Shown here piece by piece: positions 1-64,000 of a DNA stretch of 64,000 bases; the first letter of the stretch is position 1, and each line of letters starts with the position of its first letter. A program made the position numbers and the translations under genes. Origin of the DNA: an uncultured Candidatus Saccharibacteria bacterium (lineage in GTDB: Bacteria; Patescibacteriota; UBA1384; CAILIB01); contig CAZQKK010000002.1 of NCBI GenBank assembly GCA_964593885.1, positions 157,204 to 221,203 on the forward strand, read 5' to 3'. Under the pieces are notes generated by a model, which saw only the letters and a list, made by a program, of their open reading frames with translations, searched no databases and was not told the DNA's origin.

Positions 1-775
1 CATTTTTTCGGTCAAAAGAGAACATTAAGCCTCTGAGGAAAGGGGTGACCAACTGGCTCTTGTACACCTTAATTGCTCGCAGCTTCACCTTCTGCTCTTC
101 GTGGGTGAGGCTGAGGCTGCACCAGCCTGGCAACCCTCTCAGGTTTTTTGGGGGTACCATGAAAGCAGCTGGAAGGTGACCAAGTGGACGAGGAAACCTC
201 GAGTAGTGGATGAGCGAAACAAACGACTTACAGAGAGGAAGCAGCCCCTCATCCGTAATTTTCTGGATAATCCTCCCCAACACCGCGTGGTCTGGGTGGG
301 TGTCTAGGGGATCGGTCACAATAATTACCGTAGGAATGAAAGCTCTCACCTCAGCTTCAAGCTGTTCGCCCAGTGGCTGAGCGTAACGGTGGAGACTGCC
401 ATCAGGGAAGTTGTAGAAGCTAATGGCACCATCAGATAACCCACAGCAGCGCAGGGCTTCGGTTACCTCTCGTTTTCGCCTCACCTTTTTTCCACGCTTG
501 TTTCCGTCTGTTGCCATCACCACGTGGATGGTGGCTCCAGCTCTGATTGCCCGCTGCATGTAGCCACCCGCTGCAAGGGTTTCATCATCTTTATGGGGAA
601 CGATGATTAGAATTCTGTCAGTTGAGGTTGGCTCAGGAAAATTAGGAAGGTAACTGACGATTTTCTTGTGGAGGGGAGACTCACCAGTGCGGTACGCCAA
701 GAGTTTCCGCGGGCTGAGCACATGGGCGGTGGCGGTAATTGGGTTCTCGTGAACGTACTCTAGGAAGCTCTTCAT
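1..775 (-). CDS. PIG-L/LmbE-family deacetylase (3' end runs off window)
   Basis: Minus-strand ORF starting at ATG (rc of cat 773-775) in an ATGA overlap with the stop of the upstream GT4 gene. Translation MKSFLEYVHENPITATAHV...IIVPHKDDETLAAGGYM...DPLDTHPDHAVLG shows the paired PHxDDE / HPDH metal-binding motifs of the LmbE/PIG-L fold. Absent from ORF table because no stop lies inside the window. Confidence 0.55.
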   Translation of the reverse strand, partial: MKSFLEYVHENPITATAHVLSPRKLLAYRTGESPLHKKIVSYLPNFPEPTSTDRILIIVPHKDDETLAAGGYMQRAIRAGATIHVVMATDGNKRGKKVRRKREVTEALRCCGLSDGAISFYNFPDGSLHRYAQPLGEQLEAEVRAFIPTVIIVTDPLDTHPDHAVLGRIIQKITDEGLLPLCKSFVSLIHYSRFPRPLGHLPAAFMVPPKNLRGLPGWCSLSLTHEEQKVKLRAIKVYKSQLVTPFLRGLMFSFDRKN

Positions 776-1947
776 ACGGCAAGACTATGCTTGATGCTTT
801 CAGCGTAGAGCTCTAGGAACTTCTCAAGTACCTCATCCATGTTGTGGTGCTTGAGGCTTGCCTGTCCTTCTCGCCCCATTTCACGTGCCTTCTCTGGGTG
901 GGTGAGGAGGTGGACAATCTTTGCCGCAAAGCCTGAAACATCGGTTGGCTCTACCAGGTAGCCATTCCTCCCGTGGTGGACCAGCTCAGGGAGAGCTCCC
1001 TCGTTAGACGCAACCACGGGAAGGCCGCTGGCAATTGCTTCCATGGTAACCAAGCTCTGGGTCTCAATGGTTGAGGGGATCACAAACACCGAAGCCCGGT
1101 GGTACACCTGGTGGAAGTGTTCGCTCCCGTAGGGAAGCTTACCCACACACATCACAGACTTTTCGAGGCCTCTCTCGGCAATCCAGCGGTGAATTTTCTT
1201 GACGTGCTCACCTGGACCCACCAAGACGTAGAGAACATTGGGGATCTTATCAATCACCCAAGGAACCGTCTCAAGGAGTGTGAAGATGTTCTTATCCTGG
1301 TCAAGCCTACCCACGTGGAGAACAACGGGTCTGCCTTCAGGAATCCGAGACCACTCCTCACTTGGCTTCTTCTTAAACTGCTCAAGCCTAATACCGTTAG
1401 AGATAACCTTAAAGTCTGCGGTTACCCCATCGTGGTGGAGCTCTGAAGCAACACTTCTAGTAGGACAGGTGACGTAGTCACACTGTTCCAGGAAGTGGTT
1501 GAGGAACATGATAAGTGCCTTGTGGGTGAGTGGCGACATGAAAGCCAGAGGCTTGAGGTACGCTAAAATGAAGCCTGTAAGGAAGTGCTGGGTAGCAATG
1601 ACAGGAACCCCGTTCTTCTTGGCTGCCTTGAGGACTGATGTAGGAACCCCGCTTGGTGACTGGAGGTGGACTACATCAGGCTTGAAGTCACTGAAAGCCA
1701 CCTCAACCTTGCTGTAGGGCCTGATGGCAATACGAGTCTTTTTCCTGCCAAAGGGGTTGGGGAGCGAAGGAAACCGGTAGATCTCGATGCCGTTCTTCTT
1801 CTGGTGCTGGTAGAGCCCACTGGTACTAGGAGCAAAGATTGCCACCTGGTGACCTCGAGCCACCAACTCTTCCGCAAGGTTGTGGGTAAAAATAACAACC
1901 CCAGAGATGACGGGGTAGTAGGTTTCTGTAGCAAGGAGGATACGCAT
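772..1947 (-). CDS. GT4-family glycosyltransferase
   Basis: 391 aa. C-terminal GT-B motifs VGRLDQDKNI and EGFPLVLLEA-like segment GLPVVASNEGALPELV (E-x7-E region). Confidence 0.8.
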   Translation of the reverse strand: MRILLATETYYPVISGVVIFTHNLAEELVARGHQVAIFAPSTSGLYQHQKKNGIEIYRFPSLPNPFGRKKTRIAIRPYSKVEVAFSDFKPDVVHLQSPSGVPTSVLKAAKKNGVPVIATQHFLTGFILAYLKPLAFMSPLTHKALIMFLNHFLEQCDYVTCPTRSVASELHHDGVTADFKVISNGIRLEQFKKKPSEEWSRIPEGRPVVLHVGRLDQDKNIFTLLETVPWVIDKIPNVLYVLVGPGEHVKKIHRWIAERGLEKSVMCVGKLPYGSEHFHQVYHRASVFVIPSTIETQSLVTMEAIASGLPVVASNEGALPELVHHGRNGYLVEPTDVSGFAAKIVHLLTHPEKAREMGREGQASLKHHNMDEVLEKFLELYAESIKHSLAV

Positions 1948-1973
1948 CGGAAAAGGAGGTTGCGATTTGCGAA

Positions 1974-3068
1974 TCAGGAAAGGTGAGCCAACAGAGCGGC
2001 TGCAGTAGCCTTAGCTGTTACCTTCCAAGTATACCTTTTGAGGCGTTTTGTTCCAAGAGAAATGAGAGCTTCACGCTTAGCCTGAGACTCAATCTCCTCA
2101 AAGGCATCTACCCAAGCTGCGGGACTCATGGGTGCCACTAGGATACCCGCATCTCCCACTACCTCGGGTACCGCTCCAGCATCGCTCCCTAAGACTGGCA
2201 CCCCAGCCTCAAATGCTTCCAGGACTGGGAGTCCAAAGCCTTCGTAGGGAGAAGGAACAACGCACGCTGTTGCATGAGCATAGAGCCAGGCACGCTCTTG
2301 GTCAGTGACGTATCCTAGGAGCTTAATCGCACTACCGAGCTCATCGGGAAGCTGACCAACCAAGCTGTAGACGGCTCCGGCGCCAAAACCAGGTGAGCCC
2401 GCTATTACCAATGAGAGCTTGCCACCATTCTGACGGTACAAGGCAAATGACCTAATGATCGTTTCAAGATTTTTCTTCGCCTCCACCCTCCCAATGGCAA
2501 GTAAGTAGCGCTTTGGGATGGCGTGCTTTGGTGGCTGACTTACCGTATCTAGCTCAGTAGTTTGAGCAAGAGGAGTGACGGTGAGGAGAGGCTGTGGAAT
2601 GCCCCAGAGCTTCCTCACAGACTCTGAAACGAAGTGACTTGGGGTGAGCACCACCGATGCCTGCCTTGCTGCAGACTTTAAAATGAGCCCCAACCTCAGC
2701 CTGTCTGAAGGAGTGTAGGCGAGGGGTACCTGGTACACCGAGAGATCGTGCACCGTTACCGCTGTCTTGCACTTGAGCCTGAGGGGAGGAATGCCAGATG
2801 GGGTGAAGTAGAGTGATGGCTGGTACTCCCTAATAGCCTTCCGTGGGGCGAAGTTACCCCAGAGCCTGCGGTAAGGAATGAGCACCTGCTTAGCCTTACT
2901 GAGGGGGTCGCCATCTGGGATGGCTTCGCTCCTGAGGTAGAGGGGAGTAACCCCAGCTTCTCGTAGTTCTCGATCTAAAAGGGGGAGGAGACAGTCTACG
3001 TAACGCTCTACACCGGTGGGTCTTTCAGCACGGTAGTGAGAGGCGTCTATCAAGATTGACGATTTCAT
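1974..3068 (-). CDS. GT4-family glycosyltransferase
   Basis: 364 aa. Segment PSPYEGFGLPVLEAFEAGVPVLGSDAGAVPEVVGDAG is a classic GT4 donor-binding region. Tandem with the previous GT. Confidence 0.8.
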   Translation of the reverse strand: MKSSILIDASHYRAERPTGVERYVDCLLPLLDRELREAGVTPLYLRSEAIPDGDPLSKAKQVLIPYRRLWGNFAPRKAIREYQPSLYFTPSGIPPLRLKCKTAVTVHDLSVYQVPLAYTPSDRLRLGLILKSAARQASVVLTPSHFVSESVRKLWGIPQPLLTVTPLAQTTELDTVSQPPKHAIPKRYLLAIGRVEAKKNLETIIRSFALYRQNGGKLSLVIAGSPGFGAGAVYSLVGQLPDELGSAIKLLGYVTDQERAWLYAHATACVVPSPYEGFGLPVLEAFEAGVPVLGSDAGAVPEVVGDAGILVAPMSPAAWVDAFEEIESQAKREALISLGTKRLKRYTWKVTAKATAAALLAHLS

Positions 3069-3084
3069 ACCTTTAGCCTATAGT
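3056..3084 (+). promoter_or_regulatory. candidate sigma70-type promoter TTGACG-N17-TATAGT upstream of nusA
   Basis: ttgacg at 3056-3061, 17-nt spacer, tatagt at 3079-3084. Confidence 0.4.
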
Positions 3085-3095
3085 AATTTTGCACT

Positions 3096-3124
3096 GAAGT
3101 CGATGAGAATCGACTTCTTTTTTT
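3096..3124 (+). terminator. intrinsic terminator-like hairpin inside nusA 5' leader (candidate attenuator)
   Basis: gaagtcgat-gaga-atcgacttc perfect 9-bp stem followed by tttttt, located between the predicted promoter and the nusA ATG at 3152. Confidence 0.45.
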
Positions 3125-3151
3125 AACCCAGAAACCCGTAATCCACCAGCT

Positions 3152-4249
3152 ATGGCCGTCTCCGCATTCCTCGCTGCAATCCAGCAGCTCAGCCTCGAGA
3201 AAAACATCCCAGAAGAGCGCATTTTTGAAACCGTTGAAGCCGCAATTGCCGCTGCCTACAGGCGTGACTACGGTCAGCCGGAACAACACATCCGGGTCAC
3301 CATGGACCGTGAAGACGGTGGTTTCAAGGTATTCCAGGTCTTCGACGTAGTAGAAACCCCAGAAGAGGTTGAGGAAGACCAGCGTCAGATCACCGTTGAG
3401 GAAGCCCGCAAAGACAAGGCAGACCTCAACGTAGGGGATGAGTACATCATTTCGCTCCCATTCCACGACGATTTTGGCCGCATCGCCGCCCAGACCGCAA
3501 AGCAGGTTATCGTTCAGCGCATCCGCGAGGCGGAGCGAGAGATCCTCTTCGAGGAGTTCAAGCAGAAGGAGAACCAGCTCCTCAACGGTTCAGTACAGCA
3601 GCTTGAGGGAGACACCGTCGTGGTGAGCCTCGGCAAGGTAAACGCCATCATGCCACCTCGTGAGCAGATCAGGGGCGAATACTACAGCACTGGTCAGCGC
3701 ATCCGCGTCTTCGTTAAGGAAGTTGCAGAGAGCGGCCGCGGACCTCAAATCATCGTTACCCGCTCAGACTCACGTTTCATTGAAGCCCTCTTCGGTATGG
3801 AAGTACCTGAAATCCAAGCTGGTACCGTTGAGATTCGTGCAATCAGCCGTGAAGGCGGATCACGTACCAAGATGGCAGTATTCTCAGACAACGACGCCAT
3901 TGATCCAGTTGGGTCATGTGTTGGTCAGCGTGGAACCCGTGTCCAGGCAGTCCTCAACGAGATTGGTGACGAGAAAATCGACATCATCCTCTGGGACGAC
4001 AACACCGAGCAGTTCATTAGGAACGCCCTCTCACCTGCAAAGATTCGCGCCATCCATATTGATGAGGAAGCCAAGGTTGCAAAGGTTGAGGTTGACGTAG
4101 ACCAGCTCTCCCTTGCCATCGGACGTGGTGGCCAGAACGTCAGGCTCGCCTCAAAGCTTACCGGCTACGCCCTCGATATTCTCCGTGACGAAATCCCAGG
4201 CGAAGCAGCAGAAGCAGCGACAGCACCTGAGGCCACCCCAGAAGCGTAA
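3152..4249 (+). CDS. nusA: transcription termination/antitermination factor NusA
   Basis: 365 aa. N-terminal MAVSAFLAAIQQLSLEKNIPEE. S1 region IRVFVKEVAESGRGPQIIVTRS. KH regions GSCVGQRGTRVQAVLNEIGDEKIDII and IGRGGQNVRLASKLTG. Confidence 0.9.
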   Translation: MAVSAFLAAIQQLSLEKNIPEERIFETVEAAIAAAYRRDYGQPEQHIRVTMDREDGGFKVFQVFDVVETPEEVEEDQRQITVEEARKDKADLNVGDEYIISLPFHDDFGRIAAQTAKQVIVQRIREAEREILFEEFKQKENQLLNGSVQQLEGDTVVVSLGKVNAIMPPREQIRGEYYSTGQRIRVFVKEVAESGRGPQIIVTRSDSRFIEALFGMEVPEIQAGTVEIRAISREGGSRTKMAVFSDNDAIDPVGSCVGQRGTRVQAVLNEIGDEKIDIILWDDNTEQFIRNALSPAKIRAIHIDEEAKVAKVEVDVDQLSLAIGRGGQNVRLASKLTGYALDILRDEIPGEAAEAATAPEATPEA

Positions 4250-4260
4250 CTTCATACCCC

Positions 4261-6711
4261 ATGCCCGCTATCTTTGGCAGGTTCAGCCGCCAGAGTGAAG
4301 CTGTTCTCATTGAGGCTCAGCGTATTGCGGAACGATTGAGCCGACCAGTCCAGAGCGACATCGTTCTCCTGAGTATCCTCTCCCAGACAGCAACACCAGC
4401 TGGCGAGCTCCTCAAACACCTCGGCGCTACCTATAGCGCAATTTTCGACCAACTCCCGCCCCTCCCAAACACCCTTGAGGACGAACTCCCAGGGCAGTCT
4501 CGGGAGATGCAGCTCTTACTCGAAGAGAGTATTAAGCTTGCCGGGAAGTACCGTTTCAACCTGGTAGAACTTGAGCACATCCTCTATGTCATCTGTAAGG
4601 ATGACAAGTACCTGGGACGAATTGTCCTAGAGAAAGCAGGGATTGACCCTGATGCTGTTGTCATTCGCCTGAGCGAGTGGCTCTTGAGTATGGCTGCCCT
4701 CAACCAGGGTGTGGGACGAAGCCAGCAAGGCCAACAGTCTTCTGAACAGGTCCAGGAGAGCGAGTTAGACAAGTACACCACCAACCTCACCGAGCTTGCC
4801 TACGATGGTGAGCTTGACCCTGTTGTGGGGAGGGAAACCGAGCTCGACCAGCTCATCCACATCCTCCTGAGGCGCAAGAAAAACAACCCGCTCCTCATTG
4901 GAGAACCCGGGGTTGGTAAGACTGCCCTCGTAGATGCCCTCGCCCAGCGTATTGTTGCTGGTAAGGTTCCGGCTGCCCTCAGGGGGAAGCGCATCCTCAC
5001 CGTAGACCTGAGCGCCATTGTTGCAGGCACCATGTACCGTGGTCAGTTTGAAGAGAGGCTCAAGAACCTCGTGCAGGAAACCATTTCCCTCGGTGAGTGC
5101 ATCCTCTTCATTGACGAAATCCACACCCTCACCGGCACAGGCTCAAGCGAGGGAGGTTTTGACGCGGCAAACATTCTCAAACCAGCCCTGGCGAGAGGAG
5201 AACTATCGCTCATTGGTGCCACCACCCACGAGGAATACAGGAAGCACATCAGGAAAGACAAGGCTCTGGACAGGCGCTTCCAGACTATCCAGGTGAATGA
5301 ACCTTCAGCTAAGGAAGCAATCGCCATGCTGAGAGGTACCAAGAAGCAGCTTGAGGTCCACCACGCCGTCACGATAACCGATGAGGCAATCAAGTCTGCC
5401 GTAGAACTCTCCACCCGCTACATCCACGACAGGTTCCTTCCAGACAAGGCCGTGGACATTCTTGATGAAGCAGCCACCCTCCACGCTGAGGTATCTGAGG
5501 GGAGCGAAGACATGCGCGCCCTGGAGCGAGAGCTCAGCTTCCTGGTAAGTCAGAAAGTTACCGTTATCTCCCAGGCAATGAGCACCGAGGATTGGGACCT
5601 CGCCAAAGAGCTCACCGAGAAAGAGTCACAGCTCAAGAAACAGCTAGCCACCCTCAGTAAGCAGAGTAGGAAGCGAAGACAAACAGTTTCGGTAACTTCT
5701 GCAGATGTCTCCAAGGTTGTATCAAGGCGCACAGGGGTTCCACTTGAACAGGTGCAGCAAACCCTCGAACCCCTTGATGTCTCGCGCATTCAAAAAGTTA
5801 TGGAAAGGCACGTCTACGGACAGGGAGATGCCATCAAGAAGGTAAGTCAGGCGCTCCTGAGGTCACAGCTAGGTTTCCAGACTGGCAAGAAGCCAATGGG
5901 AAGCTTCCTCTTTGTAGGACCTACGGGAACCGGTAAAACCGAAACTGCCCGCATCCTCGCGCGCGAGGTATTTGGCGACACAAACGCCCTCGTCAAGGTA
6001 GACATGAGTGAGTACATGGAGCGTCACTCGGTGAGCAACTTGGTTGGAGCTCCTGCAGGGTACGTTGGATTTGAGCAAGGAGGATCTCTCACCGAACAAG
6101 TTGGAAGGAGACCTTACAGCGTCGTCCTCTTTGACGAAGTTGAGAAAGCCCACCCCGATGTCTTCAACCTCCTCCTCCAGATCCTCGAAGATGGAATACT
6201 CACCGACAACACAGGGCGTGTTACCTCGTTTGAGCACACCCTCATCATCATGACCTCAAACATTGGGATGCGAAGCTTCAATGCGGCTTCGCGTATTGGA
6301 TTTGAGACCAGCTCAAACGATGCCGCCAGTAAACAGGCAGAGCTTGAGGCTCACATTGGAGCCCAAATCAAAGACTTCTTTAAACCAGAACTCCTAGGCA
6401 GGCTCTCGGCGACAGTCTTCTTCAAGCCACTTGATAGAACTGTAGTTGAGAAGCTGGTGAAGCGACGCACTGCCGAGCTTCGCAACATCCTCAAGAAGCG
6501 GTCAGTAGAGCTGGTGGTTGAACCAAGCTTCACTACCTGGGTAGCCGAAAAGTACTCACCTGAAGCTGGAGCCAGGAGCATTGAGAAGATCTTCATGCAT
6601 GAGGTTGAGCCAGAGCTCATTACCGCGGTGCTGGAGCATCCAGGAAAGACCCTCCACCTCACCGCCGAGCATGGTATCCTGAAGGTACTCGCTCCCACCC
6701 CAACTCCCTAA
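4261..6711 (+). CDS. clpC: Clp/Hsp100 AAA+ chaperone ATPase, ClpC-like (two NBDs, short middle linker)
   Basis: 816 aa. Clp_N repeats. NBD1 Walker A GEPGVGKTALVDALAQRI. NBD2 Walker A GPTGTGKTETARILA. Short linker rather than the long ClpB M-domain. Confidence 0.85.
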   Translation: MPAIFGRFSRQSEAVLIEAQRIAERLSRPVQSDIVLLSILSQTATPAGELLKHLGATYSAIFDQLPPLPNTLEDELPGQSREMQLLLEESIKLAGKYRFNLVELEHILYVICKDDKYLGRIVLEKAGIDPDAVVIRLSEWLLSMAALNQGVGRSQQGQQSSEQVQESELDKYTTNLTELAYDGELDPVVGRETELDQLIHILLRRKKNNPLLIGEPGVGKTALVDALAQRIVAGKVPAALRGKRILTVDLSAIVAGTMYRGQFEERLKNLVQETISLGECILFIDEIHTLTGTGSSEGGFDAANILKPALARGELSLIGATTHEEYRKHIRKDKALDRRFQTIQVNEPSAKEAIAMLRGTKKQLEVHHAVTITDEAIKSAVELSTRYIHDRFLPDKAVDILDEAATLHAEVSEGSEDMRALERELSFLVSQKVTVISQAMSTEDWDLAKELTEKESQLKKQLATLSKQSRKRRQTVSVTSADVSKVVSRRTGVPLEQVQQTLEPLDVSRIQKVMERHVYGQGDAIKKVSQALLRSQLGFQTGKKPMGSFLFVGPTGTGKTETARILAREVFGDTNALVKVDMSEYMERHSVSNLVGAPAGYVGFEQGGSLTEQVGRRPYSVVLFDEVEKAHPDVFNLLLQILEDGILTDNTGRVTSFEHTLIIMTSNIGMRSFNAASRIGFETSSNDAASKQAELEAHIGAQIKDFFKPELLGRLSATVFFKPLDRTVVEKLVKRRTAELRNILKKRSVELVVEPSFTTWVAEKYSPEAGARSIEKIFMHEVEPELITAVLEHPGKTLHLTAEHGILKVLAPTPTP

Positions 6712-6720
6712 ATAACTACA

Positions 6721-7971
6721 ATGGCTAACCTACAGACCCCACGGGGCACCCGAGACATCCTGCCAGACCAGCAGGCTCTCTGGGATTTTGTTAAAGCTAC
6801 CGGCGTACGTGTCTCTAGCTCACTTGGCTTCGCCCCCATCACTACCCCTACCTACGAGTACCGTGAGCTCTTTGAGAGAGCTATTGGCGAAGGTACCGAC
6901 GTCATGGATAAAGAACTCTTTTTGCTGAGGAGCAGGGGAACCGAAGCCGGCAAAGAAGAGTACGCCCTTCGCCCTGAAGGAACCGCTGGTATTGTCAGAT
7001 CATACATTGAGAATGGCATGCACACCTGGCCACAGCCGGTGAAACTCACCAGTTTCATCAACTGTTTCAGGTACGACAGACCTCAGAAAGGCAGGTACCG
7101 CGAGCACGTCCAGTTTGACCTTGAGCTCTTTGGAGAGAAGGGTCCCTTTTCTGACGCGCTAATCATCCTCGCCACCTACAGGTTCCTCACCGAGCTTGGT
7201 CTCAAAGACCTCAAACTCCAGCTCAACAGCCTTGGAGTGCTAGAGGAGCGAAACGCCTACCAGGCTGCACTTGTAGCAGCCCTTACGGATAAAAAATCAG
7301 AGCTCTCAGAGGATTCTCAGAAGCGCCTCGAGACCAACCCGCTGCGTATCCTAGACAGCAAAGATACTAAGGATCAGGCGCTGCTAGGGAGCATTCCAGC
7401 CCTTTCTACCTTCTTCAGCCCAGAGACAACCGAGCACTTTGCAAAGGTGCAGGAGTACCTGAAAGCCTGGCAGATTCCTTTTGAACTCAACCCCCGCCTG
7501 GTGCGCGGACTAGACTACTACTCGCACACCGCCTTTGAGTGGACCACCGAAGGAGCTGGAGGACAGCAGTCATCACTTGGGGGAGGTGGCAGGTACGACG
7601 GCCTGATCACCCAGCTGGGTGGTAAAGACTGTGGCGCCGTTGGTGCAGGCATCGGCCTCGATAGGGTAGTAGAGGAGCTTGAGAGGCAGGGAATTACCCC
7701 GCCTGCTGACACCAGCACTGAAACAGTTGCAGTTATTGTTGCTTCACCCGCTGCAGCCGTTACGGCAGCAGGGCTTGTGAGCAAGTTCCTCTGGGAGGGA
7801 AAGAAAGTTGTCGCCAACTTTGACCGCGAGAACGTAGGTTCCCAGTTCAAGCAGGCAGACCGCGCCGGAGCAGCAAAAGCCTACATCCTAGGGGACGAAG
7901 AGCTGGCAAACCACACCGTTACCGTAAAAGACCTCACCAACGGGGAGCAGCACACAGAGCCACTAACCTAG
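6721..7971 (+). CDS. hisS: histidyl-tRNA synthetase
   Basis: 416 aa. MANLQTPRGTRDILPDQQALW class II motif 1 region. HisRS-specific GGGGRYDGL. Confidence 0.9.
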   Translation: MANLQTPRGTRDILPDQQALWDFVKATGVRVSSSLGFAPITTPTYEYRELFERAIGEGTDVMDKELFLLRSRGTEAGKEEYALRPEGTAGIVRSYIENGMHTWPQPVKLTSFINCFRYDRPQKGRYREHVQFDLELFGEKGPFSDALIILATYRFLTELGLKDLKLQLNSLGVLEERNAYQAALVAALTDKKSELSEDSQKRLETNPLRILDSKDTKDQALLGSIPALSTFFSPETTEHFAKVQEYLKAWQIPFELNPRLVRGLDYYSHTAFEWTTEGAGGQQSSLGGGGRYDGLITQLGGKDCGAVGAGIGLDRVVEELERQGITPPADTSTETVAVIVASPAAAVTAAGLVSKFLWEGKKVVANFDRENVGSQFKQADRAGAAKAYILGDEELANHTVTVKDLTNGEQHTEPLT

Positions 7972-8002
7972 CCTCAAATCTGGTGACGTGGTAAGCTGGG
8001 TT

Positions 8003-8566
8003 ATGGAAACACCAATCGTCCTCATCACCGGATTCTCAGGCGCTGGCAAAACTACCCTCTACGAAAACCTCATGGCCCTGCACGGAGATCAGCTCCACAG
8101 GGTCATTTCTACTACCACCAGAACTCCCCGTGAAGGCGAGGTAAACGGCAAAGACTACCACTTCACCAGCCCCGAGGCATTCATAGCCGATAGGGACGCG
8201 GGGATGTTTTTTGAATCCAGCCAACACTACGGACACTACTACGGCTCAACCTCGCCAGAGTTTATTTCGCTCCCAGATGGCAAGATTCCACTCTACATCT
8301 TGGACCCCAAAGGGGTGAGCGAATTTACCAGTAGGTACCCAAACGCAGAGCCTTTCTTCCTCCACATCTCGCGGGCAGAGCAACTCCAACGTCTCCAGAA
8401 CCGAAATCACGAGGAACACCTCATCCAAGAGAGGCTCCAGCGGTATGACCTTGAGGACGCAATACTCAAGGCAGAAGCTGACAAACTCCATATTCTTCCC
8501 CATGAAACTGTCGAGGATCTCAATAATGCCGTAGAATACATGAGAAGAAAGCTAAACCTAGGATAA
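8003..8566 (+). CDS. gmk: guanylate kinase
   Basis: P-loop GFSGAGKTTL. TTRTPREGEVNGKDYHFTSPEAF GMP-binding signature. ORF table start 7988 is a GTG, ATG at 8003 preferred. Confidence 0.85.
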   Translation: METPIVLITGFSGAGKTTLYENLMALHGDQLHRVISTTTRTPREGEVNGKDYHFTSPEAFIADRDAGMFFESSQHYGHYYGSTSPEFISLPDGKIPLYILDPKGVSEFTSRYPNAEPFFLHISRAEQLQRLQNRNHEEHLIQERLQRYDLEDAILKAEADKLHILPHETVEDLNNAVEYMRRKLNLG

Positions 8567-8573
8567 CTACGAC

Positions 8574-9926
8574 ATGAAACTAACGTTCTGTGGGGCAAAC
8601 CGTGAGGTAACTGGATCCTGCTACCATATCGCCACTTCATCCGCCAAAATTGTCGTAGACTGCGGCATGTTCCAAGGTGGGAGATTCGCTGAAGAAAAGA
8701 ACCACCAAGACTTTCCCTTTGATGCAAGTAAGGTTGATGCCGTAGTGCTCACCCACGCCCACTTTGACCACACCGGCCGCCTGCCAAAGCTCTACCACGC
8801 TGGATTCAGGGGAAAGATCTTCTGCACCTCGCCAAGCAGTGCCCTGGCAATGATTACACTGAGGGATGCCGTACACCTCATGGACGAAGAAGCTGAGAGG
8901 CACAACGTTGAACCTCTCTACACTGCCGAAGACGTTGAGCCTCTAGAGGAGATGTGGGAGCACATTCCGTACCACGAAGAGCGCCAGATTGTTCCTGGTG
9001 TTTCTGTCATCCTCGCCGACGCAGGGCACATCCTCGGATCAGCGTGTGTAAGGATCATGGCAGATGGAAAGTCTGTAGTGTTCTCTGGTGACCTCGGAAA
9101 CACCCCAGTTCCACTCCTCAAGAGCGCCGAGTGCCTCATAGGCGCCGACGTAGTGGTGATTGAGTCTACCTACGGCAACCGTGTCCACGAGGGCGTAGAG
9201 CAACGGGTTGATTTCCTTCGCCGCGCCATCCTGGATACGGTGAGGAACAAGGGAGTGCTGATGGTGCCAGCTTTCGCCATTGAGCGAACCCAGGAGCTCC
9301 TCTACGAGCTCAACCACCTCCACAGCGAAGGCAAGATTCCAAACCTCCCCATCTTCCTAGATAGTCCCATGGCCATCCGGGCAACCGAGGTGTTCAGAGC
9401 TAACACCGATTTCCTTGACGAGGTAGCCAAGGCAGACCTCAACCGTTACGGTGACCTCTTCAGCTTCCCCGGACTCGTGAGTACCCCAAGTAGCACCGAA
9501 TCCAAGCACATCCTCCAGGTGAAGGGTCCCAAGGTGATTGTGGCAGGATCGGGAATGATGAACGGTGGAAGAATCCTCCACCACCTCAAGAACTACCTGG
9601 AGCAAAAGACCACCATCCTCGCCATCATTGGCTTCCAGGTTGAAGGCAGCTTGGGACGAAGGCTCCACGAGGGAGAACGTGACGTGAAGATCTTCGGCCA
9701 AGATGTCCACGTCCATGGCGAGGTCCGAAGCTGCGGCGCCTTCTCAGGTCACGCAGACTACCCACGCCTCATGCAGTGGCTCCACTGCTTCCAGAGCCAA
9801 CCTCCAAAACAGGTGTACGTCACTCACGGTGAAGAACGTGCAGCCGTTGCTTTCTCACAGTCTGTCCAAGAGCAGCTCAACATTCCAACCACCGTTCCTA
9901 GTCTTGGCGATACGGTTGAGATTTAA
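8574..9926 (+). CDS. metallo-beta-lactamase / beta-CASP fold ribonuclease (RNase J-like / CPSF-like)
   Basis: 450 aa. HAHFDHTG motif 2. Later Asp/His motifs (DAGHILGSA, GHAD). Size and layout typical of beta-CASP RNA-metabolising MBL enzymes. Confidence 0.7.
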   Translation: MKLTFCGANREVTGSCYHIATSSAKIVVDCGMFQGGRFAEEKNHQDFPFDASKVDAVVLTHAHFDHTGRLPKLYHAGFRGKIFCTSPSSALAMITLRDAVHLMDEEAERHNVEPLYTAEDVEPLEEMWEHIPYHEERQIVPGVSVILADAGHILGSACVRIMADGKSVVFSGDLGNTPVPLLKSAECLIGADVVVIESTYGNRVHEGVEQRVDFLRRAILDTVRNKGVLMVPAFAIERTQELLYELNHLHSEGKIPNLPIFLDSPMAIRATEVFRANTDFLDEVAKADLNRYGDLFSFPGLVSTPSSTESKHILQVKGPKVIVAGSGMMNGGRILHHLKNYLEQKTTILAIIGFQVEGSLGRRLHEGERDVKIFGQDVHVHGEVRSCGAFSGHADYPRLMQWLHCFQSQPPKQVYVTHGEERAAVAFSQSVQEQLNIPTTVPSLGDTVEI

Positions 9927-9928
9927 GG

Positions 9929-11104
9929 ATGCCTCCTACTGCTCTCAACGTCCCAGCCCCCAGCGTCCTCGCCATTTGCCCGTACTTCTCCCAGTGCGGA
10001 GGTTGCGAGTGCCAGGATGTGAGCTACGCAGATCAACTTGCCGCCAAACAGCAGTGGCTCACCGATCTCTTCGCCCCACTCAAGCCGCGTAATGTGCTAC
10101 CTATCTTGGGATCAGGCACAGAGTATCCTGTCTTTTTTAGGAACAAGATTAGGTTCAGCTTCATTGAGAGCGAAGGTATGGTCTGGCCTTCTCGCCACCC
10201 TAAAGGCTCCTCAAAAGCCGATATTCCCGTAGAAAAGTGCTTCCTCCACTCAGAGGAGGCAAACCGGATCATTCGGGCAACTGCAGCACACGCCACCACC
10301 CACAACTGGAGTCTCTACAACCCAGAAACCGGGAGTGGTTGGCTGAAACACCTCCTGATCAGGCAAGGGAAGGCAACGGGCGAGCTGATGGTGGTTGCCA
10401 TCACCGACCAGAGTCCCATCCCAGGGCTTAAGGACTGGATCTCAGTAATTACCACGGCAGCCCCTGTGACGAGCATCTACCAGGGAACTAGCTGGGGGAA
10501 AGAGCTCACCACCATTACCGATGTCCACCTCTGGGGCGATACCTGTATCCACGAGAAGATTGGCGAATACACCTTTGCCATTTCACCCCAGGCGTTCTTC
10601 CAAACCAACAGCGAGATGGTGTCCACCCTCTACGATGCAGTCTCTCGGGCTGCTGGAAGTGGCGCCACACTGTATGACCTCTACGCAGGCTCAGCCACCA
10701 TTGGCTGCTACCTCAGCAAACAGTTTGAGAAAGTCCACTCCATTGAGGTGAACTCAAGCAACGTTACCGATGCTACCGAGAACCTCGCCCTCAACGACGT
10801 TACTAACGTGCAGGTGCACGAAGGCCTCGTAGAGGACGTGGTAACCTCAGCGTTCATCCGTGAGCATGGCGCCCCAGACTGCGTAGTGGTAGATCCTCCA
10901 CGAGCTGGCCTCCACGTGAGGACCCGCCAGCTCCTCATAGGACTCAACCTCAAGAAACTCGTCTACGTCTCATGTAACCCGCTGACCGCCTTACGCGACA
11001 TGCAAGAGCTTACAAAAGCGGGATATGCCCTAGAGAGTCTCCAGCCTGTGGATATGTTCCCTCACAGCTGGCACGCCGAACTGGTTGCGGTACTGACAAA
11101 GTAG
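9929..11104 (+). CDS. rlmD: 23S rRNA (uracil-C5)-methyltransferase RlmD/RumA family
   Basis: 391 aa. N-terminal Cys cluster CPYFSQCGGCECQ (4Fe-4S/TRAM). SAM motif DLYAGSATIG. VVDPPRAGL. Catalytic YVSCNP. Confidence 0.8.
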   Translation: MPPTALNVPAPSVLAICPYFSQCGGCECQDVSYADQLAAKQQWLTDLFAPLKPRNVLPILGSGTEYPVFFRNKIRFSFIESEGMVWPSRHPKGSSKADIPVEKCFLHSEEANRIIRATAAHATTHNWSLYNPETGSGWLKHLLIRQGKATGELMVVAITDQSPIPGLKDWISVITTAAPVTSIYQGTSWGKELTTITDVHLWGDTCIHEKIGEYTFAISPQAFFQTNSEMVSTLYDAVSRAAGSGATLYDLYAGSATIGCYLSKQFEKVHSIEVNSSNVTDATENLALNDVTNVQVHEGLVEDVVTSAFIREHGAPDCVVVDPPRAGLHVRTRQLLIGLNLKKLVYVSCNPLTALRDMQELTKAGYALESLQPVDMFPHSWHAELVAVLTK

Positions 11105-11133
11105 CTTGGTATTGCGCTCTGGTAGGGCTCGCC

Positions 11134-11147
11134 CGAACACCCGTTCG
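11134..11147. promoter_or_regulatory. LexA operator (Cheo-box type CGAAC-N4-GTTCG)
   Basis: Perfect inverted repeat cgaacacccgttcg about 75 nt upstream of lexA ATG. A TTGACA at 11168-11173 lies just downstream. Confidence 0.6.
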
Positions 11148-11221
11148 TAGTGTGTTTGGTCTGGATATTGACATTATCGCTTTTTGTTCGGTATTGTAGG
11201 TGCATACCGTAAACCACTCGT

Positions 11222-11827
11222 ATGGAACCACTCACCAAACGACAAGCCGAGATCCTCAAGTACGTTTCTGACCATATCGAGGACCAAGGGTACGCCCCAA
11301 GCTACCGCGAGATTTGCAGTCACTTTGGTCTGTCATCTACAGCTACCGTGGCAGAGCACATTGAGACCCTCAAAATGAAGGGCTACCTCCACCAAGAAGA
11401 GAACCTCGCCCGCTCTATCCAAATTGCCGCCAACCCAGGTGAGATTGCCACTGGCTTTGCCAGCATTCCACTCCTCGGCTGCATTGCTGCTGGTAGACCA
11501 ATTGAGGCTATCGCCACAGAAGAAACCATTGATATCCCACGAGACATGGGTGGTCACAACGTCTACGCCCTCAGGGTAAAGGGACAGTCCATGATTGACG
11601 ATGGCATCCTCGACAATGACTACGTCATCATTGAGCAAACCCGCGTTGCCAGAAACGGCGATATTGTCGTAGCCCTCGTAGACCACGACAGCGTTACCCT
11701 CAAGCGGTTCTACAAAGAGAAAGACCATGTCAGGCTGCAACCTGCAAACTCCACCATGAACCCTATGTTCTTCAAGAAAGTTGCCATTCAAGGAAAGGTA
11801 AAGGGACTCATCCGTAAGTTTGCCTAA
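11222..11827 (+). CDS. lexA: SOS repressor LexA
   Basis: 201 aa. Winged-helix N-terminus LTKRQAEILKYVSDHIEDQGYAPSYREI. Cleavage site region AAG. S24 peptidase VKGQSMIDDGI...Ser/Lys dyad. Confidence 0.9.
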   Translation: MEPLTKRQAEILKYVSDHIEDQGYAPSYREICSHFGLSSTATVAEHIETLKMKGYLHQEENLARSIQIAANPGEIATGFASIPLLGCIAAGRPIEAIATEETIDIPRDMGGHNVYALRVKGQSMIDDGILDNDYVIIEQTRVARNGDIVVALVDHDSVTLKRFYKEKDHVRLQPANSTMNPMFFKKVAIQGKVKGLIRKFA

Positions 11828-11871
11828 ATCACCAGTTTGACGAACCTGGTAGTTGGCCATACAATGATGGC

Positions 11872-13359
11872 ATGCGAGACATCGTGCCAAAGCGGTTTAC
11901 CCATCACCGTCAGACGGCTGAGGATGTTCTTTTGGTACCTGCAGTTGAGACCACACGCCTCCAAGAAAAGATTCATAAGCTCAACCTATTCTTTGGCCAC
12001 CTAGCTACTCGCTTCAGCGAGCACGACCAAGAAAGTCAGTTTGTCGTCAAAACACCAAAGATCAGGCCAAAGAAGGTTAAGAAGGCACTAACTCCACTCA
12101 AAGTCAGCATCCCGGTTTCGCCAAAAGCTGGCATTGAGAAGGTGAAGAAACACGCTGCGAAGGCTAAACGACACCTCGGTACCCCCATTGGAAAGGTAGC
12201 TGCAGTTAACAGCCTTGCCCTCTTAGCACTTTTTGCCTTTGTGATGCAGCGCCAGGTACCTGCTTCAGATGGCGCCCTAACCCGTGATGTTGGAGCCGCA
12301 ACACAGCAGACACTCAGGCAGTACCAGCCGAGGGTCGGGGTAGTTGCCAACGCCATCGCCCCATTTAACGAAACTGCTGCTACTCAGGAGCGAAAGTTAC
12401 CCCTCTACACCTGGGTAACCCCGTGGAACCTTGATGCAGTTAAGGCTAACCTTGGAAACTACAAGGGACTCTCTGCCTTCTGGGTAACTGTAGGAGAGAA
12501 TGGGAGTGACCTCAGTGCCAAGGGAGATTGGTCAGGTTGGGAGAACCTCATGAGTCAGCGAAAAGAGGGGCAATCAACAGCCATCACCATCAGCGGAGAC
12601 CCAGACTTCACGTACCTCACGCTCAGCAACGCTACCTCCCAGCAAGACTTCATCACCAATGTCTCAAAACTCCTCCAGGATAGGGGAGCCTCTGCCGTAG
12701 ATATCAACTTTGAAGCCCTCGGTTCTGAGAACAAGGAGCTCTTCACCGCTTTCATCAGAAACCTCACCGCTGCCCTCAAACCACAGCAGAAGCAGGTAAT
12801 TGTCACCCTCGAGGCGAGAATTGCCAACCTGGTCCCCATGGACTGGCGTAACCTCGGCCAAATTGCCGACGAGCTCAGGATCATGGCCTACGACTACCAC
12901 GCCAGAACTACCGGCACTCCGGGTCCTATCGCCCCGCTTGGGTGGGTTAAAGAGGTGGTTGACTACGCCGTCAGTCAGGTTGATCCAGGTAAGCTTGTCA
13001 TAGGACTTGGAAACTACGGATACAACTGGGTTGCCCCTGAAGTTGCAGACCAAAGCTGGCAGGGAATTGGCCTCAGCTTTGAACGTGCAACCACTCTTGC
13101 AGGAGAGCTTGAGGTACCTATCCTCAAGGGGAGCGGCATAGATGATAGGGGCTACGACATTGGTACCATTCCATACTTTACCTACACCGACAAAACTGAC
13201 GGAAAAACCCACAGCGTTTGGTTTGAGGACGCAGTTTCGCTCCAGGAAAAAGTCTCGCTCCTCTCCCAGTACCCACTGAAGGGCGTGGTATTCTGGTCTG
13301 TAGGGATTGGGGACTCACAATTCTGGATAAACCGCCAACCAACATCAACCACACCATAA
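11872..13359 (+). CDS. membrane-anchored GH18-family glycosyl hydrolase (YaaH/YdhD-like)
   Basis: 495 aa. One N-terminal TM (AVNSLALLALFAFV). GH18-like DINFEAL catalytic segment, MAYDYHA, VIGLGNYGYNW and C-terminal VVFWSVG. Confidence 0.65.
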   Translation: MRDIVPKRFTHHRQTAEDVLLVPAVETTRLQEKIHKLNLFFGHLATRFSEHDQESQFVVKTPKIRPKKVKKALTPLKVSIPVSPKAGIEKVKKHAAKAKRHLGTPIGKVAAVNSLALLALFAFVMQRQVPASDGALTRDVGAATQQTLRQYQPRVGVVANAIAPFNETAATQERKLPLYTWVTPWNLDAVKANLGNYKGLSAFWVTVGENGSDLSAKGDWSGWENLMSQRKEGQSTAITISGDPDFTYLTLSNATSQQDFITNVSKLLQDRGASAVDINFEALGSENKELFTAFIRNLTAALKPQQKQVIVTLEARIANLVPMDWRNLGQIADELRIMAYDYHARTTGTPGPIAPLGWVKEVVDYAVSQVDPGKLVIGLGNYGYNWVAPEVADQSWQGIGLSFERATTLAGELEVPILKGSGIDDRGYDIGTIPYFTYTDKTDGKTHSVWFEDAVSLQEKVSLLSQYPLKGVVFWSVGIGDSQFWINRQPTSTTP

Positions 13360-13369
13360 CAGCAATTCT

Positions 13370-14236
13370 ATGGCAAAGAGCATTGACGGGCTGAGCAAGC
13401 AGCCAAAAGAGCAGGAAGAAAAGGTAGTAGCCGAGGAAACCAAGGCAGCTGCTGAGGAACCAAAGGAGGCACCAAAGGAGGAGCCTAAAGAAGCTCCTGT
13501 AGAGGAGGCTGCAGAGAAGCCTGTAGAGGAACCCGCTGCTGCTACTGAAGAAAAACCCACTGAAGAGAAGCCAGCGGAAGAGAAGCCTGCCGAAGAGCCA
13601 AAGGATGCAGAGGAAACTCCTGCTGAGGAGCCTGCCGCCACCCCAGCCGAGGCACCAGCAGCTATCCCTCCCGTCTCTCCATCTGCCAAGCCTGAAGGCT
13701 TTGACCTCTTCCCAGAACCCAGTGTTGTGGTTACCGGACCTCCTACATGGCTCTGGTGGTTACTCCTCGTCGCAGGTGCTGCTGCTCTCGGATTCCTCGC
13801 CTACGACCTCACCAGGGGACGAATTGACAACTGGCTCGCTAGTGACAGCCCAACTCCTACGCCAACTGCTAGCGCGTCTGCTTCCACCTCACCTGAGGCT
13901 AGCCCAACAGCAACCGCAACAGCCACTGCCACCCCCACACCAAGCGCAAGCACTACAACTGTTGATAAAACCAAGGTAACACTCAGGGTTCTTAACGGTA
14001 CCACCAAAGCTGGTGCTGCTGCAGCCACAAAGACAACCCTTGAGAAAGCTGGTTTCACCGTAAAGAGCATCGGCAACGCCAAGAGCCAAAACTACACCAA
14101 AACCTACGTCTACTACGCAGCTGGTAAGAAAGCTGAGGGTGAATCAGTCTTCGCAGCCCTCGCTGATAGCGCCGCCGTGCTTGAAGAGTCTACCTTGGCT
14201 AGTCCAGATATGGTGCTCGTGGTATTCGGGAAGTAA
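13370..14236 (+). CDS. LytR_C (cell-envelope-related) domain protein with Pro/Glu/Ala-rich N-terminus and one TM
   Basis: 288 aa. Low-complexity EEPKEAPKEEPKEAP region. TM LWWLLLVAGAAALGFLAY. Thr/Ala/Pro linker. C-terminal KVTLRVLNGTTKAGAAAATKTTLEKAGFTV matches LytR C-terminal domain pattern. Confidence 0.5.
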   Translation: MAKSIDGLSKQPKEQEEKVVAEETKAAAEEPKEAPKEEPKEAPVEEAAEKPVEEPAAATEEKPTEEKPAEEKPAEEPKDAEETPAEEPAATPAEAPAAIPPVSPSAKPEGFDLFPEPSVVVTGPPTWLWWLLLVAGAAALGFLAYDLTRGRIDNWLASDSPTPTPTASASASTSPEASPTATATATATPTPSASTTTVDKTKVTLRVLNGTTKAGAAAATKTTLEKAGFTVKSIGNAKSQNYTKTYVYYAAGKKAEGESVFAALADSAAVLEESTLASPDMVLVVFGK

Positions 14237-14238
14237 CC

Positions 14239-15387
14239 ATGAAGTTTAGCTTCCCTCCCATCAAGCTTCCTAACCTCACAAAGAAGGAGTGGATCATTGT
14301 TGGGGTAGGAGGAGGGGTTATTTTCCTTGGAATCGCAGGCGCCACCGTCTACGCCTACATTCAGCACCGGGACACCGTTACCACCTGCACGGGGTCAAAC
14401 TGCAAAACCATCACCACAGATGACGGAAAGGTCATCACCGTCAACGCAAGTCCAACACCAGCACCCACCCCAACCTTACTCCCAAGCAAACTCAATGGGG
14501 CGATGGTAGCCGAAGGGAGCGAGGCACTTCGACCCCTTGCTGTGATGATTGAGAATCACCCCGATGCTCGCCCACAATCGGGCCTCAGCAAAGCCAGCGT
14601 GGTGTACGAAGCAATTGCAGAGGGTGGCATCACCCGCTTCATGGCAGTCTTTGGCGATGCTAGGACATCAGTGAGGGTAGGACCTGTGAGGAGTGCCAGG
14701 CCTTACTTTGTAGACTTTGCAACAGAGTACAAGGCCTTCTACGCCCACGTAGGTGGTAACGCCAACGCCCTCGACCAAATCAAGGCAACAGGTGTCTATG
14801 ACCTCGACCAATTTGGCCTCGGAGAGCCTACTTACAAGCGTGATTTCAGCCGGAACGTCGCCACTGAGCACACCATGTACAGCAGCACCGACAAGCTCTG
14901 GGATGCCGCAACGGTAAAGCGTGGGTGGGGGACTAACGCCGAGTACGATAGCTGGAACTTCGCTGACGATGCCAGTAGCGATACGAGACCCGTTACCCAA
15001 ACAGTTACCGTCAACTTCTCTACCCCAAGCTTCCTCGTTGACTGGCAGTACAGTCCAACCACCAACAGCTACTCCAGGGTTATGGGAGGAAAAGCTCACG
15101 TTGACGCCATCGACAACCAGCAGATCACCGCTAAAAATATCGTCCTCCAAACTGTCACCCGTACCCCTCTCACCACGAGAATCAACGAGCATGGCTGGCT
15201 CATGCAACTCACCGGCTCTGGTAAAGCTCTTGTAATTCAGAACGGGAAGGCCACAGAAGCCACCTGGAAGAAAACAGGGACTGGGCGAACTCGCTACTAC
15301 AACGCTGCGGGAGATGAGATCTCTCTCATCCGTGGACTTACCTGGATTTCAATGGTCCACCCCGATACAACTGTTACCGTAAAGTAA
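14239..15387 (+). CDS. DUF3048-family (YerB-like) exported protein
   Basis: 382 aa. N-terminal TM/signal anchor. LAVMIENHPDARPQSGLSKASVVYEAIAEGGITRFMAVF resembles the DUF3048 N-domain. Confidence 0.5.
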   Translation: MKFSFPPIKLPNLTKKEWIIVGVGGGVIFLGIAGATVYAYIQHRDTVTTCTGSNCKTITTDDGKVITVNASPTPAPTPTLLPSKLNGAMVAEGSEALRPLAVMIENHPDARPQSGLSKASVVYEAIAEGGITRFMAVFGDARTSVRVGPVRSARPYFVDFATEYKAFYAHVGGNANALDQIKATGVYDLDQFGLGEPTYKRDFSRNVATEHTMYSSTDKLWDAATVKRGWGTNAEYDSWNFADDASSDTRPVTQTVTVNFSTPSFLVDWQYSPTTNSYSRVMGGKAHVDAIDNQQITAKNIVLQTVTRTPLTTRINEHGWLMQLTGSGKALVIQNGKATEATWKKTGTGRTRYYNAAGDEISLIRGLTWISMVHPDTTVTVK

Positions 15388-15420
15388 CAAAAAAACCGCC
15401 CCGAAAGGCGGTTTTTTCTT
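15388..15420. terminator. bidirectional rho-independent terminator
   Basis: aaaaaaaccgccccgaaaggcggtttttt between convergent genes. Confidence 0.7.
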
Positions 15421-15434
15421 GAGGTACCTTACTT

Positions 15435-16304
15435 CTAGTTAAAGAGGTGGAGGTACTTCTTGTATGTACCCTTTTTGTATGTGGTCCATGGCTGGAAACC
15501 ACGACGTTTGTAGTAGGTACGAGCAGCAATACGAAGGTTTTCAATTGGGTCGTAAATCGCAGCGCCGTACACCTTAAAGCCTTTGTGGATCTGCATGAGT
15601 CCGTGGTCGTCGGTGTGACTTACGCGGTCGGCAGTCAAGCCACTTTCTGCCATTCCAATGGCCATTGCAATCTTCCAGTCGCTTCCAAACTCCTCAACGA
15701 AGTATGGTTTCAGGTAAGCGATACGCTCCTGAAGGTTTCCTGAAAGCTTAGGACTTGTAACCCTCGCTGCAGCTGCAGCATCTGGGGTATTTACGTTAGC
15801 CTTAGCAACGGTTTTGGTAGTTTTTACCGTTTTAGCTACGAGCTTTTGGGCAGCAGCCTCAGCCTCGGCCTTTATGCGAGCTTCCTCGGCAGCCTTAGCA
15901 ATTGCCTCGTCATGGTAGCTAGTACCAGGCTCAACAACAGCAAGACTGTAGGTTGCAGGCGCAAAGAGCGGCTGATCTACGGTAAAGGTAGCAGAAGGAG
16001 AGAGTGTGCCCGCTACGTTAAGCGGGACTACCACTAAGGGGTCTGCATCATCGCCCAATACCACTGCTGCATGAGCAATGTCGCCGTGCATCGGAATGGG
16101 AGCGGTAATAATACGCGCCACCAAGAGGTGCAAGGCAACCCTTCGTGCGGTTGAAACCGTACTAAGAGCTGGACGTTCTGCAAATTGCTGGGCTTTGTGC
16201 CCTAAGAGAAGTAAACTTCTCTGTGCCCCCCGTTTGATACGTGGAAAAATCATACGAGGGGAATAATAACATGTATTGCGTAATTTGTCAATCCTCAAAG
16301 ACAA
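15435..16304 (-). CDS. lytic transglycosylase (SLT/lysozyme-like domain) protein
   Basis: 289 aa. C-terminal AMAIGMAESGL...GLMQI catalytic-Glu region typical of SLT domain. Start uncertain. Confidence 0.55.
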   Translation of the reverse strand: MSLRIDKLRNTCYYSPRMIFPRIKRGAQRSLLLLGHKAQQFAERPALSTVSTARRVALHLLVARIITAPIPMHGDIAHAAVVLGDDADPLVVVPLNVAGTLSPSATFTVDQPLFAPATYSLAVVEPGTSYHDEAIAKAAEEARIKAEAEAAAQKLVAKTVKTTKTVAKANVNTPDAAAAARVTSPKLSGNLQERIAYLKPYFVEEFGSDWKIAMAIGMAESGLTADRVSHTDDHGLMQIHKGFKVYGAAIYDPIENLRIAARTYYKRRGFQPWTTYKKGTYKKYLHLFN

Positions 16305-16371
16305 TATTTAGGAATGTTTACCTATAATACATAAGTGTATTTTCAGGTTTGCATGTTATAGTAATTCCACC

Positions 16372-16821
16372 ATGGCACCAGAGCGCGACACCGATAGATT
16401 CAGGACTAACCAGTGGCTTGCAGACTACCTGCAAGAGCTTTACCTTAATCACTACACCGACGTGCCGATTCCCAACAAGTTAGTGGTAAAGTTTGGGCGA
16501 AAGAGCAGGAACAGGTTTGGTAGCATCATCGCCAAGACAGACCATACTACTGGCAAACTAGTTACCTACATTGCCATCAACCACCTCTTCAGAGACCCAG
16601 AGGTCCCAGATTACGTTATCGGTGCTACCCTCATGCACGAGTTCGCCCACTACGCCCACGGTTTTCATTCGCCCCTCCCACGCAAATACCAACACCCTCA
16701 CCGCGGTGGCATCGTGGATAAGGAGATAATCAGTAGGGGAGGTGGTGAACTGCTCAAGTTGCAGGAAAAGTGGGTCAAAGAAGTGTACCGCGACTTCCTC
16801 AAGAAACGCGGAATGCTGTAA
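16372..16821 (+). CDS. HExxH zinc-metallopeptidase-like protein (SprT/DUF45-like)
   Basis: 149 aa. LMHEFAHYAHGFH motif. Confidence 0.45.
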   Translation: MAPERDTDRFRTNQWLADYLQELYLNHYTDVPIPNKLVVKFGRKSRNRFGSIIAKTDHTTGKLVTYIAINHLFRDPEVPDYVIGATLMHEFAHYAHGFHSPLPRKYQHPHRGGIVDKEIISRGGGELLKLQEKWVKEVYRDFLKKRGML

Positions 16822-16906
16822 GAACCTTGCAGGAGCCTTCTAAATCAGCTACAATCCTCTTGTTACATTACATCTACCTACCTCCTCTACTAGTTACTGA
16901 GATTCC

Positions 16907-17098
16907 ATGATTGTTACCCGCAAGGAAAAGGAAACAAACCAGCAGGTGCTCCGCCGCTTCAACCGCCTTACCCAACAGGATCCAAAGTTGAAGAAGGTCA
17001 GAGACCTCAAACACTTCCTCAAGGAAGCAACAAGGTTTGCCCGCAAGCGTAGCGCCGTTCGTAAAGAGCAGCTCCGCAAAACCAGAGTTTGGTACTAA
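16907..17098 (+). CDS. rpsU: 30S ribosomal protein S21
   Basis: 63 aa, very basic. VLRRFNRLTQQDPKLKKVRDLKHF resembles S21 (ALRRFKR...). Confidence 0.65.
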   Translation: MIVTRKEKETNQQVLRRFNRLTQQDPKLKKVRDLKHFLKEATRFARKRSAVRKEQLRKTRVWY

Positions 17099-17108
17099 CC
17101 AACACCCC

Positions 17109-17558
17109 ATGGCCCTTACCCAGCACATTCTCGCTGAACTAAAGGATGCCATGCTCACTCGCCAGTCTGAGAAGACTGGCGTTTTGCGCATGCTCCAGGC
17201 AGAACTGAAGAACACCCAGATTAAACTTGGGCATGACCTCTCAGATGATGAGGTTATCCAGGTGATCAGGAAAGAGGTAAAGAAGCGCCAGGAGAGCGCC
17301 TCACTCTACACCACCCACGGCCAAGCCGAACGCGCCGCCACTGAAACTTCAGAGGCAGAGCTACTCAGCTCATACCTTCCGGCCCAGGTTTCACCTGAAG
17401 TCCTTGCTGCATTCCTCAAAGCTGAAATTGACGCCGCTGGTGGTACCTTTGTTCCTGCCATGCAAGGGACGCTCATTAAGGCAGCCCTCGCCAAGTTTGG
17501 TAACCAGGTAGATGGTCGCCAGGTAAGCGAAGCTCTCACCTCACTCAAGCAGGGCTAG
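17109..17558 (+). CDS. yqeY: GatB/YqeY domain protein
   Basis: MALTQHILAELKDAMLTRQSEKTGVLRMLQAELKN matches YqeY N-terminus. Start chosen at ATG 17109 rather than the S21-overlapping 17037. Confidence 0.75.
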   Translation: MALTQHILAELKDAMLTRQSEKTGVLRMLQAELKNTQIKLGHDLSDDEVIQVIRKEVKKRQESASLYTTHGQAERAATETSEAELLSSYLPAQVSPEVLAAFLKAEIDAAGGTFVPAMQGTLIKAALAKFGNQVDGRQVSEALTSLKQG

Positions 17559-17559
17559 T

Positions 17560-18018
17560 ATGGCCCTCGTTGTTCTCGACGCTGAGTCACTAGGTTTGCA
17601 AGCTGGTTTTCTTGATGCCCTCCAAGAAGTTGTGAGCAACCAGTTTGACTTCAAGCATCTCTCCTACACCGTGGAGGTCTCAAACTTGGACGAAGCAACC
17701 ATGAGGGAGCTCAACCGTGAGAGGCGTAGCAAAGATGCTGCAACAGATGTCCTCAGCTTCCCATTGTTTGCCAGTCTCACTGAGATTCTTGAGCAACAGA
17801 CACCTGAGGTACCTCTTGGCAACCTGGTAACCTGCCTTTCATACGCAAGCAAGCAGCAAACCGCTCCAGAAGAGCTCATCCTCCACGGGTGTCTCCACCT
17901 CCTTGGACTTGACCACGAAACAGACCTTGCAACCTGGTTGAATCAAGAGCAAGCTAGTATTGCAGCCCTTAAAGAGAAGGGCTTCACTCTTACCGGCATT
18001 GAGAAAGGGTACCTATGA
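17560..18018 (+). CDS. ybeY: rRNA maturation endoribonuclease YbeY
   Basis: 152 aa. ILHGCLHLLGLDHE = H3xH5xH zinc motif. Confidence 0.85.
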   Translation: MALVVLDAESLGLQAGFLDALQEVVSNQFDFKHLSYTVEVSNLDEATMRELNRERRSKDAATDVLSFPLFASLTEILEQQTPEVPLGNLVTCLSYASKQQTAPEELILHGCLHLLGLDHETDLATWLNQEQASIAALKEKGFTLTGIEKGYL

Positions 18019-18386
18019 CCAAGTTCAGTTACAAAAAGTTCTTCAAGAGCTTCTACTACGCATTCCGGGGCATGGTAACCCTCATCGAGACTGAACAGAA
18101 CGCTCGCATCCACGCGATGCTGATGATTTTTGCTGGAATCTGCGCTGTAGCCTTTCAAGTTGAGAACACCGAAGCCGCCCTCCTCTTCTTCGCCTTCGTC
18201 CTCGTGTTCGCCATTGAGATCATCAATACAGCTGTTGAAAAGCTCCTAGACCTGGTTCACCCTGAAAGCCACAGTCAGATTGCCTTCATCAAAGATGCGC
18301 TTGCAGGAGCCGTTCTCATCGCTGCCATCATCGCCGGCATGGTATTTGTCCTGGTTTTCTACCCGTACGTCAAAGAGCTACTCTGA
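18015..18386 (+). CDS. dgkA: diacylglycerol/undecaprenol kinase DgkA family
   Basis: 123 aa, three TM. NARIHAMLMIFAG and EIINTAVEKLLDLVHPE. ATGA overlap with ybeY, as in Firmicute ybeY-dgkA operons. Confidence 0.75.
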   Translation: MTKFSYKKFFKSFYYAFRGMVTLIETEQNARIHAMLMIFAGICAVAFQVENTEAALLFFAFVLVFAIEIINTAVEKLLDLVHPESHSQIAFIKDALAGAVLIAAIIAGMVFVLVFYPYVKELL

Positions 18387-18396
18387 TCGCTACCTG

Positions 18397-18425
18397 TTGT
18401 CATCTTTGGATAAGCTCCGTATACT
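18397..18425 (+). promoter_or_regulatory. candidate promoter TTGTCA-N17-TATACT; predicted TSS coincides with ftsA ATG (leaderless)
   Basis: ttgtca 18397-18402, 17-nt spacer, tatact 18420-18425, ATG at 18432. Confidence 0.4.
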
Positions 18426-18431
18426 AGCCAT

Positions 18432-19670
18432 ATGAGTCAGAGAAACGTAGTAGTTGGCATTGACGTTGGCAGCACCAAGATTGCCACGGTAATCGGTCAA
18501 CACCAAGAGAACGGTATCGATATTATCGGCGTTGGGTTCGCCCCATCAAACGGCCTCCGCAAGGGGATGGTTGTAGATATTGAGGAAACCGTTTCTTCAA
18601 TTTCAGCGTCACTAGAAGAAGCAGAGCGCATGAGCGGCCTTCCTGTTACGGAAGCCGTTGTTTCTATTGGGGGAGTCCACATTCAGGCAACCAGCTCTAA
18701 GGGAATTGTGGCAATTTCGCGCCAAGATGGCGAAATCACCGATAATGACACCCTCCGCGTCCTAGATGCAGCTAAGTCTGTCAGCGTTCCACCAAACCGT
18801 GAGATCCTCCACGCCATTCCACGCGCCTACATTGTTGATGGCCAGGAGAGCATCAAGGATCCAGTTGGCATGACAGGTATTAGGCTTGAGGTAGACACCC
18901 AGGTAGTAAGCGGGGCCACTGCTCCCGTAAAGAACCTGGCAAAGTGCCTCGCCCAAGCAGGGGTTACCGTTACCGACATGATTTTCACCCCTCTCGCTGA
19001 TGCAGCTGCCGTTCTCTCAAAGCGCCAGAAAGAAATTGGGGTTGCCTTGGTAGACATTGGCGGAGGCACCACCAGCTACGCTCTCTATGAAGAAGGGGTT
19101 ATCCTCCACGCCGGAGTTCTTCCTATTGGCGCCACCCACATCACCAACGACATTGCCATTGGCCTCAGGACTTCTATTGATATCGCTGAGATGATTAAGG
19201 TGCACCACGGTGTTGCCACCCCAGAGAAGGTAGACCCAGATAAGGTACTCCAGCTCAGTAAGCTTGATAAGAACGAAGAGGGAACTGCCAACCTCAAGTA
19301 CGTTTCAGAGATTATTGAAGCTCGCCTCACCGAGATCCTCCACATGATTCGGGACGAGATCAGAAAGATTGGACGCGATGGCATGCTCCCAGCTGGTGTC
19401 GTCTTTACTGGCGGAGGCGCTAAGCAGGTTGGCCTCGTAGAACTTGCCAAGAATACCCTAAGGTTGCCAGCCCAGATTGGGCAGCTCACCCACGATGTTT
19501 CAGGTATGGTTGACAACATATCTGACCCTCTGTATTCTGCAAGTGTCGGACTGATGCTTTGGGGTCTGGAAGCCGGAAATGACGCAAAAAGCTCTAAGAG
19601 CGGAAGTAGCCTCGATTTCGGATCAGCCTTTTCCAAAGCAAAGAACGTCTTCAAGAAAATTCTCCCGTAA
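18432..19670 (+). CDS. ftsA: cell division protein FtsA
   Basis: 412 aa. [17 protein letters not shown] actin-fold phosphate-1. Later [10 protein letters not shown]. Confidence 0.9.
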
Positions 19671-19693
19671 CTACCGTACGGTACCACCCGCCC

Positions 19694-21004
19694 ATGATGA
19701 ACAGAAGTAGTGGGACACGCAGCAGCTTTACTCCCCAGCACAACCCCGCCGGCCCTGATGGGTTTGCGGTTATTCGCGTAGTTGGTGTAGGTGGCGGTGG
19801 CTCAAACACCGTGCAGCGCATGATAAACTCCAAGATGCGTGGCGTTGAGTTTGTAGCCATCAATACTGATGCTCAGGCTCTCGCTAACAACGATGCCTCT
19901 ATTAAGATCCAGATTGGTAAAGAAACCACCCGCGGTCTTGGCTCTGGTGCAGACCCTGAGGTAGGTCGCCGTTCAGCAGAAGAGAACAAAGAAGACATCT
20001 ACGAGACCCTCAAGGGATCAGACATGGTCTTCGTCACCTGTGGAATGGGTGGAGGAACCGGAACTGGTTCAGCTCCTTTCGTTGCCGAGATTGCCAAAGA
20101 GCTTGGTGCCCTCACCGTAGGTGTAGTTACCAAACCTTTCGCTTTTGAAGGACAGCGCCGCAAGAAGGTTGCAGAGCTTGGTATCCAAGAGCTCAAGGAT
20201 AAGGTTGATACCCTCATTACCATTCCAAACGACAGACTACTCCAGGTTATAGATAAGAAGACCTCACTCTTCGACGCTTTCGGCGTTGTAGATGATGTCC
20301 TTCGCCAAGGTGTCCAGGGTATCTCAGACCTCATTACCCTCCCAGGTATCATCAACCTAGACTTCGCAGACGTTAAGGCAGTAATGCAGGATGCAGGAAG
20401 CGCCCTCATGGGTATCGGCCGCGCATCAGGTGACAACCGCGCCATTGAAGCAGCCAGAGCCGCCATTGAGAGTCCTCTCCTAGAGCTCACCATTGATGGT
20501 GCTAAGGGAATTCTCTTCTCTATTGCCGGTGGAACCGATCTTGGTATGTACGAGATTGACGAAGCAGCCAAGGCTATCACCGAGGCAGCTGACCCAGATG
20601 CCAACATCATCTTTGGAACCATCATCGATGAAGCAATGCAGGGCGAAGTAAAAATCACCGTTGTTGCAACGGGATTTGAGCACGAGACCAACCGTCAGCA
20701 GAACCGCAGGTTCCCATTTGCCAACTCTACCAGCATGGGTCTCCCAGCTCAGCCAGGTATGATGCAGCGCCCAATGCCTCAGGAGCCTCAGCAAGGCTAC
20801 CAGCAGGCCCCACAGCAGCAGATGGAGCAGCCACAGCAGCAAATGCCACCTCAACAGCCTTTCTACGAGCAGCAGCAGCCACGCATGCAGATGCCAAGCT
20901 TTGGCAGGCACCAGCAGCAGGATCCAGCTCCACGAATTGAGCAACCTGAGGAACAGGAAGAGGAACTAGACGTTCCAACCTTCATCAGAAGGAAGCTCAA
21001 GTAG
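19694..21004 (+). CDS. ftsZ: cell division GTPase FtsZ
   Basis: 436 aa. [10 protein letters not shown] and [10 protein letters not shown] tubulin signature. About 90-aa Q/P-rich linker. C-terminal peptide [11 protein letters not shown]. Confidence 0.95.
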
Positions 21005-21009
21005 CCCAC

Positions 21010-21047
21010 AAAAAAATCACCCCCGGTTACGGAGGTGATTTTTTTAT
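21010..21047. terminator. bidirectional rho-independent terminator
   Basis: atcacccccggttacggaggtgat stem followed by ttttttt, between convergent ftsZ and VanW-like gene. Confidence 0.7.
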
Positions 21048-22033
21048 TTCGCCAAGTCTCTGAAGTTGAGCACCGTATGGCCAGCGGCCTCAAGCTCTTT
21101 CCTGGTGGTCTTGTAGAGTACTGGGGCGAGGTTGCTCACCATGTGCTCTTCGCTCAATACCACACCGTGTTTCACCTTCTCGCGCCAAATCTGGTTGTAG
21201 CGGTAGAAACTACCATTTTTTGCGATGAAGCAGTGGTAGCGTTGTCCAACGTGGTACTTGTGGGTGTGATGGGTAGGGGAGAGGAGCTGACCTTTGAGGT
21301 GAGTATCAGTTACCCACATCGAGAGCTGCATTGGCTGATTGCTCGTATTCTTAATCTTGAGGTCAACAAAGTTGTACATAATGGTTGCACCACTCCCAAA
21401 AGGAAGGGTTCGGCCAGAGTCTGGGAAGACATCCATAGAGTGGTGGTGACGCTCAATCACCTTACAGTCGGTGTGTAGGAAGATCCAGAAGAGGAAGTTA
21501 GCAAGCTGACAGAGCCCACCTCCCATACCCTCAACAACCTTACCCTGTGAAAGGAGCATTCCATTCACGTACCCTCGGGCAGCCGTAGGCTTACCAAGGT
21601 GACGCCAGAGCGAGAATGTCTGACCAGGTTGAATGATGAGCCCATCGAGGGACTTGGCAGCAGTCTTGAGGTTCTGAATCTTCTGCACTTGGAGGCGCTG
21701 ATCAGAATCGCCAAGCTTTCTCACGAGAACAGACTGGTGCCTCGCCACCACAGCCTGAAACTTTTCAGGAGACTTGGTGAGCTTCTCTGTCTTCACGTTC
21801 TTGATTGCCTGCAGCCTTCGCTGGGCACGCCTCACCTCAATAATAGGCACCTTAAACGTGGGGTACTTTGATGAGAGCGCCACTCGCTGTTCAGGAGCTT
21901 CACGCTCGAGGATCTCGGCGTGAATCTTCCTTGCTACATGGAGAGGAACACCACAACCGAGGTTGAGGTCGTTCACCGTAAAGGTCCTGTGGGTAACTGT
22001 AGCTGTCTGAGAAACCGTCTGTGCCTTAGGCAT
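21044..22033 (-). CDS. VanW-family protein
   Basis: 329 aa. GMGGGLCQLANFLFW matches the VanW G-GVCQ-S core. Confidence 0.6.
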   Translation of the reverse strand: MPKAQTVSQTATVTHRTFTVNDLNLGCGVPLHVARKIHAEILEREAPEQRVALSSKYPTFKVPIIEVRRAQRRLQAIKNVKTEKLTKSPEKFQAVVARHQSVLVRKLGDSDQRLQVQKIQNLKTAAKSLDGLIIQPGQTFSLWRHLGKPTAARGYVNGMLLSQGKVVEGMGGGLCQLANFLFWIFLHTDCKVIERHHHSMDVFPDSGRTLPFGSGATIMYNFVDLKIKNTSNQPMQLSMWVTDTHLKGQLLSPTHHTHKYHVGQRYHCFIAKNGSFYRYNQIWREKVKHGVVLSEEHMVSNLAPVLYKTTRKELEAAGHTVLNFRDLAK

Positions 22034-22203
22034 GGTTTGTAGCGCAAGTTAAAATAATGAAGCACCATAGCACGTAAACCTGTAAATGTCAATATCCCTT
22101 ACGGGCACCTACCTACCCAACCAAACACCTACCGAACACAAATAGAATGGATAGTAGCTCTCAAAGCACATATTTTTTTACCTCAAGTGTCGGGGTGTAG
22201 TAT

Positions 22204-22252
22204 CCACAACATGTTGTGGAATAATGGAGAACGTAACTACTAAATGTAGTGT
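22204..22252. promoter_or_regulatory. two candidate NrdR boxes upstream of nrdR
   Basis: Perfect palindrome ccacaacatgttgtgg (22204-22219). Second site ctactaaatgtagtgt (22237-22252) matches 12/16 of the acaCwAtATaTwGtgt consensus. Centres about 34 bp apart. Confidence 0.5.
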
Positions 22253-22693
22253 ATGCAATGCCCAAAGTGTAAACATGCCGAGAGCCAAGTTGTGGACTCC
22301 CGCGAAACGCAAGACGGAATCCGTCGGCGTCGCGCCTGCTTGAGCTGCAAGCACCGTTTTACCACGTATGAGCGCATTGAGCTTCCCACCACCTTCGTTC
22401 TCAAGAAGGACGGATCCCGGGAGCGATTCAATCCAGAGAAGGTACGGCGCGGTGTTGCAACTGCCTGTAAGAATCGCCCCGTTACTGAAGACCAGATTGA
22501 CGATGTGGTGAGCGAAGTTGAGCAGCGTGTCTGTTTCTCCGGGAGAGACGACATTTGCTCACACGACATAGGCGATATTGTCAGAGAAGTTCTCGAAAAA
22601 CTTGATCCTGTAGCGTACGTAAGGTTCGTCTCAGTGTATGAAGGCTTCGAAGACGTCAAAGATTTCGCCAAGACAATTAACACCCTTAGGTAA
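22253..22693 (+). CDS. nrdR: transcriptional repressor NrdR
   Basis: 146 aa. MQCPKCKHAESQVVDSR...CLSCKHRFTTYE zinc ribbon plus ATP-cone. Confidence 0.9.
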   Translation: MQCPKCKHAESQVVDSRETQDGIRRRRACLSCKHRFTTYERIELPTTFVLKKDGSRERFNPEKVRRGVATACKNRPVTEDQIDDVVSEVEQRVCFSGRDDICSHDIGDIVREVLEKLDPVAYVRFVSVYEGFEDVKDFAKTINTLR

Positions 22694-22706
22694 CTTGAGG
22701 AGCGGT

Positions 22707-25682
22707 ATGCCCATAACAAAGATTCGGAAGCGCGACGGCTCAGTGGTTGATTTCAACCGTGACAAGATTCGGATTGCGATGGAAAAGGCGGCACGGGCAA
22801 CCAATCCCGTCATCGACATTCGCCCTTTTGATGTTATTGCAGACCACGCCCTTCGCCACATTGAAATTAAGTTTCAAGATAGGCTTCCAAGCGTAGAAGA
22901 CGTCCAAGACCTCGTGGAGCTCACCCTCATGGAGTACGGGCTCTTTGATATCGCCAAACACTACATCCTCTACCGTGCTGAACGCAGCAAGATGCGTACC
23001 GAGGAGAAACAGGTAGAAGTACCTGAGAAGCACGACCTCACCAAGGTGAGCTACATCACCGAAACTGGTGAGAAAAAGCCCCTCGATAGACGTAAGCTAA
23101 GGTCCCTCTTCTCACACGCCATTAAGGTTACCGGAACCGAGAAAGACATAGACCTTGAGATGCTTGTCCACCAGACCGAGGGTAACCTCTACGACGGCAT
23201 GACCATCATGGAGCTCAACAAGGCCATGACCATGGCTAGCCGTAGCTACATTGAGCGCGATCCCGCCTACAGCAAGGTTTCAGCCTACCTCGTCCTCCAC
23301 AACCTCTACCTAGAGGTATTCGGGGAAGATGCAGAGAAAGGTTACGCCAAGGGTTTCGTTACCAACCTGAAGGCAGCTGTAGACGCCGGCAGAATTGACC
23401 CCCGCCTCCTAGAGTTCAACCTTGATGAGCTGGCCGCCTACCTCAAGCCAGAACGAGACCTTCTCTTTGAGTACATGGGAGTACAGACCCTCTACGATAG
23501 GTACTTCATTAGGGAAGAGGGAGGAAACCGTAAGCTTGAGGCTCCTCAAACCTTCTGGATGCGTATCGCCATGGGACTCTCCATTGCCGAGAACGAGAAC
23601 AAGACTGAATGGGCAAAGAAGTTCTACGACATCCTCTCAGAACTGCGCTACACCCCATCAACCCCAACCCTCTTCCACGCAGGTACCGCTTACCCACAGC
23701 TCTCTTCCTGCTACCTCAACTACGTCACCGACGACCTTTCCAACATCTTCAAGGTCTACGGAGACAACGCCCAGCTCTCCAAGTATTCAGGTGGTATCGG
23801 AACCAGCTGGAGTGCCATCCGTGCCACCGGCTCAATTGTGAAGAGCACCAACCTTGAGAGTCAGGGAGTTATCCCATTCCTCAGGATTGCCAACGACGTC
23901 AACATTGCCATCAACCGCAGCGGAAAGCGCCGGGGAGCTGCCTGTGTCTACCTTGAAACCTGGCACTACGAGATTGAAGACTTCCTAGACCTCCGCAAGA
24001 ACACCGGTGACGAGAGACGTCGCACCCACGACATCAACACCGCCAACTGGGTGCCAGACCTCTTCATGAAGCGCGTCATTGAAGGTAAGAAGTGGACCCT
24101 CTTCAGTCCAGATGAGACTCCAGAGCTCCACAACCTCTACGGCCAGACATTTGAGAAGAAGTACACTGAGTACGAAAAAAAGGCTCACAAGGGAGACATC
24201 CGCATCTGGAAGGAAATTGAGGCTAAGGAACTCTGGCGCAAAATGATCTCCATGCTCTTTGAGACAGGCCACCCTTGGGTTACCTTCAAAGACGCCTGTA
24301 ACGTCAGGAGCCCACAAGACCACGTAGGGGTTATCCACAATTCAAACCTCTGTACCGAGATTACCCTCAACAACTCAATAGATGAGACAGCTGTTTGTAA
24401 CATCGGTTCAATCAACCTCTCAAACCACGTTGAGAACGGAAAGATGGTTCTCCCTAAACTCAAGGAAACCGTCCAGCTTGCCATCCGAATGCTGGACAAC
24501 ACCATCGATCCAAACTTCTACCCAACCGTAGAAACCAGGAATGCCAACCTCCGCCACCGCCCAATTGGCCTCGGACTCATGGGCTTCCAGGATGTGCTCT
24601 ACAAGATGGATATTGATTTTGACTCAGATGAGGCTGTGAAGTTTGCGGATGAAAACATGGAGTACATCTCCTACTGGACCATCCACACCTCGGCTATGCT
24701 CGCCAAGGAAAAGGGTGCCTACTCCACCTTCAAGGGCTCAAAGTGGGACAGGGGAATCTTCCCAGTTGATACCTTGGATCTCCTCGAGAAAGAGCGTGGC
24801 ATGCCTATTGGTGTAGCCAGAACCGCCATGATGGACTGGAGGCCAGTACGTGAGGCGGTGAAGAAGTACGGCATGCGTAACTCCAACACCATGGCAGTTG
24901 CTCCAACCGCAACCATCTCCAACATCAATGGCTGCTTCCCATGTATTGAGCCTATCTACAAGAACCTCTACGTAAAGTCCAACATGAGCGGTGAGTTCAC
25001 CGTAGTGAATGACTACCTCGTCCAAGATCTCAAAAAGTTAGGTCTCTGGAACGAAACCATGCTGGAGTCTCTCAAGGCAAGTGACGGTTCAGTGCAGGAT
25101 ATTACCTCCATCCCGCCACGCCTCAGGAACAAGTACAAGAGCGTCTTTGAAGTTGGCGTAAACTGGCTGGTCAAGATCACCGCCTACCGTGGTAAGTGGA
25201 TTGACCAAGCTCAGTCATTCAACATCTTCTTCCAAGGCACCAGCGGCAAGGCACTCTCAGATGTCTACATGCACGCCTGGCACCTCGGGCTTAAGACCAC
25301 CTACTACCTCAGATCTCTTGGTGCAACCTCAATTGAGAAGAGCACCCTAGACCTCGATAAGTGGAAGGCTCCAGCTGGCACCATCCAGGAAGAGGTTCCT
25401 AGCGTGAGTATCGTCCCAGCTTTTGCAGCTTCTAGTATGGCTGCCTCACCATCTCTCGCTATGGATGTGAGCATGAGCGCCCTCAGCATGGGGAACACCT
25501 TCACCGCAGCACCCGAAACACTTGAAGAACCTATGGCTGAAGTGGTAGCATCAGAAGAAGAGGCTCCAGAAGCCATTTCCGAGGCGCCAAACCCGTACGC
25601 AATAGACATGTCAATCATGGGGGACGAACTCCCAATGAAAGCCTGCCTTGTGGATGACCCTGAGTGCGAGTCCTGCCAGTAG
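22707..25682 (+). CDS. nrdA: class I ribonucleotide reductase large subunit NrdA (with ATP-cone)
   Basis: N-terminal ATP-cone MPITKIRKRDGSVVDFNRDKI. Catalytic NSNLCTEI. C-terminal redox pair CESCQ. Adjacent NrdB implies class I. Start ATG 22707 preferred (GGAG RBS); ORF table start 22638 lies inside nrdR. Confidence 0.85.
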   Translation: MPITKIRKRDGSVVDFNRDKIRIAMEKAARATNPVIDIRPFDVIADHALRHIEIKFQDRLPSVEDVQDLVELTLMEYGLFDIAKHYILYRAERSKMRTEEKQVEVPEKHDLTKVSYITETGEKKPLDRRKLRSLFSHAIKVTGTEKDIDLEMLVHQTEGNLYDGMTIMELNKAMTMASRSYIERDPAYSKVSAYLVLHNLYLEVFGEDAEKGYAKGFVTNLKAAVDAGRIDPRLLEFNLDELAAYLKPERDLLFEYMGVQTLYDRYFIREEGGNRKLEAPQTFWMRIAMGLSIAENENKTEWAKKFYDILSELRYTPSTPTLFHAGTAYPQLSSCYLNYVTDDLSNIFKVYGDNAQLSKYSGGIGTSWSAIRATGSIVKSTNLESQGVIPFLRIANDVNIAINRSGKRRGAACVYLETWHYEIEDFLDLRKNTGDERRRTHDINTANWVPDLFMKRVIEGKKWTLFSPDETPELHNLYGQTFEKKYTEYEKKAHKGDIRIWKEIEAKELWRKMISMLFETGHPWVTFKDACNVRSPQDHVGVIHNSNLCTEITLNNSIDETAVCNIGSINLSNHVENGKMVLPKLKETVQLAIRMLDNTIDPNFYPTVETRNANLRHRPIGLGLMGFQDVLYKMDIDFDSDEAVKFADENMEYISYWTIHTSAMLAKEKGAYSTFKGSKWDRGIFPVDTLDLLEKERGMPIGVARTAMMDWRPVREAVKKYGMRNSNTMAVAPTATISNINGCFPCIEPIYKNLYVKSNMSGEFTVVNDYLVQDLKKLGLWNETMLESLKASDGSVQDITSIPPRLRNKYKSVFEVGVNWLVKITAYRGKWIDQAQSFNIFFQGTSGKALSDVYMHAWHLGLKTTYYLRSLGATSIEKSTLDLDKWKAPAGTIQEEVPSVSIVPAFAASSMAASPSLAMDVSMSALSMGNTFTAAPETLEEPMAEVVASEEEAPEAISEAPNPYAIDMSIMGDELPMKACLVDDPECESCQ

Positions 25683-25730
25683 CTCCTGCACGTTTCCTGC
25701 CAGAAAGATAATTATCTAAGCACAATCCGT

Positions 25731-26792
25731 ATGCCTGAGACATCAGACTACGATGCCTACCTGACCAGCCCTCAGGGGAAGGCCATCGTCCAGAAGAAAA
25801 CCATCCTTAACGCTTCAGGGACCGATCCCAACAAGATCCTCCCGATGAAGTACCACTGGGCGCGCAAGCACTACAAGAACGGTGTTGCCAACAACTGGAC
25901 CCCAGAAGAGATCGCCATGCAGAGCGATATTGAGCTCTGGAAGCACCCACAGGGTCTCTCAGAAGATGAGCGAAGGCTGATCCTCTGGAATATGGGTTTC
26001 TTCTCCACGGCTGAGAGCCTCACGGCAAACAACATCGTGATGTCCATCTACAAGCACGTCACCAACCCAGAGTGCCGCCAGTACCTCCTGCGTCAGGCGT
26101 ACGAGGAAGCAGTACACACCGACACCTTCATCTACTGCTGCGACACCCTAGGGCTTGATCCAGAGCACGTGTACACCATGTACCTCACCATTCCTTCCAT
26201 TAAGGAAAAGGATGACTTTGTGGTTGAGATGACCAAGTCCATCATGGACCCTAACTTCAATACCACCACCAAAGAGGGTATCCAGCAATTCGTCCACGAC
26301 CTCGTAGGCTACTACATCATCATGGAAGGCATCTTCTTCTACGCAGGCTTCGTCATGATGCTCTCATTCGCCCGCCAGAACCGCATGACTGGAGTAGCAG
26401 AGCAGTTCCAGTACATCCTCAGGGACGAATCTATTCACCTGGCTTTTGGCGCAGACCTCACCAACACTATCGTTGATGAGAACCCTGAAATCTGGACCCC
26501 AGAGTTCCAGAAGACCATCACCGAGAACATCAAAAAGTCAGTGGAGCTTGAGTACGCCTACGCCAAAGACTGCCTGCCACGCGGCATCTTGGGGCTCAAC
26601 GCTGAGCAAATCAGGCAGTACATCGAGTACATCGCTGATAGGCGTCTGGAGCGAATCCGCCTACCAAAGGTGTATGGCAGCGCAAACCCATTCCCATGGA
26701 TGAGCGAAATCATCGACCTCAAGAAAGAGAAGAACTTCTTCGAGACCCGTGTTACCGAATACAAGACAGCCGGCAACCTCGATTGGGACTAG
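25731..26792 (+). CDS. nrdB: class I ribonucleotide reductase small subunit NrdB (R2, di-iron/tyrosyl radical)
   Basis: 353 aa. Ferritin-like ligands EEAVHTDTFIY and DESIHLAFG, EGIFFYAGF. Confidence 0.9.
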   Translation: MPETSDYDAYLTSPQGKAIVQKKTILNASGTDPNKILPMKYHWARKHYKNGVANNWTPEEIAMQSDIELWKHPQGLSEDERRLILWNMGFFSTAESLTANNIVMSIYKHVTNPECRQYLLRQAYEEAVHTDTFIYCCDTLGLDPEHVYTMYLTIPSIKEKDDFVVEMTKSIMDPNFNTTTKEGIQQFVHDLVGYYIIMEGIFFYAGFVMMLSFARQNRMTGVAEQFQYILRDESIHLAFGADLTNTIVDENPEIWTPEFQKTITENIKKSVELEYAYAKDCLPRGILGLNAEQIRQYIEYIADRRLERIRLPKVYGSANPFPWMSEIIDLKKEKNFFETRVTEYKTAGNLDWD

Positions 26793-26815
26793 CAAGTAGT
26801 ACATTGCGCATCAAA

Positions 26816-26845
26816 GAAAGAGGGTTGAAAACACCCTCTTTTCTC
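26816..26845 (+). terminator. rho-independent terminator after nrdB
   Basis: agagggt-tgaaaac-accctct followed by ttttc. Confidence 0.6.
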
Positions 26846-26881
26846 GGTGCTACTTTCGCCGTTATTTTCACCCATCTGGCG

Positions 26882-27418
26882 ATGCTACTCTATGTTGGTG
26901 GCAACCCACTTGAGAGCGGAACGCGTTACAGTTTTACGAAAAACTTCCTGAGCGACTTAGGGCTCATTACCACCTACAACCACCACTCACAACCGGGTGT
27001 TGTTGCAAGCTTTGCTATAGGGCTCTGGGCGGCAGCTTTTGCCATCTACCACTGGTACAAGCCAAGCCTCACGCGTTCTGGAAATTGGGCGAAGTGGTTA
27101 TCAGTAGCATGTCTTGGACTCCTACCACTTGTACCTTCAGATGTCTTTTTCTGGCCACACCGAATTTTAGTTATCGCAGCTCTCTTTGGTTTTGCAGCAA
27201 CTAACGCCTCACTCATCTATCGTAGGTACACCTCCTGGTACCTCATCTCTCTCACCTTATTTCAGGTAGCCTACCTAGCCTTCATCTTCTTTGGCCCCAT
27301 GCCAGCAGAAGCAAGGGTAACCCATGTTATCCTCCAAAAGGTTGCAATCTACACGCAGCTCTTTCTCCTGCTCACACCCGTTTTGGCAACAAAAAAACTA
27401 CCGAAGTTCGGTAGTTAG
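26882..27418 (+). CDS. hypothetical integral membrane protein (about 5 TM)
   Basis: Hydrophobic ORF. ATG 26882 preferred over the table start 26696, which overlaps nrdB. Confidence 0.4.
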   Translation: MLLYVGGNPLESGTRYSFTKNFLSDLGLITTYNHHSQPGVVASFAIGLWAAAFAIYHWYKPSLTRSGNWAKWLSVACLGLLPLVPSDVFFWPHRILVIAALFGFAATNASLIYRRYTSWYLISLTLFQVAYLAFIFFGPMPAEARVTHVILQKVAIYTQLFLLLTPVLATKKLPKFGS

Positions 27419-27894
27419 GAGATTTCAACCGGTAGCCTTGCGCCCCCAGAACCCACTTCTGGTTCAAGGGTCATGGGGATGATGAAGTGGAAGCCTGGGT
27501 CTCCACTTACTGCCCGCTCCACCCAAGCTTGGTCTTCCCGCCGAGTGGTAGGAAGATTCACCACTGCGAAGGCCTCCACAACCTTCATGCCTTTTTCACG
27601 GCTGATTCTTTCCCAGCTCGGCAGGAGGTAGACCTCTGCCTCTAGTGTTTTGATAACCTCACTACCAGCTTTCCACTCGTACACCACTGCCCCGAGAGGC
27701 TGTGGCACCTGGTGGGAAATGATACCGTAGACCGACGCAAGCTTGCTAACGGCAGCTTCAACGGAAGTCTCAGGAAGGTGGGGGAGATGCAAACAAGCTT
27801 CAGGGGTGGTTGAGAGCGTTGTCATGAGGACGTGATCGCAGCCTGGATTCCCAGGCGCGAGAGCGACGAAGAAATAAAACCTTTCAGTGCCCAT
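27415..27894 (-). CDS. hypothetical protein
   Basis: 159-aa ORF with TGA/ATG-type overlap to neighbour. No motif I can assign. Confidence 0.3.
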   Translation of the reverse strand: MGTERFYFFVALAPGNPGCDHVLMTTLSTTPEACLHLPHLPETSVEAAVSKLASVYGIISHQVPQPLGAVVYEWKAGSEVIKTLEAEVYLLPSWERISREKGMKVVEAFAVVNLPTTRREDQAWVERAVSGDPGFHFIIPMTLEPEVGSGGARLPVEIS

Positions 27895-27951
27895 GGTTTT
27901 TCACCGGCGTCATGCTAGCATAAAACTACCTCCTTTACTAGTATTTTTGCC

Positions 27952-30717
27952 ATGCCAGAGTTCACTTTCACCCCATCGCAGCAGGAGGCAATTGACCACC
28001 TGACAGGTCCTCGCTTGGTGCTTGCTGGCGCTGGAACGGGAAAGACGCGAGTAATCACTGAGAGAATCGCCAAGCTCATCCTCAAGGATGGCATCGCCCC
28101 ATCCAGCATTCTTGCCCTGACCTTCACCGAGAAGGCAGCAACCGAGATGGAGGAGAGGCTAGACGAGATCCTCCCGTACGGGATGTTTGGCACCACCATC
28201 GCCACCTTCCACGGCTTCTGCCAAGATCTCGTTAAGCGTCACCCATACAAGGTAGGTATTGAACCTACAGCTCAGCTTGCCACACCGGCAGAGGTGGTGA
28301 GTCTCGCAAGGCGCGAATTTAAACGCTTCACGCTCAACCACTACAAACCAGCAAATAATCCGGTGAGCTTCCTGAGCGACCTCCTTGATTTCAGTAATCG
28401 AGCCAAAGAAGAGGGAATCACCCCTGAAAAGTTGCTTGAAGTTGCGGCAATCCGCCTTCGAGAGGCCACCACTGAAGCCGAGATTGAGTCCGCCGAACAG
28501 TCTCAGGAGCTTGCACACGCCACTGCTGTCCTCAACCAAATCCTCGCTGAAGCAAACCTGCTCACCTATGGTGACCTCATTTCACACTCGCTCACTATCC
28601 TCACCAACTCAGCTAGTGCGAGGAAAGAAGAGCAGGACAGGTACCAGTACATCTTGGTAGATGAGTTTCAGGACACCAACACCTCTCAGGCAGAAATTAC
28701 CTACCTCATAGCAGGCGAGAAGGCCAATATTTTTGTTGTGGGCGATGACGACCAAGCCATCTACCGATTCCGCGGTGCAAACATAGAGAACATCCTCCAG
28801 TTTAGAAAACGCTATCCAAACGCTCCCATCACCGTTCTCACCGAAAACTTCAGGTCTACCCAGCCCATCCTCGATGCTGCCTACCGCCTCATCCAGCACA
28901 ATAACCCGCACCGGCTAGAAGCTATCGAGAAGGTTAACAAAAAGCTTACCTCGTTCGCAGGTGAGGGGAATCCCGTAGAACACCTCCACTTCACCACAGG
29001 CTTGCACGAGGTTGCCGGTGTTGCTGATAGGGTAGAAGCACTCATAGTAGGTGGAGTTCAGCCAAATAGCATCGCCCTCTTAGCCCGAGGACATAACTCA
29101 CTGACGTCATTTGAACAGGAGCTCAATGCGCGAGGTATCGCCACGGTGAGATCTAAGAGCACCAGCTTCTACCAACAGCCAGCGGTTGAACGGGTACTCT
29201 CGTTCCTGAGGTTTCTCCAAGATCCCCACCAGAGTACCAACCTATTCTTCCTCCTGAGCGAAATGCCTTTCGACGTTCCACTCAGCGAGTTGCGAGAGTA
29301 CAATGTCTCAGCCCGCAAGCTCCACCAGTCACTCTGGGAAATTATCCTCCTCGCTGAACCCAAAGGCCCCGAGCTCGAGAAAGCTGTGGCGTACCTCTCC
29401 GAAAAACTACTCAACACTGACCAACGAAAGGCTTCTGAGGCAATTAGGTCCCACGTCAAAGATTCGCTCATCGAGAACATTCTCGTTACCAACGAGAACA
29501 CTACCTCACTCAACCAGCTCAACACCCTCTACCACGAGGCAAAGAGCTTTGAGCAGCTCCATCGCCCCGCCATCCTCAACCAGTACCTCAGCCACGTTGA
29601 AGGCCTCCTTGCCAGTGGCGAAGACCTCAGGCAGGAACAGGTTGAGGAAGCTCCAGAGACCGCCGTGCAACTCATGACCATCCACGCTAGTAAGGGCTTG
29701 GAGTTTGAGACCGTCTTTGTGGTGAACATGGTGATGGACAGGTTCCCAATGCGTAACCAAGGTGGGGGACTGCCACTCCCAGAAGAGCTGGTAGAGAACC
29801 CCAAGGACCAGGTGCCCTATGAAGAGGAGCGAAGACTTGCCTATGTTGCACTTACCCGCGCCAAAAGTCAGCTCTACCTCACCAGTGCCTCCCAGTACCC
29901 AGGCAACAAACGTTCAAAGAAACCTTCGCTCTTCCTAGTTGAGGCAATGGGGATCGAACAGCCCACCCCAATTGAGCAAGAGCTGAGGTTGGTGAGTAAG
30001 GAAACCCCCGCCGATGCTCCAACAGCTAAGTTTCCGGTACCCACAGTCTTTACCGCATCAGCCCTAGAGGCTTTCGAAGAAAATCCTCGTACATACCTTA
30101 AAGAACATGTGTTCAGGCTTAGTGACGACAAGTACCTCGCCGAAGCATCCTTTGGAACCTGTATCCACGAGGTGCTCCACACCGCTTTCGCCTCAAAAAA
30201 AGCAGGTGAGAACTTCAACCTTACAGAAACGTTTAAAAAGTTCTGGAACCCAGAGGGTTACGAAGACGCTGAGACCGTTGAAAAATGGTACTCAAATGGT
30301 CTCGCATCACTTGAGAACTACCTTGAGACCCATACTGACGCTCACCCCGAGCTCCTTGAAGTTAGCGTGCAACTCACGCTCCCGGGTGGGAAAAAGGTGG
30401 TTGGAAAGGTTGATCGAATTGACCTGAATCCGGATGGCAGCTTCAGTATCGTGGACTACAAGACAGGGAAAAAAGATGCGAAACCTTCGGATGTGAAGAA
30501 AAACTTTCCAGTTGCACTCTACGCCGCTGCCCTTCGCCAGCAGGGGAAGCATGTCTCGAGCGCTAGCCTCCACTACATCATGACCGGAGCTGAACCAAGT
30601 ATTGCCGTTACCCCAGCCTTCCTAGACGAAGCGGTGGCGAAGGCAGACCAGATTGTAGCCGACATCATTGAGGCTCACACGACAGGGGTTTTCCCTGACA
30701 CCGGCAAGTACCGCTAA
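27952..30717 (+). CDS. UvrD/PcrA-type SF1 helicase fused to C-terminal PD-(D/E)XK (RecB/Cas4-like) nuclease domain
   Basis: 921 aa. Walker A AGAGTGKTRVITERIA. Helicase motifs DEFQDTN, VGDDDQAIYRFRGA, TIHASKGLEFETVFV, VALTRAK. C-terminal GKVDRIDLNPDGSFSIVDYKTGKK nuclease motif. Confidence 0.85.
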   Translation: MPEFTFTPSQQEAIDHLTGPRLVLAGAGTGKTRVITERIAKLILKDGIAPSSILALTFTEKAATEMEERLDEILPYGMFGTTIATFHGFCQDLVKRHPYKVGIEPTAQLATPAEVVSLARREFKRFTLNHYKPANNPVSFLSDLLDFSNRAKEEGITPEKLLEVAAIRLREATTEAEIESAEQSQELAHATAVLNQILAEANLLTYGDLISHSLTILTNSASARKEEQDRYQYILVDEFQDTNTSQAEITYLIAGEKANIFVVGDDDQAIYRFRGANIENILQFRKRYPNAPITVLTENFRSTQPILDAAYRLIQHNNPHRLEAIEKVNKKLTSFAGEGNPVEHLHFTTGLHEVAGVADRVEALIVGGVQPNSIALLARGHNSLTSFEQELNARGIATVRSKSTSFYQQPAVERVLSFLRFLQDPHQSTNLFFLLSEMPFDVPLSELREYNVSARKLHQSLWEIILLAEPKGPELEKAVAYLSEKLLNTDQRKASEAIRSHVKDSLIENILVTNENTTSLNQLNTLYHEAKSFEQLHRPAILNQYLSHVEGLLASGEDLRQEQVEEAPETAVQLMTIHASKGLEFETVFVVNMVMDRFPMRNQGGGLPLPEELVENPKDQVPYEEERRLAYVALTRAKSQLYLTSASQYPGNKRSKKPSLFLVEAMGIEQPTPIEQELRLVSKETPADAPTAKFPVPTVFTASALEAFEENPRTYLKEHVFRLSDDKYLAEASFGTCIHEVLHTAFASKKAGENFNLTETFKKFWNPEGYEDAETVEKWYSNGLASLENYLETHTDAHPELLEVSVQLTLPGGKKVVGKVDRIDLNPDGSFSIVDYKTGKKDAKPSDVKKNFPVALYAAALRQQGKHVSSASLHYIMTGAEPSIAVTPAFLDEAVAKADQIVADIIEAHTTGVFPDTGKYR

Positions 30718-30756
30718 GAGTTGCAATGTTCGTATTTTGTTTGGTACAGTAGCTGC

Positions 30757-31818
30757 ATGGACACCATCACCATTATCCTTGCACTCTTCCTTGCCATCAC
30801 CATTGGCTTGCTGGTAGCCGTTATCCTCAGGAAGCCAGCTCCAGCAGAGCCCTCACAGGACATTCTTCCTGCTCTCCAACAGATTCAGCAGCAGACAGTC
30901 CAAACCCTCCTCCAGCAACTCAATGCCCAACAGCAGAGCCAGGACAATAACTCAGGTCAGCTCCAAAACCGCATGGCAGAGACAAGTAAGGCGGTGTACA
31001 CCCTCCAAACTAAACTCGCCCAGCTAGAAGAGGGGAACAAACGCATCCTGGATATGAGCAAGGGCATCACCGAGCTCCAAGACATCCTCCAGGCACCAAA
31101 ACTCAGGGGAAACCAGGGCGAAGTCTGGCTTGAAAACCTCCTCGCCCAAATGCTTCCACGCCAGCACTTCCAGATGCAGTACCGCTTCAAGAGTGGTGAG
31201 ATTTGCGATGCCATCATCAAAATGCCTGATGGACACCTGGTACCACTAGACTCTAAGTTTTCCCTTGAGAACTTCAGGAAAATGCTTGCCGCAGACCAGC
31301 CTGAAGAGCAAAAAATGCACGAGAAAACTTTCGTCTCAGATGTAAAAAGGCGCATTGATGAAATCTCAAAGAAGTACATCCTCCCAGATGAAGGCACCCT
31401 TGGCTTTGCCTTCATGTACGTCCCAGCTGAGAACGTCTACTACCAGGCTTTTGTAGAGGACAGGGGAGGCTACAACCTCCAGAGGTACGCCTTTGATAAG
31501 CACGTCATTCCCGTTTCACCCAACTCACTCTACCCGTACCTAGAAATTGTCCTCTTTGGCCTCAAAGGCCTCCAAATTGAGCAAGGAGCCAAAGACATCC
31601 AGCAGGGCCTTGCAGGGGTGCTCTCAGACCTCAAGCGTTTTGAGGAAGCGTACCAGAAGGTTGGGAACAACATTAGGTTTGCACAGCAAAACTTTGACGT
31701 TGCTGATAAGAAACTCTTCTCAGTCCAAAATAAGCTCAGTAACCTTACAGCTGCAGAACTCGCTCCCGGCGAGGTTATTTCGCTCCAGATTCCAACAGGA
31801 GAGATTGATGGAAACTAG
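30757..31818 (+). CDS. rmuC: DNA recombination protein RmuC
   Basis: N-terminal TM, Q-rich coiled coil, then FAFMYVPAENVYYQAF core typical of RmuC. ATG 30757 preferred over TTG 30721. Confidence 0.7.
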   Translation: MDTITIILALFLAITIGLLVAVILRKPAPAEPSQDILPALQQIQQQTVQTLLQQLNAQQQSQDNNSGQLQNRMAETSKAVYTLQTKLAQLEEGNKRILDMSKGITELQDILQAPKLRGNQGEVWLENLLAQMLPRQHFQMQYRFKSGEICDAIIKMPDGHLVPLDSKFSLENFRKMLAADQPEEQKMHEKTFVSDVKRRIDEISKKYILPDEGTLGFAFMYVPAENVYYQAFVEDRGGYNLQRYAFDKHVIPVSPNSLYPYLEIVLFGLKGLQIEQGAKDIQQGLAGVLSDLKRFEEAYQKVGNNIRFAQQNFDVADKKLFSVQNKLSNLTAAELAPGEVISLQIPTGEIDGN

Positions 31819-32764
31819 GAAGGTAACCCCAGAAACAGCTGGTCAGCGCCTCGATGTGTTTCTTGCCGCCGAGTTTCAGGACTTTTCACGTAGCAAGATC
31901 CAGAAAGCCATTGAGAGTACCGGGGTTGTGGTTAATGAGAGTCTCATCCACCTCGCTAAGTACATCATCCAGGAAGGCGACACCGTCAACTTTGAGCTCC
32001 CGGTTACCCACGCCCTCCAGCCCACAGACGTTGATTTCACCACCATCTTTGAGGACGATGACATCTTGGTCATCAACAAACCGGTTGGATTGATAGTCCA
32101 CCCAACCACTCCAGAGGGACCGGTAACCCTGGTGCACGCCCTCCTCAAGCGCTACCCCGCAATCACCGAGGCCATCTACGACGAAGCAAGTGAGATCTCA
32201 CACCTTCGCCCAGGCATCGTGCACCGCCTTGATAAAGACACGAGTGGAGTCCTGGTGGTAGCCAAGAACAAAGCATCGCTCCTAGAGCTCTCCCGTCAGT
32301 TCCACAACCACGAGACCCAGAAGCAGTACCAAGTGGTGCTGTATGGAAACCTCACTGAGCCAAAACAGGTTGATGCTCCCATCCACAGGAAGGGAGGTGG
32401 CAGGAAGAACGTCATGGGAGCCAGTCACACCAGGGGAGAGGGGAGAGAGGCCGAAACCCTCTTCACCCCGCAGCACGTCTCAACACCCTACCCTAAGTGG
32501 CCAGATGTGAAAGTGACACTCTGCAATGCCAAAATCACCACTGGGCGAACCCACCAGATTAGAGTTCACGCAAAGTTCATAGGCTTTCCAGTTCTTGGCG
32601 ATACCCTCTATACCAACAAGCCAGCTCTCAAGCTTACCACCAAACTTGAGGTGTCACGCCAGCTCCTCCACGCAGGAGAGCTCACCATCTCCCACCCAGT
32701 GAGCGGAGAGAGGATGACTTTCAAGGCAGACCTCCCTGTAGACATGCAACCGTATGCCGGCTAG
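31808..32764 (+). CDS. rluD: RluA-family pseudouridine synthase (RluD-like, with S4 domain)
   Basis: METRKVTPETAGQRLDVFLA S4 region. DILVINKPVGLIVHP. HRLDKDTSGVLVVAKN catalytic Asp. Table ORF 31547 extends spuriously into rmuC. Confidence 0.85.
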   Translation: METRKVTPETAGQRLDVFLAAEFQDFSRSKIQKAIESTGVVVNESLIHLAKYIIQEGDTVNFELPVTHALQPTDVDFTTIFEDDDILVINKPVGLIVHPTTPEGPVTLVHALLKRYPAITEAIYDEASEISHLRPGIVHRLDKDTSGVLVVAKNKASLLELSRQFHNHETQKQYQVVLYGNLTEPKQVDAPIHRKGGGRKNVMGASHTRGEGREAETLFTPQHVSTPYPKWPDVKVTLCNAKITTGRTHQIRVHAKFIGFPVLGDTLYTNKPALKLTTKLEVSRQLLHAGELTISHPVSGERMTFKADLPVDMQPYAG

Positions 32765-33464
32765 TTACACCGCAGCTGACGTAGAGAAAGAGTTACGGCG
32801 ACACATAAAGATTGAGCGTGCCATCCATTCGCCCCGCTTCTTTAAAGCAGGACCAGGGGAGTACGCAGAAGGGGACCAGTTCCTCGGTGTTCCTGTTCCA
32901 CACCAGAGAGCTGCAGCAAAGCGCTTCGCAGATCTTCCGCTACCAGAGGTAGAAGCACTCTTGCACAGCCCCCTCCACGAGTGCAGGCTTACCGCACTCT
33001 TCATCATGGTCTCCAGGATGAAGCGCCCTGATGAACAGATGAGAATCTTGAAACTCTACCTTGCTAACCTTGACTACGTGAACAACTGGGATCTCGTAGA
33101 CAGCAGCGCCCCGTACATCCTTGGCACGTGGCTCAAAGACCGAAACCGCAAGCTCCTCTACAACTTCGCCTCAAGCAACCACCTCTGGAAGCAACGCGTT
33201 GCCATGGTTACCACCCTCGCCTGGATACGGGGAGGTGATATGGACGATGCATTCAACCTTGCCGAAGGCTTCCTCAGCCATCCCCACGATCTCATCCACA
33301 AGGCAAGTGGCTGGGTACTCCGAGAGTGCTGGAAGCAAGATCCTGCCAGAGTTCGTCTGTTCCTAGATACCCACGTGGCTAAGATGCCACGCACCATGCT
33401 CAGGTACACCATTGAGCTCATGGATACACCTGAGAGGAAGCGCTACTTGGCCTCCCCTCATTGA
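32754..33464 (+). CDS. DNA alkylation repair enzyme (AlkC/AlkD HEAT-like repeat glycosylase family)
   Basis: 236 aa helical-repeat protein with WKQRVAMVTTLAW...HKASGWVLRE pattern typical of the family. Confidence 0.6.
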   Translation: MPASYTAADVEKELRRHIKIERAIHSPRFFKAGPGEYAEGDQFLGVPVPHQRAAAKRFADLPLPEVEALLHSPLHECRLTALFIMVSRMKRPDEQMRILKLYLANLDYVNNWDLVDSSAPYILGTWLKDRNRKLLYNFASSNHLWKQRVAMVTTLAWIRGGDMDDAFNLAEGFLSHPHDLIHKASGWVLRECWKQDPARVRLFLDTHVAKMPRTMLRYTIELMDTPERKRYLASPH

Positions 33465-33489
33465 AAAACGTACTGCAACCTGGTAAGAT
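33461..33489 (+). promoter_or_regulatory. candidate promoter TTGAAA-N17-(TGG)TAAGAT
   Basis: ttgaaa 33461-33466, 17-nt spacer, extended -10 tggtaagat 33481-33489. RBS gggaagga before ATG 33525. Confidence 0.4.
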
Positions 33490-33524
33490 CCTCTGGTATC
33501 CGATTCAGTCGGATAGGGAAGGAC

Positions 33525-34217
33525 ATGGCATCTATTGCCGCATCTCAAATCACATCGAAGCTCCATCGGCTAACCAAGCCTTTCACCACGTTCTGGAAAC
33601 GTCTGGGTGAGCCACCCCAAAGGAGTTGGGCTCACCAGCTCGTCGAAAGGGCAGCTCGTGAACAGATCCGCATCTCACCTGGGCACTGTCTCCTCTTCTG
33701 CCGGAATGCTCCGAGAGAGGTTGCAGTCCTTGTTTCGCAAAGTGGCTACGCGCATCTGAGCGTTGTAGACGTTTCAGTGATGGGTGACTACGGAACTGAT
33801 CAGGAACACCATCCGGTGATCTACCAGTACGAGAGCAGCTTGCACCTCTCCCCAACTTCAGTGAGCTGGGAATATCCCTGCCTCAAACTTGAGTTTGGTG
33901 AGGTAGTCATCAACCACTACCTCTGCGAGCCAAGCGAACTCGTGCTCTCAGAAGCACCAAGTCTCGTGCTCATCTGGGATATTGACCCCACCAAGGTCAA
34001 CCACTCTCAGGGATGGGTAGCTGCTCTTGATACGGGGACGACCATCCTCTGCTCAGACCTCTACCCTCTGCTGCATCCAGATGAACCTCACAAGCTTGGT
34101 CAAAACATGCACGGGGGGAGTGCCTCCCGCTACAGGGCGCAGGAGCTGTTCTACGGGCCTTCGGGCCTCACCATCCACGAGACACATTCATTGCTGGGTT
34201 ACCTCACAAGGAACTAG
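33525..34217 (+). CDS. hypothetical protein
   Basis: 230-aa ORF with good promoter/RBS context. No recognisable motif. Confidence 0.35.
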   Translation: MASIAASQITSKLHRLTKPFTTFWKRLGEPPQRSWAHQLVERAAREQIRISPGHCLLFCRNAPREVAVLVSQSGYAHLSVVDVSVMGDYGTDQEHHPVIYQYESSLHLSPTSVSWEYPCLKLEFGEVVINHYLCEPSELVLSEAPSLVLIWDIDPTKVNHSQGWVAALDTGTTILCSDLYPLLHPDEPHKLGQNMHGGSASRYRAQELFYGPSGLTIHETHSLLGYLTRN

Positions 34218-34254
34218 CAAATCTCAACGAGCATCATCTGATGCTCTTTTTTGA

Positions 34255-34290
34255 ACCACAAAAAAACCACCCTAGGTTGAGGGTGGTGGG
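34255..34290. terminator. candidate bidirectional terminator overlapping the 3' end of the minus-strand gene
   Basis: aaaaaaaccaccctaggttgagggtggtgggg: stem ccaccc/gggtgg flanked by A-run (T-run on minus). Confidence 0.45.
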
Positions 34291-35606
34291 GAAGTTCCGA
34301 AGAGCTCTGCTGAAGATGTGCCCAAGCACTCAGCAAGTGCGTCCATAGCAGCTATCCAGGTGCCAACCGAGGCTAGAAAGCCCGCAGTTGACTCATAGAC
34401 CTTCACCCCAAGAATGCGGTGAATTGCCGGTTTTGCCGTGGTATCAGTGACAACCTCATGGAAGTCGCCGTTGCGATCGTGCACCTTCGCTATGTTCATG
34501 ACGAGAGCTAGGGTTTCTCTCACCGAATCCTCGCTGGCAAAATCCATTACCTGGATTCTGCCTAGCAGCTCCACGTGGTTAAGCCACGGGTAGACGTGTG
34601 AGTTGGCAAACTTGGTGAAGCCAAACACCCGAAACCAGAACCTGTACTGGTACCATGAGTACCCCCGGTCAAAGTTACGGAGCATGCCGCTGCGAGTGCG
34701 AAGGCGCTCAAGAGAGGTGAGCATTCTCAGCTTTTCCTCCCTTCCTTCACTGAAGATAACGTGAAGAACGCTTGAGGCAGCATCCATCCGCTCATCATCT
34801 GTTGCAGCCCGCAGGTACCCGTCTGGGTGCATGAGGTTGGTTTTGATTGCACGATAGAGCACCTTAGCCTTGTGGCGATATGCGGAAGCCTGCTCACGGT
34901 GGAAGTCAGTGGTGAAACCATCACAAACTTGCCGAACAGCTCGCTGGTGAAACCTTCCAAGCACTTTGTACGCTCGCCACCAGAGGAGGTTGGTAAACGT
35001 CCGGTGACCCGAAACGCTCACATCATCCATCCAGTCACTTACGTGTGGCAGCTTGAAGAGGCGGAAAGAAGGATCGTAGAAACGTTCTTCGTCGTGGGCA
35101 ACCGCATGATCTAGCTGTGCGAGTACTCGCACATCTTCATCGGTTAGGTTGATGTGAAACTTCCTACTCTGGGCGTAGGTTACTACCAGAATAGGTACCG
35201 TATCGCACACCGCCGAAGCGTAGCGCGAGTTACGGTAGATTGGCTCAGGTTTCTTTCGCTCAATGAGGTTAACCCCAAGGAAACGAGTCCACCTCAACCA
35301 AAACCTCCTCACGTGGTGCACTCGCTCAATCCGGTAGGGGATTTCTCCACTCTTTCGCTGGTGCGAGAGAAAGGTATCGAGCGTTTGCTTCACGTGCATC
35401 GGGTCAGCGCCGAAAGCACCCGCTCCGGCATCGCGTGCCCACAGCTGATCGCTGTAGGTTCCGGTTTCCGAGACGGTTAGTCCCTCGTGGGGGTGGTAAC
35501 ACTCCTCCATCCGAGCGTGAGCCAGGTGGTAGAGCCGAGAAAGAATGGCACGATCAGCTAGGGATATGGTATACCCGCCAGCTTGGGAAGTCTGTGGGTT
35601 GTTCAT
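34272..35606 (-). CDS. putative (alpha/alpha)6-barrel glycoside-hydrolase-like protein (GH63/GH37/GDE_C-like)
   Basis: 444 aa. Weak resemblance only (DQLWARDAG-type acid/aromatic segments). Family assignment not secure. Confidence 0.3.
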   Translation of the reverse strand: MNNPQTSQAGGYTISLADRAILSRLYHLAHARMEECYHPHEGLTVSETGTYSDQLWARDAGAGAFGADPMHVKQTLDTFLSHQRKSGEIPYRIERVHHVRRFWLRWTRFLGVNLIERKKPEPIYRNSRYASAVCDTVPILVVTYAQSRKFHINLTDEDVRVLAQLDHAVAHDEERFYDPSFRLFKLPHVSDWMDDVSVSGHRTFTNLLWWRAYKVLGRFHQRAVRQVCDGFTTDFHREQASAYRHKAKVLYRAIKTNLMHPDGYLRAATDDERMDAASSVLHVIFSEGREEKLRMLTSLERLRTRSGMLRNFDRGYSWYQYRFWFRVFGFTKFANSHVYPWLNHVELLGRIQVMDFASEDSVRETLALVMNIAKVHDRNGDFHEVVTDTTAKPAIHRILGVKVYESTAGFLASVGTWIAAMDALAECLGTSSAELFGTSPPPST

Positions 35607-35700
35607 GTTCTCCTTGTGGGCTCCTCATTTCTACCAGAAATCCTTACAAGAGCCTACAAAAAAACCTCGTATGCTTTCACAGACGAGGTTCCCTTATGGA

Positions 35701-36636
35701 CTAGAGTGCCCGAATGGCAGTTTCCAGGGCTGGAACCATCTGCTTCTTCCTTGAGACAACACCTGGAAGTTCTACTTTCCCGTCCACTACAGCAACACTG
35801 AAAGCTTTCTCAGCAACCATCTTCTCCCAGTCTCCCGCAAGGACGAGGGTTGCATTGCTCTTGGTGATATCAACGATGAAGAAGAAGATTCCCTGGAGGT
35901 TTTCTTCGTCACGCATGGCCTGGGCAGCTGGTAGGAGTGATGACAGCATTCCAAGTGCGTTCTCAGGTTTGGTTGTTTCTAGAACAGAGATCCTAACTTT
36001 CACATCGCCAAACGGGAACACCTTGCTGTCTTGGGTGAGGATATCTCTATCAGAAAGCCCACTGAGATCTGACTTAGCCGCAGACTGCTGTTCTGCCAAC
36101 TCTTGCATATCTACTTCAGCGAGAGCGGCAAGCTCATCAGCTGCAAGCTTATCTGCATCGGTGGTGGTAGGGGAGGTGAAGTTGAGGGTATCCGAGAGAA
36201 TAGCACTCAGCATGAGGCCAGCGATACGCTTGTCAGGCTGGGTAGCGGTTGCCTGCATCCTCTCGTAGATGATGGTTGCCGTACAAGCCACGGGACGCAT
36301 GGTAATGGTGAGCTGATCCTTACTAGAGAGGCCACCAACCAGCTTGTGGTGGTCAACAATCTCGGTGATGGTTGCAGAGGCGATAGAACCAGGAAGCTCT
36401 TCTGGGTTGTTGGTATCCACAAGTACCACTTTTGCATCTGTAGGTACCTCAGTGAGGAGTTCTGGCGCAGGTGTTTCAAAGCGGTTGAGCACAAACTGGG
36501 TCTCTCTATTGAGGCTACCAAGTACCCGGGGTGTAGCTTCTTGACCCTGCTCTGAAAGGAACCAGGCGTAGGCGATGGCTGAACAGGTGGAGTCTGTGTC
36601 TGGGTTGAGGTGTCCAAAGACGAGGGTTGCAGGCAT
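35701..36636 (-). CDS. ppaC: manganese-dependent inorganic pyrophosphatase (family II, DHH)
   Basis: 311 aa. LVFGHLNPDTDSTCSAIAYA and IVDHHKL DHH motifs, DHHA2 C-terminal half. Confidence 0.9.
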   Translation of the reverse strand: MPATLVFGHLNPDTDSTCSAIAYAWFLSEQGQEATPRVLGSLNRETQFVLNRFETPAPELLTEVPTDAKVVLVDTNNPEELPGSIASATITEIVDHHKLVGGLSSKDQLTITMRPVACTATIIYERMQATATQPDKRIAGLMLSAILSDTLNFTSPTTTDADKLAADELAALAEVDMQELAEQQSAAKSDLSGLSDRDILTQDSKVFPFGDVKVRISVLETTKPENALGMLSSLLPAAQAMRDEENLQGIFFFIVDITKSNATLVLAGDWEKMVAEKAFSVAVVDGKVELPGVVSRKKQMVPALETAIRAL

Positions 36637-36760
36637 ACAGGTAGTTACGAGTTACTGGGGCGAAAATACCATGTACAGACTAGCATACCTGGGATTTTTT
36701 GACACCTCGCCTCCAACTGGGTAGGCTGAATATTACAGGAGGGCACCAGATTAGTTGTAT

Positions 36761-37408
36761 ATGCCCACACCAGCTCCTAAAGTTCGCGTTACCATTTCAC
36801 TCGCCAAAGAGACGGCAGATCAGATTGATCAGCTTGTTGATGGGCTGAAAATTAGGAATCGCTCCCACGCCATTGAGACCATCCTCAACGAGGGGCTCCA
36901 GCTCAACCAGGTGAAGCACGCGGTGATCCTGGCTGGGGGAGACCACGCCCAACGCCGAATTCCCGCCATTACCAGTGCCCTCAAGCTCCTTCGATCCGAG
37001 GGAATCTTTAACATCACCATCGCTCTTGGCTACCTGGGCGAAAGCATTAGATCTGAAATCAGGAAAGGGGAGAAGTACGGCGTGAACATCGAGTACATCC
37101 AATCAGAGCTTGGGACAGCCGGTGCCCTCTACGAGCTTCGCAACCGTTTCAAGAGCACCTTCCTGGTAGTCAACCTGGATAAACCAGCCACCCTCAAGCT
37201 CAGCAACCTCCTCAAGTTCCACAGGGAACACCAGCCACTGGCTACCATCGCCACAAAATCGCTCCAAGATCTCAAGGGAATCTACGCCTTTGAACCTGGG
37301 ATTTTCAAGTTTATCCCTGATGGTTTCTCGATGCTCGAGGAAAGTGTGTTCCACGAGCTCACAAAACAGGGTAAGCTATTACCGTACCCAATCTTATCCG
37401 AACCGTAA
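36761..37408 (+). CDS. ribbon-helix-helix (CopG-like) N-terminus fused to a nucleotidyltransferase (sugar-1-P NTP-transferase-like) domain
   Basis: KVRVTISLAKETADQIDQLVD RHH-like. VKHAVILAGGDHAQRRIP resembles the NTP_transferase G-loop but with GDHAQR instead of GxGTRL. GTAGALYEL. ATG 36761 preferred over TTG 36755. Confidence 0.45.
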   Translation: MPTPAPKVRVTISLAKETADQIDQLVDGLKIRNRSHAIETILNEGLQLNQVKHAVILAGGDHAQRRIPAITSALKLLRSEGIFNITIALGYLGESIRSEIRKGEKYGVNIEYIQSELGTAGALYELRNRFKSTFLVVNLDKPATLKLSNLLKFHREHQPLATIATKSLQDLKGIYAFEPGIFKFIPDGFSMLEESVFHELTKQGKLLPYPILSEP

Positions 37409-37416
37409 GAAACCGT

Positions 37417-38673
37417 ATGCGACGCAAACTGTGGATAACTTTCACCATCATTCTCGCCCTCACCGGCTTTGCTGGCTATGTAAACTGGCCTTCTGTAGGC
37501 AGACTTGGAGACCGCGATATTAGCCTGAGACAGGGTCTCGATCTCAAGGGAGGCGCCTACTTCGTATACGAGGCTGACACCACTGGTCTAGAAGGAACTA
37601 AGGCTAGTGAGGCCCTGGAAACCGTCAGGAGCGTCTTTGACAGCCGTATCAACACACTTGGGGTTACCGAGCCAGAGCTGAGAATTGGAAACGCTGGCAA
37701 CAAGCCAACCCTCATTGTGAGCCTGCCAGGTGTGAGCGACATCACCAAGGCCAAGAGCATCCTCGGAACCACTGCTAAGCTTGAGTTTAAAGATGATAGC
37801 GGAGCCGTAGTACTTGAGGGTAAAGACATCGTTGCCGACAAAACCTCAGCCGAGCCATCTGGTGGCTCTTCAAGCTCAGGGCTTGCCGCTTCCAGTTGGG
37901 AAATTAAGCTCACCCTCACTGCAGAGGGGAAGACTAAGTTTGCCAAGGCCACCGCTGCTAACCTCAATAAGCAGATTGCCATTGTTCTCGATGACCAGGT
38001 AATCTCAGCACCTACAGTTCAGAGTGCCATCACCGACGGTGAGGCCAGAATTACCGGTTCATTCACCGCTGAAGAGGCGCGCGACTTCGCCCTCCAACTC
38101 AAGAGTGGTGCCCTTCCAGTCCCTGTAAAGCTCATCCAAGAGCAAACAGTTGGTGCAACCCTTGGAACCGATGCCATTAACGAGAGCATGATTGCTGGGG
38201 TTATCGCCATCTTCCTGGTCATGATCTTCATGGTTGCCTACTACAAGTGGTGTGGCCTCATTGCCTCACTGGCACTGATGGTCTACGTCCTGCTCAACGT
38301 CATGGTCTTCAGGATGCTCCCAGTTACCCTTACCCTTGCGGGTATTGCCGGATTCGTCATCTCCATTGGTATTGCGGTAGACACCAACATCCTTACCTTT
38401 GAGCGTCTCAAGGAAGAGCTACGGTTAGGCAAGCAAATGCCTCTCGCCATTAAAGAGGCTTTCAGGCGCTCTTGGACAAGCATCAGAGACTCACACGTAG
38501 CAGGTCTCATCTCGGCAAGCATCATCTTCATCTTCGCCACGGGAGGTGTTCGAGGATTTGCGGTAGTCCTGATCATCGGTACGCTCCTGAGCCTTTTCAC
38601 CGCCATCACCGTTACCCGCAACTGGATGCTCCTCCTTGCCGGGAGCAAGCTGCAGCACCTCTTGAAGCCGTAA
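37417..38673 (+). CDS. secD: protein translocase subunit SecD
   Basis: 418 aa. LDLKGGAYFVYEAD first periplasmic domain. 6 C-terminal TM with LIQEQTVGATLG. Confidence 0.9.
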   Translation: MRRKLWITFTIILALTGFAGYVNWPSVGRLGDRDISLRQGLDLKGGAYFVYEADTTGLEGTKASEALETVRSVFDSRINTLGVTEPELRIGNAGNKPTLIVSLPGVSDITKAKSILGTTAKLEFKDDSGAVVLEGKDIVADKTSAEPSGGSSSSGLAASSWEIKLTLTAEGKTKFAKATAANLNKQIAIVLDDQVISAPTVQSAITDGEARITGSFTAEEARDFALQLKSGALPVPVKLIQEQTVGATLGTDAINESMIAGVIAIFLVMIFMVAYYKWCGLIASLALMVYVLLNVMVFRMLPVTLTLAGIAGFVISIGIAVDTNILTFERLKEELRLGKQMPLAIKEAFRRSWTSIRDSHVAGLISASIIFIFATGGVRGFAVVLIIGTLLSLFTAITVTRNWMLLLAGSKLQHLLKP

Positions 38674-38688
38674 CCTGAAGAATCAGCC

Positions 38689-39636
38689 ATGAAACACACC
38701 TCATTCTCCATCATCCAGAAGCGAAAAACGTGGTACATTCTTTCGCTCCTCTTCATCGTTCCAGGTATCATTTCCATCTTCACCTGGGGACTCAATGTAG
38801 GAATTGACTTTAAGGGAGGCAGCCTCCTCCAGGTTGAGTACTCTGATAGTAGACCAGCCGTAGAGACCATTCGCGACCAGGTTAGCAAATCTGAAGTTCC
38901 AGGTGCCGCTGTACAGACGGCAGGGGACAAGGGCCTCTTGATTAGGTTCCCAAACACCGAAGGCCGTGAGGGACGAAAAGACGCCGACACCATCACTACA
39001 AAGCTTGAAGAAGGTGGTCAGAAGCTCAACAAAGACAAAGAGAGCTTTGAAACCGTTGGGGGAACCGTTGCTAAGACAACCACCAACCGCGCCGTCCTTG
39101 CAGTTATCCTTACCTCACTTGCCATTATCATCTTCATGTCTTGGTCTTTCGCCTCAGTGCCAAAGCCTGCTTCTTCCTGGAGGTTTGGGGTAACCGCCAT
39201 CTTGGCGCTGCTCCACGACCTTGTGTTTGTGATTGGCGCCTTCTCGATCATTGGCCACTTCATGCCTCAAATTGAAGTAGACTCGCTCTTCATTACGGCA
39301 CTCCTGACCATCCTTGGTTTCTCGGTTAACGATACCATTGTGGTATTTGACCGTATCCGTGAGAACCTCAGGAAGTACCCAAACAAGAGCTTTGAGGACG
39401 TTTCAAACGAGAGTCTCAACCAGACCCTCGCTCGCTCGCTCAATACCTCTGGGACTGTTCTGATCGTCCTCCTAGCCCTCTTACTGCTTGGGGGTGTATC
39501 AATCCGCAGTTTCATCCTTGCACTCACCCTAGGGGTTGCTGTAGGGACGTACTCGTCAATCTTTAATGCTTCACCTCTGTTGGTAACCTGGCAGAATTGG
39601 GCCGATAGACGATCAGGTACGGTAAAGAAGCGCTAG
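38689..39636 (+). CDS. secF: protein translocase subunit SecF
   Basis: 315 aa. GIDFKGGSLLQVEY. RND-like TM bundle, DTIVVFDRIREN. Confidence 0.9.
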   Translation: MKHTSFSIIQKRKTWYILSLLFIVPGIISIFTWGLNVGIDFKGGSLLQVEYSDSRPAVETIRDQVSKSEVPGAAVQTAGDKGLLIRFPNTEGREGRKDADTITTKLEEGGQKLNKDKESFETVGGTVAKTTTNRAVLAVILTSLAIIIFMSWSFASVPKPASSWRFGVTAILALLHDLVFVIGAFSIIGHFMPQIEVDSLFITALLTILGFSVNDTIVVFDRIRENLRKYPNKSFEDVSNESLNQTLARSLNTSGTVLIVLLALLLLGGVSIRSFILALTLGVAVGTYSSIFNASPLLVTWQNWADRRSGTVKKR

Positions 39637-39654
39637 CACCCACTACGCAAGGCT

Positions 39655-39692
39655 AAAAATACCAGGTTCACAAACCTGGTATTTTTTTAGGT
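39655..39692 (+). terminator. rho-independent terminator after secF
   Basis: aaaaataccaggttcacaaacctggtattttttt. Confidence 0.7.
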
Positions 39693-39713
39693 TTCTGGTA
39701 TAGTCTTGGCACT

Positions 39714-40259
39714 GTGTTGATACCTGAACTTGAACAATTTGCCGTGATTGTAGAGGATGAAGAGACACTCCGTGCCATCTACCGCTACATCAACAGCCTC
39801 ATTCCCAGACGAACCCAGAAGAACATTGTCACAAAGGCATGTACAACGGGGAGACTCACTGATCTGACTGAAGACGAAGTTGCACTGGTTACTGAGGTCA
39901 ATGGATACCTCACGAGCGGCAGGATCGCCATCCTTCTGACGCATGACCCAGGCAACTCGCTTGGTTACACCTTCATCGCCCTGTCACCTAACTGGTGTCG
40001 CATCCCGTACCTTGGGCACTGTTTGCTCCAACCAGAACCTGGTAAATCAAGTTTCTGGCTCAGACAGCCAGTGGCGGTAGCAAAGCGCCTGTACACTCTC
40101 AAATCTACTATTGGTGACGACTTTGTCTATACCTCCAAGGAGGGGAGATGGTGCACGATCGTCACGCAGTGGGAGAAGGATGTCTTTCTCAGGGCATACG
40201 TAGCTGGAACTGACACCACCATCTACAACATCATTACGACTGACGATAGCGACGCCTAG
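39714..40259 (+). CDS. hypothetical protein (GTG start, apparently leaderless)
   Basis: 181-aa ORF. Extended -10 tggtatagt (39696-39704) ends 9 nt before the GTG. No assignable motif. Confidence 0.3.
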   Translation: MLIPELEQFAVIVEDEETLRAIYRYINSLIPRRTQKNIVTKACTTGRLTDLTEDEVALVTEVNGYLTSGRIAILLTHDPGNSLGYTFIALSPNWCRIPYLGHCLLQPEPGKSSFWLRQPVAVAKRLYTLKSTIGDDFVYTSKEGRWCTIVTQWEKDVFLRAYVAGTDTTIYNIITTDDSDA

Positions 40260-40295
40260 TCACTGCAAACCCGCATGGGTTTCAAAAAATTCACT

Positions 40296-40340
40296 ACTCC
40301 CCCTACCTGTATCGCAGGGCGGGGGAGTCTTTTTATTTTG
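40296..40340 (+). terminator. candidate terminator hairpin
   Basis: actccccc...gggggagt stem with internal cctg/cagg pairing, then cttttta. Confidence 0.4.
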
Positions 40341-40585
40341 TAACGTATACAAGTACTACAAAACGTAGCGCGAAACTGTGTCAACGTAAATACAAGATAT
40401 CCACCTCTAGGAGCCAAAATAGGGAAGGTACTAGCGCTTAACTATTCTTTGTATAGTGCCTTCCTGAGGGTATTATAACGTCGCCAATTGTTTATTTAGT
40501 GTCTTTATAATACGCGAAATACTGGTAATGCACCCAAACCAGCATAATATACCACTAAACCGGGATTGTAAGGTGTATTTCCGCC

Positions 40586-43500
40586 TTAGAGCGAAATACT
40601 ACCCCCTTCTTCCAGGGACTGCCCTCCTCGCACGTCGCTCTGTGCAACTTGAGGTTGTACACTTCCCGCTTCTTGCGCGGCACCAATACGTAAGTTCGGT
40701 TCTTGTTCGGTAAGGGGAAGAGGAGCCTCGGGGGAGGTTTGAGCTTCAGCGGCTGCCGCTTTTCGAGCTTCGTACTCAGCAAGTGTTTCAGGTAGGTACC
40801 ACTTGAGGCCACCCCGCTGCGCCACCTGTTTGTATGCCCAGCCGTCCATCACCTTAGGTGGTCGCTCCTTAGCTGATTTCTTTACCTTTGTCCCCTGGCC
40901 TTCCTCGGGTTGTGCCACGAGAGCTTCAGCTACTGGTTGAGAAACTACCGGTAGTGGGGCTTCCTCGTACAACTGTGGCAGTGGCTGAGGTTCTACAACC
41001 ATAGGTAGCTCAACCTTCTCAGCAATTGTAGGGGTATGATTCCCCTGTTTTTCTACAGGTTTGCTAACCTGGAAATTTTGGATCTGTGGAGCAGGAGTAG
41101 CAGGCTTAGCTGCCTGGACTGGCTGAGCTGGTTGTTGTTGGCGTTGCTGAGGTTGGGGCGATGGGGTGCGGGGAGCCTGGGCTGTAGGTCTCACCTGCTG
41201 AGGTTGAGCCTGTTGGACAGGTTGATTTTGCGGTGGTGCTGGGCGTGTCTGAGCCAGAGGTGTTGGAGCACCTGGCATTCCCCCACCCGGCTGGGTAAGG
41301 ATGGCGGCAGCGGCTTTTGATGCCTCTTCTGCCTGACGCTTCTGGCGGTACCCTGAAACCTCGTCAATGATCGCCTCTACTTCAGCCCTAGGTTTGGCAT
41401 AGGTCTGGCGCGAAAATGCAATCACCTGTTCCCTGAGACTTCCCTGCACTTCACGTGGCATCAGGGTTCGAGCAGAGAAAGGTTGCGCGGCGAAACCGTC
41501 CACCAGGAGCCTGGTGTAGATGTGTCCTTTCTCTAGGGAAATCATATCCGATACCTCGAAGGTCGGGGCGAATTCCTTCTGGAGAGACTCTGCATCAGGG
41601 GTACCTAACCTGAAGAGAATCATTGTTCCAACGTTTCCAATGACAGCATCCTTAACCGTATCTGAGAGCTGGGCAATGTACTGGTGGGCCATGGTGAGGC
41701 CAAGGTTGTACTTTCGCGCCTCAGAGAGAATGGTGGCAAATGAATCGGTTGCAAAGTTTTGGAACTCATCCACGTAGAGGAAACAGTCTGGGCGTTGGTC
41801 TGGTGGTACATCGGCACGAGACATGGCGGCAAGCTGGACGCGAGTTACAATCATCGATCCCAGGAGAGCCATGGCGTCTTCACCAATCTTCCCCTTTGAG
41901 AGGTTTACAATGAGAATCTTCTTCTCGTCCATTGCCTTCCTGAAGTTTACCGTGGAGGTTGGCTGACAGGTGAGGTTTCTAATCATTGAGGACGAGAGGA
42001 ACTGCCCAACCTTGTTGAGAATTGGCCCGATGGCCTCTGACTGCTGCTTAGGCTCCATGCCGTTCCACTCGTACTGCCAGAAGGCGCGCACCACCGGATC
42101 AGTTACGTTGGCTACCACGCTCTCCCTGAACGGCCTGTCGGTGAGCATGCGTGGGATTCCCATCATCGTGCTGTTTGGGCTCTCCAAGAGTGCCAGGGTA
42201 GTATTCCTCAAGATGTACTCAAGACGCGGTCCCCAAGAGTCTCCAAAGATCTTCTTGAGTACTCCCACAAAACCAGAGGCCACTAGTCCCCTGAACGCCT
42301 CCCCCACCTGCTCGAGGGGATTGAAGGAGATTGGCCAATCAGTATCAGCAGGGTCAATCACGATCACGTCCTGGATTCGCTCCGCTGGGATGCTATCCAC
42401 AGCCTTGTCGGCAAACTCGCCGTGGGGATCAACAATCACAATTCCCCTACCCAGCTGAATGTCATCGATAGCCATGTTCTCCAGAAGCGTAGACTTTCCG
42501 ACACCAGACTTTCCGATGATGTAGATGTGACGTTTCCTATCGTCCATCTTGATACCAAAAGTTTCAGATTTGTTACGGAAGTCTGTGTTTCCAATTACCG
42601 TGAGCTCGTGGGGGTCCATCTGACTCTTGAGGGGGATGTTGAAAGGAGCTTCCCCTTTCTTACTCCCCGCCCGTGAGATGGCGTTTGCTTCAACCGTTAC
42701 CGATGGGAAGTGGTACACCGAGGCTAGCTCCTCAATGTTGAGGATGCTCCCCTTCTCTTCAAACTCGCGGTTGATGTACTGCTCCCAGCTGCCGAAGTCG
42801 TCGATTTTTACTTCACCCCCGGTGAAACCGTTGAGGTTAGTGGTATTGAACTGCTTGAAAGCTCCAATGAGCGAAAGGGTTCTGGCGCGTGCCACGTTCT
42901 CCTGCTCGGCAATGCTGACCATTCTGAAGATGGTCTCGTAGCCAAGCTTGGTAATCTTCCCTTCAATTCCCTTGAGGGCTGCTTCTTCAGGAGCTGAGAG
43001 CTTTGGCGCCTCGGCTGGTGCTGCGGCTCCCCCAGCGCTTCCCGGTGAAACCACCTCCTGCGCGACGAGGGCAAGGAGCTTTCCAACCTTCCCAACGGAT
43101 TTAAGGGCACCGCTGGCACTGCCTGGTTTTTGGCCGGCCCTGATTGCCTGCACGTAGGAAACACCTTTATTTTGCCAGTTATCCCCTACTGGTCTCACCA
43201 CAATTTGCAGCCAGAGATGTTCGCCCACCTCAAGGTTGCCAAGCACTGCGGTAATACCGGCGAGTGGGTCTACCTCTAGGCTGGTGTAGGTTTTTATGGG
43301 GTAGACATCCTCTTTGGTGAGCTTGAGCCTGCTGGTTGCCACGTGCATGCCAGCCAAGTCTATCTCCTGGGTGTAGTCTGAGGCGTGCTTAATCTGGAGA
43401 TCTGGGTACTGCGCGTAGAGCTGACCTTCAATGAACTCTCGCATGTGGAGAGGGCAGAAGAGGTAGAAAATGATGGAATCTTTGGAGGCGACAATCTCAA

Positions 43501-43687
43501 AGCTCAGGTGCTCCTGAATAATAGGATCTTCCCGGTAGATACCGTGAACCGCTGCAAAGAACTGCTCAGCTGAGCTGGCGTTCTTCTCGTTGTTCTTTGG
43601 AACCTGGATTGCGAGCACAATAAAGGTCTGGGAAGCGAGAAAGGCTGCCCGTCGCTTGAGATCTGCCGCGCGACGCCAGAGTACCAT
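40586..43687 (-). CDS. membrane-associated FtsK/HerA-superfamily ATPase (DUF87 / VirB4-TraC-like), paralog 1, with long Q/P/A-rich C-terminal tail
   Basis: 1033 aa. Walker A IIGKSGVGKSTL about 395 aa from N-terminus. DPHGEF motif about 25 aa later. Walker B-like FLYVDEFQNF. AT/MAHQY. About 260-aa low-complexity tail ending in a compact domain (GWAYKQVAQRGGLKWYLPETLAEYEA). Confidence 0.7.
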   Translation of the reverse strand: MVLWRRAADLKRRAAFLASQTFIVLAIQVPKNNEKNASSAEQFFAAVHGIYREDPIIQEHLSFEIVASKDSIIFYLFCPLHMREFIEGQLYAQYPDLQIKHASDYTQEIDLAGMHVATSRLKLTKEDVYPIKTYTSLEVDPLAGITAVLGNLEVGEHLWLQIVVRPVGDNWQNKGVSYVQAIRAGQKPGSASGALKSVGKVGKLLALVAQEVVSPGSAGGAAAPAEAPKLSAPEEAALKGIEGKITKLGYETIFRMVSIAEQENVARARTLSLIGAFKQFNTTNLNGFTGGEVKIDDFGSWEQYINREFEEKGSILNIEELASVYHFPSVTVEANAISRAGSKKGEAPFNIPLKSQMDPHELTVIGNTDFRNKSETFGIKMDDRKRHIYIIGKSGVGKSTLLENMAIDDIQLGRGIVIVDPHGEFADKAVDSIPAERIQDVIVIDPADTDWPISFNPLEQVGEAFRGLVASGFVGVLKKIFGDSWGPRLEYILRNTTLALLESPNSTMMGIPRMLTDRPFRESVVANVTDPVVRAFWQYEWNGMEPKQQSEAIGPILNKVGQFLSSSMIRNLTCQPTSTVNFRKAMDEKKILIVNLSKGKIGEDAMALLGSMIVTRVQLAAMSRADVPPDQRPDCFLYVDEFQNFATDSFATILSEARKYNLGLTMAHQYIAQLSDTVKDAVIGNVGTMILFRLGTPDAESLQKEFAPTFEVSDMISLEKGHIYTRLLVDGFAAQPFSARTLMPREVQGSLREQVIAFSRQTYAKPRAEVEAIIDEVSGYRQKRQAEEASKAAAAILTQPGGGMPGAPTPLAQTRPAPPQNQPVQQAQPQQVRPTAQAPRTPSPQPQQRQQQPAQPVQAAKPATPAPQIQNFQVSKPVEKQGNHTPTIAEKVELPMVVEPQPLPQLYEEAPLPVVSQPVAEALVAQPEEGQGTKVKKSAKERPPKVMDGWAYKQVAQRGGLKWYLPETLAEYEARKAAAAEAQTSPEAPLPLTEQEPNLRIGAAQEAGSVQPQVAQSDVRGGQSLEEGGSISL

Positions 43688-43698
43688 GGTGGTTTTTC

Positions 43699-44421
43699 TT
43701 ATGCTGGATTATCGATCACCGCCCAGCGGGCAATACCAGTTGCTGGGATCATAATCATTACCCTATCCCCTGCTTTAATGCTGTAGAGAGCCATGTAGTA
43801 GGTAACACATGCGGTGAGGATGCTGTAGGTGTGACCCTCGTCACTGTCTACTACGTAGTGGTTACCTTCCATGCGCAAGACTCCCCCAACGTTCCTTCGC
43901 TCAACCGGTCCAAGCTGCTTGTAGACGTACTTGCCATCTGAGCCAATGTAGAGCTTGAGTGGGTCTCCCTCAATGAGCTTTGACTTGCTGGCGTAGTTTG
44001 GTGGCACCTGGTAGCTCTTGCCGTTGCCGTCTACCATCCGCTCACCATCAAAGATTCCCTCAATGCCATCGTCCTCGTTGTTGTACTGATTTGAGAAAGA
44101 GTATGAGGCTGGCGTCATGAACCCTTGGAGCGAACCGCTCTGGGGGGTAAAGCCTTCGCCACTTCCAGAGAACATGCCTCTGAGTGTCCTAATGTCGTGC
44201 TCAAGTGACTCCAAGATTTTGAGGGCTCGTTCTTGGCTGAAGCCGAGAGCTGGGGCTTCTTCCTTAAACTCCCCTTGGTGGTCTTCGCCATCTGTTGTCT
44301 GCTGGTGACCCTCACTCTGGAGCTCCTCAACCGAGGCATCGGCCTCATCAGGTGTAGTTGGAAGTTGGAGCTCTACAAGCTCAGTAACCTCATCAGATGT
44401 AGCAGCTTTCTTTGGACTCAT
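43699..44421 (-). CDS. hypothetical protein, acidic N-terminus, beta-rich C-terminus
   Basis: 240-aa ORF sandwiched between the two ATPase paralogs with 11- and 25-bp spacers. Confidence 0.4.
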   Translation of the reverse strand: MSPKKAATSDEVTELVELQLPTTPDEADASVEELQSEGHQQTTDGEDHQGEFKEEAPALGFSQERALKILESLEHDIRTLRGMFSGSGEGFTPQSGSLQGFMTPASYSFSNQYNNEDDGIEGIFDGERMVDGNGKSYQVPPNYASKSKLIEGDPLKLYIGSDGKYVYKQLGPVERRNVGGVLRMEGNHYVVDSDEGHTYSILTACVTYYMALYSIKAGDRVMIMIPATGIARWAVIDNPA

Positions 44422-44446
44422 ATCGGTTGTATTACGTATTTATCAA

Positions 44447-46942
44447 CTATGCGCCAATACTAGCAGATTTTGCGCGCATGCGCACCTCTGCCTCCACGAT
44501 GTCCCTATCCCTCCCGTACTTTAGCCTTGAGAGTTCCCTAATCGCCTCCCCTACCTGGACGTTTTCGTGGGGGTCTGGCGGGTAGGTACTCACATTGAAA
44601 GGTTTACTTGGAGCACTATCGATCATCAACCTCACGTAGTAGTTGTACTTCTCTACGTTGATGAGGTCATCGGTATTGAGTGGGTCCATGATCTTCACCA
44701 TGAACTCAGCGTCTGGTGCACCAATTCGCCACGAGATGATGGTACCAACGTTTCCAAAGACGGCGTTACGGGTGTCATCGTCAAGCTGCTCAATGTACTG
44801 GTGGGTAATGTTAAGCGAAAGGGCGTACTTCCTCGCCTCAGAGAGAATGGTGGCGAAGGTCTTTGAGGTGAAGTTCTGGAACTCATCCACGTAGAGGTAG
44901 AAAGGAACCCTCGATTCCTCTGGCTGGTTCTGACGCGAGAAGGCGGCAATCTGAATCTTACTCGAGATAATCATTCCCAAGAGGGCGGCTGACATATCGC
45001 CCAAGAGACCTTTAGGGAGTGCCACCAGGAGGATCTTCTTCTCGTCCATGAGCTGCCTGAAGTTGAAGGCACTGTTCTGCTGCCCCACAATTGGCCTCAT
45101 GATGTCTGAAGCGGTGAACTGGGTTAGCTTGCTGGTGATGTAGGGAACGATGTTCTGAAGTGCCGCTTCTCCCCCGGCCTTCTCAGCCTCTTTGACCCAG
45201 AAATCAACAACCGTCTGGTTACGGCACTTAGAGAGCTTGTACTTCCTGAAGGCATCGTCAGAGAGCACGCGAGGAATTTCCATCAAGGTACTCCCCGATT
45301 CTGGGTCTTCCATGATCAGGAGTGCGGCATTACGTAGGTACTGTTCGAAGATTGGTCCGCCGGTGGCCTTGAGGTCGTAGAGCTTATCAAAGATGGAGAT
45401 AATCTCGTTGATTACCATGGTCTTCTGCTCTGGGTAGGCAGGGTCAAACTCTAGCAAGTTGAGGGCGATAGGACGCGCGGTGTCGGCAGGGTTGAAGTAG
45501 ATGACATCCTCGGCACGCTCTTTAGGGATGTGGCGAAGAATCCATTCCACCGCATCTCCGTTTGGGTCCATGTAGCAAACACCGTGTCCAGCCCTAATAT
45601 CCTGGAGGATGAGGTTCTGGTAGAGGTTTGTTTTACCTACACCTGTTTGTCCGATGGCGTACATGTGACGCATCCTGTCCTTGCCGTTGATGTAGATTGG
45701 CACATCGGTTCCCCTAAATGAGCTGAAGCCCATGAGGGCACCAGACTGCGGCAGGTTGATAGGTGGCGGAAGTCTTTTTGCCCCAAGCCAGTGGACGTTT
45801 GGCGTGTCTAGATGACGGTTTGGGAAGTGGAAGAGGCTGGTAAGCTCCTCGGTGTTGAGGACGAAGGATTTCTGACTTGGCGAGGCACTCCTCAAGATGT
45901 AGTCCACCAGCAGCCGTCGGTTGTCTCGCCCCGATGCCTTGAAGCCGTTTGCCTCGGGAGACTGGAACTGGGAGAAAGCGCTGAGCATGGTCTGCACCTG
46001 GTTCTGTGCTTCAGGAACACTTGCAGCTCTGGCCACAACTCTAATTTGGGTTTTAAAGCCTAACTTCGCCCCTTTCTCAACCAAGAGCTTCGCCTGTTGT
46101 TCTTGCATGGCGGTGAGCCTGACGTTTGCCTTAGAGGTGTTCATCGCCTCATTGTTCTCAGATTCCTGAGCGGTGCCCGCAGCCGCTTTTCCAATATCAG
46201 TAGCAAGCGCCAGGCTCTTCTGGGCAAACCCATTCTGGTGGGTAAAGTCTTTCCCCTGCTGCACGTTGTGGAGAGCTTTCTGGATGCCATTCTGCCAGGA
46301 TTGGTCGGTTGGCTGGACGATCACCTGAATAGCGGCCTTGCCGTCAGCAAGCTTTGAAAGGACGTTGGTGAGGACGTTGAGTGGCTCACCTTCCATGGTT
46401 CGGTAGGTTTTGATGGGGAAAATCTCAGGCTTCATCAGCTCAACTGAGGCAACAGCACTCTGACCTTCGGGCTCTAAGAAGAGGTCGTAGTCTGAGGCTA
46501 GCTCAATCTGGGCCGAAGGGTACTGGGCGTGAATCTGTCGCTCAAGAGCTGGAAGGTGTTCTTGGGGGCCGGTGACGTAGAAGAAGATCTCGCCATGCTG
46601 GGCAACAATCTCAAAGCTAAATGTAGGCTGACCGTCCCACAGTTTCTTCTTGAAATCTGATTCATAGAAGTGCTGGAGCGACGCGTAAATTGGCTCCATG
46701 AGCGAGGTGAGCTCTTTTGGATCACGCTTGCTGTCATCTTCGTCCCCCTGCTTAGGGAGTGTCACTTTGAGCGCCCTAATCCCAAGCTGGTGGGAGTACC
46801 TAACCTTGAGGCGAAGGGCGAGAAACTTGAGGTACCCAAAAACACCCGCCGAGGTGAGGAGGATGAGAATGACGAGTACCACAATACTACCCACTGAACT
46901 GGACGAAGTAGCTGCCCCGGTACTAAAATCTGTTCCCTCCAT
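44447..46942 (-). CDS. membrane-anchored FtsK/HerA-superfamily ATPase (DUF87 / VirB4-TraC-like), paralog 2
   Basis: 831 aa. N-terminal TM IVVLVILILLTSAGVFGYL. Conserved N-domain (SFEIVAQHGEIFFYVTGP...AQYPSAQIELASDY). Walker A AIGQTGVGKTNL. DPNGDA. FYLYVDEFQNF. Collinear with paralog 1 up to the ATPase C-terminus. Confidence 0.7.
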   Translation of the reverse strand: MEGTDFSTGAATSSSSVGSIVVLVILILLTSAGVFGYLKFLALRLKVRYSHQLGIRALKVTLPKQGDEDDSKRDPKELTSLMEPIYASLQHFYESDFKKKLWDGQPTFSFEIVAQHGEIFFYVTGPQEHLPALERQIHAQYPSAQIELASDYDLFLEPEGQSAVASVELMKPEIFPIKTYRTMEGEPLNVLTNVLSKLADGKAAIQVIVQPTDQSWQNGIQKALHNVQQGKDFTHQNGFAQKSLALATDIGKAAAGTAQESENNEAMNTSKANVRLTAMQEQQAKLLVEKGAKLGFKTQIRVVARAASVPEAQNQVQTMLSAFSQFQSPEANGFKASGRDNRRLLVDYILRSASPSQKSFVLNTEELTSLFHFPNRHLDTPNVHWLGAKRLPPPINLPQSGALMGFSSFRGTDVPIYINGKDRMRHMYAIGQTGVGKTNLYQNLILQDIRAGHGVCYMDPNGDAVEWILRHIPKERAEDVIYFNPADTARPIALNLLEFDPAYPEQKTMVINEIISIFDKLYDLKATGGPIFEQYLRNAALLIMEDPESGSTLMEIPRVLSDDAFRKYKLSKCRNQTVVDFWVKEAEKAGGEAALQNIVPYITSKLTQFTASDIMRPIVGQQNSAFNFRQLMDEKKILLVALPKGLLGDMSAALLGMIISSKIQIAAFSRQNQPEESRVPFYLYVDEFQNFTSKTFATILSEARKYALSLNITHQYIEQLDDDTRNAVFGNVGTIISWRIGAPDAEFMVKIMDPLNTDDLINVEKYNYYVRLMIDSAPSKPFNVSTYPPDPHENVQVGEAIRELSRLKYGRDRDIVEAEVRMRAKSASIGA

Positions 46943-46949
46943 TTGTATG

Positions 46950-47375
46950 CTAGTGGTGAGCGGCCTGGCTTAGGGCTACGAGGTTTTCTTCTGTGGGATT
47001 ACCCACTGCTGCATGAATCTCAGCAGAGGCGTCCGGGATGATGGTGCCCTCTGTTGCAGGCAAGGCTGGTTGAGTGTCTTCTTCATGGAGCGCTTCTACA
47101 ATTGGCTCTGTTCTATGTTCCACAACTTCAGGTTGCGGAAGTGGTGTTTGCCCAGTAACCACTACTTCCTGGGCAACCTCTGGTTCTAGGATTGCTTCGG
47201 TAGCCGGGATCTCAACAAGATGTTCAGTAGAAACTTCTGGTACCTGTTCCACAAGCTGTGGCGCAACAACCTCTCCACCAACTGCAACTTCAGCAGTATC
47301 CCCCTGCTTGTGTTTGAGAGCTTCGTCCCAAGAGATAACTTGGCGGTCAGGTTGTGGGATGGGTTGCTCGGACAT
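46950..47375 (-). CDS. small highly acidic low-complexity protein
   Basis: 141 aa, rich in E/V/P/Q. Start codon overlaps the stop of the upstream 826-aa gene (ATTATGA). Confidence 0.4.
   Translation of the reverse strand: MSEQPIPQPDRQVISWDEALKHKQGDTAEVAVGGEVVAPQLVEQVPEVSTEHLVEIPATEAILEPEVAQEVVVTGQTPLPQPEVVEHRTEPIVEALHEEDTQPALPATEGTIIPDASAEIHAAVGNPTEENLVALSQAAHH

Positions 47376-64000: not shown

Follow-up and report, generated by a model that had tools for sequence, protein, structure and literature searches.

The window analysed here is a 64,000-nucleotide stretch of a contig from an uncultured Candidatus Saccharibacteria bacterium (GenBank assembly GCA_964593885.1, contig CAZQKK010000002.1, positions 157,204 to 221,203). 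It carries two large ATPase genes, P1 and P2, both found at the coordinates given in the original prediction, which had also described them as paralogs. BLASTP comparison bears this out, with 35% identity and 54% positives over 777 aligned residues (E=6e-135), and the motifs FEIVA, AQYP, GKSGVGKST/GQTGVGKTN, DPHGEF/DPNGDA, VDEFQNF and SEARKY..HQY do align between the two proteins. The kinship is visible at the DNA level as well: the two antisense open reading frames pointed out earlier (41520-41777 and 44643-44894) share the end ...ASERMVA..FWNSST, and nucleotide identity is 69% in the 138-nt Walker B/SEARKY block (41663-41800 versus 44780-44917) and 49% across 770 aligned codons. By these comparisons P1 and P2 are true paralogs, from the branch of the FtsK/HerA superfamily that is used by type IV secretion. 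A third gene lying between them, g240, had been overlooked and belongs to the unit. The features of the locus, beginning at its 5' end, are as follows.

50286..50313, minus strand: terminator-like hairpin, 12 bp with 8 G-C and a T-rich tail (consensus match only)
49862..50206, minus strand: probable first gene of the unit, encoding a ~114-aa DUF5663-like protein (sub-threshold DUF5663 match, E=0.019)
47375..49855, minus strand: g826, a large protein with Gly-rich hydrophobic segments, in the same tight gene string (ORF)
46950..47375, minus strand: g141, small and very acidic (pI 4.2), immediately 5' of P2 (ORF)
44447..46942, minus strand: P2, a membrane-anchored P2-type DUF8128/T4CP-like ATPase of 831 aa (ORF, Pfam and NCBIfam T4CP matches, phrog_5156)
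46826..46894, minus strand: predicted N-terminal transmembrane (TM) helix of P2 (residues ~17-39; Kyte-Doolittle 2.69), followed by K/R-rich juxtamembrane residues
45743..46810, minus strand: DUF8128 N-domain of P2 (residues 45-400), VirB4-NTD-like fold
45629..45652, minus strand: Walker A of P2, GQTGVGKT (residues 431-438); G431, G434, G436 and K437 100% conserved
44870..44899, minus strand: Walker B block of P2, YLYVDEFQNF (residues 682-691), then SEARKY (701-706); D686, E687, R704 and K705 100% conserved
43699..44421, minus strand: g240, the 240-aa partner, in which an acidic, disordered N-terminus precedes a helix (residues 63-85) and, at the C-terminus, an OB fold (ORF, AF2 model)
43702..44070, minus strand: OB-fold domain of g240 (residues 118-240)
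40586..43687, minus strand: P1, a P1-type DUF8128/T4CP-like ATPase of 1033 aa, without a TM in this lineage (ORF, Pfam, phrog_5156)
42548..43624, minus strand: N-terminal DUF8128 domain of P1 (~residues 22-380), 30% identical to the P2 N-domain and, through this homology with the modelled domain of P2, VirB4-NTD-like
42491..42514, minus strand: Walker A of P1, GKSGVGKS (residues 392-399); Gly and Lys positions 100% conserved in 120 P1-type proteins
41753..41782, minus strand: Walker B block of P1, FLYVDEFQNF (residues 636-645), then SEARKY (655-660); D640, E641, R658 and K659 100% conserved
40589..41320, minus strand: C-terminal tail of P1 (residues 790-1033; Pro/Gln/Ala-rich linker, basic module, acidic end; P 0.15, Q 0.15, A 0.14)
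40748..40897, minus strand: basic module of P1 (residues ~931-980), consensus KPRv.k..nI.G..YKE.TqRGG.KWY.GE, pI 9.9, conserved in P1-type tails

A compact chromosomal gene unit

Intergenic gaps in the operon range from -1 to 25 nt. Transcription of the unit upstream probably stops at the hairpin at 50286..50313, which would set the 5' boundary of the ATPase operon. In its AF2 model, the OB fold of g240 is of the S1/cold-shock class, a nucleic-acid type; the g240 family has the invariant motif NYASKSKL.EGD and no Pfam domain, and BLAST found a g240-like gene downstream of a P2-type gene, on the same strand, in 22 loci from several lineages. At the upstream position held here by g141, other loci have small acidic helical proteins of two same-strand families (20 and 17 loci), the analogy with g141 being one of position. 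We considered whether these small upstream genes are VirB3 analogues and rejected the idea, as g141 and both families are acidic and helical and have no TM. No match for g826 was found in Pfam, NCBIfam, PHROG or PADLOC; its position is occupied in close relatives by large syntenic proteins of 957-1172 aa, and the 957-aa protein of one of them (L006) gave a weak BLAST match (E=2e-32). The ~114-aa first gene is 53% identical to a 122-aa gene of locus L005, and DUF5663 genes lie upstream of P2 in L001, L088 and L089.

The unit is flanked in the window by housekeeping genes (SecDF, PPase, TGT, L10, L1, Pth and RF1). As first noted, no other T4SS gene occurs among the window ORFs scanned, VirB3, VirB6 and VirB8 included, and no relaxase was found among them. 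A mobile-element reading was discarded given the housekeeping flanks, with no tRNA/Rfam feature and no GC anomaly; GC content is unremarkable throughout the region. We take the unit for a chromosomal function passed on by vertical descent rather than for a mobile element.

Domain architecture of the two ATPases

Each protein combines an N-domain of the VirB4 NTD fold with a C-terminal P-loop motor of the VirD4/TraD/TrwB type. The original prediction had assigned the P-loop to a DUF87/VirB4/HerA type and judged the position of Walker A to resemble VirB4/TraC/ConE rather than VirD4 coupling proteins. Its DUF87 part stands, with P1 scoring 38.3 bits against a Pfam cut-off of 23.2; the VirB4 class does not, as profile searches place the motor with VirD4, TraD and TrwB. 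In Pfam, the ATPase domain matched T4SS-DNA_transf (8.6e-9), TrwB_AAD_bind (3.1e-8) and TraG-D_C (4.5e-5), and P1 lies above the cut-offs for all three as well as DUF87 (PF02534, 35.2 bits with a cut-off of 20.1; PF10412, 33.3 with 20.5; PF12696, 23.8 with 22), while P2 reaches 21.1 bits for PF10412 (cut-off 20.5) and 21.5 for PF12696, slightly under the cut-off of 22. In NCBIfam, VirD4-like and TraD models matched the ATPase domain at 5.5e-12 to 5.8e-15 and VirB4 models at 4e-5 to 3e-4; the T4CP matches cover partial stretches only, at 45-55 bits against equivalog cut-offs of 250-650, so that the curated full-length T4CP models fall below cut-off (CD1115, 45.3 versus 250 bits; SXT_TraD, 54.8 versus 366). 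The VirB4 family model TIGR00929 gave 19 bits against a cut-off of 643.1, and Pfam returned no PF03135/CagE_TrbE_VirB match. When the family profile was searched against the PDB, DotL (1e-6) and TrwB (1.7e-6) were the best sequence matches and no VirB4 chain appeared at E<=1. On these profiles the motor is of the VirD4/TraD/TrwB coupling-protein type, not VirB4. The Walker A Lys, the Walker B Asp-Glu and the conserved Arg/Gln are 100% conserved in both paralog classes (120 sequences each), and both motors retain their full set of catalytic residues.

FtsK/SpoIIIE, HerA and P1/P2 belong to the same P-loop superfamily, and they have further traits in common, namely DUF87 ('HerA central domain') above cut-off in P1, a membrane-associated motor and a long low-complexity linker. 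P1 and P2 differ from them in that no FtsK_SpoIIIE motor or gamma (winged-helix) domain was matched in Pfam or NCBIfam at E<=0.1, and no HAS-barrel or NurA-like neighbour was seen. NCBIfam HerA equivalogs scored 11.7-14.3 bits against a cut-off of 800, and of HerA only the generic DUF87 P-loop region matched in Pfam.

The model of the P2 N-domain matches TrwK/VirB4 by two independent methods, the next matches being clearly behind, and as modelled this domain has the VirB4 NTD fold. Homology at the sequence level was tried and rejected: with the VirB4 of pTiC58 (AtuVirB4) as the reference, the family profile aligns with the P-loop only, and hhalign of the N-domain profile against a 9-sequence VirB4 profile was non-significant (E=0.62), although a permissive hhalign path of the N-domain is collinear with AtuVirB4 residues 51-406. 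Because the sequence-level comparison is non-significant, the likeness can be claimed at the fold level only, and it may reflect fold convergence. The comparison with VirB4/TrwK (R388) comes down to a common NTD fold: neither the VirB4 NTD nor the VirB4 family models are significantly similar in sequence, the motor is nearer to T4CPs, and there are no VirB3/6/8 neighbours. VirB4 dimerisation runs through its NTD (PMC9259494). As for Pfam membership, PF26449 (DUF8128) is a precomputed match in 240 of the 240 homologues listed; the local Pfam copy gave no match for P1 or P2, which are assigned by proxy through these homologues, P2 of the window sitting in the 90% cluster represented by P0001, which carries PF26449.

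Conjugative T4CPs (VirD4/TraG/TraD/TrwB/DotL) have in common with P1 and P2 a P-loop motor with intact Walker A, Walker B and Arg. Whereas T4CPs typically have a two-helix N-terminal TMD, P2 has a single TM and then a ~350-aa VirB4-NTD-like domain before the motor, and P1 has no TM; P1 and P2 are, moreover, a pair of paralogs encoded on the chromosome and inherited vertically, with no relaxase or MPF genes nearby. The K/R-rich residues that follow the P2 helix conform to the positive-inside rule, and the remainder of P2 would therefore be cytoplasmic. A strong N-terminal TM in P2 and none in P1 had been predicted; P2 does have one (strong segment at residues 17-35), and no hydrophobic segment was detected in P1 at KD>=1.6, but the loss is lineage-specific: ~52% of P1-type proteins keep a TM, and an N-terminal TM helix is found in 97% of P2-type proteins. 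That around half of P1-type proteins have a TM of their own runs against a P1/P2 heterodimer. A tie between TM loss and tandem placement was also considered and dropped, since the P1 of locus L087, which directly adjoins P2, does have a TM.

The P1 tail is 244 residues long and carries the module KVMDGWAYKQVAQRGGLKWYLPE at residue 945. Such a Q/P/A-rich linker with a C-terminal module had been described as gained by this paralog; both are present, but they cannot be recent gains because they occur in 120/120 P1-type homologues. The basic module is in every one of these tails and in 0 P2-type proteins, and the median tail length is 252 residues in P1-type versus 12.5 in P2-type. A wall-binding role, once proposed for the module, is hard to reconcile with a tail placed after a cytoplasmic motor domain. 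The module and the g240 OB domain both have G..YKQ/E, and the first was examined as a piece of the second; hhalign shows no relation. TraD and DotL bear C-terminal extensions, which the P1 extension resembles, and in conjugative coupling proteins such extensions recruit partners or substrates.

Two paralog classes, their spread and their phage relatives

The 240 homologues split into 120 P1-type and 120 P2-type proteins, with the P2-type forming one pure NJ clade (branch 0.32) and each class having its own signatures (GKSGxGKS/DPHGE in P1-type versus GKTGxGKT/DPNGD in P2-type). A lineage-specific duplication, which phylogeny had been expected to reveal or exclude, is contradicted by the two clean clades of this NJ tree: the duplication is ancient. 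P1 and P2 represent the two old paralog classes into which a family spanning the Patescibacteria is divided. A scan of GTDB found no close relative among the matches listed, the best being 47% identical. The order P2, small gene, P1 is kept in L001, L005 and L087-L089; a universal tandem arrangement was rejected, P1 lying <=10 kb from P2 in 3 of the 80 GTDB loci among the matches listed. Physical linkage is lineage-restricted, judging by this count and by an HMM search that placed a g240-like gene beside P2 in just 13 of the 66 eligible GTDB loci among the matches listed. Flanks in other loci include SecY-Adk-Map, DnaX, NDK, RNase J and CysRS.

Patescibacteria make up a large, mostly uncultivated share of bacterial diversity and have tiny genomes; a pair of ~830-1030-aa ATPases in nearly every one of them must therefore have an important function. 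The family has already been counted in the literature as 'T4CP homologues' (Quinonero-Coronel et al. 2025, PMC12102498), which, like PF26449 (DUF8128), are the same family as P1 and P2, and in the available part of that report it is never characterised. There it is handled as generic VirD4 homologues, with no mention in that part of a fold for the N-domain, of two paralog classes, of a P1 tail module, of an OB-fold partner or of phage relatives. The paper counts 5,713 homologues in 2,918 of 3,035 genomes, ~two per genome, only 148 of them near virB4; Table S3 has close pairs of t4cp2-profile matches at ~63% coverage (e.g. genes 83/85, 604/605 and 273/276). A separate true VirB4 with TrsD and VirB3 neighbours is reported as 2,474 homologues in 2,417 genomes (PMC12102498). 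In S. epibionticum, according to the same paper, T4SS genes are essential and the t4cp homologue is non-essential for epibiotic growth, a report that goes against a translocase reading. The published record contains them only as unexplained 'T4CP homologues', unlinked to T4SS and dispensable for epibiotic growth in one species (PMC12102498).

Outside the phylum, P1 residues 58-788 match positions 76-820 of the 824 in phrog_5156 (E=1.9e-93), and P2 residues 75-823 match positions 44-807 (E=1.7e-88). The Bacillus phage proteins concerned, 0305phi8-36 orf201, SPO1 gp27.4 and phage G gp156, are homologous to P1 and P2 over their full length, N-domain included: P2 and SPO1 gp27.4 are collinear over residues 71-726 (pairwise, E=4e-22), and phage G gp156 matched at E=1e-42. 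Like P1, the phage coupling ATPase has no N-terminal TM domain, and its similarity to VirD4 is restricted to the C-terminal ATPase, a trait shared with P1 and P2 (PMC3357382). The phages have a single copy, only ~22% identical, whereas Patescibacteria have two paralogs. The phage genes sit in replication modules, the next gene downstream in SPO1 being annotated 'replication initiation by nicking', and adjoin a MobC-like relaxase/nickase and an MreB/partition-like gene; in contrast, no homologue of the relaxase (phage gp27.3) or of the partition gene was found in the window or in Patescibacteria loci. We looked for a g240-like gene in the phage loci and found none, and an IMG/VR scan gave 12 loci with ATPase-domain matches alone. 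These ATPases of a relaxase-linked 'DNA translocation operon' have been proposed as relaxase-coupled translocases, and deletion of the operon had no laboratory phenotype (PMC3357382).

Candidate functions

Taken together, the data suggest a conserved membrane-associated nucleic-acid-moving machine across ultrasmall Patescibacteria, and on balance we favour a reading in which P1 and P2 form a membrane-docked hetero-oligomeric nucleic-acid translocase. P2 would be anchored in the cytoplasmic membrane through its one N-terminal helix, which P1 of this lineage lacks, and the pair would oligomerise into a ring motor translocating nucleic acid, probably single-stranded. With its helix and OB fold, g240 could bind the substrate or pass it on, and the long, presumably disordered P1 tail with its conserved basic module could recruit a partner or substrate. 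The assembly may dock onto the T4SS that Patescibacteria encode elsewhere, or it may act alone. The lineage-restricted linkage and the lack of relaxase or partition homologues in the window and the Patescibacteria loci count against this reading. An anonymous DUF is in this way turned into testable hypotheses (that the two assemble as a heterodimer, that the substrate is nucleic acid and that the tail mediates an adaptor role) that rest on the VirB4-type N-domain with a coupling motor, the two ancient classes, the OB-fold partner and the phage homology, and that are relevant to how VirB4 and VirD4 diverged. A bolder version, in which P1, P2 and g240 make up a Patescibacteria-wide, T4SS-independent nucleic-acid translocation machine of P2/P1 heterodimers arranged as a hexamer through the VirB4-like N-domains, seems to us distinctly unlikely. 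If true, the pairing of a VirB4 NTD with a T4CP motor would have survived from an intermediate stage of the VirB4/VirD4 split, and the machine could move host-derived or environmental DNA/RNA across or along the membrane in organisms that cannot make their own nucleotides.

P1 and P2 could instead be conventional T4SS coupling proteins, encoded away from virB4 and feeding protein effectors or pilins, with no nucleic-acid substrate; we think this unlikely. The motor matches T4CP profiles, its VirB4-like NTD could dock VirB3-/VirB8-like partners, and the P1 tail could be an effector/adaptor receptor as in DotL, a top PDB match. T4CP genes are often distant from virB4 (PMC12102498), and a protein substrate is suggested for the Patescibacteria T4SS because most of its clusters lack a relaxase (PMC10633639; PMC12102498). 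Against this stand the S. epibionticum contrast between essential T4SS genes and a dispensable t4cp homologue, the small number of homologues near virB4 (148 of 5,713; PMC12102498), the nucleic-acid-type OB fold of the co-encoded g240, and the nearest full-length relatives beyond the phylum, which come from phages and sit in DNA replication/relaxase contexts with no T4SS.

The translocase reading also has to be weighed against FtsK/SpoIIIE-like housekeeping DNA pumps that arose by exaptation of a coupling protein and serve to segregate the chromosome or to clear DNA from the division site. FtsK likewise has a membrane-anchored motor with a long linker, Pro/Gln-rich in the present case, and the family is near-universal and vertically inherited in core-gene neighbourhoods, with DnaX immediately downstream in 20 loci; PMC12102498 raises the exaptation of t4cp to some other function as a possibility. 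We nevertheless regard such a role as improbable, since no FtsK_SpoIIIE or gamma/winged-helix domain was detected in the searches above, FtsA and FtsZ of the window are ~20 kb off and unlinked, the Saccharibacterium TM7x has a separately annotated ftsK (PMC10768705), and the S. epibionticum homologue is reported non-essential (PMC12102498).

Less probable still, and disfavoured, is the original view, that of VirB4-type ATPases for assembly or pilus biogenesis in a T4SS that is cryptic or degenerate. The N-domain fold, a Walker A near residue 400, as in VirB4, and the weak NCBIfam VirB4 matches would agree with it, but VirB4 models fall far under their cut-offs (19 versus 643 bits for TIGR00929), neither a CagE_TrbE_VirB Pfam match nor a VirB4 chain emerged from the profile searches, the window has no VirB3, VirB6 or VirB8 gene, and Patescibacteria own a separate bona fide VirB4 (PMC12102498). 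Finally, a mobile-element remnant or a HerA/MADS-type anti-phage defence ATPase has almost no probability in our judgement: homologues do occur in phages, and PADLOC mad8 (E=3e-20) and HerA models (E=7.8e-8 to 2.3e-5) do match, but only in the ATPase domain, and nearby genes include neither an integrase, a relaxase, a nuclease or a sirtuin nor any other MADS component. Against this reading stand also the housekeeping flanks, a GC content that does not stand out in the region, the presence of the family in nearly all of the phylum (PMC12102498) and synteny kept over deep divergence.

Domain architecture of the paralogous ATPases

Genes and hairpin of the ATPase unit
40586-43687, minus strand: P1, ATPase ORF of 1033 aa
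43699-44421, minus strand: g240, 240-aa ORF between P1 and P2
44447-46942, minus strand: P2, ATPase ORF of 831 aa
47375-49855, minus strand: g826, 826-aa protein with several Gly-rich hydrophobic segments (e.g., residues 240-271)
50313-50286, minus strand: strong terminator-like hairpin ahead of the packed gene string

Judged by sequence and predicted structure, P1 and P2 are coupling-protein-type ATPases with a VirB4-like N-terminal domain; the pair is ancient and has an OB-fold protein as its partner. Pairwise alignment gave 35% identity across 777 aligned residues (E=6e-135), confirming the paralogy described in the original prediction, and every shared motif quoted there was found in register. 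The echo of this relationship reported at the DNA level in antisense ORFs was also real, with nucleotide identity of 69% in the 138-nt Walker B/SEARKY block versus 49% over all aligned codons. The catalytic sites are intact; the Walker A Gly/Lys, the Walker B Asp-Glu, the SEARKY Arg-Lys, and two Gln residues are 100% conserved (120 proteins per paralog class), and both proteins are presumably active ATPases.

P1 exceeds the curated Pfam cut-offs for DUF87, T4SS-DNA_transf, TrwB_AAD_bind, and TraG-D_C; P2 exceeds that for TrwB_AAD_bind and lies narrowly under those for DUF87 (22.6 versus 23.2) and TraG-D_C. The top NCBIfam models for both were VirD4-like CD1115 and TraD families (E=5.5e-12 to 5.8e-15), VirB4 models gave E=4e-5 to 3e-4 at most, and no curated NCBIfam equivalog cut-off was reached by either protein. 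PDB sequence searches with the single proteins matched TrwB and DotL, and a 64-sequence family profile matched DotL (1e-6), TrwB (1.7e-6), and then HerA-like helicases; this profile found no VirB4 chain among PDB sequences at E<=1, with TrwK present in the library. By these matches, the motor resembles type IV secretion coupling proteins (T4CPs; VirD4/TraD/TrwB) and is not VirB4-like. The original prediction had favored VirB4 over VirD4; its remark on the position of Walker A stands, but its family assignment does not.

An AlphaFold2 model of the P2 N-terminal domain (residues 45-400, 64-sequence alignment) was confident (pLDDT 88.4, pTM 0.86). Its best Foldseek matches were 14 TrwK chains (E=2e-7 to 4e-4, probability 1.00), with a gap before the next. 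Since the model contains no P-loop and no P-loop ATPase other than TrwK was matched in this search, the similarity is to the VirB4 N-terminal domain, residues 15-400 in TrwK (PMC9259494), and the domain is modeled with a VirB4-like fold. By sequence, its similarity to VirB4 was not significant, and alignment with Agrobacterium tumefaciens VirB4 was restricted to the P-loop. Comparing the N-domain profile with a 9-member VirB4 profile gave E=0.62, and the permissive path was collinear (36-345 versus 51-406), with similar motifs at its end, just before Walker A. PF26449/DUF8128 is a precomputed Pfam match in all homologues listed; our own Pfam search of P1 and P2 did not return it. P2 begins with a single strong transmembrane (TM) helix (residues 17-35, Kyte-Doolittle 2.69) that would anchor it in the membrane, and, by the positive-inside rule, the Lys/Arg-rich stretch after this helix predicts a cytoplasmic location for the remainder of P2. 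The predicted architecture is thus a TM helix, a VirB4-N-domain-like fold, and a T4CP-like motor. A hydrophobicity search found no TM helix in P1, whose 244-residue Pro/Gln/Ala-rich tail includes a basic module (pI 9.9) and has acidic residues at its end.

Gene unit and chromosomal setting

The hairpin is followed by a tightly packed string of a DUF5663-like gene, g826, g141, P2, g240, and P1, the last five with intergenic gaps of -1 to 25 nt. The order large protein, small protein, P2, g240-like protein, P1, running from TGT to SecDF, is kept in relatives with as little as ~47% identity (L001, L005, and L087-L089). The g826 protein had no match in Pfam, NCBIfam, PHROGs, or PADLOC, and the syntenic large proteins of relatives (957-1172 aa) are weakly similar to it (23% identity for the L006 protein). 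In the place next to and upstream of P2 that the small gene g141 takes in the window, 37 loci (20 + 17, within L007-L086) carry, on the P2 strand, one of two unrelated families of small acidic proteins (125-195 aa) with a conserved C-terminal helical domain and the motifs ...IPGVN.FFLEQEAKIKTD... and ...KG..HAV.VA....D.Y.LD..HD.L.; neither family has a Pfam match.

The recurrent partner is g240, an OB-fold protein whose family is confined to Patescibacteria, lacks a Pfam domain, and shares the invariant core NYASKSKL.EGD. BLAST places homologues downstream of a P2-type gene, in the same orientation, in 22 loci, and an HMM does so in 13 of the 66 GTDB loci eligible among those listed (12 within 2.5 kb), including loci without P1. 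The model shows an acidic, disordered N-terminus, a helix at 63-85, and a beta-rich C-terminal domain (pLDDT >93); as this domain is mildly acidic (pI 5.6), nucleic-acid binding by the modeled fold is plausible but not assured. One clade of Patescibacteria has an extra gene between the g240-like gene and P1, encoding a 342-aa protein with Sigma70_r4 and HARE-HTH domains; a DUF1290 gene comes next after P1.

Sigma70_r4/HARE-HTH protein (342 aa)
L088, 6815-7843
L089, 6756-7784

The unit is flanked by housekeeping genes (SecD/SecF, DHH pyrophosphatase, TGT, L10, L1, Pth, RF1), and others occur elsewhere in the window (RNR, UvrD, ClpB, FtsA/FtsZ, RmuC). No VirB4 was found in the rest of the window, in agreement with the original prediction that no other T4SS core gene is present, and the region has no tRNAs, Rfam features, or GC anomaly. 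In the GTDB loci listed, P2 neighbors SecY-Adk-Map, CysRS, DnaX, NDK, or RNase J. The unit is chromosomally and vertically inherited and has a core function. The tandem state is lineage restricted, with P1 within 10 kb of P2 in only 3 of 80 GTDB loci listed, and may be the original arrangement; many short contigs (e.g., 7,804 and 9,803 bases) hold genes of both paralog classes together.

Other features of the window
11872-13359: GH18 chitinase-like gene
39655-39686, plus strand: hairpin of 14 bp with a T-tail immediately after secF, likely an intrinsic terminator
39714-40259, plus strand: 181-aa ORF with no family match, between the secF hairpin and the convergent P1 3' end
56751-57683, minus strand: L1 ORF of 310 aa
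59704-62920, minus strand: two large proteins side by side with DUF11, DUF7507, and related repeat domains, likely surface or adhesin-like

In the L1 ORF, the best match to the Pfam L1 profile is limited to residues 193-303 (profile positions 81-198); L1 of relatives is likewise 308-309 aa, and an unknown 152-aa ORF separates L1 from L10 in the window.

Age and spread of the two classes

The best 240 matches divide into 120 P2-type (median 835 aa) and 120 P1-type (median 1033 aa) proteins, with a minimum between-class distance of 0.59 and within-class means of 0.38 and 0.46, and the P2 class forms a single pure clade (branch 0.32) in their neighbor-joining tree. The duplication is therefore an ancient split, older than the divergence of many lineages. 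The tail after the core has a median of 252 residues in P1-type versus 12.5 in P2-type proteins (120 each), and its module, KPRv.k..nI.G..YKE.TqRGG.KWY.GE, is found in 120/120 P1-type proteins; the tail and module noted in the original prediction thus exist, but as a class feature, not a gain by this paralog. The TM contrast between P1 and P2 likewise holds, with TM loss in P1 lineage-specific, since ~52% of P1-type and 97% of P2-type proteins keep an N-terminal TM.

Among the matches listed, the nearest (93% and 89% identical) are from metagenomes, soil among them, and Patescibacteria are the source of every homologue that has an informative source name. The lineages listed by a GTDB scan are at least Uhr-, Falkow-, Berkel-, Komeili-, Moran-, Doudna-, Nomura-, Peri-, and Magasanikbacteria, with Paceibacterota and others. 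The N-domain alone retrieved 1,826 representatives at 50% clustering, and in these the domain always starts near the N-terminus. The family has already been catalogued, though not characterized: Quinonero-Coronel et al. (PMC12102498) report 5,713 VirD4-type T4CP homologues, of which no more than 148 lie near virB4, across 2,918 of 3,035 Patescibacteria genomes, state that exaptation could not be excluded, and include in Table S3 close t4cp2-profile pairs (gene positions 83/85, 604/605, 273/276, and 324/330).

Phage relatives and a possible mode of action

P1 and P2 have phage relatives. PHROG family phrog_5156 matches both end to end (E=1.9e-93 and 1.7e-88), and full-length tblastn matches include Bacillus phage G gp156 (E=1e-42), SPO1 and relatives (gp27.4), Wes44, PBC1, Geobacillus GBK2, and Brevibacillus MRSA107. 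P2 and SPO1 gp27.4 (E=4e-22) are collinear over residues 71-726, so the homology takes in the N-domain.

Phage loci with P1/P2 homologues
L099 (Wes44), 7067-9211
L100 (SPO1), 3914-9424
L101 (GBK2), 6659-9229

The modules that contain the phage genes are replication or early ones, and the annotated order in SPO1 is "partition protein" gp27.9, gp27.4, and, directly downstream, gp27.3, "replication initiation by nicking." A phage "DNA translocation operon" has been put forward by Pathria et al., made up of a MobC-like relaxase, proteins resembling MreB and VirB6, and the P1/P2-related coupling ATPase, which resembles VirD4 only in its C-terminal ATPase domain and has an N-domain without TM helices; deletion of the operon gave no laboratory phenotype (PMC3357382). 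The Patescibacteria loci have no homologue of this relaxase or of the partition protein, and the phage loci have no g240-like gene.

VirB3 wraps the N-terminal domain of the central VirB4 subunit and anchors that subunit in the membrane (PMC9259494). By analogy, the anchored P2 and the locally anchorless P1 may form heterodimers through their N-domains and assemble into a ring, where each paralog would fill one of the two non-equivalent positions. A nucleic-acid substrate is suggested by the T4CP-type motor, by the OB-fold partner, and by the phage relatives with their links to relaxases or replication, and the disordered P1 tail with its basic module could recruit a partner or substrate. The unit may work for the Patescibacteria T4SS, which is encoded outside it, or on its own; in S. 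epibionticum the T4SS is reported to be essential but the t4cp homologue is not (PMC12102498).

Twelve IMG/VR viral contigs (L102-L113) encode relatives whose match is confined to the ATPase half (29-42% identity over query residues ~400-820), indicating that motor-only versions with the YVDEFQN/ILSEARKY signatures exist.
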